Assembly (NCBI GenBank): GCA_009859145.1
Contig: VRVR01000048.1
Location: 177,843-241,842 of the forward strand
Direction of reading: 5' to 3'
DNA: 64,000 nucleotides
Source: Andalucia godoyi And28
Taxonomy: Eukaryota; Protista; Jakobida
The notes below the pieces were generated by a model that saw only the letters and a program-made list of their open reading frames with translations, ran no database searches and was not told the origin of the DNA. A program made the position numbers and the translations under genes. How positions within the stretch are numbered: the stretch's first letter is position 1; each line of letters starts with the position of its first letter. This document shows positions 1-64,000 of this stretch, in pieces.

Positions 1-2
1 CC

Positions 3-212
3 GCAACCTCCGCGTCAGCTCCTTCCAGTGCTGCTGCGCATGGTGGGGTGCTACGCGAGACTAGCAAAAGTACTCTGCCACCTGCTGCACAGCAAGTGGT
101 TTCTGGAAAGTCAAGCATCTCGAATCTGCGGCCGTCCACGCAGGAGCATCTGCTACGTGCACAAACCAAACTGTCTGCTGTGAACGCTTTCAACAACCCT
201 CCTCGCAAGTAA
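3..212 (+). CDS. 3' end of an unidentified CDS running in from the left edge
   Basis: Open frame from position 3 (ATSASAPSSAAAHGGVLRETSK...NAFNNPPRK) ends in TAA at 210-212, followed by an AT-rich 3' spacer. Confidence 0.55.
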   Translation, partial: ATSASAPSSAAAHGGVLRETSKSTLPPAAQQVVSGKSSISNLRPSTQEHLLRAQTKLSAVNAFNNPPRK

Positions 213-438
213 GTGTGTGCGGCTTTTCTGTTTTATTCATTTTATTTATTTAATAATCTTTATTATTTTTTTAAAAATAAAATAATATTAAATTAATAAA
301 AGAATGAATATTATTATTATTATTTTGTGCGATTTCATTTTTTTGGAGTTGATTTTTCAAACTGTTGCTTGTTTAATTGGGAGAAGCGGCGTCGAGAGGT
401 AGGTCACGCCTCTCTCCCAACACAATAACGCCCCGCTT

Positions 439-1182
439 TCAGAATTCAAACACGAGGACTTCTGCAGCACGGTTCGCGTCGGTTCCCTGGAGCACGAGGC
501 TGTCGAAGCGATCGACAAACGCGCCGTCGCCAGGCTTGAGCTCTGCAGACTCGCCATCCACCGTGAGCTTCGCTCCGCCTCCAATCATCGCCACATGGAC
601 GTACGCCTTTTTCTTTGCCTCCGACGAATCCAGCAGGACCTCGTTGTGCGCGTCGACGATTGTGGCCCACGTTTTCATGTCCTGCAGAATCCGGATGGAG
701 TTGTCCACGAGGTCTTTTCCTTTGCCGCTGACGAGCAGCACAAGCTTGTTTTTCTTTTCCTCGTCGGTCCACGACCTCGTCTCGTAGTATGGAGAGGTTC
801 CCATCGTGTGCGGCTTGACCCAGATCTGCAAGAACCTGAGATCCTTTGAAGGATGCATGTTGAATTCCGAGTGCGTCAATCCCGTTCCAGCATTCGTAAA
901 CTGCACCGCTCCTCTGCCGAGGACCTCTGTATGCCCCATCGAGTCCTTGTGTGTGATTTCTCCATCCAAAATATACGAGAAGATCGCAAAGTTGGAGTGC
1001 GGGTGAGAAGGAAAGCCCTCCTTCGGCGCCACGGTGTCCTCGTTGATCACTCGCAGCGACTCGTATCCCATAAATCGGGGGTCATGCCACGACGCAAAGG
1101 AGAACGAATGGTACGAATCAAGCCATCCGTGGTTCGCATGTCCCCGTTCGTCCGACGCATGAAGTCGAATCTTTACCGTCAT
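439..1182 (-). CDS. Pirin family protein (YhhW-like bicupin)
   Basis: ERGHANHGWLDSYHSFSFA, LRVINEDTV, GFPSHPH, HKDSMG and GLTHSEFN motifs. First in-frame ATG is at 1182; the ORF track starts at a non-ATG codon. Confidence 0.93.
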   Translation of the reverse strand: MTVKIRLHASDERGHANHGWLDSYHSFSFASWHDPRFMGYESLRVINEDTVAPKEGFPSHPHSNFAIFSYILDGEITHKDSMGHTEVLGRGAVQFTNAGTGLTHSEFNMHPSKDLRFLQIWVKPHTMGTSPYYETRSWTDEEKKNKLVLLVSGKGKDLVDNSIRILQDMKTWATIVDAHNEVLLDSSEAKKKAYVHVAMIGGGAKLTVDGESAELKPGDGAFVDRFDSLVLQGTDANRAAEVLVFEF

Positions 1183-1535
1183 CGCTTGCGCTATGGTTCC
1201 TGCTGTGGTTGTTGTCGAGAATCGCCGAGCTGCTGTCGTTAGTCGGAGTATCGTTCTTGCTCGGGAACCCGGTGCGTTTGATGAAGCCCCCCAAATCCCA
1301 AGATTCACGATGATTAAAATAGCAATTATAAACAAAGATGTGTATATATATGCGATGCAAACCAAAAATATATAAAGAAATAATAAAGTAATAAAGAAAA
1401 AACAAAAACAAACACAAAAAACAAAAGAGAAAAAGAGAAAAACTACAAAGACTGGCGCTTATGAAGGCGGAAACAGTCGGGGAAATCGCCGATTTGTCGG
1501 ATATATCAGCAGACAGTGTGACGCTGCATTGTGAC

Positions 1536-4500
1536 TAGTCATGGGGCTAACGTAACGCATGTTAGGCTAACGTGCGATGCTGGCCACAGTTAATCTCCGC
1601 TAACTGGATGAGAGTTGACGCTAACGCCAGGCCGCCAGGCGTCAGCATCGGCGACTTGACGCTGTCTCCCGCCAAAATTCGGCGGGAGCACAAACAACAC
1701 AAATCCCCAAGAGGCCGAGACCCTTATCTTTCGGTTTGGACATTTTGACCTTTCCAATTTCCATGATCATTCTTCTCTTTTCGAGAGCAGTCAAGTGTGT
1801 CTGTTTATCAAGATTTGGGTGTGCCTTGAATATTTCATGTCTAAAACTTCAGAATCTGTTGCTGATCTCAGGGAGAAGGCTCGTCAGATTTTAAAGAATC
1901 GCACTGTTTCTCAACGACAAACTGAACCGTTCGCCTGGTCTTTGCCGATAGTGCGTTGGCATGACAAATACCCGCTGGTTCCAGTTGATACTTCTTCGCG
2001 CTCCTCTCCTGTTTGGAATTTTTTTGGTGTTTCCCCCGAAAATGATTCTGAAATGATCCGTGACAGCAAGGAACATCCAGAAGTTTGTTGTGCACTATGC
2101 GTTTTCAGAATGAGCGAGAAGCCGAAGACGTATCCGTATCTAAAACCGACAACGGACAAGCTTCGAGATCATTTAGAATCGAAACATCTTTCGGACTGGA
2201 AAGCTGTTTCCTCGCCGCAAACAGGCGTCGTACCCTCTATCGGCAACTTCTTTGCCAAGCCTCTGACAAATAGTCGCAAAAAGGAACTCCGTGAAGCCAT
2301 TGTTTATATGATCTGCCATGATATTCAACCTTTGTCTGTTGTGGAGAACAAAGGTTTCAAGCAGCTCCTCGAAATGCTTGAGCCAAGATTTCAAATCCCG
2401 GATCGACAGCATCTGTCACAGACGTTGTTGCCTCAGATTGAAAAGGAGATTCATGATTTTGTCGGCGATTCTCTTTCACAGGAGGCATCAGGAGTTTCTC
2501 TGACGACAGATGGATGGTCGTCGAAAAATGGCCATCATTTTGTTGCAGTGACTGCGCATTTTGTGAATGAGGACTTCCAAATTGTGAATGTTCTGTTGAG
2601 ATGCCTGCCCTCAGGGGAATCCACGGACTCCTTGCGCACAAGCCTTTCCAAATGCCTGGAGGATTATGGAATTCGACATGATGCGATCGTTTCAGTAACG
2701 ACTGATAACGCTGACGTGCAAGTGAACGCCGTTGTGAATGCCAGTCTCCCGCATCTTCGTTGTTTCATCCATACTTTGCAATTAGCAGTCCAAGGATCTC
2801 TTAATAACCGAGTGTGTGATTTCGTCGTTGAAAAGGCCAAGAAAATAATGGAATTCTTCCATCGCAGCAATAAGGCAACTCATGAACTGGTAGAGTATCA
2901 AAAACGAGCCGGCATCGCCTCTCCTCTCACAATCAAAACTGAATGTAAGACGCGATGGAACTCTCTTCTGTATGCGCTTGAACGACTGCTGAAACTGAAA
3001 GACTTCATCGAACTTGTGTTGGTTGCGATCAAGCGTGAAGATCTACGGATGAATTCTGTTGAATGGTCGTTCATTGAATCGTTGCTTCCTGCGTTGCGTC
3101 CTTTCGAACAAGCCACCCGTTGGTTCTCCATGAATCAAGAAACGGTTGCAAGCCTCGTTATTCCGACTGTTAGGACGCTATTCAGTCTCTATCCCGATCA
3201 CGATGAAAGAACGATCCGAGAGCTGCAAGCCAACATGAAGACAGTCGACAAAACTGACGTGATCGACGCATCCATCGCTCCACTGGAGTTTATTTTTGTG
3301 GATGAATCTCTGGACTACGTAGGACCAACTTCCAAAAAATCTCGCAAGAGAAAATCGCAGTGTCCGCAAACGGTTGAAGCAGAAGTTTCATCGGTGACTT
3401 CCGAGTTGTGCAATGCAGCACTTTCTTCAATTCGTTTAGCTTTTGGAAATCACCTAAGGGCGCGTTTGAAAACGTTTCTGGATTCATCGATGCTAAAGAT
3501 GTGCACTCTCCTCGACCCGCGAGTCAAAACAGGGTACATGCCATCGAGCGAAAGACGTGAGGTAGAACGGTTGTTATCTGATTTGTTGCGTCGAGAAGCA
3601 GGATTCGGGAATGATCCCGCTCCGTCTCCAAGGAACAATACTCCACACTCTCCATCCGATGCTTCTCAAAATTTCCGGCTCATAGGTCCGATATTTGAGG
3701 ACGACGAGCATGTATCCAAAGATGCTTTTGAGTCAATTGTCACGTCTTATATGAATCATGCATGTCGTTGGCTTGGTGACGATCTTCCAACGTGGTCTGA
3801 AACGTGGAAATCGCTGCAGTCACTGTTTCCTCAAGTTGCTGCCATAGCCCGCAGATACGGAGGTGTTCAAGCATCCAGCGTGAGCAGTGAGCGTGTGTTC
3901 TCCATTTCTGGATACACAATATCTGACCGACGTCGCCGTCTTCATCCGACCACTGTCAACAGTATGATGCTTATCCACGCAAACTACGATTTTTGCAAGA
4001 CGGACCGCAAAAGAAGGGCAGACGCTGGTTGCGAAGATGCGAGGCCTCCTAAACAGCCTGCAATTTCGCCTTCAGATCCCAGTCCATTGCATCGGAAATG
4101 AGTGAAGAGTATTTTCCAAGACAGGTTTCAGTTATTTAATGAATGTGTGTTTTGCAACATCCTGTAATACGTCCAAAAGAGCAAGGAATGAAATCATTGG
4201 ATTATTTAACATTCATGTCCGGAAGTATATATATCTGTGTACAATAATCGTATGGCGCGAAAAATGAGAACGTCGTCTATAATACCCCTTCGCATATATA
4301 TTACGCAGGACCCACGCACGTCATCACGTTCTCACGATAGCTTGATCCGCGACAAACTGTAATTTGTTTTTTCAAGTGAGACATGAGAGCAACAAGTGGA
4401 GAAATGTGCGTGAAAATGCGTAAATCGTAACACATGTGTGGTTGCCCATGTATCTTCGTCCCTGCACAATGTCGACATCCTGATTTTAAATTCGTAAAGC

Positions 4501-6596
4501 AACAACCGGATCGATATTTTGTATTCCAAATTGCAAATCCCTCGATTCTTCGATTGCAGCGTGCCTCACAACATGTGGCACTCAGGCTCTTAATTGACAC
4601 ACTCTTTTGAACTAACTCACAATTAATCTCCCACTTTGACACATCGAAACAGACAAATTCGATCATGGGTCAGCATACGTTCGCTTGCACTTGCACAAAA
4701 TCGTTCCCACTCCCTCTCCATTTTGCCCCATAGAAGGCATCGTCCCCTTTCTGGCAGGAAATGGCAGATTCCAATATCATACTTCAATGGATCTTGCCAC
4801 AACAATTCCAACACCTTTATTTTTGTCACACAAACAGATTTCTGTGGAAGAACCTCAACGATCATTTTCAGCTCACAACGCACAAAATAGGTCTTGAACG
4901 ACGGTGAGCCACAGGGCACAGAGGCCAAACTGTTCCGGGGAGGTATGGTCGATGGTCACGACGGAAGTGATGGTTGAAAATGCAATCCACTGGATGCCTG
5001 CCGTAGCATTACTCATTGGACAATCCACGGCAGTGTTGTGGCAGCGGATAACTGCTCGGTCGCTTTTTTTGCTTCTTGACTGGTACGCCCACACCAGACG
5101 ATTTCAATTACATTTCCAGTGTAAGGCGTGACAGATTCTTTGGGATACTCTCTTCCGGAGACCTGCAGCCGCGTCGAGAATGGCAAATTCGTGTCTCCTT
5201 TGCAGTATCCGGACACCTTAGGATCAACTCGTCCTACTCCCGGAACAAAGCGAGACGTCCTGCATTTCAGGATGTCACTTATGACTTTCTTTGTTGAAAC
5301 ACTACATTGCGAATACACTAAAAATGCGTTTTGCGACCTGAGCAGTGTTTTCAGATCAAAACGCTCAAATTACAATAATGAATGTTGTCAGTATGGAGGC
5401 ATGGCATGGAGACTTGCGGAAACACTTAAATATCATAAATGCTTCATTAGCGATGCAATGAAAGTAATAGAAGGTCCTTTTTGGCAGCGTCAAGAAGATT
5501 ATGGAGGCCACTGTGAACTGGGTACTGACAGCCAACGAAGCATGTTAATAACGAAGCTGCTGTAAATTGACCTAGTTGTAATATGAAATTGTGAATTGTT
5601 ACGACCCAATTCCAAGTCGATTTTAGCCCCAAAAGCGACAATTTTTGGGTTACAAAGAGATCTTGTTGTGGATGTTGGGCTTATTCGAAATCGCGTCTTG
5701 GTAACGAGGTGTGACAGAAATGTAACAGAAATGCGCGGACATGCAAACTCACTCCGGTCGTCTTAGGGAATTAGCAACCAGCCACAACTACTGCGGTTGT
5801 CAACTTCCAAAATGAAGACTGCTGCCGAGGAGCGGCCGTCTTTCAACGGCTTATTGCATCCTGGAACAATCGGCGTCTCCACTCTCCAGCAGAAAGTCCA
5901 AAGATTTCACAAAGCAGGCTCGGAATCCTTCAGTGACATCCGCGAAAGCATTTGAGTTCAGTGCATTGCACTCCGATTATTGTTCCTAATGACCGACTGC
6001 GTTATACTGAACCGCATGTCTCTTGCTGAATTTAGAATCATAGAACTCAGTTAGTAACTAGAAATTGCTCCTGAAGAAGCGGTCTGTACCCGTCCCTGAG
6101 AGCACAAGATGCGACTCGTACAATTGCAAGAAGGATTCGTATGCACTCGGGGTTGCATCAGAATCAATGCATGGCGCATCTCCTTCGTGAGATGCAGAGA
6201 ATCACTCGAGGAATAAGACCTTCGCTGTGTCGCTCTTTCAACATTCCTAGACGACGCACTGAGCAGACTAGAGAGTGGGTCAGTGGGGTCCTGATTCCTG
6301 ATTCATCCCACATTACACAATACACACCAGTAGTAGAGTGATGTTTACAGTGATATATCCAAGAACAAACGTGCAACAGTACATTTTTTCAGTATGGAAT
6401 ATGGATGCACGGCAGTCAAAATCAATCTCATGTTTCATGATTGCAGGAACAGTGACACCTGGAGGCCCCGACATAACTCCTAAGTCGCTAAACCACCGTA
6501 ATCACGACAGAGCAACGGGCCAACGGCCGTTAACGCGCGTAGTTCATTTCTGTCGTACCTTCAACGGCGCAGTTTTTCAGCGTTACCCCATCACTA
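1536..6596 (+). mobile_element. Full-length hAT DNA transposon (5,061 bp)
   Basis: Left end TAGTCATGGGGCTAACG (1536-) matches the reverse complement of the right end, TAGTGATGGGGTAACG (-6596). Flanked by an exact 8-bp TSD ATTGTGAC (1528-1535 and 6597-6604). GCTAAC subterminal repeats; encloses a hAT transposase. Confidence 0.95.
1837..4101 (+). CDS. hAT transposase (BED zinc finger, DDE core, dimerisation domain), apparently intact
   Basis: BED finger (VWNFF...CALC...HLESKH); TTDGWS, VTTDNA, CFIH, TRWNS and SSVSSERVFS motifs; no stops or frameshifts; ATG at 1837. Confidence 0.95.
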   Translation: MSKTSESVADLREKARQILKNRTVSQRQTEPFAWSLPIVRWHDKYPLVPVDTSSRSSPVWNFFGVSPENDSEMIRDSKEHPEVCCALCVFRMSEKPKTYPYLKPTTDKLRDHLESKHLSDWKAVSSPQTGVVPSIGNFFAKPLTNSRKKELREAIVYMICHDIQPLSVVENKGFKQLLEMLEPRFQIPDRQHLSQTLLPQIEKEIHDFVGDSLSQEASGVSLTTDGWSSKNGHHFVAVTAHFVNEDFQIVNVLLRCLPSGESTDSLRTSLSKCLEDYGIRHDAIVSVTTDNADVQVNAVVNASLPHLRCFIHTLQLAVQGSLNNRVCDFVVEKAKKIMEFFHRSNKATHELVEYQKRAGIASPLTIKTECKTRWNSLLYALERLLKLKDFIELVLVAIKREDLRMNSVEWSFIESLLPALRPFEQATRWFSMNQETVASLVIPTVRTLFSLYPDHDERTIRELQANMKTVDKTDVIDASIAPLEFIFVDESLDYVGPTSKKSRKRKSQCPQTVEAEVSSVTSELCNAALSSIRLAFGNHLRARLKTFLDSSMLKMCTLLDPRVKTGYMPSSERREVERLLSDLLRREAGFGNDPAPSPRNNTPHSPSDASQNFRLIGPIFEDDEHVSKDAFESIVTSYMNHACRWLGDDLPTWSETWKSLQSLFPQVAAIARRYGGVQASSVSSERVFSISGYTISDRRRRLHPTTVNSMMLIHANYDFCKTDRKRRADAGCEDARPPKQPAISPSDPSPLHRK

Positions 6597-6952
6597 ATTG
6601 TGACGCCGCCCTTCCGGATTTTGACGCCGCTCCGAAGCTCCTGCTGCACTTGTCCATCATGTTCCCGACTGCTGAAATTCCGAATTCGGCGCTAAAAAAG
6701 ATTTGCAAAAAAGAAAGGCGAGTTACACTGCTGTAGATCCTCTAAGATGATTCGCTTGTCGACAGGAAGTTGATGGGAGCGACAGATAGGGAGGGTTTTC
6801 CTTTCTAATGATTATTATCATGCTATCAACCCACGTATACACATATATGTGTGTATGTATAAAATTTCCAACTGTTGAAAAATTCAGAGCCATTAGCGTC
6901 TTCATCAAGATTGTTCGACTTGCCAAAAAATAAACTTGATTGTTGTTTGCTG

Positions 6953-9900
6953 ATGCGAAGAATCGTGGTGGCTTGCGCACTTATTTTTTTGATCGTACAC
7001 TTGTCCTGTGCTGCTCATACGCTTGCAGGACTGTCGTGTTCAGCAGGCGAGTTTCTGGATAATTCCGCGGCACCGCCAAAGTGCGTGGGCTGTCCTCCGG
7101 GCTCCATCTCGCAGACTGTGAACGCGTCGTCTTGCACACCTTGCTCTCCCGGGTCGTTTTCACCCTCTCTTGGCTCCAGGAACTGCACGCTCTGTCCGCC
7201 GGGCAGTGTGGCGGCTGCCGGATCGCGGAATTGCACAGCCGGGCCAACGCTCGCGTCGCTCGTGTGGTCGACTGGAGCGCTGTCGCCAGAATTTTCGGCA
7301 AATGCGTTCGCGTATCGCTTGGCTGTGAGTGCACCAACGGCAAACGTGTCGGTGGTTCCGGTCGTAAGTGCGGCAGTCCGTGCAGTAGCTGTCATCAAGG
7401 TGAATGGGAGCATCGTGGAGTCTGGAAAGCGGTCGCGGGAGTTGTCGCTGACTGCGGGAGTGAACGTGTCGGTGCCCATTGAGATTTCGGTAAGCAGCGA
7501 CATGTGGACCAGATACACCGTCACGATCGCTAGAGCGACTTTTGGAACAAGCAAGTTGACGGCGCTTGCAGTCTCCGCGGGCACCCTGACTCCCGTATTT
7601 TCTGCGTACGAATTCAGTTATTCAGTTGCAAGTGTTCCACTGACAGCTGCGAGCGTGACGATCACTCCGACCGCACAGTCAGACTATGCAACAATCAAGG
7701 TCAACAACGTGATTGTCGCTTCTCGCAGTGCCTCGAGCCCACTGTTCCTGTCTGCAGCGAGAGCAATTACAGTAACCGTGAATGTTTCCGTACCGGGCAC
7801 AGTGTGGACATCCTACACCGTCTTCCTCCCAAAACTTCAAGTTCTTGCCAACGAGCTCTTTAATCTCTCGGCGTCAGCCGGGACTTGGAATCCGCAGTTT
7901 TCTCCCAAGGTGTTTGTCTATTCGCTGTCCGTTGCTCCGCAGGTTTCGAACATTACATTTTTACCGCTTGGGCTGACGTCTCGAGTGAATGTGACTGTGA
8001 ATGGCACCAGAATCCCGCATGGTAGTGCATCCCAGGCCGTGCCGCTGATGCTGAGCAACACTGTCGTCGTCAACATTTCCGTCGTGGACATTGGAGTGGC
8101 GCCAAAGTCATACATTGTCTCTGTGTTTCGGCAGCCAGCTCCGCGCAACGCAAGTCTTTCCAGACTCGAGCTCAGCGCAGGAGTTCTTTCTCCTGCTTTC
8201 AACTCATTGATTGTTGCTTATACCGTTGTGATGCCAGTCGACACATCGAACATTACGATCCGACCAACATCGTTTAGTCTCAGTACGCGGATATGGGTGA
8301 ACAATTCGTTGGTTGTGTCGGGTTCTCAGTCCGCGGAAATACCAGTTCCTTTTGGTCAACAAATGCTGGTAGTCGTGCGACTCCAAGACGGGGATCTGCT
8401 GCGTTCGTACAACCTCAGCATCCTTCGTCCCGGTGTGACGGTGATCTATCCGCGAAGAGATACTTCCTTTGTCTCTGGTCAGTTCATCTATGTACGCTGG
8501 AACTCGCTGTTATTGTCGAACACAGATGCTCTCCAAGTTGTGTTTTTCAGTCCTCAGAATCGTGCTGGCGACGTTGTTGCCTCTCGTGTGCCGTCCGGAA
8601 TCACCAGCTTTCCGCTCCGCATTCCTCTCGCGATCGTCCCCGGGTCGCAGTTTACAATTGGGGTGCGGTTGAACAACAACACCAGCACTCAGGGCCTTTC
8701 GACAGGAACATTTTCTGTCGTGGCGCAAAATCCCACAAAGTATGTTTATGTGAGCTCACCCGCTCCGTTTACTCGTTTTGGAATCTGGAATGGTCCGTAC
8801 CGAGTCTCGTGGACAATCCTGAACTGCAATGCCCTTGACACCGTCTCAATATCTCTACGCGACACTCTGAACAATTTCGCACTGGTTCAGATGCTGGCGC
8901 AGTACGTTCCCGCGTCGCTGCTGTCTACAGAGCTGAGACTGACTTCCACAACCGGTATTGCTGTGAATTCGGATCGATATGAGATGCACATCACACTGGA
9001 TGGGGCTGCCAGCTCGGATGCAGTACCAGTTTCGTTCGCATTCAGTGCCCCCATCGTTTCTTCATTGTCCATCTTGTACCCTCGAGACTCCACGAGCTGG
9101 GTAGTCGGCGACGTCTGGGGCGTCGAGTGGGCTTCCACTGGTCTGAGTGAGAGTGAGACAGTGTCCTTCTTTCTATATCTTCCAGCCAATGCCTCCCTGC
9201 TGTGGCGACTGTCGACCCCATCTTTGGTGTTCGCTTCCGTCGGCTATCAGGGCCTCAGAGTCACTCAGGGGGGGTCTGTTGCGTTGGGCGGTCCGTACCG
9301 CCTCCGAATGGTTGGTTCCTCCGGCGTGACAGCAGATGCCTTGGCTGATGTGTTCCTTGTCAGTTCTGCCACGCTGCCGTCTGCTACCATTATTTCGGCG
9401 TCTCCCGAGTCAACATCGTCCGTTTCTGTTCTCTTGGGATCTGCAGCGGGTGTCCTGGCATCGTCCAAGATTGTCGAGCTGTTTCGGAATGCTCTCTGTG
9501 CAGGCACTGCGTTGTCGAGTCAGATTCTAGGGCCATCCACATGGACAGCAAGGTTTCGCAATTTATCATCGGGTACCACACATTCCGTACGTGCAAGGTA
9601 CACTTCTATTTCCGGCGGCACTTCTCCTCTTTCAAGTTGTGTGGCCGTTTCGACGAATCTGGCCAGCAGTTTCTTTCCGAGCATTCGACTGTTGCATCCG
9701 ATCGCGGGTCACTCGTACTTTTACACGGAGACGTCCTCCGTCATTCAGGCGCAGTCGATGGATATTCGCGTGCTCGTTTCTGGCCCCCAAAGCGTGTACA
9801 CCGTCTCTGCGATGTTGCAGACAGTGTCAGGAAGGGCGGTGCGCACATTGTTCGCAACATGTTCTACATCCTCCGAGTGTCTGATCGGGTCCGTGAAGTG

Positions 9901-11800
9901 GATGAATGACGTTTCGCTGATGGGCGTGAGGTTTATCGCTGTGTCGTGTGTGAATTTTCCCAGCGTACAGGACAGTGAGGGTATACTGGTATCTGCAGTA
10001 GACATTGTGGCTCACACCACACTTCTTGCTGGGATTCAAAGTTCCCTTGTTGCAGACGTTGCTGTCTCAGCGCCTTCTGGAGTGTCTCTCTTCGTACCTG
10101 CTGGTTCTGTACCCATATCCTCTGCTGGTTCTGTACCGTTGATTTCGGTTACTTCATCCTCCTATCTCCCTTCTAATGTTCCGCCCGGAATGATAAGCAC
10201 GCAGGACGGTGTGACGGCGCTGTCGACTGCGATCAAGGACAACGCTCTTTCTCAGCCGCGCTCTTTTTTGTTCCCCGTGACCTTGTCCGCCTCAATTCCG
10301 CAACGAACGGCTTCTCAACACGAAGCTGCTTCTCAACACGAAGCTGCTTCTCAACACGAAGCTGCTTCGATCCACATGCATGGGGCAACGTGCAGTCCTT
10401 CCGTGTCGGGAACGGAGTGGCGGGCTTTCAGAAGCGAGACTGCAGGCTCCTGGTCGCTTTTGGACAAGCAGCTTGTGCAAATTGATTTGTATTCATGTTC
10501 GTTTTCTGTGCTGTTGCAAGTCTCGAACGCCGAATTTGTCTTGGGAATTCATGCCATGTCTCCTCAATCGAACAACAACAACAGCGACAAGGACGGCGCA
10601 AACCGTGACAATGTTCCTGTAATGATGATTGTCGGAGTCGTTGTCGCTGTGGTTGCTTTGCTCGTAATCTGCTGCTGCTGCCGATCATGCCACAAGAAAG
10701 CGCAAGTCAAGAAGAAAGCTGAGCGGCGAAAAGAGATGCATGCGATTTGTTCTGCAGAGTCTCATTTCTCCTTTGATTCCGTCAATCCAGACGGCACGTA
10801 TGAATTGCAGCCACTCCCATCTGCTCCCTCGCACATCTCCTCTCCTCTGATATTCAGCTTTCCTGCTCCGCTGTCCAGTGCAGGGGAGGCGACGTTCGCA
10901 ACGCAGCAGGAAGCAATCGCGTGGGCCTTGAAAGACGAACCAGCAGAGAATGCCGAGTTGGCTGTTGGCTTGTGCAGATCACTTGGTGTCTTTGTCTTGT
11001 ATGATTTGGCAAAGCGTGGAGCGACATGCACGGATTCTCCTCCAGTGCCGATCATGCCGACGTCTGCATCGAGGCTTGTGAGCGCTACCAGCAGTCGCCG
11101 CTTTGCAGTGGCAGATGGAAACAGCATTTCGTCCTTTGACAAGGAAACACCGTACGCGACGTTTGTTCAGTTTGTAGGGCACACGTCTTCCATTCTCTGC
11201 TTGTCCTTTTCTGCCGACGAGGAGCGCTTGATATCCGGGGCGGAAGATGGATCCGCACGTGTGTGGAGCGTGGCTGCTGGAAGCAACCTGAAGGTCCTGG
11301 GAGGATCCCACGGTCCAGTTCGGGCAGTTGCCATTGGTGCAGTAGCGGTCACGGCCACTGATGACCTGATTGTGAGAGTTTGGGATGTGACGACTGCCCA
11401 GGTGCTAGCTGCTCTCAATGGGCACTCCGCCGCCATCCGGACCGTCGCAGTCTCCACGGACGGAGTCACTGTTGCCACGGGCTCGGATGACTCCACCGTG
11501 CGACTCTGGACGATTTTCCCAACCACCATTTGCAAGCAGATCATGACTGCGCATTGCTCTCCCGTCGTGTGCGTCTCCTTTTCGCCCGATTCGCGGTTCC
11601 TTGCATCTGCCTCGCTCGACAGAACCGTCCGCCTGTGGGATCTCAAGTACTGCTCGCTCGCTGCAGTCATTCTGCCGTTTGTCGGGCGCACGGTAATCGA
11701 GTCTGCCAAATTCGCCTCCAGCACAGTTCTTCTCATCGAGTCCGCCGACAAGCACTCCGTGTTCTTCAGTATTCCCGAGCACCTCGTCGTCCCCGAGTGA
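6953..11800 (+). CDS. Large type-I membrane protein: Cys-rich repeats, 4 cadherin-like beta-sandwiches, Ig-like, FN3 and ZU5-like ectodomain; one TM; cytoplasmic WD40 repeats
   Basis: Signal peptide MRRIVVACALIFLIVHLSCA; CPPG repeats; four LSPxF...Y...NG...Y repeats; FN3-like RNLSSGTTHSVRAR; TM VMMIVGVVVAVVALLVICCCC then a basic stretch; four clear GH...WD repeats. Confidence 0.85.
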   Translation: MRRIVVACALIFLIVHLSCAAHTLAGLSCSAGEFLDNSAAPPKCVGCPPGSISQTVNASSCTPCSPGSFSPSLGSRNCTLCPPGSVAAAGSRNCTAGPTLASLVWSTGALSPEFSANAFAYRLAVSAPTANVSVVPVVSAAVRAVAVIKVNGSIVESGKRSRELSLTAGVNVSVPIEISVSSDMWTRYTVTIARATFGTSKLTALAVSAGTLTPVFSAYEFSYSVASVPLTAASVTITPTAQSDYATIKVNNVIVASRSASSPLFLSAARAITVTVNVSVPGTVWTSYTVFLPKLQVLANELFNLSASAGTWNPQFSPKVFVYSLSVAPQVSNITFLPLGLTSRVNVTVNGTRIPHGSASQAVPLMLSNTVVVNISVVDIGVAPKSYIVSVFRQPAPRNASLSRLELSAGVLSPAFNSLIVAYTVVMPVDTSNITIRPTSFSLSTRIWVNNSLVVSGSQSAEIPVPFGQQMLVVVRLQDGDLLRSYNLSILRPGVTVIYPRRDTSFVSGQFIYVRWNSLLLSNTDALQVVFFSPQNRAGDVVASRVPSGITSFPLRIPLAIVPGSQFTIGVRLNNNTSTQGLSTGTFSVVAQNPTKYVYVSSPAPFTRFGIWNGPYRVSWTILNCNALDTVSISLRDTLNNFALVQMLAQYVPASLLSTELRLTSTTGIAVNSDRYEMHITLDGAASSDAVPVSFAFSAPIVSSLSILYPRDSTSWVVGDVWGVEWASTGLSESETVSFFLYLPANASLLWRLSTPSLVFASVGYQGLRVTQGGSVALGGPYRLRMVGSSGVTADALADVFLVSSATLPSATIISASPESTSSVSVLLGSAAGVLASSKIVELFRNALCAGTALSSQILGPSTWTARFRNLSSGTTHSVRARYTSISGGTSPLSSCVAVSTNLASSFFPSIRLLHPIAGHSYFYTETSSVIQAQSMDIRVLVSGPQSVYTVSAMLQTVSGRAVRTLFATCSTSSECLIGSVKWMNDVSLMGVRFIAVSCVNFPSVQDSEGILVSAVDIVAHTTLLAGIQSSLVADVAVSAPSGVSLFVPAGSVPISSAGSVPLISVTSSSYLPSNVPPGMISTQDGVTALSTAIKDNALSQPRSFLFPVTLSASIPQRTASQHEAASQHEAASQHEAASIHMHGATCSPSVSGTEWRAFRSETAGSWSLLDKQLVQIDLYSCSFSVLLQVSNAEFVLGIHAMSPQSNNNNSDKDGANRDNVPVMMIVGVVVAVVALLVICCCCRSCHKKAQVKKKAERRKEMHAICSAESHFSFDSVNPDGTYELQPLPSAPSHISSPLIFSFPAPLSSAGEATFATQQEAIAWALKDEPAENAELAVGLCRSLGVFVLYDLAKRGATCTDSPPVPIMPTSASRLVSATSSRRFAVADGNSISSFDKETPYATFVQFVGHTSSILCLSFSADEERLISGAEDGSARVWSVAAGSNLKVLGGSHGPVRAVAIGAVAVTATDDLIVRVWDVTTAQVLAALNGHSAAIRTVAVSTDGVTVATGSDDSTVRLWTIFPTTICKQIMTAHCSPVVCVSFSPDSRFLASASLDRTVRLWDLKYCSLAAVILPFVGRTVIESAKFASSTVLLIESADKHSVFFSIPEHLVVPE
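10310..10368 (+). repeat. 18-bp coding tandem repeat x3 (encoding ASQHEA units)
   Basis: GCTTCTCAACACGAAGCT repeated three times exactly, in frame. Confidence 0.95.
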
Positions 11801-11866
11801 TCCAATTACCACGACACATGGGCGCGATGGGATACGTACGAGACGGGAAATAACCAACCCCTCTCT

Positions 11867-11925
11867 CCCTCCCTCCCTCCCTCCCTCCCTCCAACCAAAC
11901 CAAACCAAACCAAACCAAACCAAAC
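11867..11925. repeat. (CCCT)n + (CCAAA)n microsatellite spacer
   Basis: Directly visible. Confidence 0.9.
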
Positions 11926-12160
11926 ACACAAACAAACACAATGCTTACGTAATTACCGTTTCGCTCGTCCCATCGTGCGTCCTAGTCGTAGTCGGTTCCA
12001 AAACTGGAAATAAGATGCTGGCGTTTCGGTGTTTCCTCTGTTTCCTCTTTTTGTTTTGTTTTCGTAGTGATTGTTTATCCAGCTGCGTATTGGAAAAGTA
12101 AGCATTTCCCCTCCCGCTCCTTTCTTTCTTGGACTTTGCGGACTTTGTGGGGTGCTGTCA

Positions 12161-13009
12161 ATGTTTTGTGGGAGGCTTGTGAATCGTTCGCTGGCCAGAA
12201 TTCCTTTGCCTCCGTTGCATACCGTGTTCATGTCGTCGTCTGTGCCTACGCATTCGCGGAAAAAGGGTCGGCAGCAATGCCCGATCTCACTGTCGATATC
12301 CAACTCGACGCTGCCGGAAGCGACGTTTCATGACCATCCGAAAGACTACGAGGCCATTTTAAGCGCGCTGCAAAGCAGGCAAGGCTACAAATACATTGAA
12401 AGCGCCGCGGCTGAATTCAGCACTCATTTGCCGAGTGCGAAGAAGTATCATTTCATGGATCCAAAGCTGCATCCGTCGCTGTTTCGGTTTGACTACTTTG
12501 TCAGAGAAGACGGAAGAGTCCTTGACGGCCTAGTCATGTTCAACGAAAAAGCAGAAGGGTTTCCGGGCTGTGTGCACGGCGGAGTGTCCTCTGCGCTGCT
12601 GGATGACGCGCTTGGATTTCTTGGGTTCTACACCATCAAGGCGCTTGTCACCACCGAACTGGACGTCCGTTTTCTCAATCTCGTCAAGCTCCAAACAGTG
12701 CACTACTTGTACGTCGAGGCGGTTCCCGCGGTCGATGCTCATCGGTACGACCCACTGTACCCGCCATCCTTGTCATCGTCATCGTCATCGTCATCGTCGT
12801 CGTGTGCTGTGAGTGAGCCGGAGCGGTCCAAAAAGGATGCAGACGGAGGCGGGAAGCCAAAGGTCGAGTATGGATTCATGGGAAAGAAACCGCTGTTCCT
12901 TGGCGGACTTGTCGATCCTTTTGGTTTGGAGTGCATTTGGGCCCGCGGAAGGTTCCTGGATATTCGACACAAGGCCTCGAAGCCCATTCACCATCCCTCC
13001 AAACTATAG
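12161..13009 (+). CDS. Hotdog-fold acyl-CoA thioesterase (THEM4/PaaI-like), probably mitochondrial
   Basis: FNEKAEGFPGCVHGGVSSALLDDALG motif; VTTELDVRF; Arg/Ser-rich N-terminus from ATG 12161. Confidence 0.85.
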   Translation: MFCGRLVNRSLARIPLPPLHTVFMSSSVPTHSRKKGRQQCPISLSISNSTLPEATFHDHPKDYEAILSALQSRQGYKYIESAAAEFSTHLPSAKKYHFMDPKLHPSLFRFDYFVREDGRVLDGLVMFNEKAEGFPGCVHGGVSSALLDDALGFLGFYTIKALVTTELDVRFLNLVKLQTVHYLYVEAVPAVDAHRYDPLYPPSLSSSSSSSSSSCAVSEPERSKKDADGGGKPKVEYGFMGKKPLFLGGLVDPFGLECIWARGRFLDIRHKASKPIHHPSKL

Positions 13010-13281
13010 GAACACATCGTACAGAGTAGAGTGTACATAATCTTGATTAAACCGCAAAACCCGCTAATCCCACAAAAACCCTCCTTCACATTGCCTCGTT
13101 CTCTTGCCTCCGTTTTGTCGCGTATTATCCGACAGTCACGTTCTTTTCTAGTCTTTTCTTTCATTTTCTAAAAAACAACAACAATAATCATTGTTGGTCT
13201 TTTTCCCATCTCTGTCTCGGTTCGTCTGTTTCCGAGCCTGCGCCGACTCTGCGTACTTGCTTCAAACGAGGAAGGAAACGA

Positions 13282-14277
13282 ATGCCACTTTTTGAAACAA
13301 TTCCGGTCGATGCGGACAAGGTTCGGCAGATTGTGTTGGAGCATTGGTCGCTGGAGCTTGGAGCGTGTGTGAAGGCATCGCAGAACCACACGTTCACGGC
13401 AACATCGACTGCGGACTCGGGCAAGTACATTGTGCGAGTGACACCTGATCCTAAGAACACTCGATGTTTGTCGATTCAGGTCGAGCTGGCGTTTCTAGAG
13501 TATCTTGCGAAGCACGGACTGACGGTGTGTCCTGCAGTGGCGACACGTTCTGCGCCGAGCCAGGAGTTTCTGCGCGTGGATTCTCTTTCGATCTGTGTGT
13601 TTCCGTTTGCAAAGGGGAGTGCAGTGAACTACCTGGAGTGGCGGTGGATGACGGAGAAGTCGCATGTTGTTGCGCTTGGTCGGTGGATCGCACAACTTCA
13701 CAGGCTTTCGAAACAGTTTGCAGTGGATCACCCAGACATCGCCGGCAAAGCTCGCGAGTACTCGGAGATCCACGATAGCATCCTTGCGGAAGCGCCGATT
13801 GACGCAAAGGACCTGGCGACGAAGACGGATCCGGATGTGTACGGGTTGCTGCACGGCGACGTGAACCCGAGCAACTACTTTTTCGATGTGCGCGAGCAGA
13901 TCCCGTATGTGTTCGACTGGGACCAGGTTGCTCGCGGGTGGTTCCTGTATGATCTTGCACAGCCGATTTGGGGAGTTGTGATGCTGGTCGGTGCTGGAAA
14001 TCCTTTCGATCGGTCGCCCGTACCGCAAGCCAATGTTGCGCAGTATACGGAGTGGATTGTGGAAGGGTATGAGTCGGCGTTTGGACAGCATGTGGACACT
14101 GCAGCCCTCCAACGGATGGTCAGACTTCGCAGAGAGTTGTACTCCCGGTTCTGCCGACGAGCTGTTCTGGAACTCGATCCCACGTCGTTCATGGGCCAGT
14201 TTTGCCAGTACATCGTGCAGTGGCTGGATCGTGAAGATGCCGCCGCCGAGACCCAAGTCCAAAGCAACGACTGCTAA
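13282..14277 (+). CDS. APH/phosphotransferase-family kinase (bacterial YerI/homoserine kinase II-like)
   Basis: YIVRVT...ELAFLEYL N-lobe; YGLLHGDVNPSN catalytic loop; VFDWD metal-binding motif; WFLYDLA. Confidence 0.85.
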   Translation: MPLFETIPVDADKVRQIVLEHWSLELGACVKASQNHTFTATSTADSGKYIVRVTPDPKNTRCLSIQVELAFLEYLAKHGLTVCPAVATRSAPSQEFLRVDSLSICVFPFAKGSAVNYLEWRWMTEKSHVVALGRWIAQLHRLSKQFAVDHPDIAGKAREYSEIHDSILAEAPIDAKDLATKTDPDVYGLLHGDVNPSNYFFDVREQIPYVFDWDQVARGWFLYDLAQPIWGVVMLVGAGNPFDRSPVPQANVAQYTEWIVEGYESAFGQHVDTAALQRMVRLRRELYSRFCRRAVLELDPTSFMGQFCQYIVQWLDREDAAAETQVQSNDC

Positions 14278-14414
14278 TATCGCAGCGCGTGACGTGGTAA
14301 AATCGGTTCCTTCTCTTCTCTTCCTTCGATGTTTATTTGCAGTTTTTGTTGGCATTCTTGCGTTACTTCTTTTTTTTAAAATTTCATAATACTTTCCTCC
14401 GTATGTTCTCTTCT

Positions 14415-16097
14415 TTAAATGTCTGTTCCTGCAGGAACGCGGGCTCGTCGAGAAGTATTGACATCTGCGCCAGACGAGGCCGCGATGCTTGCTCTCCGTT
14501 GTTGCAGCGGTTGGTAGTCTGGTGCAGACGGCGAAGTGGATGCAGCCGGTTGATCGTGTTGTTCGATCTGCGATTGCAAGGATTGCTGCTCTTCGGTGGA
14601 GACGACGGAGGTCAAATGAGCCCACGACTGCCGTTTCTGGAAATCTTGGTTTCGTTTTTCCAATGCAAGAATCAATTCCGCGAGTCCAGTTGTCCAGACA
14701 AAGTATGCATCGTCGTCGGGTGCGATCAAGTACAACGTCTCGCCGGCTTCGGTTTCGACGGCGAAGCTCAGGCGTCGATTGTCCTCTGACATTCCTTTGT
14801 ATTCTCGAATGATGTCGGGGTCCGTTCGGACGGCAGTGGCGCGCAGACAGTTTGGAAACACGGTGGCCCCGGGCTCACCCCAGTACACGAATCCCGTTGC
14901 GTCGGCCATGAACGCCCGCTGATGCGGTGGTTTTGTCGCTAGCCGAGCATTCTTTTTCGAAAATCCCTTTCGGATATGCTTGTACAACAATAGCGGCTTC
15001 TGCAGCTCTTGCCAAACAAGTTCGATCGAAAACTGTCCTGCAGCATCCTCATTCCCAGCATGCGATAGTGCTGGCTGCCCATTATCGCTGCCAGAGACAC
15101 GCTGCATCGCAAACTGCTGGTGTTCGGCTTGCGATGGATCGATTGTGACCGACTCGACTAATTGATCTGTGAACTGTGTCTTGGACGGCTCCACAATCCG
15201 CACTACTGGAGTCGCGGCCGAGCTGCTAGTTCTTGACGACTGGAACAAATACTCTGTGGTGGCGGTGTCTCGAGCATCCTCATTCGCCGCTGCCGACGAC
15301 GCTGTTGCGACGATGCCAGCGTCGTCAACGTCGGCAAACGGGATCTTGTTTTCTGCGAGGAACTGAAGCACATTCTGGAACAGATAGAGCCTTCCTGTAA
15401 ACACAGCAAGCAGCAAATGCCGGTCTTTTGCACTGACGATGAATCTGTATGGTCTATCGTTCTTGTACTCGATGGTCATGAGCAAGCGGTCTCTGCGATC
15501 GACTCTGAAGAACGCAATATCGTCATACGAGTGCTGTGAAAACATCGCCTTCTTTTCCTGGTCGACATGCCGCACCAGCCGTCCAGCGACCACCAGCTCA
15601 TGCGAGTGCAAGTGCCCCTTTGAATCCACGCCTTGCACCAAGAACGAGTAGTCACACGACGGCATCGACTTGCAAAACACACTCCACTCTGCACTAAGCT
15701 CACTGCTCTTACTCCTACTCCCTCCACCGACGCCGGCACTCCCACTGGTACTGGGGCTTGGGCTGGTTGGAGCGGGAAGCTGGTCCTTTGAAAGGCCCCC
15801 TTTGTGGTGCAAAAGCTTCAAGTTTCGAACGACATTCGCGACGATCTTCTCCGAGTCGGCAGAGAGATAGATATGTGCCTCGTCGTTCTGAAACACAATG
15901 CGAAAAAGCTGTGGGTTGCGTTGATCCCAACTCACCTTCTTCACGTTCTCCATCGCATCCCGAGTCTTTACATTCCCAGAAAACGGATCAATCACCAAAA
16001 TGTCCTGAATCGACAGCACTAAAAGACGTGAAAACACCTGGTTACGCCTCGAAAACCGAAACACCGGGTACGACGTAAACTCCACAACTCCACCCAT
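14415..16097 (-). CDS. Multi-PH-domain protein with C-terminal coiled coil
   Basis: Two N-terminal PH-like blocks (RLLVLSIQDILVIDP; HELVVAGRLVRHVD). C-terminal PH ends LSFAVET...TLYLIA...AYFVWTTGLAEL with the PH Trp. Confidence 0.7.
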   Translation of the reverse strand: MGGVVEFTSYPVFRFSRRNQVFSRLLVLSIQDILVIDPFSGNVKTRDAMENVKKVSWDQRNPQLFRIVFQNDEAHIYLSADSEKIVANVVRNLKLLHHKGGLSKDQLPAPTSPSPSTSGSAGVGGGSRSKSSELSAEWSVFCKSMPSCDYSFLVQGVDSKGHLHSHELVVAGRLVRHVDQEKKAMFSQHSYDDIAFFRVDRRDRLLMTIEYKNDRPYRFIVSAKDRHLLLAVFTGRLYLFQNVLQFLAENKIPFADVDDAGIVATASSAAANEDARDTATTEYLFQSSRTSSSAATPVVRIVEPSKTQFTDQLVESVTIDPSQAEHQQFAMQRVSGSDNGQPALSHAGNEDAAGQFSIELVWQELQKPLLLYKHIRKGFSKKNARLATKPPHQRAFMADATGFVYWGEPGATVFPNCLRATAVRTDPDIIREYKGMSEDNRRLSFAVETEAGETLYLIAPDDDAYFVWTTGLAELILALEKRNQDFQKRQSWAHLTSVVSTEEQQSLQSQIEQHDQPAASTSPSAPDYQPLQQRRASIAASSGADVNTSRRARVPAGTDI

Positions 16098-16642
16098 CCT
16101 CGCTCCGTCACCGATCACCAGCAATACCAATTCAATAATGCAGGTTCCGTACTTGCGTAACGGTTGGCCGTTTTGTGCATCAACATTGAAACATCAAGCA
16201 ATATCATCCCGGGAAGTCTGTTAGATAATCTCACCCCTATGAAAGAACACGATTTTCCTACCGTAGTCAAGTCCAGATTTTCCTCACGTTTTTCTTTCTG
16301 CACCACCGACTGTAGTCGCACTCTTGAAACCTTGAGACTTGAGACTGGAATCGAAAACGAGGGAAAAGAAAAAGGAAAAGAAAGAGAAAAAAAAAACGGT
16401 TTGACGAAGACGCATAAGTATTCGGAACTAATCGTTATGTTTTGTTGATTGGATTTTTGTTTTTGTTTTTTGTGATGATTTTCGGTTATTTTCCCATCTT
16501 CTTTGATTTGCCGTCAGAAACGAAGAGAAGAAAGGGTTGCGAGTACTTGATAATTGTGTATTGAGAGTGTGAGCGAGTGAGTGATTAAGTGAGTGGGTGT
16601 GAGAGAGAGCGAGATCAGTAGGAAGATTGTAATAAAAAAAGG

Positions 16643-18100
16643 ATGCCTCCAAAGAAGAAGGGTGGGAAGAAGAAGGATTCGCGGCCTTCGTCTGCGGCTG
16701 TTGATGGTGGGGAGTTGTCGGGTGGACCTACAGTGGAGTCTCTGACGGCTCAGCTGCAGCAGATGGTGGCGGAGAAGGAGCAGGAGCAGCGCGAGCGGAA
16801 CTTTTATCAGCTTGAGAGAGACAAGGTGACTGGGTTTTGGGAGATCACGAAGAAGGAGCTTGATGAGTTGCGGTCTCAGCTGCGGAACAGAGAGCGTCAT
16901 GTGGAGGAACAGGAGGAGCGGCATCAGATTGAGATGAAGGTGTACAAGCAAAAAGTTCGTCATCTGCTCTATGAGCACAAGGTGACGATGGACAAGGTGA
17001 AGACGGACTCCGAGGTGTCGTCCAAGGTCGCGTCGGATGAGCATCGGTCCAAAGAGATTGAGCTTAAAGGAGAAAAGAGGTCGCTGAAGGAGGAGATGAA
17101 GGAGCAGGAGCTGTCGCATGAGGAGATGATCAGGAAGTTGCGCCAGGATCACGATAAGAACATCACGAAACTGAGACAGGAGTTTGAGCGCGAGGTTCGT
17201 GAGATCCAGAACAAGTACGAAAAGAAGATGAAGACGCTCCGAGAGGATCTGGAGCTGCGTCGCAAGGCAGAAGTGCACGAGATTGAAGAGCGTAAGAACG
17301 AGCATATCCAAGAGCTGATGTCGAAGCATGCAAAGGCGTTTGCAGAGATTAAGGCGTACTACAATGACATTACGACGAATAACCTGGATCTGATCCGGTC
17401 GCTCAAGGAGGAAGTCGAGGTCATGAAGAAGAAGGAGGCCAAGAACGAGAAGCTCATGTTTGAGATTGCACAGGAAAACAAGAGGCTATCGGAACCGCTG
17501 ACCAATGCGCTCAACCAGGTTGAACAGCTGCGCTCGGAACTTGCAAACTACCAGAAGGACAAGATGAGCCTCAAAAACTCAAAGGCAAGACTGAAGCTCC
17601 TGGAGTCGCAAGTCAAGTCTCTTTCTTGGGAACACGAGGTTCTGCAGCAGCGGTTTTCCAAGGTCTCGGGCGAACGCGACGAGCTCTACGGAAAGTTTGA
17701 AAAGGCCTTGCTCGATGTCCAACAACGCGCTGGATTCCGAAATCTGCTGCTTGAACGCAAGCTCGAGTCCATCTCCGAGCAGCTTGAAAAGAAGGAGGCT
17801 CAGCTCGCCGAGGTCCTTCGAGCCGCGAACCTCGATCCGTCTGTCCTGGGCTCCGTCACCGCCAAGCTGGAAGAAATTCTCGAGGGCAAGAACAGACTTA
17901 TCCGCGATATGCAGTACGAAATCGCAAAGCTCTCCAAGGCACAGCACGACATGGTCCACGTCTTTGAAGGAAAGCTCCGCGAGTTTGGCATTCCCCCCGA
18001 GGAAGTCGGCTTCCAACCCGTGTTGCCGTCCGCCGACATCCAAGCGGACTTGCCACGACCCGGCGGCGGTCCTGCCGGCCTCGTTGCCGCCTCCAGTTAA
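16643..18100 (+). CDS. GAS8: Dynein regulatory complex subunit 4 (growth arrest-specific 8)
   Basis: MPPKKKG start; EREERNFYQLERDK, HQIEMKVYKQKVRHLLYEH, IKAYYNDITTNNLDLIRSLK and FGIPPEEVGFQP motifs. Confidence 0.97.
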   Translation: MPPKKKGGKKKDSRPSSAAVDGGELSGGPTVESLTAQLQQMVAEKEQEQRERNFYQLERDKVTGFWEITKKELDELRSQLRNRERHVEEQEERHQIEMKVYKQKVRHLLYEHKVTMDKVKTDSEVSSKVASDEHRSKEIELKGEKRSLKEEMKEQELSHEEMIRKLRQDHDKNITKLRQEFEREVREIQNKYEKKMKTLREDLELRRKAEVHEIEERKNEHIQELMSKHAKAFAEIKAYYNDITTNNLDLIRSLKEEVEVMKKKEAKNEKLMFEIAQENKRLSEPLTNALNQVEQLRSELANYQKDKMSLKNSKARLKLLESQVKSLSWEHEVLQQRFSKVSGERDELYGKFEKALLDVQQRAGFRNLLLERKLESISEQLEKKEAQLAEVLRAANLDPSVLGSVTAKLEEILEGKNRLIRDMQYEIAKLSKAQHDMVHVFEGKLREFGIPPEEVGFQPVLPSADIQADLPRPGGGPAGLVAASS

Positions 18101-18199
18101 TGAAGCACAGCAAAGCAAGATAAGCGTAAAAAAAAAAATAAATAGTGTAGATATATACTGCATTTTTTTCCTTCTTCTTTCTTTGTTGTCCACAACTCC

Positions 18200-19880
18200 C
18201 TCGGCATCTCCAGTCCGTGTTCAATCTGATCATCAACTCTGCATCTAACAAGTCAAAGGAGATATTGTGTCTTCCGTCGACGAACCGGCCTTGATCGGAG
18301 AAGGTGCGTTCCACATCGGCCTGAGTGCAGCCGACTTCTGTTAAAGCTAACACAGGACCAGAGCTATCAGAACATCCCGGTTTAAAGCTGCAGTCCAAAA
18401 GGAGACGAAATCATTCTCGTATTCTTCCAAACAGCCGAATGCATTCGAACGCATCCTATACTCCGCCAGTTCACGTTCCCACCTGTGCCTTGATTTCCGC
18501 TCGTCGTTCTGAAAGCACAGAAGAAGGCGGGTCCTCTTTTTTAAGAGAAAATTCTAGACAAAAATCGACAGTTTTCCTAAAAGCAGTCGCTTCCAAACCC
18601 GCAATATTGAGATCTCTGCGCTTCACTGGATCCAGAAATGCAAGAATTGTAGACAATAATGAATGATTCAGGTTTGAACTCCAGCAGGAGGTACAGGCAT
18701 TGGTGACCGCATTGCAGAGATGTATCGTCAGGGGATCCTGGGAAGCATTTCGGATCTCTGTGACCTCACGACCTGCTTTCGGGAAGACGTCCCACAGAGA
18801 AATCGCCTGAAAAGCATCGGCTTGCACGGCGTCCGTAGCGCAAGCAAAGGGTTTCATCGCAGTGCAAAAGGCGGTCAACTTGTTCTTCCAGTCTTCCGAA
18901 CAGATTTGATTGGCTACGGAGGTACCACCCATTGCACTGGAGTATGCGTTCCAGCGATCAAGAACACGCCTTGCAGCGTTATAGTGAGAGTTCCAGCGAA
19001 CATCAACGCGCTTGACAATCCTCAAAGGAGTTGTGGCAGGCTGCATCACCTGCATCGCATGAAAAATCTTTGCAACCTCCTGTTGTCTGAATGGCGCAAG
19101 AGAAGCTGACATCTGGTGCATGAAGTCAGGGATCTGCTGGGTAACTGCATCCTTCACAATCAGTTGAATCGAGTGTGCAGCACAACGCATGAAAAATGCC
19201 CATGGGCGAAATTGTGAAACGTAAGATTCAATACCGCGAACGAAATCAGCTCCGTTGTCAGAAACAAAATGAAACCACTACCACCTTGTCACCGCGCTCG
19301 ATATCCTCGACAATCTGTATTAGGATAGCACAGATCCCGTCTCCTGTTAGCGACTCTGTCAATAGAAGACCTTGTAATAGTACGATTGGTTTCCAGAAAC
19401 AACGCAGAATGCAGCCACGATCCGTTTGTGTTGCCAACCTGGGTTGAATCGCACATGAGACAAGCAGCGTAAGAGCTCTTCACAATTCGCTGGACCTCAG
19501 ACCGCACTTCAGCTGCTAGATTCAGGACTTCGGTCTTCACTGTCTGTTCCGACACGTGCACACCAAACGCTTGTCTGAAAGACTCGTTTCGCAAAATCTT
19601 GTAAGACAAGTGGTTGTCGGCAAAAGCAAACGCAATCAGTGTTTTTCCCTTCCGCTTGATTCTTCTTCATTCGCTCAAACAAAGTCGGTAAATTGGAAGA
19701 CGAACCAGAAGGACCACTCGCTGATTCGGCAGGAGGAGACATTGCATGTGCATGCTGCAAATGATAGGCACAATTGGAAGTTTGGAAACGAATTTAGTGA
19801 GTCTTTTCATCATGTGCGCACAGCAGGCATCGAGCTTGTTTTTCACCATTTGCAACGAAATATGACGCCACCTAGGAACG
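18200..19880 (-). pseudogene. Degenerate hAT transposase (several frameshifts and stops)
   Basis: Fragments in different frames, in the correct order: TSNCAYHLQHAH (BED end), LMCDSTQ (D), FVSDNGA (D), MRCAAHSIQL, DVRWNSHY, TQADVERTFS (E, dimerisation). No matching TIR/TSD pair found. Confidence 0.88.
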
Positions 19881-20269
19881 GCATTTGCCGACTACCTTGA
19901 ATCCTTCCGTTGCCAGAAGAGGCGTGAGTGTTTTCTTTCGATCGGCAGTCAACACAGACATTTGAGAACGGCGGCGAGGAGTCAAACACTGATAACCCAA
20001 GAGCATGTCAGCAGAGATGAAGGGTCAAGGGAAGAGCTTGGCGGAATGCGGCGGGACTCGGCGGCATCAGGATCTGATGAGTGGCTGATGCAATCCAAGC
20101 ATCAAGCCTATAACAACCAATAAACCGAGTGTTGCTCCGAAGTCTCGAGTTTACTTTGTCCTCCGACTTTAGAGTGCAAGCGTTGCCGTTCAGAAGCTAC
20201 AAGGGGTACGTCCAAAGAGAAAGATAGATATATAGGTATATAGGTATATAGGTAGATAGACAGAGAAAG

Positions 20270-20315
<46 letters not shown>

Positions 20316-20316
<1 letters not shown>

Positions 20317-20807
20317 TGGTTGTCGTGTCTGCACCGCCGTTGCTGACACAGCGGAATGTACTGTCTGCGGTTGCCGGGGTATGCTTGTTCTTTTTGTTCT
20401 TGTACCACATGACAAGCTCTCCGACGCAGCGCGGACCTGTTAGGACATACGACGGCGGAGTCGACATTGTGCGGAGGAAGTCTCCGCCGACGAAACAAGA
20501 GCTGGGAAGAGCTGCGTGGATGCTGATGCACTCCATTGCTGGAAACTTCGATGACGAACCAACTGTAGAGCGAAGAGATGCGGCCCAGTCCTTCGTCAGA
20601 GGGCTCTTGGAGCTCTTTCCATGCTCGGTCTGCTCCGACGACTTCAAAGAGCGCATCCTCACCAAATACCCAATCGATGTTTCGTCAAGACGGGCGTTCT
20701 CTCTGTGGACGTGCAAAGTCCACAACGAAGTCAACGGCAAGCTCAACAAGCCCCTCGTGCCGTGCGAGCACTTTGACCGATTCTATCTCGGCATCGGGGA
20801 GCACTGA
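20316..20807 (+). CDS. Erv1/ALR-family FAD sulfhydryl oxidase with N-terminal signal anchor (Erv2-like)
   Basis: ELGRAAWMLMHSIA, FPCSVC (CxxC), WTCKVHNEVNGKLNKP; hydrophobic N-terminus. Confidence 0.92.
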
Positions 20808-21268
20808 AAAGCAGCACCCGTCCACCTCCTCCCCACAATGCCGAGACGCCCCTCTCTTGCCCGTGTCTTGTTCGCAGAAACTCCTTTTTTCTCTTATCTT
20901 TTCCTTCCTCGAGGCCGAGTGGCAGTTCCCACCTGCTGTATCGCCACGGTCCCTCCCCCAAGTGGCTTCCGTAATTAGCCGTTTGTTAAAGCGGAAAAGG
21001 AAAGGAAAAGGAGATGCGACAAAAGAAAATGTCCGGCAGTCCCAACCCTTGCCTAGGGTTTCCGCACATGCATGCCTACGTCCCCCTCTCTCTGTAAAAA
21101 AGCCAGGGGTAGGAAACACGACGATAATTCAAAAGGATTTTTCTCTCTTCTTCTGTTGTTTTCGATTTTATTTTTTATATTTTCTTTTTTCTTTGAGCAA
21201 AAGTGTTCTTTGATACGTACTTTTGCCGTCGGTGCTCTGCAGATCCTTTCCAAGATTGAATAGACGAA

Positions 21269-22406
21269 ATGAGCTCCAACATCAAGGCACTCCAGATTAC
21301 CGAAGATGATGCCCAGCGCATGCTTGCATCGCAGGTCCACCTTGGATCGAAGAACGTGAACCCGGACATGGCACGCTACATCTACTCTCGCCGCGGAGAT
21401 GGAGTGCACGTCTTCCACCTTGCGCGTACTTGGGAGAAGCTCTTGCTTGCCGCCCGCATCATTGTCGCCATCGAGAACCCCGCCGAAATCGCAGTTGTCT
21501 CGTCGCGTGCGTACGGCCAGCGTGCAATCCTGAAGTTCGCAGCACACACTGGTGCCACCGCCATCACCGGCCGCTTCACCCCGGGTACCTTCACGAATCA
21601 GATCCAGAAGCGATTCGTCGAGCCCCGTCTGCTGATCGTCACTGATCCTCGTACTGACCACCAGGTATGTTTTTCGCCTTTCGCCTTTCTCCTTTCTCCT
21701 TTCGGCTTTATGCCTTTTCTTTCTTTTTCTTCCAATCCCGCTTTTTTCTTCTTTTGATCGAGATGCAGCTCTTTTCAGGGAGAGAGATTGGGGGAAATAA
21801 TGTGATGCATCCAATTTTGCACGTTAGGGCGATTTCTCCATGAGCACTACACCAAGATCTCTGATTTGTTTCCCGTTCTCTCCTTTTGTTGCATTCATTT
21901 CTCTCGCGCTGTCTTTTCTGTTGACTGCTGAAGAAAAAAGTATTGAACATGTTTACTGATTCTTTTTTTTAAAAATCATTGTTTGCTTCTGTTCTTAGCC
22001 GATCACTGAAGCCTCGTACTGCAACATCCCGACCATTGCCTTTGCCGATGCAGACTCGCCATTGCGCTTTGTCGACGTTGCGATCCCGTGCAACAACAAG
22101 GGTAAGTTCTCCATTGCACTTGTCTACTGGCTCCTTGCCCGTGAGGTTCTCCGTCTCCGAGGACAGATCCTCCGCTCCGTTCCTTGGGACGTGAAGGTTG
22201 ATCTCTTCTTCTACCGTGATCCGGAGGAGGCCGAGGCACAGTCCAAGAAGGCCATTGAGGGCCAGACTGCCGAGGAACAGCTCGAGGAGGAGGCCGCCGC
22301 CGCCGCCGATGAGTGGGCAGACAAGGTTGGGGCCTCGGAATGGGCTGAGCCTGAGGGTGTTGCCGGAGAATCGTGGGCAAACGACGAGACTGCAGCCCAG
22401 AACTAA
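21269..22406 (+). CDS. RPSA: 40S ribosomal protein SA (uS2), 2 exons: 21269-21664 and 21999-22406
   Basis: [29 protein letters not shown]. Splicing joins DPRTDHQ to [14 protein letters not shown] in frame. Acidic C-tail. Confidence 0.98.
21665..21998 (+). other. Spliceosomal intron (334 bp)
   Basis: GTATGT donor, TACTGAT branch-like site near 21954, TTAG acceptor; removal restores the RPSA frame. Confidence 0.95.
21791..21874 (+). ncRNA. Intronic box C/D snoRNA, U24/SNORD24-like
   Basis: Box C GTGATGC (21802-21808), box D CTGA (21861-21864), terminal stem GGGAAATAA/TTGTTTCCC. The 11-nt guide CACCAAGATCT abutting box D is complementary to conserved LSU rRNA AGAUCUUGGUG. Confidence 0.85.
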
Positions 22407-22554
22407 AAGGTGTTCAGTCGTCTTTTTTTGTTTTTGTTTTGCGTATCTGTATTGCTCTTGGTGTAAAAGAAAAGGAAAAAAAAAAAAAAAGGAATGAGAA
22501 AAGAATTGCAAGATTGTAATTTCAGTTTCGCATCTTTTCTTCTTTCGGTTTATC

Positions 22555-24144
22555 TCATGCCAGAAGGTCTTTTGCAAACGTCTCATCAGCAAGCTGCACC
22601 TTGAACTTTGCGAGATCTACCAACTGTTTCACAGCCGAGATCTCAGCGCGTCTCCGAGACAGCGCAGATTCTGCTTCAGCAACTCTCCTCTTCGCAGCCA
22701 GCGTCTCACTCCGGGACTTGACTCGAATGTCATCATAGCATCTGGTCAGCGCGGCATGCTGCTCTGTACTTTCTGGTGTTGGCAGCTCCTTACCTTCTGC
22801 CAGCATGGCTGCGTACTCTGCGGCAGTTGCAGCAAGCTTGTTGTGCGATGGATGGGTTTCTGTCGCCGGTGGAGACAGTGGTGTGTAGGCCTCCATGGCC
22901 GCTGCTTGCGCGGTCGCAGCATTCGCCGCCATTGCTGCAATGTTGGATGAAGAAGCCGATGCCGTCAGGGTTGGTCCCGATGACGGAATCACCGCCATTC
23001 CGAATCCATGGTGCTGCTGCAGCATCGGAATCGGCACGCCCATGGTCATTGGAATTGGCAAGTGCACAGGGATTGGCATTGGCACTGGCATGGACATGGG
23101 GACGGGAACGGGAATCGGCACAGAAACCGATTGCACACCAGACGCAGGGATTCTGAATGGGTTGGCTCCAGTACCAGAACCACTGCTGCTGCTGCTGTTG
23201 CCACTCACAACCGTGTTATTCGGGGACGTAGCCACCGACTCGGCAAGGTTTCCAGAACTGCTGGTCATTGGAATTCCCAGCAAGGAAGACAGCGTTACTG
23301 TCCCCGAGCCAGATGGTGGGAGTCCAGTTGGACCTGCAGTGGAGACAGAAGCGGAGCCAGCCGCAGCCCCTGATGCGGCAGCAGAGGCTGCGGACGGCGC
23401 CGGGACAGCGGCTGTCGAGCTTGGAATGGGCTGGCTAAAAAATGGATTGGATGCAGAGCTATAGGCCGCCGTGGAGGACAACGGAGTGCTGGGAGCCGAC
23501 AATCCGAGCGACGACGACGACGACGACGACGAAGAAGAAGAAGAGGAAGTGGGTCCATACAAAGAAGCCTCGGATCGATCTCGATCTCGATCTCGATCAC
23601 GGTCTCGGTCGCGATCTCGGTTATGATGATGTGAGTAATGGGAAGAAGAGTGGTAATCACGATCGTACCTGTGATCTCTGTCGTATCTGCCTCCATGGTG
23701 TCCATGGTCTCGATAGTGGTAGTCGCGGTCCCGAGAGTCGCGATAGTCACCGCGGTCTCTGTCTCTATAATCACGATAATCGCGGTCTCTGTCTCTATCT
23801 CGGTCGCGGTCGCGATAGAACAATGACGACCCAGCGTGCCCATCTTTGTTCGCTGCGCTCAAGCTTGAAGCAGACGGCTGAGCAGAAGCATTCGACGCAG
23901 ACAGTCCACTCGCAGTCGCAGTCGCAGTCGCAGTCCCACTCCCAGTAGCACTCGCAGAACCACCAGCTGTCGTCACGACGGCCGTAGAAGGAGTCGAAGC
24001 AGTCCCAAGTGCCGTAGTTGCACTGCTTGGAGCGGTGCTCACATTCGACGACGCGGTGGACGGAGGATGATCGCGTGCATAGTAAGGACGGTCTCTGCTG
24101 TCTCTACTGTCTCTGTGGTCACGAAACTCCCGATCTCTCTCCAT
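22555..24144 (-). CDS. Hypothetical low-complexity protein (RD dipeptide tracts, Ser/Ala-rich, C-terminal coiled coil)
   Basis: 529-aa ATG-initiated ORF between other genes; RD repeats, poly-S, amphipathic helical C-terminus. Confidence 0.7.
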   Translation of the reverse strand: MERDREFRDHRDSRDSRDRPYYARDHPPSTASSNVSTAPSSATTALGTASTPSTAVVTTAGGSASATGSGTATATATASGLSASNASAQPSASSLSAANKDGHAGSSLFYRDRDRDRDRDRDYRDYRDRDRGDYRDSRDRDYHYRDHGHHGGRYDRDHRYDRDYHSSSHYSHHHNRDRDRDRDRDRDRDRSEASLYGPTSSSSSSSSSSSSSLGLSAPSTPLSSTAAYSSASNPFFSQPIPSSTAAVPAPSAASAAASGAAAGSASVSTAGPTGLPPSGSGTVTLSSLLGIPMTSSSGNLAESVATSPNNTVVSGNSSSSSGSGTGANPFRIPASGVQSVSVPIPVPVPMSMPVPMPIPVHLPIPMTMGVPIPMLQQHHGFGMAVIPSSGPTLTASASSSNIAAMAANAATAQAAAMEAYTPLSPPATETHPSHNKLAATAAEYAAMLAEGKELPTPESTEQHAALTRCYDDIRVKSRSETLAAKRRVAEAESALSRRRAEISAVKQLVDLAKFKVQLADETFAKDLLA

Positions 24145-24487
24145 TCCAATATCTTCCCTAACAAACTCTCACAGAACCAAAAGCAAAACACAAAAGCAAA
24201 AGCAAAACACAAAAGCAAAACAAAACACAAACAGAAACGACAGAAATTAGGAGAAAAAAAGGGGGGTCGGTGTCGACAGATTTCGACGATCGCTCTTTTT
24301 GTTTTGGGTTCTGAAACTTTTGCTGTGAACTACAGTAGGCACAGCACAGAAGCGCAGAAGGACAAGCCGAGGATGGTTTGAGCGTCGACCAGTTCTCGTG
24401 TGCCGTTGTTAAAAATTGAAAGAAGACTTTGATGCTGGTGGTTGTTTGCGGATTATCCAAAAGGAAGAGAAAAAAGAGAGGGGAGAA

Positions 24488-24978
24488 ATGACGATGAAGC
24501 TCTCGAGTCTGTTTTCGCAGTCTGCGCTGGACGGATCGCGGACGTTTTCGCTCTTTGGCGATGCTGGTGAGAATACGGACTTTGGGAGGCACGGGCTTCG
24601 AGAGGCGGAGGCACAGGGAATGAAGGGAGTAGAGGAGGTGGCGGTGAGGAAGGCGGATCATGGAGTGAAGCCGATTGCATATCTGGAGCCGTCGAGCGTG
24701 TTCTTCCGCACGATTTCTGTTCCGTACCCAACACTCGACAAGTTCGAATTGCTAACGCCGGACGTCGCAAGGTATGTTCATCTCTGTCTTTTTATAGTTT
24801 GCACCGTCATTACCTTTTTCGTTTATTAATGATTATGTTGTTGTTGGTTTGGTGTGCGGGGGGCAGGTCGGAATTGAATCGGTTTGCGAGAAAGCTGAAG
24901 AGGGATCGCATGATGGAAATCAAGAGGTTGCATCGACAAGCTGTGAAGCGGTCTTCCAGGCAAAAGGCCGAACGATGA
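24488..24978 (+). CDS. Small hypothetical protein, 2 exons (24488-24771, 24867-24978)
   Basis: GTATGT...GCAG 95-bp intron with the same donor as the RPSA intron. Splicing gives ...TPDVAR|SELNRFARKLKRDRMMEIKRLHRQAVKRSSRQKAER*. Confidence 0.65.
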
Positions 24979-25150
24979 CCAGTCTAGCCTCCCAGTCTTC
25001 GTTCATCAATGTCATCCATTCGTCACTCTCATCCATGTACATCCACACAAACCCCCACTGTCTCACACACGCATTCGGCACTGTCTTCACATAGCAATAA
25101 ACACATGTTTTCATTTTGCATATTTAAAATTTATAATAAATAAATATAAG

Positions 25151-25225
25151 CATATACATACATACACATACATACACATACATACACATACATACACATA
25201 CATACACATACATACACATACATAC
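25151..25225. repeat. (CATACACATA)n tandem repeat, ~7 copies
   Basis: Directly visible 10-bp unit. Confidence 0.95.
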
Positions 25226-25432
25226 GTATATATATAAAGAAGCTGCTTTTTGTGAGCTGTTGTTTTTCTGGAAGGAAACTTCAACCATCAGCATTTTCCA
25301 AGGATTTTTTAATGCAAGTTTTTCCGTTGGTTCGGGTTTTCACTGTTTGCGTGGTTTTCTTTTCCCCAGTTGATTTTGCACGAACGAACGAACGGACGAA
25401 CGAACGGACGGAGACTCGGTGCTTGAGCAAGG

Positions 25433-26842
25433 ATGTGGCGAGGGCGTATGTTTCTTCGGTCTCAAGTGCTTTGGCACGCACACCACGATGCACGGCTTCT
25501 TTCTTTACAGATGTCCGCAGCACGGCCAGCGACGGTACGAACATGCCGGTTCTTCTCTTCGTCGGCGGCGGGTTCTTCGTCACTGGCTGTGCTTTCAACG
25601 GGACTAAAGTGTCCTGGATGCGGAGCGATGATGCAAAACTCGGATTCTGCAGCACCGGGGTATGCTCCACCTGGGAGGGAGTCGACGTGCCAGAGATGCT
25701 ATCAGATGCTCCATTACGGGAAGCACACGCACCGGTTTCCAGTCCAAAAACAAGAATTCGAGACGCATTTGGCTCGATTGAAAAGATCCAAGCGATCGTC
25801 TGTGGTTGTCCACACTGTAGACCTGGTCGACTGCGAAGGGTCTCTGATACCGTACCTCAAAGACCTGGTTGGAGACCGCAACCCCGTGTACTTTGTCGCG
25901 ACGAAGCTCGACGTGTTGCCGAGCCGCAATCGAGGCGAGTATTCGAATCGCATATCGACGTGGTTCAAGCACCGTGTGCAAGACCTGTTTCCTTCCTTTT
26001 CAGAGGACACGGATCGAACGTTTGTGGTTTCTGGACAGTCTGGCGAAGGTGTGCACGAGGCCTTGTTTCCTGCTCTCAAGAGATTCAGACGGGAGTGCGA
26101 GGATGGACCGTCCGATGTCGTGGTTGTGGGAACGACAAACTCGGGCAAAAGCACACTGGTGAACCATCTTGCGTCTGTCTTCGATACGTTTGCAAGCGCG
26201 CGCGAAGACCAGTCGTGGACCCAGTATGACGATCCCAAAACACCTGGGACGGGATTTGTCAAGTCCACAGTCTCTGCACTGCCGTCCACTACTCTGAGTC
26301 TCGTCTCCAAACCAATCCCGAAGCGAATCGGTGGAGGCTTCCTGATCGACACTCCTGGGCTTGAGCGCCGCGACTTCCTGGACTCTGCGATTTCCGTCGA
26401 CGACTGGGCCAAACTCTGCGTCAACAAGAAATTGGTTCCGCGCTCGTTTCATCTTGGTCCGGGCTCCGCACTTCAAATCGGGCGATATCTCAGACTGATG
26501 CACGTCCAAGGGCCAGAGTGCATGTTTGTGCTTATGGCGGCCCCTGCTCTGCAAGGAACGCTTGTCAAGCCCGAAGATCCAAGGAAGGCTGCTGCTGCTG
26601 CTGTCGGCTCCGTGGACGTCGGTGGAGCTGCAAAGGAACCCATTACCGAGTGCGAGCTTGTGGTTGAAGGCTCAGGAAGTCCTGTTATCGCAGCCTCCGA
26701 CATTGCCATCCCAGGCATCGGATGGATATCCGTTGTCTGTCACAGTCCAGTGCGCGTTGCCTGCGAATCCAGGTTCGGAATTCGTCCTGTCGTCCGCGAA
26801 TCTCTGACTCCTTTCGCCTCGACCTCCTCCAAGAAGACTTGA
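25433..26842 (+). CDS. Circularly permuted GTPase, YqeH/NOA1/Gep3 family (mitoribosome assembly)
   Basis: Presequence-like N-terminus; CPGCG...CQRC zinc finger; G4 TKLD before G1 GTTNSGKST and G3 DTPG. Confidence 0.9.
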   Translation: MWRGRMFLRSQVLWHAHHDARLLSLQMSAARPATVRTCRFFSSSAAGSSSLAVLSTGLKCPGCGAMMQNSDSAAPGYAPPGRESTCQRCYQMLHYGKHTHRFPVQKQEFETHLARLKRSKRSSVVVHTVDLVDCEGSLIPYLKDLVGDRNPVYFVATKLDVLPSRNRGEYSNRISTWFKHRVQDLFPSFSEDTDRTFVVSGQSGEGVHEALFPALKRFRRECEDGPSDVVVVGTTNSGKSTLVNHLASVFDTFASAREDQSWTQYDDPKTPGTGFVKSTVSALPSTTLSLVSKPIPKRIGGGFLIDTPGLERRDFLDSAISVDDWAKLCVNKKLVPRSFHLGPGSALQIGRYLRLMHVQGPECMFVLMAAPALQGTLVKPEDPRKAAAAAVGSVDVGGAAKEPITECELVVEGSGSPVIAASDIAIPGIGWISVVCHSPVRVACESRFGIRPVVRESLTPFASTSSKKT

Positions 26843-27044
26843 AATCTCTAAACGCTCTCGCGGAGTCGCATGAGCATGTCTGCAATTGAAGTTACTGAAT
26901 GTCGCCACCCTTGCCCGTAGGAAGAATGCATCGGTCCGCTGTCGCCGCGTCCTAGCATCGTAAAGCAGCCCCGTGGGAAGACGCCCCCAACCAGCAAGAT
27001 ACCTAGAAGCCCCAGCGATTCGCGCTGTCGTAGTCAGCAAGCAG

Positions 27045-27054
27045 CGATTGGTTC
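27045..27054 (-). promoter_or_regulatory. CCAAT box (GAACCAATCG) ~190 bp upstream of the MORN gene
   Basis: Matches the NF-Y-type consensus; an identical 10-mer occurs at 33887-33896. Confidence 0.4.
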
Positions 27055-27239
27055 AATTGATGCAGGAAAAAAAATCAGCCGTTTCTTCCCGCAAAAAGCC
27101 TGCCTTTTTTCTATATGTTGAGAAAAGTTCTTTGATAGCTATTGCTTAATAGTTTGATTTAATTTAAAAACAAAACAAACAGAACAAAGCAGACAAACAA
27201 AAAAGACATCGTTCTGAGAGTAGAGTCGTGAGGTGTGTG

Positions 27240-28862
27240 ATGGCAGCGGAACCAGATAGAGTAGCGTCCAAGCACGTTCGATATCCGAATTCTGATGTTC
27301 CCTTTATATACTGGCGCGGAGTGTCGCAGACGAGGTATGTGAACCGCAACGACATTTTGTTTAATCGACCTGGGACGTTTATTCTGAAGCTGAAGGATCC
27401 GTACGGGCAGTATCAGACGCGGATGGTGTATGAAGGCGGTGTGAAGGTATGGGAGGCTGGCGGCCGGTGGGTGTTCCGGCAGCAGCAGGCAGTTCGTGAG
27501 GGGACGTGGAAGGACTCGTTGCGGAATGCAGAACTGTTCATGACAAGTGGTGGGACCGAGGGGAACGCTGCTACTGGTGAGCGACTGTACTTCTTATCGC
27601 AAATCATGGTTCCTCATGGACAGGGGGTGCTGAAGAGGGCGGACGGGAGTGTGGTGTACGAGGGTTCCTGGAAAGACGGCAATCGCGATGGGTCTGGAGA
27701 CGGGGAGTACGAGGACGGGAGGTACTTTGGGGAGTGGAGTGGGGGGTCCAAGGACGGAGACGGGGTGTATACTGCGCGGACGGGGGAGACAGTGTCGGGT
27801 AAGTGGGTGGAGGACTTGGTGTTTGATGCACAGGGGACCTTGCGGAAGAAGGACGGCGAAGTCTGGAAAGGCGAGTGGAGGTCTGCGTACTTTAAAGGTA
27901 TTGTCGTGTATGCTTCCGGAGACAAGTACGAAGGCGAGGTGACGCCCCCGCGATGGATTCACGCTGCATCGGGTTTGCAAGCAAGTCCAAATGCTATTGG
28001 ACTGGGTGCGGCTGGACAGAGTGCAGGGAGTGGAAACTCTGCGGCTGCGCTGGTTCTTTTGCAACAGCAGATCCAGGGTCTGCAACTGAGCGCGCTGAAC
28101 AATGCGGCAAGCGGCTCTGGTGGCGGTGCAGGTGGGTCTTCGCAGAGTGCCGTGATTACTCAGGCCATGAGCGGCGGGCTGAATCCGTCCGAGGATGAAT
28201 CAGAGTTGTTGCAGATGACTCGGTCGATTTGGGACCGGGTCTTGATTCCAGGGTCGCGGCAAGGGCCTGGAAAGGAGACGCTTGTGACGGGAGGAACATA
28301 TGTTGGGTACTGGCAAGACGGGAAGCGTCATGGGTTTGGCACATTCCAGTGGCCCGATAAGAACACCGACCAGCTGTTCTACAGCTTCGGCAACCTGCTG
28401 CACATGCGGTCCGCAGCATATGCGGGTGGAGGAAGTGGTGGAGGCGCATCATCAGGACCAGGATCAGGGGCTGGAGACTCCGGGGTGAACTCGGCGACGG
28501 TCGATGTCCTGTCGAGAGAAATGGAGGTGTTGCGGGCCGAGAAGAAGCACTATGCAGAGGAGGCACAGTCGATGATGTCGAAGCACCGTGAGAATCTGGA
28601 GCGCATGGCTGCGCTTGAGCGGGATCTGTTGGTGATGCAGGCGGAAAGAGACACGCTTCGAAAACAGCTCGATGAAGAAACGACAAAGAGATCCTCGGAA
28701 GAGCACAGACGAAAGGCTGCCGAGGTGTTTATTGAGCGGCTCGATGAGGAAATGAAGAATCTCCAGCAGGTGCAGCAGCGACGAATCCAGGCGCGGCTGG
28801 ACGAAGCCAGACGAAGCATGGACCTCTCCAACGGCTCGAGTTATTCGTTCCAGCCCGACTAG
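27240..28862 (+). CDS. MORN-repeat protein with C-terminal coiled coil
   Basis: YEGSWKDGNRDGSG, YFGEWSGGSKDGDG and YVGYWQDGKRHGFG repeats; heptad-rich tail. Confidence 0.85.
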   Translation: MAAEPDRVASKHVRYPNSDVPFIYWRGVSQTRYVNRNDILFNRPGTFILKLKDPYGQYQTRMVYEGGVKVWEAGGRWVFRQQQAVREGTWKDSLRNAELFMTSGGTEGNAATGERLYFLSQIMVPHGQGVLKRADGSVVYEGSWKDGNRDGSGDGEYEDGRYFGEWSGGSKDGDGVYTARTGETVSGKWVEDLVFDAQGTLRKKDGEVWKGEWRSAYFKGIVVYASGDKYEGEVTPPRWIHAASGLQASPNAIGLGAAGQSAGSGNSAAALVLLQQQIQGLQLSALNNAASGSGGGAGGSSQSAVITQAMSGGLNPSEDESELLQMTRSIWDRVLIPGSRQGPGKETLVTGGTYVGYWQDGKRHGFGTFQWPDKNTDQLFYSFGNLLHMRSAAYAGGGSGGGASSGPGSGAGDSGVNSATVDVLSREMEVLRAEKKHYAEEAQSMMSKHRENLERMAALERDLLVMQAERDTLRKQLDEETTKRSSEEHRRKAAEVFIERLDEEMKNLQQVQQRRIQARLDEARRSMDLSNGSSYSFQPD

Positions 28863-29108
28863 CCGTGACTGCAGGAGTTTGTGTGTGCAATATGCTAACT
28901 TTCCCGGTAAAGCGATGAATTAATATATTGTTAAAAAGGGGCTTCCAGAACCGCCTAGGCATCTGATTGAACGGTAATCAGTCGGATGGTGTGTGCTGTC
29001 GTGCATGAAAGCGACTAACCTCGTCAGAAAACACAGAGTCATAGAACGAAGCCTTGCGTGGAAAACGAAAAGGGAAGATTCTGATAGGTGGTTTTCATCT
29101 GCGGCTTG

Positions 29109-29228
29109 TCGGCATCGGCATCGGCATCGGCATCGGCATCGGCAATGTGTGAAGGAAGAAAGAAATAAGCCAAGATAGATAAATAAAATCAAAGAATCAA
29201 AGAATCAAAGAATCGAAGAATCAAAGAA
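29109..29228. repeat. (TCGGCA)n and (AAAGAATC)n short tandem repeats
   Basis: Directly visible at ~29109-29144 and ~29191-29228. Confidence 0.85.
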
Positions 29229-29543
29229 GGAAAAAAGGCGGAGTTTTTTTAAAATGTGGGAGCGGGAATTTAATCCGAAAAAGGAATTGTTGTTTGGGAA
29301 AGAATACTGGCTTGATGCTAGCTGTCTCAAAACCGACAAGAGTGGGTTAGTGGGACGAGAACGTGTGCACTTTTATTATCATCGTAATAATTGTGATAAT
29401 TACAATAATTACAGTTATAACAGTTATTACAGTTATTACTACTACCATTATTATAGTAATTATAGTAATTATTATTATTATTAAAAAGAAGAGACCAGGC
29501 TGCGTGAAGAACGTTGAGTGAGTGTCGTTTTTTTCAAAGAGCG

Positions 29544-32500
29544 ATGGCGGCCAAGGATCGTGCAAAGGAGATGTGGGAGCAGCTCAAACGTCGCGAACAG
29601 TCCAAAGTCACGCAAGTCGGCCAGATTTACCAGAGCCAACGAGCTGCGACGAGCACGGTTTCATCCAACGCAATCGCCGCCTCGTCTTCGATTCATGAGA
29701 GTGCTATGGGGGATGAGCGGAATGCAGCAGCTGCAGCAGGTGTGGCGGATGATCCTGCAATGCACATTTCGGATTTTGGAGAAGTGGTCAAGTACATCGC
29801 ACGCGATATCAACTGCTTTACGGACGCGGATCGAGCGAAGCGACGGGCTTCGCTGCAGAGAGTGCATGATGTGCTGGATGCTTCGCGCAATCCGAACTTT
29901 GCAAGCTGGTCTGCGGGCCAGGTGTCCGCTCACTTTTTGGAGCGTCTTCTGAAGCCGACGCTGGAGGCTCTGCAAGATACCGTTGAGAAATGCAGAGAGC
30001 TTGCTGTGGGAATTCTTGCCTCGTACGTGCAAAGTGCGTTAGTTGGGCTCATTCGGTCCGACGATCCGTCCGCGTCGTTTGCGTTTCAAAAGGTTCTCTC
30101 GTATATGGTTCCTGTGTTTCTCTCGAGGCTGGGGTCCATTGGAGCTTCCGGGGACTGCGATGCACAGGAGACTTCGGAAGAAGTGCGAGTGAAGTTGCTT
30201 GCTGTTTTTGTTGGACTGGTCGATGTTGCGGACCAGGAATCGCTCAAGTCGCACATGGATGAGATCAGCTCGATTTTGAGGCACTGCATGCAGTCTGACC
30301 CGTTTCCGGAGATCAAGCTGCAGGGCTGCATGGCACTTGAGAATTTCGCTCACAGAATCGGATCTGCGAATTTTACGCTGATTGCTGCCACGATTGTCCC
30401 GTCCCTTCAGTCCTGTGTGTCCCATTCGCATTCCAAGGTTCGCGTGCAGGCCGTGAAGGCAATCGGCTGTGTCATCCGACTGGGATTGAAGTACAATGTT
30501 GAGCCGTGGGAACAGTCAATTCGGTCGATGGTCCGATCGGCACAGCTGGACAAGACACTGAGTGTTCGGAGCGAGCTGGTTGTGCAGTGCGGACTTATTC
30601 TGGAGGAATGCGTGGATTGGGAGTATTTGCTGCTTCCGTTCCTGCTCTTCGGCGTGGAATTCGGAGAATCGGCGTGCGAACGCTGTGCACAGATTTTGGA
30701 TGCTCTTGGCGAGCGATGGGTTCGCTTCAATGAAAAGGAAGTGGATGACATCTTGCGCTATCGCCCGGCCGATGCCGATCCGCAGCAATGTGCTTTCTTG
30801 TATGAGCGAGAACCACGTCTTGCACTCAGTGTCGGGGCGCACCCCGTATCTGTTCGACCACCGATTGGCTCCCGATCATTGGTGCAGCAGCATTTCCGCA
30901 AGTTCTACAAAGGGTTGCTTGCAGATGTTGAGGACTGGACCGCTGAGCGCAGAGTGGCGGCACTCCGAACCCTGGCAGTGTGCTCTCTGTTCATTGAGGA
31001 TCACGCCACGGAATTCCTGGAGGCGATTCTCCCGGTGCTGTCTCGCTCAATTCTGGATGGAGACCAGGTAGTACGGTCTCTTGTGGAACTGATTTGCAGA
31101 CGTCTCGGCTTTTTTGTGCCACCGCGCGTGTATCTTGGCATCCTGGCACCGCGACTTCCGATGCATGCCAACACGTCTTCCGTGTCATCGCAGTATGCAG
31201 CCATTGCGCTTGGCGACATTCTCAATTCGTCGTCCTCCGTCTCCCACGTCGCTTCGTCGGGTTCCTCGATTCTTGTGTCGTACGTCACGCTGATTCGGTT
31301 CTGCCTATCGGGTACGTCTCCCCATCACATCTTGTGCCCGGACCATTCGTCGCTTGATCAGCTCATGAGCGCGTTGGCGCTTCCGGATGTTTGTCGAAGC
31401 ACCGATTCTCAAGTGCTGTCCTCATTCGCCGACCTTCTGGCGTACTTGGCCTCTAGAGATGAAGTTCGCAGCGTCTTGCTGTCCGTGTTTCATTCGACTG
31501 TTGCACCGTGTATTGTCTGGTTGTTGTACCGTTCCGAAAAACTGGCCGTCCCCATTTTGCAAGCATTGCATATGGAACTTTCAGAATATCTGGAGCGCAA
31601 CGTTGAAGTGCTCTATGATCATGTCTTTCGGATGCTAGCTACTTCCTCTGTCTCCCATATCGCATCAGAAATGCACATGTTTGAGGCCTTTGTTCGCAAT
31701 CTTCACGGCGCTGTGATTATTCGCTTGTGGCCTCGGGTTGTTGACGGATCCATCATGACGATTTTGTCGCAAACAAGCGAGCGAGGATCTCCAAAGTTTG
31801 AACCTCGTTTGGCGACGATTTTTATGGGACTTATGCGCAGGTGCTTCTCTGCGCTCGTCGAGGTTACGTCGTCGCATGCAGATGCAGTGCGCGAGATTCT
31901 GTCCTCGCGTCTTTTATCGTACTGCAAAACGTTTGTTTTCCCGAATTGTTTCTGGAGACCTGGAGGTGCACCGTCCACTGCATTGCGACGTGAGGCCGTC
32001 GCCGTGTTGTCGGTGGTTGTACAGCACTTCTTGCTGGCCGATCAAGAAGTGTTCAAGACGCTGATCCCGGATATGATATCGGTTCTCGTGAGTGTCCTGG
32101 ACGATGATGAAGACGACCTGCGTAAGGTGGGTACTGATGCGCTTTGGTTTTTCTTCCAGGCCGTGCTTGTGCTCGAGCCGTTCCAGAAATCCTTCTCAAC
32201 AGTCAAGGAGGGACTGAACAGACTCGAGTACGAGCAGCATCGTTCCCTGTTCGAAGCCCTGCTGAAGCGACTGGACGACCCCTCGAATGCCACCCGAATT
32301 TCTCTCTGTGCCGGGTTCATTCCCTACCTGGACGTTTTGCTGCAGGAGAATGACACTGCGCGAATTTGGTTGGAGACCATTGTGGACACGTTGCTCATTC
32401 ATCTCGACGACCCAGACCACGAGGTGCAGCAAGCCGTGCTCCCGGTGCTGAGGCGCCTTGCCGTGTCAGAGCCAGATCTGGTAGCTGCGCGTGCTCGCGA

Positions 32501-32576
32501 AGCCCGCAGCAAGCATCGCTCTCCGATGTATCTTGATCAGATCATTCCTGACGGACGACAGCTTTCTCTTTCATAA
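29544..32576 (+). CDS. DNAAF5: Dynein axonemal assembly factor 5 (HEATR2)
   Basis: HEAT repeats with ETSEEVRVKLL, DPFPEIKLQGC, HSHSKVRVQAV and C-terminal LLIHLDDPDHEVQQAV. Confidence 0.85.
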   Translation: MAAKDRAKEMWEQLKRREQSKVTQVGQIYQSQRAATSTVSSNAIAASSSIHESAMGDERNAAAAAGVADDPAMHISDFGEVVKYIARDINCFTDADRAKRRASLQRVHDVLDASRNPNFASWSAGQVSAHFLERLLKPTLEALQDTVEKCRELAVGILASYVQSALVGLIRSDDPSASFAFQKVLSYMVPVFLSRLGSIGASGDCDAQETSEEVRVKLLAVFVGLVDVADQESLKSHMDEISSILRHCMQSDPFPEIKLQGCMALENFAHRIGSANFTLIAATIVPSLQSCVSHSHSKVRVQAVKAIGCVIRLGLKYNVEPWEQSIRSMVRSAQLDKTLSVRSELVVQCGLILEECVDWEYLLLPFLLFGVEFGESACERCAQILDALGERWVRFNEKEVDDILRYRPADADPQQCAFLYEREPRLALSVGAHPVSVRPPIGSRSLVQQHFRKFYKGLLADVEDWTAERRVAALRTLAVCSLFIEDHATEFLEAILPVLSRSILDGDQVVRSLVELICRRLGFFVPPRVYLGILAPRLPMHANTSSVSSQYAAIALGDILNSSSSVSHVASSGSSILVSYVTLIRFCLSGTSPHHILCPDHSSLDQLMSALALPDVCRSTDSQVLSSFADLLAYLASRDEVRSVLLSVFHSTVAPCIVWLLYRSEKLAVPILQALHMELSEYLERNVEVLYDHVFRMLATSSVSHIASEMHMFEAFVRNLHGAVIIRLWPRVVDGSIMTILSQTSERGSPKFEPRLATIFMGLMRRCFSALVEVTSSHADAVREILSSRLLSYCKTFVFPNCFWRPGGAPSTALRREAVAVLSVVVQHFLLADQEVFKTLIPDMISVLVSVLDDDEDDLRKVGTDALWFFFQAVLVLEPFQKSFSTVKEGLNRLEYEQHRSLFEALLKRLDDPSNATRISLCAGFIPYLDVLLQENDTARIWLETIVDTLLIHLDDPDHEVQQAVLPVLRRLAVSEPDLVAARAREARSKHRSPMYLDQIIPDGRQLSLS

Positions 32577-32784
32577 CTCTTCTTTCTTCTTGCAGTGCAA
32601 CTTTTTGCATGGTGATGATGGCGATCACACGATAGAAAGCAGCAGAAACGGAAAAGAAAAGAAAAACAAACGGCCAAACAACCAAACAACCAAACCCCGT
32701 AAAAGAAATACTAAAAAATTAGTTCCGTCGTTAAAAAGCATACGAATGCCTGTAATCGTGGTCCTTGCGTTATTTACATGTTGA

Positions 32785-33705
32785 TTACCGCTTTGCGCCT
32801 TCCTTCTCCTTCTCCCGTTCCCGTTCCTTCACTCGTTCAAATTCGGCACGTTTTCGTTCGATCGCAGCGTCGACGATGTTCTCTGCAAACTCGGGTTTGA
32901 GCAGATCGCTGAAGCTGTCCTGTGCTGCTCGTTCCGCATTCAACGGGAATGTTTCAAAAAACACCAGCTGCCACTTGTCGACGTCTGGATGTTTTGTGAG
33001 GGTGACGCCGGGGGGCACGCGGTCCGATGCTGGCTTTGGCACTCCAATCTCCTTGAGATTATCTGTTCCAGCAGGAACAACGATGAGCTTCGAGTGGTCT
33101 GTCTGCATGAGCTCCGATCCCTTGCCCTCCTGCGTCGGGAAGAAGTTCGCGTTCAGAAACGACCGGAACTTGGAGTGCGTTGTCGGCTCCTGCGACGCAT
33201 AAATGAGGGAACCATTGAAGTGCAGCGCTACGAAGCGCAGCGCACGCGACACGATGCGCCGTTCTTCCGACTCTGCATTTGCAAACAAGTCATATTTGTT
33301 CGCGATGAACACAATTGGTGCTCTCTGCCGAACCAGGGTTCCCCAGTACAATGCTTCTGAAAACGCTTCTGCGACACTCGACAAGTCGAGCACGACGCAC
33401 ACGACAAGTCCTTCTTGCAGCCGCTGCTTCGTCATGACAACGTCGACGAGCTGCGCCATTGCTCGCCCCCCGCCAATTTCAAAAAAGTGCACCGTTTGCG
33501 ATCCGCCTGCTGCACCTTCCTTTTTGCCGTACGTGTAGTCCAACCCAAGCGAGGGCCGCGGCTTCTCGTCCGTCTTCTTCATAAACCGGTTGACGACCGT
33601 CGACTTGCCACCGCTCCGAGGCCCCACAAGCAGCGCACTCACTTCATATGACGGTGCCCCATGCCGCGCTGGAAGCTCAGACGCCAACTGCCACAAATCC
33701 TTCAT
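32785..33705 (-). CDS. DYNC2LI1: Cytoplasmic dynein-2 light intermediate chain (IFT dynein)
   Basis: VGPRSGGKST P-loop, PSLGLDYTYGKK, FFEIGGG, LRFVALHFNGSLIY. Confidence 0.9.
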   Translation of the reverse strand: MKDLWQLASELPARHGAPSYEVSALLVGPRSGGKSTVVNRFMKKTDEKPRPSLGLDYTYGKKEGAAGGSQTVHFFEIGGGRAMAQLVDVVMTKQRLQEGLVVCVVLDLSSVAEAFSEALYWGTLVRQRAPIVFIANKYDLFANAESEERRIVSRALRFVALHFNGSLIYASQEPTTHSKFRSFLNANFFPTQEGKGSELMQTDHSKLIVVPAGTDNLKEIGVPKPASDRVPPGVTLTKHPDVDKWQLVFFETFPLNAERAAQDSFSDLLKPEFAENIVDAAIERKRAEFERVKEREREKEKEGAKR

Positions 33706-33886
33706 TTCGTTCTGAACCCTGAACCCCCGATCCCAGAACACGAAACACCCAACACCCAATACGCAATACGGAATACGGAATACGGAATCCAAACGAAGCG
33801 CAATAGAAGAGCAAAAAACCACGTTTTCATATCCAGGAAAAAAAGATCCGGCACACATTCTTATTCGTCTCGATTGTCGATTCTGC

Positions 33887-33896
33887 GAACCAATCG
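33887..33896 (+). promoter_or_regulatory. CCAAT box in the divergent DYNC2LI1/EMC7 promoter
   Basis: GAACCAATCG midway between the two ATGs; same 10-mer at 27045-27054. Confidence 0.4.
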
Positions 33897-34054
33897 TCAG
33901 CGAGGGGTTTCCATGTTTTTATCTTGAACAGCAAAGGGCCGCACAGCATTCGTGTGTGGATGTGTGTGTTTATATTATGTATGTTGATTTTTACCGAACA
34001 TCGATTGCTGACCAGCGAGAGTACGGGAAGCCAAAAAAGAGTCGGCGATAGAGA

Positions 34055-34768
34055 ATGGTGCGATCGAGTATATTTCTAGCGGCAGTAGTAGTGGTAGTAG
34101 TAGTAGTTGTTTTTGGAGGAGTGGTAGTTTCTGCGGGACGGGTGGAAAGTGCGTCTGTGTCTGAGAGTTCGTTGTATCGACTTTCGCTGAGTGGAAAAGT
34201 GTACGGAATTGACGCGACTTCTGCGATGTCGGCTGCAGCGCATCTTCCTGAGCAGGTGACGCTTCTTCTTGAATCTGGATCGTTTGTCCGCGAGTTTGTG
34301 GTTTTGAAAGACGGGTCGTTTTCGGTCCAGCTGGATGTACCGCTCGAGATGCAGCTTTCGCTGACGGTGTCTTGTGCGCATCAACTGTACGCCGAGTATC
34401 AGATTACGGTGCCAGAGCATCCGTCCAAGAGTCCGCGGGTTGTCGAGTTTGCAATGGGCGAAAAGCGACTTGTCAAGAGCACCAGCATGCATATCCAGCC
34501 ATTGATGGAAGCGGTTGCGGCGCGCAGCAGGTTCTTTGAAGTGAAGGAGGCCTTTGACTGGCGAAGCGTGCTGATGAACCCAATGACCATGGTCCTCGGA
34601 ATGACAATGCTCATGATGTACATGATGAAGAACATGGATCCTGCGGCACTCAAGGAGGCGCAGACGGCCATCCGCGACATTCAAAGTGGCGGACAGACAC
34701 AGACGCCTCCGCAACCAGCCGCCATTCCAGACACCGCGACCAAGCACAAGCAGAAACGACATCACTAG
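34055..34768 (+). CDS. EMC7: ER membrane protein complex subunit 7
   Basis: Signal peptide; beta-sandwich with DGSF; FFEVKEAFDWRSVLMNPM followed by TM and MDP. Confidence 0.85.
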   Translation: MVRSSIFLAAVVVVVVVVVFGGVVVSAGRVESASVSESSLYRLSLSGKVYGIDATSAMSAAAHLPEQVTLLLESGSFVREFVVLKDGSFSVQLDVPLEMQLSLTVSCAHQLYAEYQITVPEHPSKSPRVVEFAMGEKRLVKSTSMHIQPLMEAVAARSRFFEVKEAFDWRSVLMNPMTMVLGMTMLMMYMMKNMDPAALKEAQTAIRDIQSGGQTQTPPQPAAIPDTATKHKQKRHH

Positions 34769-34963
34769 CACGTAAAACAAACATACTAGACGTTCAGGCT
34801 TGAAAATGGTTTATGAATGAAGATTAAAAATAAAGAGAGAAAGTAGGGAAGAGGAGTGAGGGGTGAGGGGAGAGGGGAGAGGGAAGAGGAAAGAGGAAGG
34901 AAGGAAGGAAGCGTCCGTGGTCATTTTTACCTGCCCAAGTGATGTATGTACAGATTAGGCAGA

Positions 34964-35653
34964 TTAAGAAGACATGGGAACACGCTCGCGCTCACGCTCG
35001 CGCTTGTTTTCCTTTGGCGGTTCGTCGGACTCACCATGCTCGGCGTCGTCCAGACGGTCCGTGTCCGGCTTCGGAAGATCCTTCTGGGGAACCGACACGG
35101 TGTCGAGCTTGGTGCCCAGCAAGTCTCTTTGTAAGCTCGCGAGTTCTTCGTTGACCTGTTCGTTCTGCTCGGGATCCAGGTCCTCGGCAAGCTGCTCGGC
35201 AAGCTGTTTCTGGTACGAGATCGCATCTGCAGTCTCCTCATTCAGCATGTCGACCTTCTCGAGACTGATTTCGGACTGGAGCTGCTTGAGCATACCTGCT
35301 CCAATCTTGAGACCTTCAAACACGCTCTGCTCTACAAGCGCAAACTCCACCGACGCAATCATCTGCTCAACATTCACAAGCTGTGCATCGGCCTTGTCCA
35401 GCAACCCCTCTTGGAACTTCTTCTTGCGAATCACGAGCATCGCTCTCGACTTGGACGTCTCGGTGCGCTGTGCAAGCAGGTTTCGCGCAATGTCAACTTC
35501 TTTGCGGATCGAAATCTCCAGCTTCTTCGAATACTGAACAAGCTTGTCTCGCTGGATCTTCAAGTCCAGCACCGCTCGATCATGCGCTGTGATCCTGTCT
35601 TCCTGCGGCGGCTTCTCAGAGTGCCCCGTGTGTTTTGAAAAGAAAAATCCCAT
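34964..35653 (-). CDS. CHMP6: ESCRT-III subunit Vps20/CHMP6
   Basis: MG (myristoylation-type) start at 35653; ITAHDRAVLDLKIQRDKL, KKKFQEGLL, VFEGLKIG. Confidence 0.93.
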   Translation of the reverse strand: MGFFFSKHTGHSEKPPQEDRITAHDRAVLDLKIQRDKLVQYSKKLEISIRKEVDIARNLLAQRTETSKSRAMLVIRKKKFQEGLLDKADAQLVNVEQMIASVEFALVEQSVFEGLKIGAGMLKQLQSEISLEKVDMLNEETADAISYQKQLAEQLAEDLDPEQNEQVNEELASLQRDLLGTKLDTVSVPQKDLPKPDTDRLDDAEHGESDEPPKENKRERERERVPMSS

Positions 35654-35952
35654 CCCTCTCCTGCCTGTGTGTACTGTGCACCTTTCTGTATGTATAACTG
35701 TATAACTGTATCGATGGATGGATGGGTACGTGTACGTGAAGCCTTTGCTTGTTCTTTCCATACGCCGCTGTCCTTTCGTCGTCGAGAACATGGGTTTACT
35801 GGTACAACAAACCTCCGACAAGGAAATTGGAAAGGGTCCTTGCTGTAGCATCACGTGATGCCAACAAGCCGTGGAGAAAACGTTTCAGTCGACTTGCTTC
35901 GCGGAAATGGTTGCTATTATGTATTTCGCTTTGGCTTTCTTATTTTGTTTTC

Positions 35953-35983
<31 letters not shown>

Positions 35984-36041
35984 ATTATTATTATTATTAT
36001 TATTTGGGGTTGCTGGTTGTTGACAGAAAGACGCTGTGAAG

Positions 36042-37214
36042 ATGTCTGATAATAGCGAGGCAGCAGTAGCTAGTGCATCATGCTCTGGGTGTGTACCCGC
36101 AGCTGGGGAATCTGAGACAGTGGCGGCAGTGGCAAAGTCTCTTGCGGATGTGACGATCAACGGTCTGTCGTACGAAGAGCGAGTTGCACTTGCATTGTCG
36201 GTGGGCGAGGAGTGCATCCAGGAGCAAGAACTGAGGGCGCTGTTCGCGAAAAAGGAGAATCCGAGATGCTACGATGGGTTTGAACCGTCTGGACGAATCC
36301 ATATTGCGCAGGGCGTGCAAAAGGCAATCAATGTGAACAAGCTGACCAAGGCCGGATGTGTGTTCACGTTCTGGGTTGCAGACTGGTTTGCGCTGATGAA
36401 CGACAAGATGGGCGGGGATCTCAAGAAGATCCAGGTTGTTGGAAAGTACATGATTGAAGTGTGGAAGGCCGTTGGTATGGATATGAGCCGCGTGGAGTTC
36501 AAGTGGTCGTCGGACGAAATCAATTCGAGAGCCGGGGAGTACTGGCCACAAGTCATTGACATTGCACGGAAAAACACAATTTCACGTGTGAAGAGATGCG
36601 GCCAGATCATGGGCCGGGCGGAGTCGGACGACATGTCTGCCGCGCAAATCTTGTATCCATGCATGCAATGCGCGGACATCTTTTTCCTGAAGGCCGACAT
36701 TTGCCAGCTGGGAATGGACCAGCGCAAAGTGAACATGCTTGCTCGTGAATACGCAGAGGAAAAGAAGATGAAGTTCAGACCAATCGTTTTGTCGCACCAC
36801 ATGCTCCCGGGACTGAAGCAGGGCCAAGAAAAGATGAGCAAGTCAGATCCCGAGTCTGCAATCTTTATGGAAGATTCGGAAATCGATGTCCGTACAAAGA
36901 TCAAGAAGGCATACTGCCCGGAGAAGCAGATCGAGGGCAATCCGGTTCTGGAATATGTCGAGTATGTCGTCTTGCCATGGCTCAAGTCGTTCAAAGTCGA
37001 CCGCTCCGAGGCCAATGGAGGCCCGGTAGAATACACGGACATGGCGACACTGAAGGCGGACTTTGCAGAAGGCAAGCTGCACCCGGCGGATCTCAAGCCG
37101 TCCGTCGCCGTCGCCATCAACGCCATCTTGCAACCTGTTCGGGACCACTTTGAACAGGATCCAGAAGCCAAGAAGCTTTTGGACCAGGTCAGAAAGTTCA
37201 AGGTTACGCGGTAA
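36042..37214 (+). CDS. YARS: Tyrosyl-tRNA synthetase, cytosolic
   Basis: YDGFEPSGRIHIAQG (HIGH-like), YPCMQCADIFFL, QLGMDQRK, KMSKS. Confidence 0.97.
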   Translation: MSDNSEAAVASASCSGCVPAAGESETVAAVAKSLADVTINGLSYEERVALALSVGEECIQEQELRALFAKKENPRCYDGFEPSGRIHIAQGVQKAINVNKLTKAGCVFTFWVADWFALMNDKMGGDLKKIQVVGKYMIEVWKAVGMDMSRVEFKWSSDEINSRAGEYWPQVIDIARKNTISRVKRCGQIMGRAESDDMSAAQILYPCMQCADIFFLKADICQLGMDQRKVNMLAREYAEEKKMKFRPIVLSHHMLPGLKQGQEKMSKSDPESAIFMEDSEIDVRTKIKKAYCPEKQIEGNPVLEYVEYVVLPWLKSFKVDRSEANGGPVEYTDMATLKADFAEGKLHPADLKPSVAVAINAILQPVRDHFEQDPEAKKLLDQVRKFKVTR

Positions 37215-37366
37215 ACAAAAGGATCGTTGTGTCCGTAAGATCAGTTTTTCGCGATAAAAGTGGAAAAAAGAGCAACAACAAGAAGGAAAGTAGTGGTGAA
37301 CGGCAAACTTCTCATTGTCACCCCCACCTCCTTCTTTCTGCGCTCCGACTCTCAAGTAGCACATTC

Positions 37367-38365
37367 CTACTGAACCGAGCCAAACGCAGGAGCCGAGTCT
37401 CGAACAGTCGTCGATGTTTTGCTTCCAGGAGGACCCTTCCGACGACCGCTGCGCATCACAAGCACCAACATGATTGTTGGGATGATTTCACAGACCAAAT
37501 ACATGCCAAACGACACGCCATACACGACGGTCGGGGATACGTTTGGATTAGAATCAACAAGGAAGAATGCGATGATGAGAATCGCAACTCGCAGCGCTTC
37601 CGAGCATCCGCAAATCACAGCTGTGTTCTGGATCGCCTTCATCTGGGCCTTCCTGCTCGAGGTCATCGTCAGCGTCAGTGCCGCAACTTGCCTGACAAGG
37701 GACTTGCCCGCCACGACAAATAACACAGCAGACATTGCCGAATATGCAATGACCAGCGACTGGCCGACCGTGTATGTGAGCTGATCGTCACTCACCGCGA
37801 AATGCACAATGGTTACCGACAGCAAGTAGACAAACAACGAAACGCTGAGATACAGTGTATACAGAGCCCGGCACCGGAATGCAAGTGTCCCAATCCAGCT
37901 TTCCGACTGAGATGCCGACGAGACCGCAGTGTCTGCACCAAAGGCAAGCTGCAGATCCGCGTATCGCTCCGACCAGTAAAACACAAGAATGACCGTTCCG
38001 GAGATGAACCCAATGGAGCACAGTTGTGCAACAAGAGGCAGCAAAACGCTGGATCGCAAACTCTCTTCCATCATAATAAGGGTCCATTCAACCGCCCTCC
38101 CAAGACAGCTAAGCGAGATGATGAGATAGAACGTATTCTCCCAACGTGAAGACTTTCTTTCCTCGTTTGCATGGCCGGACAGCGGTGCCGACATCGGAAG
38201 CAAGGAAGCGTCTCCCATCGTTGATGAAAACCCACCAAACGCAAGAGAAAATGAAACACCGTAAGACCGAACAGCCCGAATCCAGTTCACCGTCAGGTAG
38301 ATAAAGTACAGGAAAAACACACATGGTATCGCAATTACGACGCCCAATTCACCGCTGTTGGGCAT
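37367..38365 (-). CDS. 7-TM protein (GPR137/TOM1-like)
   Basis: About seven hydrophobic segments; LGRAV, VFYW and CEIIP motifs; basic C-tail. Confidence 0.65.
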   Translation of the reverse strand: MPNSGELGVVIAIPCVFFLYFIYLTVNWIRAVRSYGVSFSLAFGGFSSTMGDASLLPMSAPLSGHANEERKSSRWENTFYLIISLSCLGRAVEWTLIMMEESLRSSVLLPLVAQLCSIGFISGTVILVFYWSERYADLQLAFGADTAVSSASQSESWIGTLAFRCRALYTLYLSVSLFVYLLSVTIVHFAVSDDQLTYTVGQSLVIAYSAMSAVLFVVAGKSLVRQVAALTLTMTSSRKAQMKAIQNTAVICGCSEALRVAILIIAFFLVDSNPNVSPTVVYGVSFGMYLVCEIIPTIMLVLVMRSGRRKGPPGSKTSTTVRDSAPAFGSVQ

Positions 38366-38432
38366 TCGATGAAAATATCGCGCGGACTACAACGTACGCA
38401 GCGCGGATTCAAACAAACCCCCCCTCCCCCAA

Positions 38433-38515
38433 ACAACAACAACAACAAAAACAACAACAACAACAACAAAAACAACAACAATAACAAAAACAAAAACAAA
38501 AACAAAAACAAAACA
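38433..38515. repeat. (AAC)n/(AAAAAC)n microsatellite
   Basis: Directly visible; similar tracts at ~35951-36000 and ~43181-43230. Confidence 0.85.
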
Positions 38516-38947
38516 CACAGCTATTCAGTGTCCGATCCATAACACTAGAACAGTCCAAGTCGCTCGCAAAGTCGAAACTGGCCTGAACAACCTCCGACTC
38601 GAAACAGACAAAAAGACGCAGCAGCGACTGTAGTAGACAAGCATTTTTTTGCGTCGGAAAAAAAGTCGGAGAGATTCGGAGAGGGGAGGATTCGTGCGAA
38701 ATTGACCGTCAACAAAAACGCCAAAACTCACATTGTGCAGTGCTGATGCTCTGTGGTTCATAATCATCATCACCTTTGTCTTTGTCTTTGTCTTTGTCTT
38801 TGTCTTTGATTTTCTTTCTTCTTCTTCTTCTTCTTCTTTCCATTTTAAGAAAAAAGACTTTTAAAAAAACTGTTCTGCCTACTTCTGTCTCTCTGAAAAG
38901 GAAAGGAAAAAAAAGAATAATAATAATCAAACAGCAAATTAGCAGAC

Positions 38948-40570
38948 ATGGCATCTTCTACTTCGTCTGCGAGTGCATCGACGCTGCTGCCGGTGAGCAT
39001 CTCAACATCGGTCCAGCACCAGCACGTGCCGTTTGGCCAAGAGGTCGAAGTGGTGTGCATGGCGACTCTGACTGCTGTGAACGACGATGAAATACAAATT
39101 CTCAAGGCCGCGTCGTCTGACAAGGAAGTGAGAGCACCGGTGGACATCGTTGCGGTGCTTGACCGATCCGGTTCCATGGATTCCGGCGGAAAGCTGGATC
39201 TCGTGAAGGAGGCGATGCATTTTGTGTGCACTCACTTGCGTGAGACGGACAGAATTTCGATTGTCGTGTATGACGATGCTGTGCAAACCATTGCGCCGCT
39301 GCAGTACGTGACTGCTGCAGCCAAGGAAAACTTGGACCGCATGATTGATGAGATTGCGACAGGCGGTTCGACGAACCTTTCTGGAGGCTTGTTTGAAGGG
39401 GTTTCCATCGCAGAGACCGCGGCTGCGGCTGCAAAGACTGGGCAGAACCGAGTTGGCTCCGTCTTTTTGTTCACAGACGGTCAGGCAAATGTGGGACTTC
39501 GATCCCTGCAGGAAATCAAACCAGTCCTCTACGGAATGCTCAAGAATGGCACGTCCGTCATGACATTTGGGTTCGGATCTGACCACGAAGCTGCTCTTCT
39601 CAAGGGCATTGCAGAAGTCTCGAAGGGGCTGTACTACTTCCTCTCCAAAGCAGAAGACATTCCCGTTGCATTTGCAGATTGCATGGGAGGGCTATTGTCT
39701 GTTGTTGCGCAGAACATTTCATTGTCCGTGGAGACGGTAGATGAAGATGTTGAGATTCTTCGCATCATGACAAAGTTTTCCACGCAGCAGCTCAGAGAAA
39801 AGCACGCCTTCAAGGTTACAATGCAGGATATTTATGCTGGGGAATCGAAGAACATTCTCGTTCGTGTCAAGCTGCCCAAGCGCTCCTGCTCCATCCAGCA
39901 AGACCCAGTTCTGAATGTCTCCATCTCGTACATTGATGTTCTGACGCCTGCTCAGCGAGAACAGAGTGTTGTTCTGAAGGTTGATCGCGGGGACATCATG
40001 GACGCAGTGAACGTTGCCGTTGACGAGCAGACGAACAGGTTCATGGTTGCGGAAGGCCTCGAAACGGCGAATCAGCTGGGTGATCGGGGGAATCTTGCGG
40101 ATGCCAAGGACCATCTCCAGAAGATTAAGAAGCACATTATGGAATCTGCGTCGAATCAGTCCCCAACGACGATGGAGCTCCAAAACCAGATTGAAAGCAT
40201 CGTGTCTCGAATGGATTCAACGAGGGACTACCACGACTACGCTTCCAAGGCAATGTGCCAGATTGCAAACGAGCACGCGTACGAGCGGTCTGCCATGTCC
40301 ACTGTGGAGAACGACGAGGCTCAAAGCGCCCAGACGTCGAAAAAGTACGTCACAAAGTCCAAGTCTGCGTATCGTGCATCTGCCCAGGCAGCTGCCATCT
40401 CTGCACCTCCTCGACCGCAGCAAGCGCCGCAACAGCAGTATTACCAGCAGTCGTCTTTCGCAGTGCCCAATCAGCTGCAGATGCCGATGAATCAAGCGCC
40501 AACTCCGCAGCAGGTGCCCGTTGCCCCGCCGCAGTCAATTCTGTCGAAATCCAAGACCAAGACCAATTAA
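38948..40570 (+). CDS. von Willebrand factor A domain protein with Ig-like domain and Q/P-rich tail
   Basis: DIVAVLDRSGSM (MIDAS), GGSTNLSGGL, LFTDG, TFGFGSDH. Confidence 0.9.
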   Translation: MASSTSSASASTLLPVSISTSVQHQHVPFGQEVEVVCMATLTAVNDDEIQILKAASSDKEVRAPVDIVAVLDRSGSMDSGGKLDLVKEAMHFVCTHLRETDRISIVVYDDAVQTIAPLQYVTAAAKENLDRMIDEIATGGSTNLSGGLFEGVSIAETAAAAAKTGQNRVGSVFLFTDGQANVGLRSLQEIKPVLYGMLKNGTSVMTFGFGSDHEAALLKGIAEVSKGLYYFLSKAEDIPVAFADCMGGLLSVVAQNISLSVETVDEDVEILRIMTKFSTQQLREKHAFKVTMQDIYAGESKNILVRVKLPKRSCSIQQDPVLNVSISYIDVLTPAQREQSVVLKVDRGDIMDAVNVAVDEQTNRFMVAEGLETANQLGDRGNLADAKDHLQKIKKHIMESASNQSPTTMELQNQIESIVSRMDSTRDYHDYASKAMCQIANEHAYERSAMSTVENDEAQSAQTSKKYVTKSKSAYRASAQAAAISAPPRPQQAPQQQYYQQSSFAVPNQLQMPMNQAPTPQQVPVAPPQSILSKSKTKTN

Positions 40571-40873
40571 ATTGGCGAGACTCTCGGACGATGTTTCACC
40601 ATTGCATCAACTGCTGTTTCATCATGTACCGCCAACATTGTACGCGAATCATGCACAGCCATCGCTGACGCTGCATCATCATCAATGTTGCCGAGTGTTT
40701 ATTTTAAATTTAAAAAAAAAAAAAAAAGAGCGCTGACTGCTGTACTGTACGGCTCTTGTACACTCCCGATCCAACAGGTTTGCCCAAACGATGCCTCGTT
40801 TGCCTTTTTCATTGAGCTTTCCCACGACCGCTCCCAAATAAACAGCAAAACAGACGTTGACACCAGACGAGAC

Positions 40874-41230
40874 ATGTTTCTGTTCCCCAAGCAATGGGGT
40901 GTGCTTCGACTAGGCACGCTGCCCAGAAGATTATGGGTACGTAGCGTTTCGGGCTGCGGCGCAGGAGGACAAGACGGCGGTTCGCAGTCGCCATCCGCCG
41001 CAGCGCCCGTTGATTTAGCTGCGGCGTTCCGCAAAGTCCGTGGATTTTCAGATGCAGATGTGAAGCGCATGCTGATGGAGCTTGAGCAGTATGAAGACGA
41101 GATTGCAGCGAAGGAGGCCGAGGAGCCCCCCGCTCGAAATCCAGCAAACGGAGAATGGAACGGGCCGAAGGGTCCTGAGCCCACCCGATTCTCAGACTGG
41201 GAACGCGGTGGCCGCGTCTCAGACTTTTAG
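40874..41230 (+). CDS. SDHAF4: Succinate dehydrogenase assembly factor 4 (DUF1674)
   Basis: C-terminal NPANGEWNGPKGPEPTRFSDWERGGRVSDF; presequence-like N-terminus. Confidence 0.95.
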   Translation: MFLFPKQWGVLRLGTLPRRLWVRSVSGCGAGGQDGGSQSPSAAAPVDLAAAFRKVRGFSDADVKRMLMELEQYEDEIAAKEAEEPPARNPANGEWNGPKGPEPTRFSDWERGGRVSDF

Positions 41231-41958
41231 CACGGGTTTTGCAGCTGCTTCTGTGCATGTTTCTATCCTATCCAAAGTGCGACTGCATGTTTTCCCCCCA
41301 ACTCCGTAAAAATCGGCAGCAAGTAAAACGACTGTACATACGGTTTAGCAAAAGCGCGAAATCTGTCGTAGTGGCCATCTCCTGCACGCCAGAGCATGAA
41401 TCATTACTGGGTCATCATCGGCTAAGCTGTCACCGAAGACAGATCCAAGCCATATGTTTCTTTGCTTTCCATTCATTTGGGGGTGAGCACCAACTCTTCA
41501 ATGTAGACTGCTCTGCATCAGAGGGTCGTCGCAACCACGAGTTTCTTGGTTCTCGGCATCTGCGGGCATGGCTGGTCTGAGTTTGTTGGGAAGATCCCTC
41601 ATTGGAGCCATGGGATGCTTTGTCTTTGATGAAATGTGCTGCTTGAGGGTTCGATTATAAGTAACCCAAACAAACAGAAAAAAATATAGAATAGAAACAA
41701 TAAACAGCGACGAATGAAAGAAATACTAGGCTTGACTACGGTAAGAAAATCGTATTTGTTTGATGTTTCAACGTGGATCCACAAAGCTGTCAGCCGTTTC
41801 TTTGATTTCCATTTTCTCGATTTCTTGTTAATAATTCTTTTTGTTGTTTTCTGTAAATGTTTCGATTTCGAACACAAACCGAGTGAGTGAGTGAGTGAGT
41901 GAGTGAGTGAGTGTGCGCGCTGCGAGTGATCTGGTCTTGCTTGTTGACGGTCAAAAGC

Positions 41959-43179
41959 ATGTCGAGCCATTTACCGCGAGGACCGCACAAGTTTCCTGCG
42001 TTGCTGGAGCTTGGGGTCAACGCATTGATCAAGGATTATCCTGTGCATTGGCTGAAACGGGACGTCAGGGGCCTTGCGGAACGCCTGCGTGATCGCCAAA
42101 GCGTCAACATCGACAGCGAACGACGGACATCGATAGAGTACAGCGCACGAGATGTTCTTGCATACATTGTTTCCAGATTTCCGTCTACATTTGGCGCAGT
42201 GACGACTGCTCTGCAGCATGTATGGCTGGACGACGCACAGTTTGCGCCAAAGCAAGTCCTGGACTTTGGAGCAGGCACTGGAGCAGGCACGCTGTCGGTG
42301 CTTTCGAGGCTTTTCCCACAGAGCTTCTGGATAGATCATGATGATCGCGGAGACGTTGTTGATTTCAATGGATTTTCCAAGGTTCCGCCAGAACACATTC
42401 CACGTCTCGTGCAGATTGAGCCGAACAAGCACATGCAGTCGGCTGCTCGGTTTTTCGCGAGCTTTCTGCGCTTTCCCGATTCGATGATGCCGTTGCAGTC
42501 GACTTCGCTGTCTGGCGCTGTTGGCTCTGCGATAGCACCATCTGATTTATCAATATGTTCGTACGTGCTGAATGAGCTTTCGAGCCAGGACGAAGTGAAG
42601 TCTGTGATTTCGGATGTTCTAGGCAACACCACGAAATACGCGGTGTTTATTGAACCAGGAACTCCGGGTGGCTTCAGCTCCATTCGACAGCTCCGGGACG
42701 ACCCGTCATTTCGCGCCATGGGTTTCGTGGCCGTCGCACCGTGCCCTCGCTCCCAGCTGACGTGTCCAATGGGCTCCGGTTCGTGGTGCCATTTTTCAAC
42801 AAGGCTAGAACGGCCGATGGTCCAACGCAGGTTCAAAGAGGATTTTTCGAGAAGTCTGGAGGACGAGCGATTGTCATTTGTTGTGATGAAGAAGGAGATC
42901 TCTCTAACAGAAGATGCATTGGATGTCCCCAGGATTCTTGGGCCGCCGTTGAAGAGGTCCGGTCATGTCGTGTTGGACCTGTGCCATCCAAAGGGTGGCA
43001 TCCAACGGCAGATTTTCTCACGCAGTTCGGTCGAGGACGGTGCATACCGATATGCGCGGAAGAGCAAATGGGGAGACCCGATGCCATTCTTCTTCCCGGT
43101 GTCATCGGTTCCGTCAAAACTCGAAGTGGATAGAGCGAGGTCGGAGGCTGAAGTGGACGAGGAGCCAGAAAGCCATTAA
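41959..43179 (+). CDS. RSM22: Mitoribosomal SSU assembly methyltransferase-like protein (Rsm22/METTL17)
   Basis: VLDFGAGTG, VFIEPGTPGGF, APCP...CP...WCHF, PLKRSGHVVLDLC, YRYARKSKWGD. Confidence 0.92.
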   Translation: MSSHLPRGPHKFPALLELGVNALIKDYPVHWLKRDVRGLAERLRDRQSVNIDSERRTSIEYSARDVLAYIVSRFPSTFGAVTTALQHVWLDDAQFAPKQVLDFGAGTGAGTLSVLSRLFPQSFWIDHDDRGDVVDFNGFSKVPPEHIPRLVQIEPNKHMQSAARFFASFLRFPDSMMPLQSTSLSGAVGSAIAPSDLSICSYVLNELSSQDEVKSVISDVLGNTTKYAVFIEPGTPGGFSSIRQLRDDPSFRAMGFVAVAPCPRSQLTCPMGSGSWCHFSTRLERPMVQRRFKEDFSRSLEDERLSFVVMKKEISLTEDALDVPRILGPPLKRSGHVVLDLCHPKGGIQRQIFSRSSVEDGAYRYARKSKWGDPMPFFFPVSSVPSKLEVDRARSEAEVDEEPESH

Positions 43180-43270
43180 AAACAACAACAACAACAACAA
43201 CAACAACAAACAAACAAACAAACAAACAAAAACAGCAGAGACCACCGCCACTCAGTGATTGATGGATATT

Positions 43271-46200
43271 TTATATCAAGAAACTGTGCGAGTCGGCATC
43301 CAGGTGTCCTTGCAGGAGTTTGATGACCTCGACAGGAAGACGGTGGCGGATTTCCTGAAAAAAGTCATCACAGTTGCACGGCCTTCCTGAAATTCGCAGC
43401 AGCATCATGTTTGACACAAGAGCAGTGTACACATCCACTCGTTGTGCGATCCAAGGCTCCTCGTCGATATTTTCCCGGATGAACTGCTCCAGTCTAGCGA
43501 TGTTCTTCGCCGCCTGATCTGCAAAAGAAACATCAACAATGTTATCCGCTTCTCTTGTCAGAGCATATCCCAAAATGCCACACACCAAAACGTCTTCACT
43601 GAATTCATTGGGACGCTCCCGCTGGAACAGCTTTTTCACATTCGCAGACTGTTTGTCAAGGTTTTCGTTGGAAACTGTCGCAAAACTCTGCAGCAGCGCA
43701 ATCTTCGAAGTAATCGGCATCTGATCCAGGAAACTGTACAGTGCCACCATCCAATGTATTTCTTTTCGCGAGCCAATTCTGGAACACAGATACTGTCGAA
43801 CGTCGTCGGACTCATCTTGCAGCAATCGAGTTGCTACACCGTGCAGTGTTGGGTCGACCGAAATCTCTGAAGAAGAGTCCGCCGATTTCAGCAGTTTTGA
43901 AACAGCACGGGCGGCGAACCAGCGAACCTTCTCAGTTTGATCCGGGTCTGAGCATCCCTGACAGAGCTCAACAAGCTGTGCGGCGCAGCTTGGAAAGTAC
44001 GCGAGCACCTGGACTCTGTATTCGACGGACAGGTTGGATATTGAGCTCAGAAGGGTGTTGGGCAGATTTTTCTCCACATCACGGCTTGTCCAAGAAAGCG
44101 AAATGTGGTCGAGACATGTGACTAGACACTCCACTACGTTTTCCACCACTGCTGGGTGGCTCTCTGCCTCAATAATAGGACACAGACAATTCACAGCAAA
44201 CTGCAAAACATCGTCACAGGAGTCCGAATTCGTGAGTAAAAGCATCTTAAACGCCTGTGTGACGGGTTCCAGTATTTCAAGCTCCGACAGCGTGATCTGC
44301 GACAACAAGAAACAAAACGACAGAGAAATGGATCCGTTCACGCTCGAGAAGCAAGTAGTCGCGAGTTCAACAAACGTCCGCATCAATCCGGAAAAACCGC
44401 CGTGAATTCTCCAAAAATCGGGATACGGCAAATCTGCGAAGATCAAACTGAGCGAACAGCACATGCGCTGCGACATGGCATGGTCAAGTTTTTGCACTGC
44501 AACGACAATGGTCTGCACCATGTCCAAAAATGCATGCAAGCAACAAGGTGACCAGACTGTGAACATCGTCTTGGAGCTGCGAAAAACAGCGAGAAGCGAA
44601 GTAAACGATTCCACTGCAAGCTGCAAGCTACGATGTCGGGGCATGTGCAAGAATGAATTGGAGAACAGATAGTGAACTTGCAGAATTGCGCCATGCAGAG
44701 AATTCTGATCCATGTGCAGGGAATTTTTTGCAATGAACATCAGTCGTTGACAAGTTTGCACAGCTACCTCTGACAGTGGAAACAATGGAAACAATGCAGC
44801 AGCAGCACGCCGTCGAATCAACGCGGATGGCAGTCGTGCCCAGTTGTCGATGTACGGAGCGAACATCTTTAATTGGCCCATGATTCTTTCATGACCTGCA
44901 TGGAAGTCTTGTGCCTCATCACACTCCCCACTTTCCACGCATGTATCATCATCATATGGAGAAAGTCTACTGAGAAGCATGAGCAACGGTGACATGTAAA
45001 GCCTGCCATGGGCGCCTTGGATACTCTCTAAGAACATAGGGAGGACATTCGCAAAGCGAGAGCCAAACTCCACCACGGTCATTCTGTTTTCCGGAGCAAG
45101 ATCATCCGAGTCGGTCTTCTGACCGAGAAAACGTGAAAGAAGCGAAGAGAAGCACAAGGTAGCGGAATTTCGGATCGTCCAGCTGTCGGACGAATACAGT
45201 TTGAGAACAAGAGCAAAGAGCTGAGACGCAGCGAAATCCAGACGAGAACCGAGAATTGTATCCATGAGCAGCTGCCGAAGTATGTTGAGCGAATGGACTC
45301 GCACTTCCAGAGAAGACGATGCAGAATCGCACAGTTTCACCAAATAAAACGTCACTCTCCTCAGAAACGACGATGTTGAGACGCACCGAAAAGCGGGCTC
45401 TGCCCGAAGAATGGTGGACAGCGCAAATGGTAGTCCTGATGATCTGCGCAGAATGGAAGTATCTGGATCATTGATGCGATTCAACACATTATCTGCCCAA
45501 GACGAGACCAGCATGACGGAGTCAAAGCTAAAGCAGCGACAATTCTCGGGATCCAGCAAGAATCGGCACGTCACAAAAAACGCATTCTGCGTTTTGTCAA
45601 CCGCGCCAATGTGCTTCGTATTCAACAGCATCTGCAAGAATGTATTACCGATGAAGGAGAAGTCGGCGAAGGGCAGGGCGCGTCCGAATTGCTCGATAAA
45701 TATGCTCATGCAATGCGCAACTCCGCGTGTTAGCTTCCAGAGGTTGACAGTAAAACTTCGGCTAGTGTCAGTGGATTCATCAAAGTCTTCGAAATCGTCA
45801 TCTTGCTGCACCTCGTCTTCATTTGCAAACTCTGGGCACTCTTCCTCGGAGCTGACAGGAAGCGGCACGCCTCTGCAGTCCGTTGCATCTCCTTTCCATC
45901 CGAGCATGCCATAGCACAACGAAAGAGAAACGCCAAAAATGTCGTACACAAAACGGTTCATAACCGATGGAGGGATTTGTGCCTTGCGAGCGACAAGAAA
46001 CTTGAAAAGATTGATGATGCCGTTGAAATTTTTCATTCTGGCCTTCGATGGATCGTCCCTGATGTCTGCCACTTGCTGGGCAAGAAAATCCGCGACCAGA
46101 AAAATGATGGTGTCCATACTGCTATGGCAGTCTGCCGGGACGGTGTTACTCGAGCACGAAAACCGTCGAACGGTGGCTTCAACGACGGACGGATACTTGC

Positions 46201-48679
46201 CAGCAAGGACGCTTAGAGCTCGAGCAGAGCCCTCCGACTTCCCAGATCGCACACTAAACAAGCCCATCCACAGAGAATCCGAAAATTCAGTGAATTTGGA
46301 AGGCGGACCGAAATCTGGAAACTGCTGGAGCACGTCCATCATTACCTGCCTTGTTCGATCAAAGGGTTCAAACATACACCAGTAGAACAACCTGTCGCAA
46401 ATGTCTTCGCGATAGAGTTCTCCACCAAAGGATCTGCAATCCAGAAAGGACAAGGAAAAATGCTCACTTCGGTACCGAGAGAATACTTCCAGCGAAGTAG
46501 CTTCCGAGAATAGCTGCAAGAAAATAGAGAGCAAATCCACACCAAACGCTCGACGATCATATGCGGCGGACGGAGAAAAGCAGGTTGAAATGAAATCCAG
46601 GTTCCAACGAAAAAATGATTTGAAGGACTGGATTCCACTCTGCCTCTCATCGTCTGTCATGGCAAGCGGAATCATCTTCACACGCTTGCCAACCTTCGTT
46701 CTGGTCAATCCTTTCTCGAACACCTGATACACCACCGAGCGCAGAAAATCGAGAAACCTCGCAACGCTGTCCATGATCCCCCAGCGAAACGACGCATCAG
46801 TCGTCTTGCAATTGTTTCTCAGAAACTCAGTGTATAGCCCGATGCATTCCTCGGAGGGCCATGCAAAAGCGTCTTTCAAACTGTGGATGAAGACCAGGTC
46901 AAAAGAGTCTGTCCGAATGACCGGCGACGCATGCTGCAGGCCCAAAAGAAGCCAGTCTCGATTTGGCAGATTCTTGAAGTGATACACAACGGTGCCAGTT
47001 CGCGGTTGCGTTGATGATATGCAACTCCAAATCGAAATAGACAGACGCAATCGCACATCGAGAGCAAGGTCCGTTGCATGCAGCACCACATGGAGCACAT
47101 CATCCAGAAGGTAAAGTCCGCCCTCCTTCACTAAAGGAGGAAGAATGTATCTTCTTACTAGCGCATCGTCTTTTCCTCGATTCACTTCGGCGGACTGGAC
47201 ACCGCACAGCGCATGTGCCAGATCAGAAACAAACTGCAAATATGTGTCAGTCCCTCGTTCAAGCGACAGCATGAATTTGCAAACAAATGTGATCACAGAC
47301 TTTGCAATCAAATTTGACGTGACAGCTAGCAAGGATTCTGAAAACACAGCAGGACACTGGCGCCACACAAAAAGAGACCCAAAAAGCTCGACAAGCAGTT
47401 CCAATGCATCATACTTCCTCCGCTGAGACCAATCCAGGGAGAGAACCTGGTCCTTGATCCACGCCTCGCGATGGATTCCGCACTGCACCGGGTTCTGAAG
47501 AACAGTTCGCAAAATGTTTTTTCCAAGAAGATGGGCCCGCAGAACAATGTCGTTCCACGCATTCCATGCGATTCCGGGAAGTTGCAGGCAAATTGAAGCA
47601 TCCTTTTTTGAGAATTCTGAAAACCACTTCATGCAATCCGAAAGATACGAAAACAACTGACACCGCTCCAAAACGGCAAGCGAATCGACACGCAGCGCCT
47701 CTTCTAGGAGAGCCGGAAGAATACAGAAGGTCAGCACAGAAAGCTGCTGAGATTCCAGAGTTTCGCATTCTCGGACGCTCCCAATCCAAACGCTAATGAG
47801 TGCATTACGAGATAATTTGGGAGCACAGTTCAGTTTGGAAGTTAAAAGACAGTTAAACAGGGACGGTGAGGTCGTCAGGCATACAGAGGCCGCCGATGAA
47901 AAGACGGAAAAATCAACTGCAACCGCGTCGGAAAAAAGCAGAGTCTCCACGACAGAAGACAAGAGAGATTTCAGAGGATGCAGCCCGACATGATCCTCAA
48001 AAATGTCTGGAGACACCTTTGTAACAATGATGTGAATATTTCGGAAGACCAAATGCAGGAGACGCGAAAAATTATCGACGACTTTGGCATTCTTTCCTTC
48101 AAACAACACGATAAAACCAGAGAGTATACGCGAACACACCTGAAGCACTAGACTCAATGCCCTATAGCCTCCGCAGTCGGAAAATACCTTGCAAAACAGC
48201 CGCTGACTAAAAAGAAGACTTACGCGATAGAGAAACGTTGCGCATGTTTCAGAGCACTCTGGAATCATAACCGATTTGGACGGTTCGTCGATGAGCAACG
48301 AGCACGAAAGGGCGACATCGGCTGTCCAGCTGTGCACTTTTTCAACAAAAGCAGCCAGAGTATGTGGCTCTGCACTGCGGAGCAGATCTTCCAAGATCTC
48401 GGAAAAGACGCCAACCAAATAACTCCATTGGTTAGACAAACATGGGGCCAGAAAAGATGTCACTGCCAGCTCCAACGTCTCACCACGAAGCAAGTGGGAG
48501 GACGCCGTTACTGACCGGATCCTTCGGGAAGTGGCGAGTTGGTCCTTCTCCGACAGAAACACACTCGACAATCTGGAGATTTCGGATTGGATCGAGATTC
48601 CTTCCACCGCGGCAGCCAGTACCGAAAAATTTCCACAGAAAATGGAAATGTCAGGATTTGCAGACATCGCTGACTCCAT
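43271..48679 (-). CDS. THADA: THADA/Trm732 ARM-repeat protein (DUF2428)
   Basis: LLNTKHIGAVDK, ILRRSSGLP, RVHSLNILR, WTIRNSATLCFSSL. Likely ATG at 48679; the upstream extension in the track is low-complexity UTR. Confidence 0.88.
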   Translation of the reverse strand: MESAMSANPDISIFCGNFSVLAAAVEGISIQSEISRLSSVFLSEKDQLATSRRIRSVTASSHLLRGETLELAVTSFLAPCLSNQWSYLVGVFSEILEDLLRSAEPHTLAAFVEKVHSWTADVALSCSLLIDEPSKSVMIPECSETCATFLYRVSLLFSQRLFCKVFSDCGGYRALSLVLQVCSRILSGFIVLFEGKNAKVVDNFSRLLHLVFRNIHIIVTKVSPDIFEDHVGLHPLKSLLSSVVETLLFSDAVAVDFSVFSSAASVCLTTSPSLFNCLLTSKLNCAPKLSRNALISVWIGSVRECETLESQQLSVLTFCILPALLEEALRVDSLAVLERCQLFSYLSDCMKWFSEFSKKDASICLQLPGIAWNAWNDIVLRAHLLGKNILRTVLQNPVQCGIHREAWIKDQVLSLDWSQRRKYDALELLVELFGSLFVWRQCPAVFSESLLAVTSNLIAKSVITFVCKFMLSLERGTDTYLQFVSDLAHALCGVQSAEVNRGKDDALVRRYILPPLVKEGGLYLLDDVLHVVLHATDLALDVRLRLSISIWSCISSTQPRTGTVVYHFKNLPNRDWLLLGLQHASPVIRTDSFDLVFIHSLKDAFAWPSEECIGLYTEFLRNNCKTTDASFRWGIMDSVARFLDFLRSVVYQVFEKGLTRTKVGKRVKMIPLAMTDDERQSGIQSFKSFFRWNLDFISTCFSPSAAYDRRAFGVDLLSIFLQLFSEATSLEVFSRYRSEHFSLSFLDCRSFGGELYREDICDRLFYWCMFEPFDRTRQVMMDVLQQFPDFGPPSKFTEFSDSLWMGLFSVRSGKSEGSARALSVLAGKYPSVVEATVRRFSCSSNTVPADCHSSMDTIIFLVADFLAQQVADIRDDPSKARMKNFNGIINLFKFLVARKAQIPPSVMNRFVYDIFGVSLSLCYGMLGWKGDATDCRGVPLPVSSEEECPEFANEDEVQQDDDFEDFDESTDTSRSFTVNLWKLTRGVAHCMSIFIEQFGRALPFADFSFIGNTFLQMLLNTKHIGAVDKTQNAFFVTCRFLLDPENCRCFSFDSVMLVSSWADNVLNRINDPDTSILRRSSGLPFALSTILRAEPAFRCVSTSSFLRRVTFYLVKLCDSASSSLEVRVHSLNILRQLLMDTILGSRLDFAASQLFALVLKLYSSDSWTIRNSATLCFSSLLSRFLGQKTDSDDLAPENRMTVVEFGSRFANVLPMFLESIQGAHGRLYMSPLLMLLSRLSPYDDDTCVESGECDEAQDFHAGHERIMGQLKMFAPYIDNWARLPSALIRRRAAAALFPLFPLSEVAVQTCQRLMFIAKNSLHMDQNSLHGAILQVHYLFSNSFLHMPRHRSLQLAVESFTSLLAVFRSSKTMFTVWSPCCLHAFLDMVQTIVVAVQKLDHAMSQRMCCSLSLIFADLPYPDFWRIHGGFSGLMRTFVELATTCFSSVNGSISLSFCFLLSQITLSELEILEPVTQAFKMLLLTNSDSCDDVLQFAVNCLCPIIEAESHPAVVENVVECLVTCLDHISLSWTSRDVEKNLPNTLLSSISNLSVEYRVQVLAYFPSCAAQLVELCQGCSDPDQTEKVRWFAARAVSKLLKSADSSSEISVDPTLHGVATRLLQDESDDVRQYLCSRIGSRKEIHWMVALYSFLDQMPITSKIALLQSFATVSNENLDKQSANVKKLFQRERPNEFSEDVLVCGILGYALTREADNIVDVSFADQAAKNIARLEQFIRENIDEEPWIAQRVDVYTALVSNMMLLRISGRPCNCDDFFQEIRHRLPVEVIKLLQGHLDADSHSFLI

Positions 48680-49293
48680 AGACTGCAACGTGCGTATCGA
48701 GAAAGGACGTAGTACTCGCAGGAGGTGGGGGGGGGGAAATAATTTAAATAATAATAATAATAATATATAATGTATGATTTGAAATAAAGCCGAAAAACGC
48801 GTTGTCGAGACGCCCACGAAAGCGCAGAGAGAAAAAGACATGCGTGTGCACAATCTCGCGGATGAGAACGAGCGCTGCCCAGTCGACAGCATTCGACGTA
48901 CTTTTATGCTGCGAAGGTGATAACAACAGTTTGCTCCTCCAAAAAATACAATAATAATAATAATAAATACATAAATAATATGGTGGTGCGCACGCGCAGC
49001 AGTCGCAAAACCCCAAGTGCCGATTCGCTGACACATTCTCTAAATACCGCCCGTCCAATGGGCCCGGAGGCGTCGGATTCCGGTGTTGTAACCGTTTCTT
49101 CTGTGATGCAATAACGGTAATTCGCGGCCGTTGCTGACTGCAGTCATGAGACTGGTTATTTTTGACGACCGTGCATCCATACGGAGAAAGTTTACCGTTG
49201 TTAGTTTGTTCTACTAACTAACAAATTTCTTGCACGGATTTATCGATCTCGGCCATTGGAAGCTCGAAAATGACATCCTTTTGCCTCGCTTAC

Positions 49294-52200
49294 TTACTTC
49301 ACCAAGAACGTTTGCATCTTTCCTTTCCCCTTGATATCGACGTCTCCGCGTTCTTCACAGTCGACTGAGGACCACACCAATTCATACGTACTACGTGTGA
49401 TCTGAATTCTTCCCGGGACTCCACTTGACTCCATCCGGGAAGCAATATTGACCGCATCGCCAATGCAATCATAGACAAATTTGCTTTTTCCAATGACGGC
49501 TCCGATGACTGGACCGGAGTTGACGCCGGCACGTATTTCTATGCTGGTAGAGTGCTGCAAGTTGTACTGCTTGACCATGTCGATCACGTCCTTTAAAAAG
49601 GAAATCATAGCAACAGCGTGGTCGTGTTTGCGTTCGAACAGACCGGCGGCCCCAAAAAAGCAATCTCCGATGAGCTTGATCTTTTCAATCTTGTGTTTTG
49701 TGCACAAAATATCGATGTTTGAGAAAATGTCACTCAGCATCTCAACCAAATCGCGAGGTGTCATGTGCGACGACAATTCCGTAAACTTGACAATGTCGAC
49801 AAAACAAAGACTGACGCATTGATACTGGTCATATATGGGATGTTCCCCGTCTTTTAGACGTGTGGCAATACTGCGGGGCAGTATGTTCAGCAACAAGTCG
49901 TCGGATCGTTGACGTTCTGTACGAAGCAACAGCTCAGTCTTCTCTCCCACAGTCAAATCACGCACAAATGCTGCGTAAAAAATCTCGTCCTTGATCTTAT
50001 ACGACGACAGCGATAGCTGGACAGGGAACGTCTGCTGATCTGGCAGCATTCCATCCGCACGCAAGGACAGCGTGCCTTTCTTCCGGACGGCTTCGTCCAG
50101 TGCTTTTGGAATGTCGTACGGGAAATTGTCCGAGAAGGAACGCAAGTTGCACACAAGAGTGTCAAAAGATCGCCCGATGACATTTCCGTTTTCCGAGCAT
50201 CTGAATATCTGATTGGCAGACGGAGAAGCGTGTTCAACAAATCCTTTCGAGTTCAGCTCCAATATGCCGTCCACTGAAGCCGCAAGAACCGACCGTGTCC
50301 TCAGCTCTGCTTCCTCCACGGCATCTTGGAACATGTTCTCACTCATTCGTGTTCCGTGAGTGCGCACAAAAGATTCCAATGCGGGAACCTTCTCGACAAC
50401 CGGAACAGGTATCATCGTTAGCATCTTCCGATACTGGTGAATTTCCTTCCACAAATGCGCTTGAAGGAACTGGGAGACGACAAGAGCTACCGCGATGACA
50501 CCCACACATACTCCGAATACTGGACCGATGGAACTCAATGCAAACGTTACTGTACTGGGAGTTTCGCTCACAAAAATCGCCTTCGACTGTGTCAGAAGAG
50601 GTCCCAAATAAAGAGACTCGATGTTGAGCAAATCGCGATAGGTTTGCAACTGGAATGTGAGTTGCGAATCCGGAAGCAGCAAAAGGACATTGGCCAAGTT
50701 TAGGTAGGCGGACATGATTCCATCAAGACCGAGACATGCTACGTTGAGCGTATCGTTGCATCGTCGGTCAAACAGCAGACTATCTTGTGCTGCAGAATGA
50801 CCAACGGATGGTGGTGTTTCAAACTTTGCTGATCCGTACTTGACAGCATCGTGAATTTCGGACAGCTGCTGAATTCCTGCACTCAGCTGAGGTCGCATGC
50901 TCGCCCTGCCTCCGTTCAGCAGCCGAGCATCATCCCGAATTAGTTCCGTTGCCAAGTAGTTGATTCTTTGCGAAAACGACCGTCGAGACCCTGCATAGTT
51001 GATCTGTGCAGACTTCGAGTATGATGAAAAACTTGCAGCCAAGCAAAAACCGCACATGACGATGATCAGCGAGCAAATCACAATGATGAATGTCAGGAAA
51101 ATTAAAGTCACTCGTGTGGTGGCAGACGTGGAAGAAGCCGCTGCACCACGTAACAGAATATCCGCACTAGAGCCCTTCTTGCCATTGCCCGCATGAATTG
51201 CAGTGCGACATTTTTGAACAATCGTGGAAACATCGGTCTTTGGAACTAGCAAAAACAGTCGCGAGATGGCTTTCCGCTCGCGAAGAATTGATCTCATGGC
51301 CCGAACGTAGAGTAGCAAAATCAACAAGATGGGCAGGCCAACCGCAAGCGCAGCAAGTACCCACAAGGTGATTCGATCTTGAGCAGCAGAGTCACGATAA
51401 TAAGCGACGTAAGCATAGACAAGACTCCACATACCCGTGAGCAAAGAATATGGACCGTTTTCAACAATAGAACGGAAATCTGTGTTGTTCCCGGTCCACA
51501 CGTTGCTGGAAAAGAATGTAGCGTTGAACGATGCCACATTCCTAATGCTTCGTACGTAGGAGTTGTACATTTCCCACCGCGATTGCATGACAACAGTGTG
51601 ATCTTGTGTTGAAGCGCTCCACAGATAGAAAGGAACGTCTCTCTTTTGCCATTCTGCTATCAACGAGTCGACGCCGAAAGTGCTCGCAAACAGAGAAGAA
51701 GCTGCTGTTTCGATATCGGTAGCAGTTTGTGTTAACTTTGTAATTGATGCGGAGAACGAGGTTCCCGTGTACCAGCCTTTGGCAACCGCTTCGCAAAGCG
51801 CAGTCATGTACGCCGCATTCACGGACGGCATACGGGTCCCTCCTGCATTGGCAACCATGTCCCCCTTATCCGACCGTATCGTCGATTTTCCAATGACATA
51901 CACTGTGATGCAAATCGCAAGCAGGCACAGCAAACTCACGAACATTGCAAACGAAATGTGATACAAGGATTTTGGCTTCTTGACGAGAAGGCTCTTCATG
52001 TCTTCCGCAATTTCGGCAGCAGAAGATGCCGAGTCCGGATCTGCATTCCCCTCAGATACCGAATCAAAGGCGACAGACCCCTTGCCTACGTCCATTTCCG
52101 TATCCATCGTCTCTGGCTCCACAAGCTCGCCAACCTGGACTCTTTTCTTCCGCGGCTTCATCCGAATCGCCTTCGGCGTAGAGGAGGAGCTGCGGAGACC

Positions 52201-54399
52201 GACAGCAGATGCAACATCACTAGCTCCATTGCTCACATCGGACTTCATCGATAGTGCATCCGACCCTTCAGCGCTGCCGCCAGTCTGCATGCGAGGCGCT
52301 GCGGGCAACGCAGAAAGTTCCAGCGCACCCGTTGCTTCTGACGCCATTTTGAACCGCGTGTCCCGCCTCTTCTTTCTCAGCATGTCTCCATTCTCACCTT
52401 CGTGGCGATCCGCCAGAGCAATGTAATATCGAGCTTCATCAAATGAAAGTGGATCGAGATCTCGGAGAAATTGAGCGTATGCACGAAGAACAGTCGGAGA
52501 AGACGGAAACCTTTGCAAAAGAGACCCAAGCAGATTTCGTGCAGCAATTTCCTCGCTTTCGATTCGGCTCACAGCAGCAGGCAACTGCTTGAGAGGAACA
52601 TTGTCGATCAGCAACAACTCCCAAAAAGCAGCAACCAGTTGGAGAGCTTGGATGCGATGGCGATTTGTCTTCTTCAAAAGAAGCATTAGTTCCGAACTTC
52701 CGCTTTGGTCCAGCGAGCGTCGTGCGTCATCCAAAGACGCCCAGAACACCTTGAATAACATCGAATTCTGTTCCAAACTGTCTGCGGTCGTTTTCAGTGC
52801 CTCTTGTACAGAGATCATCCCAAAAAGAGACGAGCGGACGGATGAGACAGTCAGAAAAAACTCGCATGCGCTCAGCTTCGTCCAGGGCGAGCATCCTTCT
52901 TGTTGCATGATTGTTTCGATGAGCGTCTTGCAATGTTCCAGAGTGTCAGACGCTCCTGACCGCTGTGAATGAATGCTACCGGAACTGATCCAGTAAACAA
53001 GTGCGGACATCTCGTACCACCGTAGAGGTATGAGTGGCCTGTGAATGTCCTCATCATTCGAAGCTGTAGACGTTGATGCACATTCAACATCGTCCGTTGG
53101 AGAAAACGACGGCGAGGAAGGTTGATTGGCCTCGGATGACTCACTGTTCCAAACCTTTGAGGAATACCGACTTCCTTCATTCGAGAGCGTGGAGGAAGCG
53201 CACTTCTTCTTCAAGTAATGAATTCGCTTTCGAAGCAACAGTTCTGACAATGCAACCAGAAATGATGCTGATAAGAGTATCATCCCAAATGAGTACGATG
53301 AGAAGTCAAACGAAGCAAGACTGGCGCTGATCAGGGCTGCTCGAGAGTATAGCGACACACGCTGACCCGCCCTCCACTTGTAAGGGCAGAAGTACAGGAC
53401 AACCATCCACACGGTCAGCGAGACGATGAGAGAAAATGTTGAGAAAAAGAATTGGTTGAAGGAAAAATACAGTATCGATCCGCACACAAACTTCTCCCCG
53501 ACGGTGACGGGCTGAATGAGATACGGAAGAGAAAGATCCAACAGAGAATATTCGAGCTTCGCGAACCCAAAAGAAACAATAAACGCCTCCGCGAATCTTA
53601 CTATCAGCATGCCGACGAAGAACGTTATGGCAAAGCAAATGTACAAGAGCTGAACGGAACTTACGCAGTGAATTGCGTTGCCAGTCTGTGCCAGGGTATT
53701 TCCAGCCCAGTCCATCAAGACGGAATCCAAGGGATTTGATGTCATGGTGCAATTCATCATTTGGAAAAACGCGAACATTGCAGGAAGCGTGATGATTGAG
53801 CGTCCACTTGAAACCAAGATGAAAAGAAACGAGAGCAAGGTTCGGGATATTGGGCTTCGATTCTGGTGCTGACGCTGAATCAGCAGCGTCAAGACCAGTT
53901 CAATGACTAAGAGACTTCCAAACAAGAACAAACGCACAATCATGTCGACGTAATTGTGATTCAGACTCTCCCCGAAAAACAGCAAGCGCGACAAGACCGT
54001 GAGCCAATTGGCAGCAGAAGAACCGGGAGAGGCATAGAGAAGAGCCAACGGCGCATTGATCAGCAATGCAAACATCTGCAAATACTCGATAATCCACAGG
54101 CACACAGAAAATGGAACAGCAAAAACATTTTTTCGTGCTACGTATGGCGTGGAGTTGAGCGTCCCGAAAGCGGCTCCAAACGTAATGAACACTTTCTGCC
54201 AGGGTGCAGAAAACTGAAGATGATCCATAAGGCTTCGTCCAGAGGAGGTGGACCACGACGTGAACGAATCGTGCCTCGACTGACCGTCTCCATCAGAAAT
54301 GTCTTCGCTGGTGTCCTCCACGTGAGCAGACTGCAAAGGCGTGGTTCGACGAAAATTAGGGAATCTGCCTCCAAACGTCGTGTCCGTCGTGTTGTGCAT
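49294..54399 (-). CDS. Multi-pass class III adenylate cyclase with two NarX/PilJ-like sensor domains and a PAS domain
   Basis: C-terminal CFVDIVKFT, KIKLIGDC, YDCIGDAVNIASRMES; PAS (ASVDGILELNSKG...FPVQLSLS); N-terminal TM bundle; two N-x-A-G-x-x-R motifs, each after a TM. Confidence 0.9.
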   Translation of the reverse strand: MHNTTDTTFGGRFPNFRRTTPLQSAHVEDTSEDISDGDGQSRHDSFTSWSTSSGRSLMDHLQFSAPWQKVFITFGAAFGTLNSTPYVARKNVFAVPFSVCLWIIEYLQMFALLINAPLALLYASPGSSAANWLTVLSRLLFFGESLNHNYVDMIVRLFLFGSLLVIELVLTLLIQRQHQNRSPISRTLLSFLFILVSSGRSIITLPAMFAFFQMMNCTMTSNPLDSVLMDWAGNTLAQTGNAIHCVSSVQLLYICFAITFFVGMLIVRFAEAFIVSFGFAKLEYSLLDLSLPYLIQPVTVGEKFVCGSILYFSFNQFFFSTFSLIVSLTVWMVVLYFCPYKWRAGQRVSLYSRAALISASLASFDFSSYSFGMILLSASFLVALSELLLRKRIHYLKKKCASSTLSNEGSRYSSKVWNSESSEANQPSSPSFSPTDDVECASTSTASNDEDIHRPLIPLRWYEMSALVYWISSGSIHSQRSGASDTLEHCKTLIETIMQQEGCSPWTKLSACEFFLTVSSVRSSLFGMISVQEALKTTADSLEQNSMLFKVFWASLDDARRSLDQSGSSELMLLLKKTNRHRIQALQLVAAFWELLLIDNVPLKQLPAAVSRIESEEIAARNLLGSLLQRFPSSPTVLRAYAQFLRDLDPLSFDEARYYIALADRHEGENGDMLRKKRRDTRFKMASEATGALELSALPAAPRMQTGGSAEGSDALSMKSDVSNGASDVASAVGLRSSSSTPKAIRMKPRKKRVQVGELVEPETMDTEMDVGKGSVAFDSVSEGNADPDSASSAAEIAEDMKSLLVKKPKSLYHISFAMFVSLLCLLAICITVYVIGKSTIRSDKGDMVANAGGTRMPSVNAAYMTALCEAVAKGWYTGTSFSASITKLTQTATDIETAASSLFASTFGVDSLIAEWQKRDVPFYLWSASTQDHTVVMQSRWEMYNSYVRSIRNVASFNATFFSSNVWTGNNTDFRSIVENGPYSLLTGMWSLVYAYVAYYRDSAAQDRITLWVLAALAVGLPILLILLLYVRAMRSILRERKAISRLFLLVPKTDVSTIVQKCRTAIHAGNGKKGSSADILLRGAAASSTSATTRVTLIFLTFIIVICSLIIVMCGFCLAASFSSYSKSAQINYAGSRRSFSQRINYLATELIRDDARLLNGGRASMRPQLSAGIQQLSEIHDAVKYGSAKFETPPSVGHSAAQDSLLFDRRCNDTLNVACLGLDGIMSAYLNLANVLLLLPDSQLTFQLQTYRDLLNIESLYLGPLLTQSKAIFVSETPSTVTFALSSIGPVFGVCVGVIAVALVVSQFLQAHLWKEIHQYRKMLTMIPVPVVEKVPALESFVRTHGTRMSENMFQDAVEEAELRTRSVLAASVDGILELNSKGFVEHASPSANQIFRCSENGNVIGRSFDTLVCNLRSFSDNFPYDIPKALDEAVRKKGTLSLRADGMLPDQQTFPVQLSLSSYKIKDEIFYAAFVRDLTVGEKTELLLRTERQRSDDLLLNILPRSIATRLKDGEHPIYDQYQCVSLCFVDIVKFTELSSHMTPRDLVEMLSDIFSNIDILCTKHKIEKIKLIGDCFFGAAGLFERKHDHAVAMISFLKDVIDMVKQYNLQHSTSIEIRAGVNSGPVIGAVIGKSKFVYDCIGDAVNIASRMESSGVPGRIQITRSTYELVWSSVDCEERGDVDIKGKGKMQTFLVK

Positions 54400-56173
54400 G
54401 TTAGGGAGGCTTCGCTGAGTAAACAATCCGAACGAAACACGAGGTTCGGCAAAAAATGAAAGAAGAAAGAATTCAACGAACAAAGGAAACAACGAGGCTT
54501 TTTTGGGCGACGAAATCGCACTCCCCACCACCGCTCATCATCACTCCGGCTCCTGCTCTTTCGCATCCCCTTGGTTCGAGGAAAGTGATCGCAAGCACTG
54601 GTATCGTGTGTGTGCAAAGCTGGCATCCAAAGGCGATCAGAGGAGAAGCAGGGGCGGCCCCGCATGATCAGACGCGGCAACTAGAGCCACCGTAATTGGA
54701 ATCAAATTCCTTTTTTGCACCCAAACCTCCGCTTCCGCTTTTGTCCGCCGGTGCACAGTCGGAGACGGATGGAACGTTTCAAAGCCTGTTTGCTCGCAAA
54801 GTCGGATGGGTTGATGGTTCGCAATTCCGGGAGCCGCACTGCAGGCGGAGTGGCCAGTTCCCGCTTCACAGCTTCCGTTTTATCTTTGAACGGTGTGCTC
54901 ATTCTTGCCTTTTCTGCTGGAAAGAAATGTATGTTTTTGAGGCCAAACGTTGACTTTTCGGAGTCTTTGGGGAAAATGCTTGATGCTAGATGTACGGTAT
55001 TTTACTTCGCAAGGCCTGTGACCGCGTCATTTCTGAATGAGAATGTCCTATAGCGGTTGCTTTGTTGTGGAACAACTGTAATGGCATCGGCTTGAGTGAT
55101 CTCCCTTTTTTGAACCGGTGACAACGGCCTTCTATTCTGAGCAAGTACACATTGTTGCAGCTTTAAACAATGGTGAGCGTCCTGAACTAGAGACGCACGA
55201 ACAACCAGTTCTACTGTCGCCTGGAGGGTTTTGCCATCTCACTGCTCTGCATCCGATGTCCTCATACATAGAGAACATTCAGCGCGCTTCTTGATGTTAT
55301 TCACACTATGGCATCGGGTTCGAAGTTCATTGGCCGTCTACACGACGTAGGAACTGGCTCATCGTGCTCGGTTGGATTGCTGAAAGTCTCTTGCAGCACA
55401 TGTTTCCAGACTTGGACTATCCAACTATGCGTCATGTCAAAGATCTATTTTGCCATTTTCACAGCAACTTCATCAAGAACCGGAGAAACGCGCAATTGCC
55501 TATGCGGTTCCTTTGTAGTCATCGAAGCAATGCCGCCTCGTGCACACTTCTTTTCTGCCTTTCTCAGTTTGCGGTTCTGTCATTTCCAGGTGGTGCTGTG
55601 GAGGGCCTTTTGCAGTCGGCTGCTTACTCCTCAATTCATGTTCAAGCAAAGCGATCGTGGGAAGCTCTTCGAAAAGAATACATGATCAAATGTCTACGAC
55701 CTTTGACAGAGCGTTGATAACGTCTTGTCTGTTACCGGATGCTGCTCTTGACGTAGTGAACGTGATTGTAGATCGCGCGGTGGAAGCAGGCTTGTTTTCT
55801 CTTGTCACGCAGCTTGCTACACGTATTGTCATTAATGTACAGCGCATTAGAACATGCATCACTGTCATTTCCTTGGTGAGCGAGCAGTTTTCTAACCATC
55901 AAAGCGATGACAGAGCTTTGCAAATTAAGATCACAAGAAATGAAAAACGAGCGCAAGGACGAGAGCAAACGAGACGAGCGACAGGAACGAAACCTAGTTT
56001 TACAATAATCGAAAGTCGACAAATGACGAGCCGCGGCAGTGGTCGGGCCAGCCGCTGCCTGGGCTCGCTTTTCTTTCCTTCTCTTACCAGTTGAGAAAAG
56101 GTAAATAAAGACGCGTGCTTAACGCAAGTCACTGTTCTTTCGTTGTTTTACTGGCTGATAAAAGCTACTGCGG

Positions 56174-59166
56174 ATGACAATCTGTTTATTGTCTATCCCT
56201 GTGTGTCTCTTACAAAGAATTTGTTCATTTTCTTTGTCGTGCGAAATAGCAAGTCTTGCATGTTCACACAAAGCAATTCTTCAGCACATTCAGAAGTTTG
56301 CAGAAGACGGGGAATTGAAATGGTTTTATAGGTTTATGGACGATGTGCGTCATTGTGAATTTCGCTCCTATGTTAATCAAAGCTTTCAACGGGATTTAAT
56401 CAAGTGCGGTTGTTTCCGAGACTTTCACATTGCTTCAGTTGGTGCAGTGATTAGTGGCATGTACTTGGAACGTGATCAACTTCCCCTTTCTGTTCATAGA
56501 CCGGAAAATGATAACGATGAGCAAAGGTTTGCTTCTGAAAACAGCGAGTTCGACAGCTTTTTGGCAGACGAATCAGAAGCCGAACCTGCAAATGACGGTT
56601 TCTACGATGCTCAGCACGAAGTTGTCGGAGATAATCGCTTTCGCGTTCAGTTAGACAATGTTCATCATTCTGACAGGGAAGCTTCCTCAATTAGACTTGC
56701 TTCGCCGTTCCCTTTTTTGGACTTCGAAATGACCTTTGATGCCTTGGTAGCTCTCTGCCAATCAAGAAGGACGGCGTTTCCTACAGTCAAAGATGCTTCC
56801 TCGTGTCCTTCCTTGCCTTCTGTTTCTGATTACTTTACTGTGGGAGTATCGCTATCCCGGCAACTCTCTGCAGATTCGACTTTTCTAAGCAATGTGAGTG
56901 TCCAGTTTATTAACGCAGAGCTGGTATCTTGTCCTTTGCATCTGTTACAAACTGAATTCAGCCAATTTATGCACGGATCTCAAGATGTCCGTTTGTCATT
57001 GTTATTGGGCTCAATTAGACGCCATGTCGACTTCATGAGATCATTATTCAAGTATTATGATCCACTTGGAAGGTTGCCAATTATTCGAATTTCTTGGACT
57101 GCCCTTCCTGTGCTCAAAATGATCGCATTATCAGAAACCGTCGAAAAGCAGCACCCGATACTATGGCATGTTTGTGTTCCTTTAGATAACTTCATTTCAT
57201 CTTTGAGCGTTGATGCTACAGAAGAAATGCTGTCCATTTTGGATGCTGTTTATGAACAATGCAAGACAAGTCGATTTGATTTTGAGATAATTGGTGATGC
57301 GAATTCTGAATTCATGTCCGTTGAATTGGAACGAACGAATTTGTGGAGTATTCAGTCACATCCAGCGTTTCGTCGATGGATTTTGTTTTCTGATAATGAT
57401 TTTCCCTCCTCAATCCTTGAACAACATTCCAAAAAGAATGTTTTGCATAGGAGATTAGATTTAGACTGCATTGATAGTCTTCTTGCTGTTGTTTCCGCTG
57501 AAATACGGTTGTTCAAATCCTTGCATTTGACAAAGTTTAATCCCGATTTTCTGAAGACTTTATGTTTGTCATCAATCGCCGAAGACATCACTGAAATATC
57601 CGATTTTCCCGTTTTAGAGACTTTACTGATACGACGACTATCGAACCGTCTTTCTTTGCGTGTCAATGGCTGTCGCCGACTACATGTTGCACATTGTGTC
57701 GAAGGTCTTTTGTGCTTTAGCAAAGTTCCTCGGCCATTCCTAAAACATGCTGGCTTTGTGGATTGTGAAGCCCTTTCTCAGAATTTGCTTGCCACTGTTG
57801 AAACTCTCGCATTGTATTTAGATTCATCAAGCCCAGATGAATTGAGGCTGCACGCGTTTTGCCCTAAGCTTACCTGCTTACGAGTTATCAGTCGAGACTT
57901 TTTGGGCGTCATCTGGGTTTTGCCACATGTTATAGTTATCAATTCTGCGGTTCCATCAGTAGACGTCAGACGCTGTCCGCTTCCTACTTGGAATGTAGAT
58001 CTGCTGTCGACTCGACTGCGTTTCTCAGAGGTGGACAAATCATCTAGGCATGGCGTGCGCGTTCGGTGTCTACAAGACGAATCTCGCTGCATTTCCGTTA
58101 CATTACCTTTCATGCGATCTCCAGAGTTGAGCCATCCTTGTTGCTTTATTTCTGTGGATTGTTCGTTGTTGCCAGATGCCGCAGTTTTGACGATTGAACA
58201 AGGTGACGAGAAACCCATTTCAGATGTAATCCGTCGTCGAATTGCGCTTGGCTGCACTCTTGATCGGTTCATCTTGAGCGTGGCACACTGTCGTCCCCGA
58301 GCGATATGGATTGATGCGGCATGCGATCTAATTGTGAATTCCTCTGTTCTCGAAGTCGTAGAGGCCATTTATTTGTCTAATTCCGATGCTCGCATCATTG
58401 TCGAAGGTCGCGGCGATTTGCTAACTTGTGGTATTTGCCTTGAACTTCCTAATTTGCGGTTTGTTTCTCAGGTGGGGAGATCGAAGCATATGTGTATTCT
58501 GAGCACGGATCAGCAAACGGTTGCGGTGCATTGTTCGCGTCGTTCAACGAAAGTCAACGTACTTGCAAGTAATGGCGATGCGCATTTGCAACAGATTTAT
58601 GAAGCTTACTCCTCCATGGGAATATCATTAGATATGTTGGATGAAGACTCATTGCGGTTAGCATCGCAAGAACATCTCAACAGGTATGTACAGTTACTAT
58701 CGGAACGTCAAGAGAAAAGGAACGACATTGTTTCTTCTACTCCAATATGTGTCTCTGACGTTGCGGCGCATCCGGCTTTCGCTGTCGTTGAAAGAATGCC
58801 GCAAAATGGACACAGTCCATTTTCTGTCGAAATGCCTGCGGAATGGAATGGCACTTTGCGATTTTCTTTTCTTTTGGAACCAAAAGAGGAATTCTTTGAC
58901 AAAGGCGGTGGTCGAGATACTCCGGTCGAGGATGCTGATATCGATGAAGAGACCTTGTCCTGCCCCTCTGATCCTTCAACAAGTGAAGTGGAGGATTTGG
59001 AAAATCCATCATTATGGAAGAAAGACGAAAGATTCAAAAGCGGGGATAGTGATTTTCAGTTCAAGGATAATGATGGTAATGATGATAGTGATGACGATGT
59101 CGATGACGACGGCGATGGCGAAGATGAAAGTGACAACGAAAATAGTGATGATGATGATGATGATAG

Positions 59167-59202
<36 letters not shown>

Positions 59203-59392
59203 CGAAATGAAACATCCGATGCAGAGTTTGCGGCCTTCGAAGCGCCCCCGTTTGATCTCGAATTCCGATGATGAAGATGATGATGAAGAAAACGAGAACG
59301 GAAATAGTGAAGACATCGCGTCTTTCGCCAAACGATTGTCCATCACTGCTTTTTCTCATCCAGCCCTTCTTGACAGAGATGATTCCGACTGA
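56174..59392 (+). CDS. Hypothetical 1072-aa protein, LRR-like central region, Asp-rich tail, putative NLS
   Basis: ATG-initiated uninterrupted ORF; LETLLI, VETLAL and LTCLRV-type periodicity; poly-D tract; PSKRPRL. Confidence 0.75.
59095..59202 (+). repeat. (GAT)n coding poly-Asp tract
   Basis: Directly visible. Confidence 0.9.
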
Positions 59393-59691
59393 AGTTCATT
59401 AAGTCGAACATTATAGATATTACATGATATGGCTCTGATATGCATCTGATGCATGAGGTCTCCTAACTTCTGAATTGGTGATGTCAACTTCTCTTCTGTA
59501 TCATGCTGGATGTGTACAGCTGTGCGATATCATCAAAGATCTCAGTGCATTGCATGTGTTTTCAATCAGATCACGAGAAACTGTGTGCGGGATTAGTTTA
59601 AACGATACAATACAGTTGTTTTACGATTTGCAACACAAAATCTGCACGCGTAAGGGAACGCGTAAATTCCAGACGACGATCTGAAACAGTT

Positions 59692-61404
59692 TCATCCAAA
59701 TAACCCTCCATAAATGCCACTAATAAAAGGAAAGAAGTTTAGCCGTAGCAGCTTCGTAACACTATTTTCGCAAGCCAAACTCTCCAGCAACTTCCATGGA
59801 CGACGAAACAGTCGGAGTTCTCCATTCCACCGACGTGAACCTACATGAATCCGAGAAGGCAGGACATATTGAGGTAGCGGTGATCGTCGAAAATTCAAAT
59901 AAGCAGCCAAGGACATGCTGTCATCCGGAATGACTCCTGGGAAATCAAGACTTTCACTTTCTTCTGCTCGATGACGGAAAAAGGGGATCCAGTCATCCAA
60001 CTCCGGATGACTTTGGATAGCATTTGCATCAATGCGTAGATGCTCAGACCATAGCAAGGAACAAAATTCAACCACGGCGTTCTTGTCATTTACAAGGACG
60101 GCTATCTCGCTGTCACATTGACCTGACATAGACCGAAAATTGATATTGGCGCTTCCGATAATGGCGGATACACCATCGACGACCATCACCTTAGAATGGA
60201 CATACACGGATTCGAACCAACAACCGCCATGATCATATTCAAGTTTTAGAACATAAAAACACTGAACATAGTCCTCGAATGAGAGACGTCCCGAGAAACG
60301 TTCTTGAAACAAAGAACGAAATCGTTTGAAAGTGCTGCATTCAAAAGCGAGAACTCCTTGAAATGACTTTGAATCAATATCACTTTCCATGTGAAGCGGA
60401 AGTACAATAACTACTTTCAAACAATCCTGTCCATGAGAGACAAGATACTCCATTCTGTCCATAATCGAATCTACTATACCATGACTATGACCATAATCGT
60501 CAGCAAAAAACTGATTCTCAATATATATGAATTTGTAAGCGTTTGAAATCGAATGTAAGTAAGCGCGCAGAAGAGAAGTGTCTGCAACTTTTCGTCCAGA
60601 AGCCCATGTTGGAATAGAGTGCACAAAGGACAGACATGTTGCAGGTATCTCTCGCCACGTTGCCGTAAAATGAAGTCCTTCATCAGAGATTGGATGAACG
60701 AATGGCAAATATGGGCGAAGACCTACAAACCGCATAAAATTCAACATCTCCACTAAAACTTGTGAAGATGGCGCTCCAAATACGCCGGCGTGAACATCGT
60801 GCCATGGCATTCTAGGAAAAAGACCAGAAGAAAACCGATGGAACCAAGCATTCCTGATTTCTTTAGTATCCCAGTCAAACGAACGGAGAAGTGCGTGTTC
60901 GTTGTTATCCCATCGTCCAAAAGCCAGATCAAGGCCTCCGACAAACACCAAACTCTCATCTACAATAATAATTTTGCGGTGATGACTTACTAAAGCGTTT
61001 TTTCCTGCTATAAAAGGAATCCGTCCAACAAAAGTTTCAGGAACGAACCTGGCCCAAGTACGAATACCAGAGTTAGGATGCAGACAATAATCAAATCTTT
61101 CGTGGTAGGCTTTGCGCAACCCCTCAAGAAAAGGTGTCAACTTGTCTACGAAAGTGCCAGAAGTGCCTAATGCATCATGCCATAAAACCATTCGGATTTG
61201 GATGCTTCTTGGGGGACTCAAAGCCTCTTGAAGCAGACCAAAAAGAGAATCTCGTGCAGCTCTGTCAAGAATCACTTCAAAATTTAAAGTCCAACCACAT
61301 ATGAAAACGCTATTCTTCGCATTGCGGATGGCATTTGCAATGTCCAAGAAAGCTCCTTCACCGTCTACGTATGCTTTAAAGCGCGCAACTGGATGCTCAT
61401 TCAT
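59692..61404 (-). CDS. Phospholipase D (two HKD motifs; PLD1/SPO14-type core without PX, PH or C2)
   Basis: AYVDGEGAF...FICGW, SHHRKIIIVD, RMPWHDVH, IYIENQFF, YVHSKVMVVD...IGSANIN..S...DSE. Confidence 0.93.
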   Translation of the reverse strand: MNEHPVARFKAYVDGEGAFLDIANAIRNAKNSVFICGWTLNFEVILDRAARDSLFGLLQEALSPPRSIQIRMVLWHDALGTSGTFVDKLTPFLEGLRKAYHERFDYCLHPNSGIRTWARFVPETFVGRIPFIAGKNALVSHHRKIIIVDESLVFVGGLDLAFGRWDNNEHALLRSFDWDTKEIRNAWFHRFSSGLFPRMPWHDVHAGVFGAPSSQVLVEMLNFMRFVGLRPYLPFVHPISDEGLHFTATWREIPATCLSFVHSIPTWASGRKVADTSLLRAYLHSISNAYKFIYIENQFFADDYGHSHGIVDSIMDRMEYLVSHGQDCLKVVIVLPLHMESDIDSKSFQGVLAFECSTFKRFRSLFQERFSGRLSFEDYVQCFYVLKLEYDHGGCWFESVYVHSKVMVVDGVSAIIGSANINFRSMSGQCDSEIAVLVNDKNAVVEFCSLLWSEHLRIDANAIQSHPELDDWIPFFRHRAEESESLDFPGVIPDDSMSLAAYLNFRRSPLPQYVLPSRIHVGSRRWNGELRLFRRPWKLLESLACENSVTKLLRLNFFPFISGIYGGLFG

Positions 61405-61639
61405 TGTAAAATAACAACAGTTTTGAAATGATGAAGCAGGATGAAGAAAAGCGGGTGAACGAATGAATTCCGGCTTGAAATGGTGGAAAACTTGAAGGTC
61501 GGTACTCGTCCCGAGGTTGAGGCATTCGTTAGCGTAACGAACCGCCCTAAAAATCCCCGGTCGAACAACTCCCAGCTACAAAAAAACCTCACGGATCCTG
61601 CTTCACGTTTGGCAATTTTTTTTCTTTTGTGAATATACG

Positions 61640-62398
61640 ATGATTTCTGTGCAAAAGGAGACGAGAATATCAATGTCGATTGATGATCGTGCAGCCAAGC
61701 GATCCCGCGGACCCTCTGCGGACCCGGATCCGCTGCTAACGTTATTTTTGAAGAAGGATACAAAAGGTATCGATTCTTATCTATCGTCATTGAAACGTGA
61801 GACTGAAGAACGGCGTTATGCGATTGTTGATTATGTGAATGAAAACTTCGCCGCGGATGATACTCACACCAAATCAAGATCCGCGTTGTTTATTTTGCAA
61901 GACTTGAACCACGTGTTTTCAGATCGGAAATCAACTGGTTTATACGAATATCTGATGGAGAGCAGCGAAAGGATAGTTGAGTTAGAAAACTTGCCATTAA
62001 GAGAGTTGGAAAGTCTACGTGACAGAGTCTGTGGAGACGCGAGTGTTAAAGACGATGTCCAAGACCTTCGTATACTGCTCGAAACAGTGATCGATCACAT
62101 TCGCAGTTCGAAGAATTCCAAAACTGTTCCTGTTTCGTCAGAGTCAAAAGGTTCTGAAAGCTTGAAGTCTCGATGTGCCGTGATGCTATCCTCTAAGGGA
62201 AAGTGCGCCAGGGTCCTAATGCAGGTTAAGAACGATATGAAGTTTAGGGAGAGTTTGGCAAGGGACGAAGACTGTTGTAGGTACTTAAGAATGTCTTTGC
62301 AAAGAGTGGAGTCATTGTGGAAAGACGAACTTGCGCAGGAATTGAGATCTCTCATCGCAGTTTCAAGTGTGAGCACTCGGCAGAAGGAAGTGCAGTAG
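61640..62398 (+). CDS. Hypothetical alpha-helical protein
   Basis: 252-aa ATG ORF divergent from PLD (235-bp gap); AAKRSRG basic patch. Confidence 0.6.
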   Translation: MISVQKETRISMSIDDRAAKRSRGPSADPDPLLTLFLKKDTKGIDSYLSSLKRETEERRYAIVDYVNENFAADDTHTKSRSALFILQDLNHVFSDRKSTGLYEYLMESSERIVELENLPLRELESLRDRVCGDASVKDDVQDLRILLETVIDHIRSSKNSKTVPVSSESKGSESLKSRCAVMLSSKGKCARVLMQVKNDMKFRESLARDEDCCRYLRMSLQRVESLWKDELAQELRSLIAVSSVSTRQKEVQ

Positions 62399-62492
62399 TA
62401 AGTGAATTTACTTGTGAAGCGATCGAATAATCGGATGCAAAAATCTGTGGACCGTGCGAATCAGTTGATAGTTTAATCATCTCGGCGCCAAT

Positions 62493-62954
62493 TCATCCTT
62501 TATTTGCCGGCTTTCGCAATAAATCAGTTACAATCCTGGATTTTTGAGAGGCGAACATGGAAATATCGCGTTTGAGATCATCATACAAATGCGCAGGCTG
62601 CCGCTGGTTGCTCTTTAGTACTACTGCATGTTCACACAAGCTGCTGCACCGTAAACCAGACCTGCGTCTGTCATCACTCCCATGGCCATCCATCACCCCT
62701 GAGAACTTTTTCATTAGCTTGTCCCTCTCCAGAGGAACATACTCATAAGAGATGTTGCTCGAGCATTTATCACGTGCTGTTTCGAAGATTGCATCCAATC
62801 TCGCGATACCCAGCAGAACTGCATACGTCTCACTACTTTTGTCATGTCGAATCATTCTCGAAGCCAGATCCTCATATTTCGTCGAGCAAGGCCACGTAGT
62901 ATTACCGACCAACATATTGCAGATGTCGGAGAGCCGCTCGTCCGTACACTCCAT
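62493..62954 (-). CDS. Hypothetical protein
   Basis: 153-aa ATG ORF convergent with the previous ORF; no motif recognised. Confidence 0.4.
   Translation of the reverse strand: MECTDERLSDICNMLVGNTTWPCSTKYEDLASRMIRHDKSSETYAVLLGIARLDAIFETARDKCSSNISYEYVPLERDKLMKKFSGVMDGHGSDDRRRSGLRCSSLCEHAVVLKSNQRQPAHLYDDLKRDISMFASQKSRIVTDLLRKPANKG

Positions 62955-64000: not shown

Follow-up and report, generated by a model that had tools for sequence, protein, structure and literature searches.

A candidate single-pass receptor with an adhesin-type ectodomain and a built-in WD40 tail in Andalucia godoyi

Several single-pass receptors are known to act together with a soluble WD40 adaptor: RACK1 with integrin or receptor tails, FAN with TNF-R55, and STRAP or TRIP-1 with TGF-β receptors. 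The locus described here raises the question of whether a receptor and its WD40 platform can be parts of one polypeptide. Within the window, a stretch of 64,000 nucleotides (64 kb) of A. godoyi DNA that was analysed as a whole, a single open reading frame occupies positions 6875–11800 of the forward strand (+), with its first ATG at 6953 and its stop at 11800. The coding sequence (6953–11800), delimited by reading of the frame and by codon-usage log-odds, is complete at 1615 amino acids plus the stop codon and does not require an intron. All features of the gene given below lie on the same strand. An initial annotation of this DNA described the product as a single-pass receptor with a tethered cytoplasmic WD40 domain.

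Modules of the ectodomain

A hydrophobicity scan and direct reading identify a signal peptide at aa 1–21 (6953–7015), in which MRR is followed by a 14-residue hydrophobic core, IVVACALIFLIVHL, and then by SCA/AH. Beyond it lies a Cys-rich module (aa 28–95; 7034–7237) of Ephrin_rec_like/TNFR-like CxxC repeats with the spacing C-x14-C-x2-C-x13-C-x2-C-x13-C-x2-C-x12-C. In Pfam this module matches PF07699 (Ephrin_rec_like) with 28.9 bits against a cut-off of 23.1, and the scores for TNFR_c6 (23.4 against 29.4) and NCD3G (26.6 against 38.9) are both below threshold.

The next part of the chain consists of four cadherin-like β-sandwich domains (aa 100–493; 7250–8431), seen as four stretches matching PF12733 with 101.9 bits against a gathering score of 24.2. 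The units share 27–40% identity with one another and 37–52% with units of the database proteins that they match; where named, the sources of these proteins are bacterial. Classical cadherins are defined by EC repeats (PF00028) together with a catenin-binding tail. This is not the situation here, since segment scans of aa 100–495 at E ≤ 1 list PF12733 alone and the tail is a WD40 domain, not a cadherin cytoplasmic domain. The tandem arrangement and the level of identity are shared with bacterial surface proteins carrying PF12733 arrays, for example the T9SS-sorted proteins of Bacteroidota, for which a role in surface exposure and adhesion is presumed. Unlike the Andalucia protein, however, most of the named bacterial PF12733 proteins have a T9SS sorting domain at their C terminus, and they are without a eukaryotic signal peptide, a transmembrane (TM) helix or a cytosolic tail.

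Three Ig-like domains follow at aa 495–581, 597–690 and 705–795 (8435–9337). The direct Pfam score for Kre9_KNH (PF10342), 14.8 bits, is below the cut-off of 24.6, and it is through homologues and an iterated profile that these units appear to be Kre9/KNH-like. An exhaustive HMMER search with aa 494–1400 as the query gave six weak matches, all six to Kre9_KNH (PF10342) proteins and all to the Ig-like region; a source name is attached to three of them and is bacterial, archaeal or that of a sequencing run. A profile iterated on these matches recovers the three Ig-like units at 4e-23 to 4e-17. The profile is thus common to these units and to Kre9/KNH-like Ig-domain proteins, but the context is that of a receptor rather than that of a secreted or GPI-anchored cell-wall protein.

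The signal peptide, the Cys-rich repeats, the four cadherin-like β-sandwiches and the three Ig-like units of the initial annotation are therefore all recovered, the last of these now being identified more closely. Its remark that cadherin-like β-sandwich repeats are mostly those of prokaryotic surface proteins also holds, in that the closest relatives of the identifiable modules belong to this group; elsewhere these modules occur chiefly in surface proteins and adhesins of bacteria. Two further labels did not survive. For an 'FN3' domain (aa ~805–905) and a 'ZU5-like' segment (aa ~1025–1215), fine-segment Pfam scans returned neither PF00041 nor PF00791 even at E ≤ 10 and the PDB sequence search was empty, so that at the sequence level both would seem to be pattern impressions only. 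An extracellular ZU5 domain would, in addition, be atypical. The whole membrane-proximal ectodomain (aa 796–1221; 9338–10615), some 420 residues with an Asn-rich stalk included, gave zero Pfam matches, PDB sequence matches or homologues in the exhaustive HMMER search. A repeat scan located a perfect 18 bp tandem repeat of 3.3 copies (10310–10368) within the ectodomain, where it encodes (ASQHEA)n.

Membrane helix, topology and WD40 tail

The TM helix (aa 1222–1243; 10616–10681), with Kyte–Doolittle values of up to 3.27, ends in a CCCC cluster that is a candidate palmitoylation site. Nine Lys or Arg residues are found among the 17 residues directly after it, forming a basic stop-transfer signal. 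All 21 NxS/T sequons are N-terminal to the helix and none is present in the 372-residue tail, where about six would be expected at the density of the ectodomain (Poisson probability of about 0.002). The signal peptide, the single helix, the positive-inside rule and the one-sided sequons support a type I topology, with the ectodomain predicted to be outside and the WD40 domain to be cytosolic. The stop-transfer segment and a Ser/Pro-rich cytoplasmic linker together span aa 1244–1367 (10682–11053). The coding score of this stretch is positive, it has neither a Pfam nor a PDB match, and the linker has a pLDDT of less than 50 in the AlphaFold model of the tail.

The remainder of the tail is a WD40 β-propeller, modelled with six blades (aa 1368–1606; 11054–11770) and identified by Pfam, a repeat profile, AlphaFold and Foldseek. 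PF00400 scores 108.3 bits against a Pfam gathering score of 27, and a purpose-built repeat profile finds four significant WD units in aa 1406–1563 (5e-5 to 4e-15). In the AlphaFold model, a monomer, 24 strands make up six blades, with one degenerate blade added on either side of the four canonical ones. The model has a pLDDT of 79 (94–97 across the four canonical blades) and a pTM of 0.78. The alignment behind these values consists of 24 rows of WD40 fragments, all non-orthologous, and biases the result toward canonical geometry; prediction from the single sequence gives a pLDDT of 35. Foldseek superposes the model on seven-bladed propellers over 238–245 columns at 2.2–2.8 Å, and its six blades overlay six of the seven blades in 5yzv and 7bie at 2.2–2.5 Å. 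Two of the WD40 propellers matched are titled seven-bladed, and the WD40 domain of PkwA, also matched, is likewise seven-bladed.

Our model suggests that the six blades are set in a seven-fold geometry with room for one more. Residues 1320–1367 have a pLDDT of less than 50, yet contain VFVLYDLAKRG, which on direct reading resembles a WD C-strand, and a seventh, very degenerate blade may be present in cis at about aa 1325–1366. Sec13 and Seh1 are open six-bladed propellers, to which a blade is supplied in trans by Nup145C, Sec31, Sec16 or Nup85. Our model resembles them in having six blades and space for another, an openness that stands at the level of the model; it differs in that there is no specific sequence similarity and in that the protein itself may supply a degenerate seventh blade. 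Completion of the propeller by dimerization had been suggested, but a seventh blade in cis, or one that a different protein contributes, as happens for Sec13, is at least as likely.

The count in the initial annotation, of four clear and perhaps five or six WD40 repeats, is matched by the four units of the repeat profile and the six blades of the model. The annotation was likewise right to list one membrane helix with CCCC and to note the absence of a kinase or cyclase, no such catalytic family being present in any Pfam scan.

Possible roles and parallels in other systems

What the sequence shows directly is the reading frame, its domain make-up, the indicators of topology and the lack of a catalytic domain; from these we infer a surface location, a ligand, partners and any signalling. 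We think it somewhat probable that the protein is a receptor of type I topology for adhesion or recognition, with a built-in WD40 scaffold as its tail. One gene would then give rise to a heavily N-glycosylated type I cell-surface protein, the ectodomain of which would form a rod-like string of β-sandwich modules, with the Cys-rich module as a cap, followed by the four cadherin-like domains, the three Kre9/KNH-like Ig domains and the roughly 420 unassigned residues. The single helix with its CCCC cluster, which is probably palmitoylated, would anchor the protein, and a flexible linker of about 80–125 residues would place the propeller beneath the membrane. The ectodomain may bind a particulate or surface ligand, for example bacterial prey, substrate or a cell coat, with the WD40 face serving as a docking platform that would bring cytosolic partners (cytoskeletal, endocytic/phagocytic or signalling) to the engaged receptor. 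The class of partner cannot be read from the sequence because WD40 domains are generic. Adhesion or prey recognition is a reasonable inference as to role. The neighbouring DRC4, 69% identical to that of the jakobid Stygiella, places the organism near the jakobids, which are bacterivorous flagellates.

Like the receptor–adaptor pairs named at the outset, such a protein would have a WD40 platform on the cytosolic side of a receptor that crosses the membrane once. A further likeness is that the ectodomain opens with a TNFR/ephrin-receptor-like Cys-rich module. In those pairs, however, the WD40 domain is on a separate polypeptide, whereas here it is covalently fused, and apart from the generic WD40 fold the sequence showed no specific relationship to either RACK1 or FAN. 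SCAP, which is polytopic, and Sec12/PREB, which is tail-anchored, are membrane proteins with a cytosolic WD40/propeller domain. They too hold a propeller at the cytosolic membrane face on the same polypeptide, but differ in their topology, in having no large adhesin-like ectodomain and in their ER/Golgi function, and homology is not detectable.

A bolder version of the receptor reading would place the protein in a new class of eukaryotic surface receptor, its bacterial-adhesin-type ectodomain derived at least partly by gene transfer from prey-type bacteria and its propeller left incomplete on purpose at six blades. Ligand-driven clustering or dimerization, or the capture of a partner strand, would complete the propeller and so provide enzyme-free signalling by propeller assembly. 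We give this version scarcely any credence.

The protein might instead be a structural membrane–cytoskeleton anchor and not a signalling receptor, which we regard as unlikely. The ectodomain would then belong to a coat or to adhesion of the flagellum or feeding groove, and the WD40 domain would be permanently docked on, for example, microtubular roots or the axoneme. The long, modular and sequon-rich ectodomain, with no enzymatic domain, suits a structural role, and the acylation-type CCCC motif suits raft or flagellar membrane targeting, to which CCCC-like acylation motifs are linked in other Discoba. The best structural matches include the axoneme- or dynein-associated WD40 proteins ODA16 and LIS1, although both are no more than highly canonical examples of the WD40 fold. 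Structural matches of this kind are generic, and nothing connects the tail with a partner in the cytoskeleton.

A receptor for sorting or trafficking in the endomembrane system, in which the lumenal domain would take cargo while the tail, with its WD40 domain and a PSAP motif, would engage coat or ESCRT machinery, is in our judgement improbable. The linker does contain PSAP at aa 1289–1292, coat proteins use their WD40 domains to bind sorting signals, and a Snf7/ESCRT-III gene in the same window indicates that the machinery is present. PSAP, however, amounts to four residues in a Ser/Pro-rich linker and may be there by chance, adhesin-type modules are typical of exposed surfaces, and we know of no sorting receptor that carries its own WD40 domain.

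Relatives, origin and integrity of the gene

Among the 5.8 billion proteins covered by a word-indexed search none combines both domain sets, and among 1.84 billion representatives searched exhaustively with HMMER none has the same architecture. Word-indexed searching with the full-length protein gave matches at the repeat level only and no orthologue; with aa 494–1400 it gave zero matches. No identical sequence is on record according to an exact-sequence look-up, a metagenome scan returned two matches only (both generic WD40), and the combination of PF12733 with WD40 occurs in 0 of the 120 matches listed. Within the window tblastn detected no paralogue. A literature search yielded nothing relevant on type I receptors that bear a WD40 domain in the cytoplasm or on eukaryotic PF12733 proteins. 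The view that this architecture is not among known receptors thus agrees with the protein and metagenome searches, in which no characterized or uncharacterized protein matched it. This is a single orphan gene of unusual architecture, and conservation cannot back its function because neither an orthologue nor a paralogue was found.

These searches bear on a further explanation, that the gene is a young lineage-specific fusion, assembled partly from transferred bacterial domains and with no settled function, so that its novelty would be evolutionary noise. We hold this, too, to be rather improbable. It accords with the lack of orthologues in any search, with the cadherin-like and Kre9/KNH units being nearest to prokaryotic proteins, with the perfect 18 bp repeat inside the coding sequence and with an hAT transposase ORF 2.8 kb upstream of the gene. 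Against this, a 4.8 kb open frame with host-like codons, an intact signal peptide and TM helix, and strict sidedness of the sequons argue for selection, and the absence of orthologues is weak evidence because the organism's relatives are barely sampled. Capture by a transposon was considered and rejected, as no terminal inverted repeats join the upstream hAT ORF to the gene.

Codon-usage log-odds are above zero for frame 0 in ten of 11 segments, the exception being the 46-codon TM segment (about −0.01), and negative for frames 1 and 2 in every segment, the linker included. A frame of 1615 codons with such frame-specific scores is not a chance ORF. Across the linker, frame 0 scores +0.07 to +0.13 and the other frames −0.13 to −0.19, with −0.04 to −0.22 for the intergenic DNA on either side of the gene; because these statistics support coding through the linker, the ectodomain, TM helix and WD40 domain are most likely one gene. 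A merger of two genes (one for an ectodomain–TM protein, the other for a soluble WD40 protein that might begin at M1368) or a chimeric contig could be read into the internal Met codons at aa 1262 and 1368 and the rise in GC3 from 0.51–0.59 in the ectodomain to 0.65–0.76 in the WD40 part, but is very improbable in view of the linker scores, the 156 linker codons without an in-frame stop (chance expectation of about 1e-3 at this base composition) and a junction at which neither a repeat nor a composition break was detected.

Extra 3′ exons that might finish the propeller were also rejected: the frame ends at 11800, (CCCT)n and (AACCA)n microsatellites follow, and the next ORF, at 12071–13009, has no Pfam match. 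The flanking genes, DRC4 and DNAAF5, are eukaryotic and flagellar. Bacterial contamination was rejected, given the position of the gene among eukaryotic genes on the contig, its eukaryotic signal peptide, its N-glycosylation sequons and its host-like codon usage. Rfam and tRNA scans of the 64 kb window were empty. The compact, intron-poor layout agrees with the jakobid genome described in PMC7050145.

If real and expressed, the gene would represent a 'Rosetta-stone' fusion made by nature, in which a single-pass surface receptor is joined to the type of WD40 scaffold that is recruited in trans in other eukaryotes. The weight of the case is limited by its being one orphan gene, with orthologues not found and a generic interaction domain. 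The host lineage is one of deep-branching bacterivorous flagellates. If it is indeed real and expressed, the protein could offer a handle on how such protists recognize particles or substrate, on the co-option of bacterial surface modules into eukaryotic receptors, and on whether open propellers serve as switchable docking sites.

Gene continuity and membrane topology

The receptor gene, which encodes a putative surface protein, lies in the sole long open reading frame (ORF) of its region (6875–11800, + strand); the first ATG, at 6953, gives a product of 1615 residues. The frame stops at 11800, and the 3′ flank holds (CCCT)n and (AACCA)n microsatellites (11859–11937) and then a separate gene, with no downstream exon that would extend the protein.

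A gene-model artefact is one alternative to a single receptor gene. We scored codon usage as log-odds trained on 11 other ORFs of the window, each with a Pfam match. Frame 0 was positive and frames 1 and 2 negative in ten of 11 segments of the receptor ORF, the exception being the 46-codon transmembrane segment (frame 0 about −0.01). Residues 1260–1400 of the linker, which joins the transmembrane helix to the WD40 domain, scored +0.13 and +0.07 in frame 0 and −0.13 to −0.19 in the other two frames; flanking intergenic DNA scored −0.04 to −0.22. The 156-codon linker carries no in-frame stop, for which the chance probability is about 1e-3 at this base composition. Since the linker scores in frame and is free of stops, the best reading of the sequence is one continuous predicted gene, and the architecture is real and probably that of a single gene.

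The signal peptide that the initial annotation described is of typical form (residues 1–21; MRR, a hydrophobic core and SCA-AH), and the single transmembrane helix (residues 1222–1243) does end in CCCC, followed by RSCHKKAQVKKKAERRK. Apart from the signal peptide this is the only strongly hydrophobic stretch of transmembrane type; windows at residues 130–150 peak at 1.9–2.0. All 21 NxS/T sequons lie N-terminal of the helix and none in the 372-residue tail (residues 1244–1615), where about six would be expected at the ectodomain density (Poisson probability of zero about 0.002). This sidedness, together with the signal peptide and single helix, fits a predicted type I glycoprotein with a cytosolic C-terminus.

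Composition of the ectodomain and rarity of the architecture

Three of the proposed ectodomain assignments were recovered. The Cys-rich segment (residues 28–95) is built of TNFR-like CxxC repeats and scores 28.9 bits with the Ephrin_rec_like profile PF07699 (cut-off 23.1), and four cadherin-like β-sandwich domains follow (residues ~100–493; PF12733, 101.9 bits, cut-off 24.2). The latter share 27–40% identity with one another and 37–52% with units of matching database proteins; the listed matches whose source is named all come from bacteria, and most of them are T9SS or 'gliding motility' proteins. The three Ig-like units (residues 495–581, 597–690 and 705–795) are probably Kre9/KNH-like. Their direct Pfam match to Kre9_KNH is weak (14.8 bits), but an exhaustive HMMER search with the middle region (residues 494–1400) against 1.84 billion representatives gave six matches, each a Kre9_KNH repeat protein (a source is named for three: bacteria, archaea or a sequencing run), and a profile iterated on these six detects exactly three receptor units (4e-23 to 4e-17). 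Neither word-indexed nor exhaustive HMMER searches found relatives of the middle region beyond Kre9/KNH-domain proteins.

The initial annotation was mostly right about the sequence, but its FN3 (residues ~805–905) and ZU5-like (residues ~1025–1215) labels found no support, with no Pfam match even at E ≤ 10 and no PDB sequence match. No family was detected by Pfam or PDB searches anywhere in residues 796–1221, which include an Asn-rich stalk and an (ASQHEA)n repeat, encoded by a perfect 18 bp tandem repeat of 3.3 copies (10310–10368). The latter probably forms a loop of variable length that expanded recently.

Because of their closeness to bacterial proteins, the ectodomain modules are plausible, though unproven, candidates for acquisition by gene transfer. 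Proteins of 1577–1816 residues that are abundant in ENA metagenomes, with one cluster of 302 members, share 41–50% identity with the Cys-rich N-terminus; in them Ephrin_rec_like, TNFR and NCD3G modules occur alongside RCC1 repeats.

The component domains can be assigned to their families, the protein as a whole to no receptor family, and the combination of domains, in an under-sampled protist, is unusual. PF12733 and WD40 occurred together in none of 120 listed whole-protein matches, a metagenome scan gave generic WD40 matches only, and the 64 kb window holds no paralogue. The literature searched likewise described no type I receptor to whose cytoplasmic side a WD40 domain is fused, in line with the earlier remark that this architecture was not known in characterised receptors.

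The cytoplasmic WD40 domain

Pfam and PDB searches detected no family in the Ser/Pro-rich linker. It contains a PSAP tetrapeptide, a motif of the ESCRT-I/TSG101-binding type (10817–10828), and an 'SHFSF' stretch (residues 1270–1274); both could be chance occurrences in such a segment.

The WD40 domain itself is secure (PF00400, 108.3 bits), and PDB sequence searches match it best to WD40 proteins of high regularity, namely 2ymu, the designed WRAP-T and Tako8 propellers, Fbw7, PkwA and WDR5. Four clear repeats, and perhaps five or six in total, had been claimed. A repeat profile built from the listed WD40 matches, most of which, where a source is named, are bacterial, detected four significant units (residues 1406–1563) and nothing significant on either side. 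The higher count is suggested by modelling. A single-sequence AlphaFold model of the tail failed (pLDDT 35); a second, with 23 WD40 fragments aligned to residues 1320–1615, reached pLDDT 79 and pTM 0.78 and shows 24 strands forming six blades (residues 1368–1606), with pLDDT 94–97 at the canonical blades and about 70–85 at one extra blade on each side.

Foldseek fits this model to seven-bladed propellers such as PkwA (5yzv) and nvWrap-T (7bie) over 238–245 columns at 2.2–2.8 Å. As the superposition spans about six of seven blades, the modelled propeller has seven-fold geometry with one blade position empty, the non-orthologous alignment biasing it towards the canonical form. Residues 1320–1367 are of low model confidence. 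By eye, LAVGLCRSLGVFVLYDLAKRG looks like the B-turn-C portion of a seventh, highly degenerate WD unit. Candidate routes to ring closure are in cis, by a partner's strand, as in the propellers Sec13 and Seh1, or by a second copy; the last, dimer-completed form suggested initially is speculative.

Genomic setting and possible function

The genes around the receptor are eukaryotic and include those for flagellar DRC4/GAS8 and DNAAF5, with THADA, a TPR-PAS-cyclase, phospholipase D, Snf7, a class I tRNA synthetase (Trp/Tyr family) and Rsm22 as further neighbours. DRC4/GAS8 (16643–18100, +) shares 84% and 76% identity with two metagenome proteins (the former from JGI), and its best match with a species name is from the jakobid Stygiella incarcerata (69%). 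The compact, intron-poor layout of mixed orientation agrees with that described for the genome of the jakobid Andalucia godoyi (PMC7050145). These features put the window in or near Jakobida and point to a jakobid-like flagellate that feeds on bacteria as its most likely source; the exact DRC4/GAS8 protein was absent from the protein collections searched.

An intact hAT-family transposase-like ORF (1795–4101, +; 768 residues, Dimer_Tnp_hAT and DUF659), around which no terminal inverted repeats were found, lies before the receptor gene; the roughly 2.8 kb between them are lower in GC and poor in ORFs. The TPR-PAS-cyclase (49294–54531, −; 1744 residues) is a large receptor-type protein with TmcB-type TPR repeats, PAS and, at its C-terminus, a class III adenylate/guanylate cyclase domain. 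The phospholipase D gene (59692–61404, −) has a GC3 of 0.36, against 0.53–0.71 in other genes, and a codon-usage score near zero; GC is also lower (0.42–0.45) across the surrounding 56–62 kb region. At E ≤ 0.001, Pfam gives no match for two long ORFs, of 1072 (56174–59392, +) and 528 residues (22555–24144, −).

Rival readings of the receptor are a structural membrane–cytoskeleton anchor and an endomembrane sorting receptor, the latter in view of the PSAP motif at residues 1289–1292. A young fusion without settled function is a further alternative. The best-supported reading, and a reasonable one on the predicted features, is that of a putative adhesion- or recognition-type surface glycoprotein. 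In function it would be the counterpart of pairs in which a receptor works with a soluble WD40 adaptor, such as RACK1 or FAN, its tail providing a built-in WD40 docking platform.
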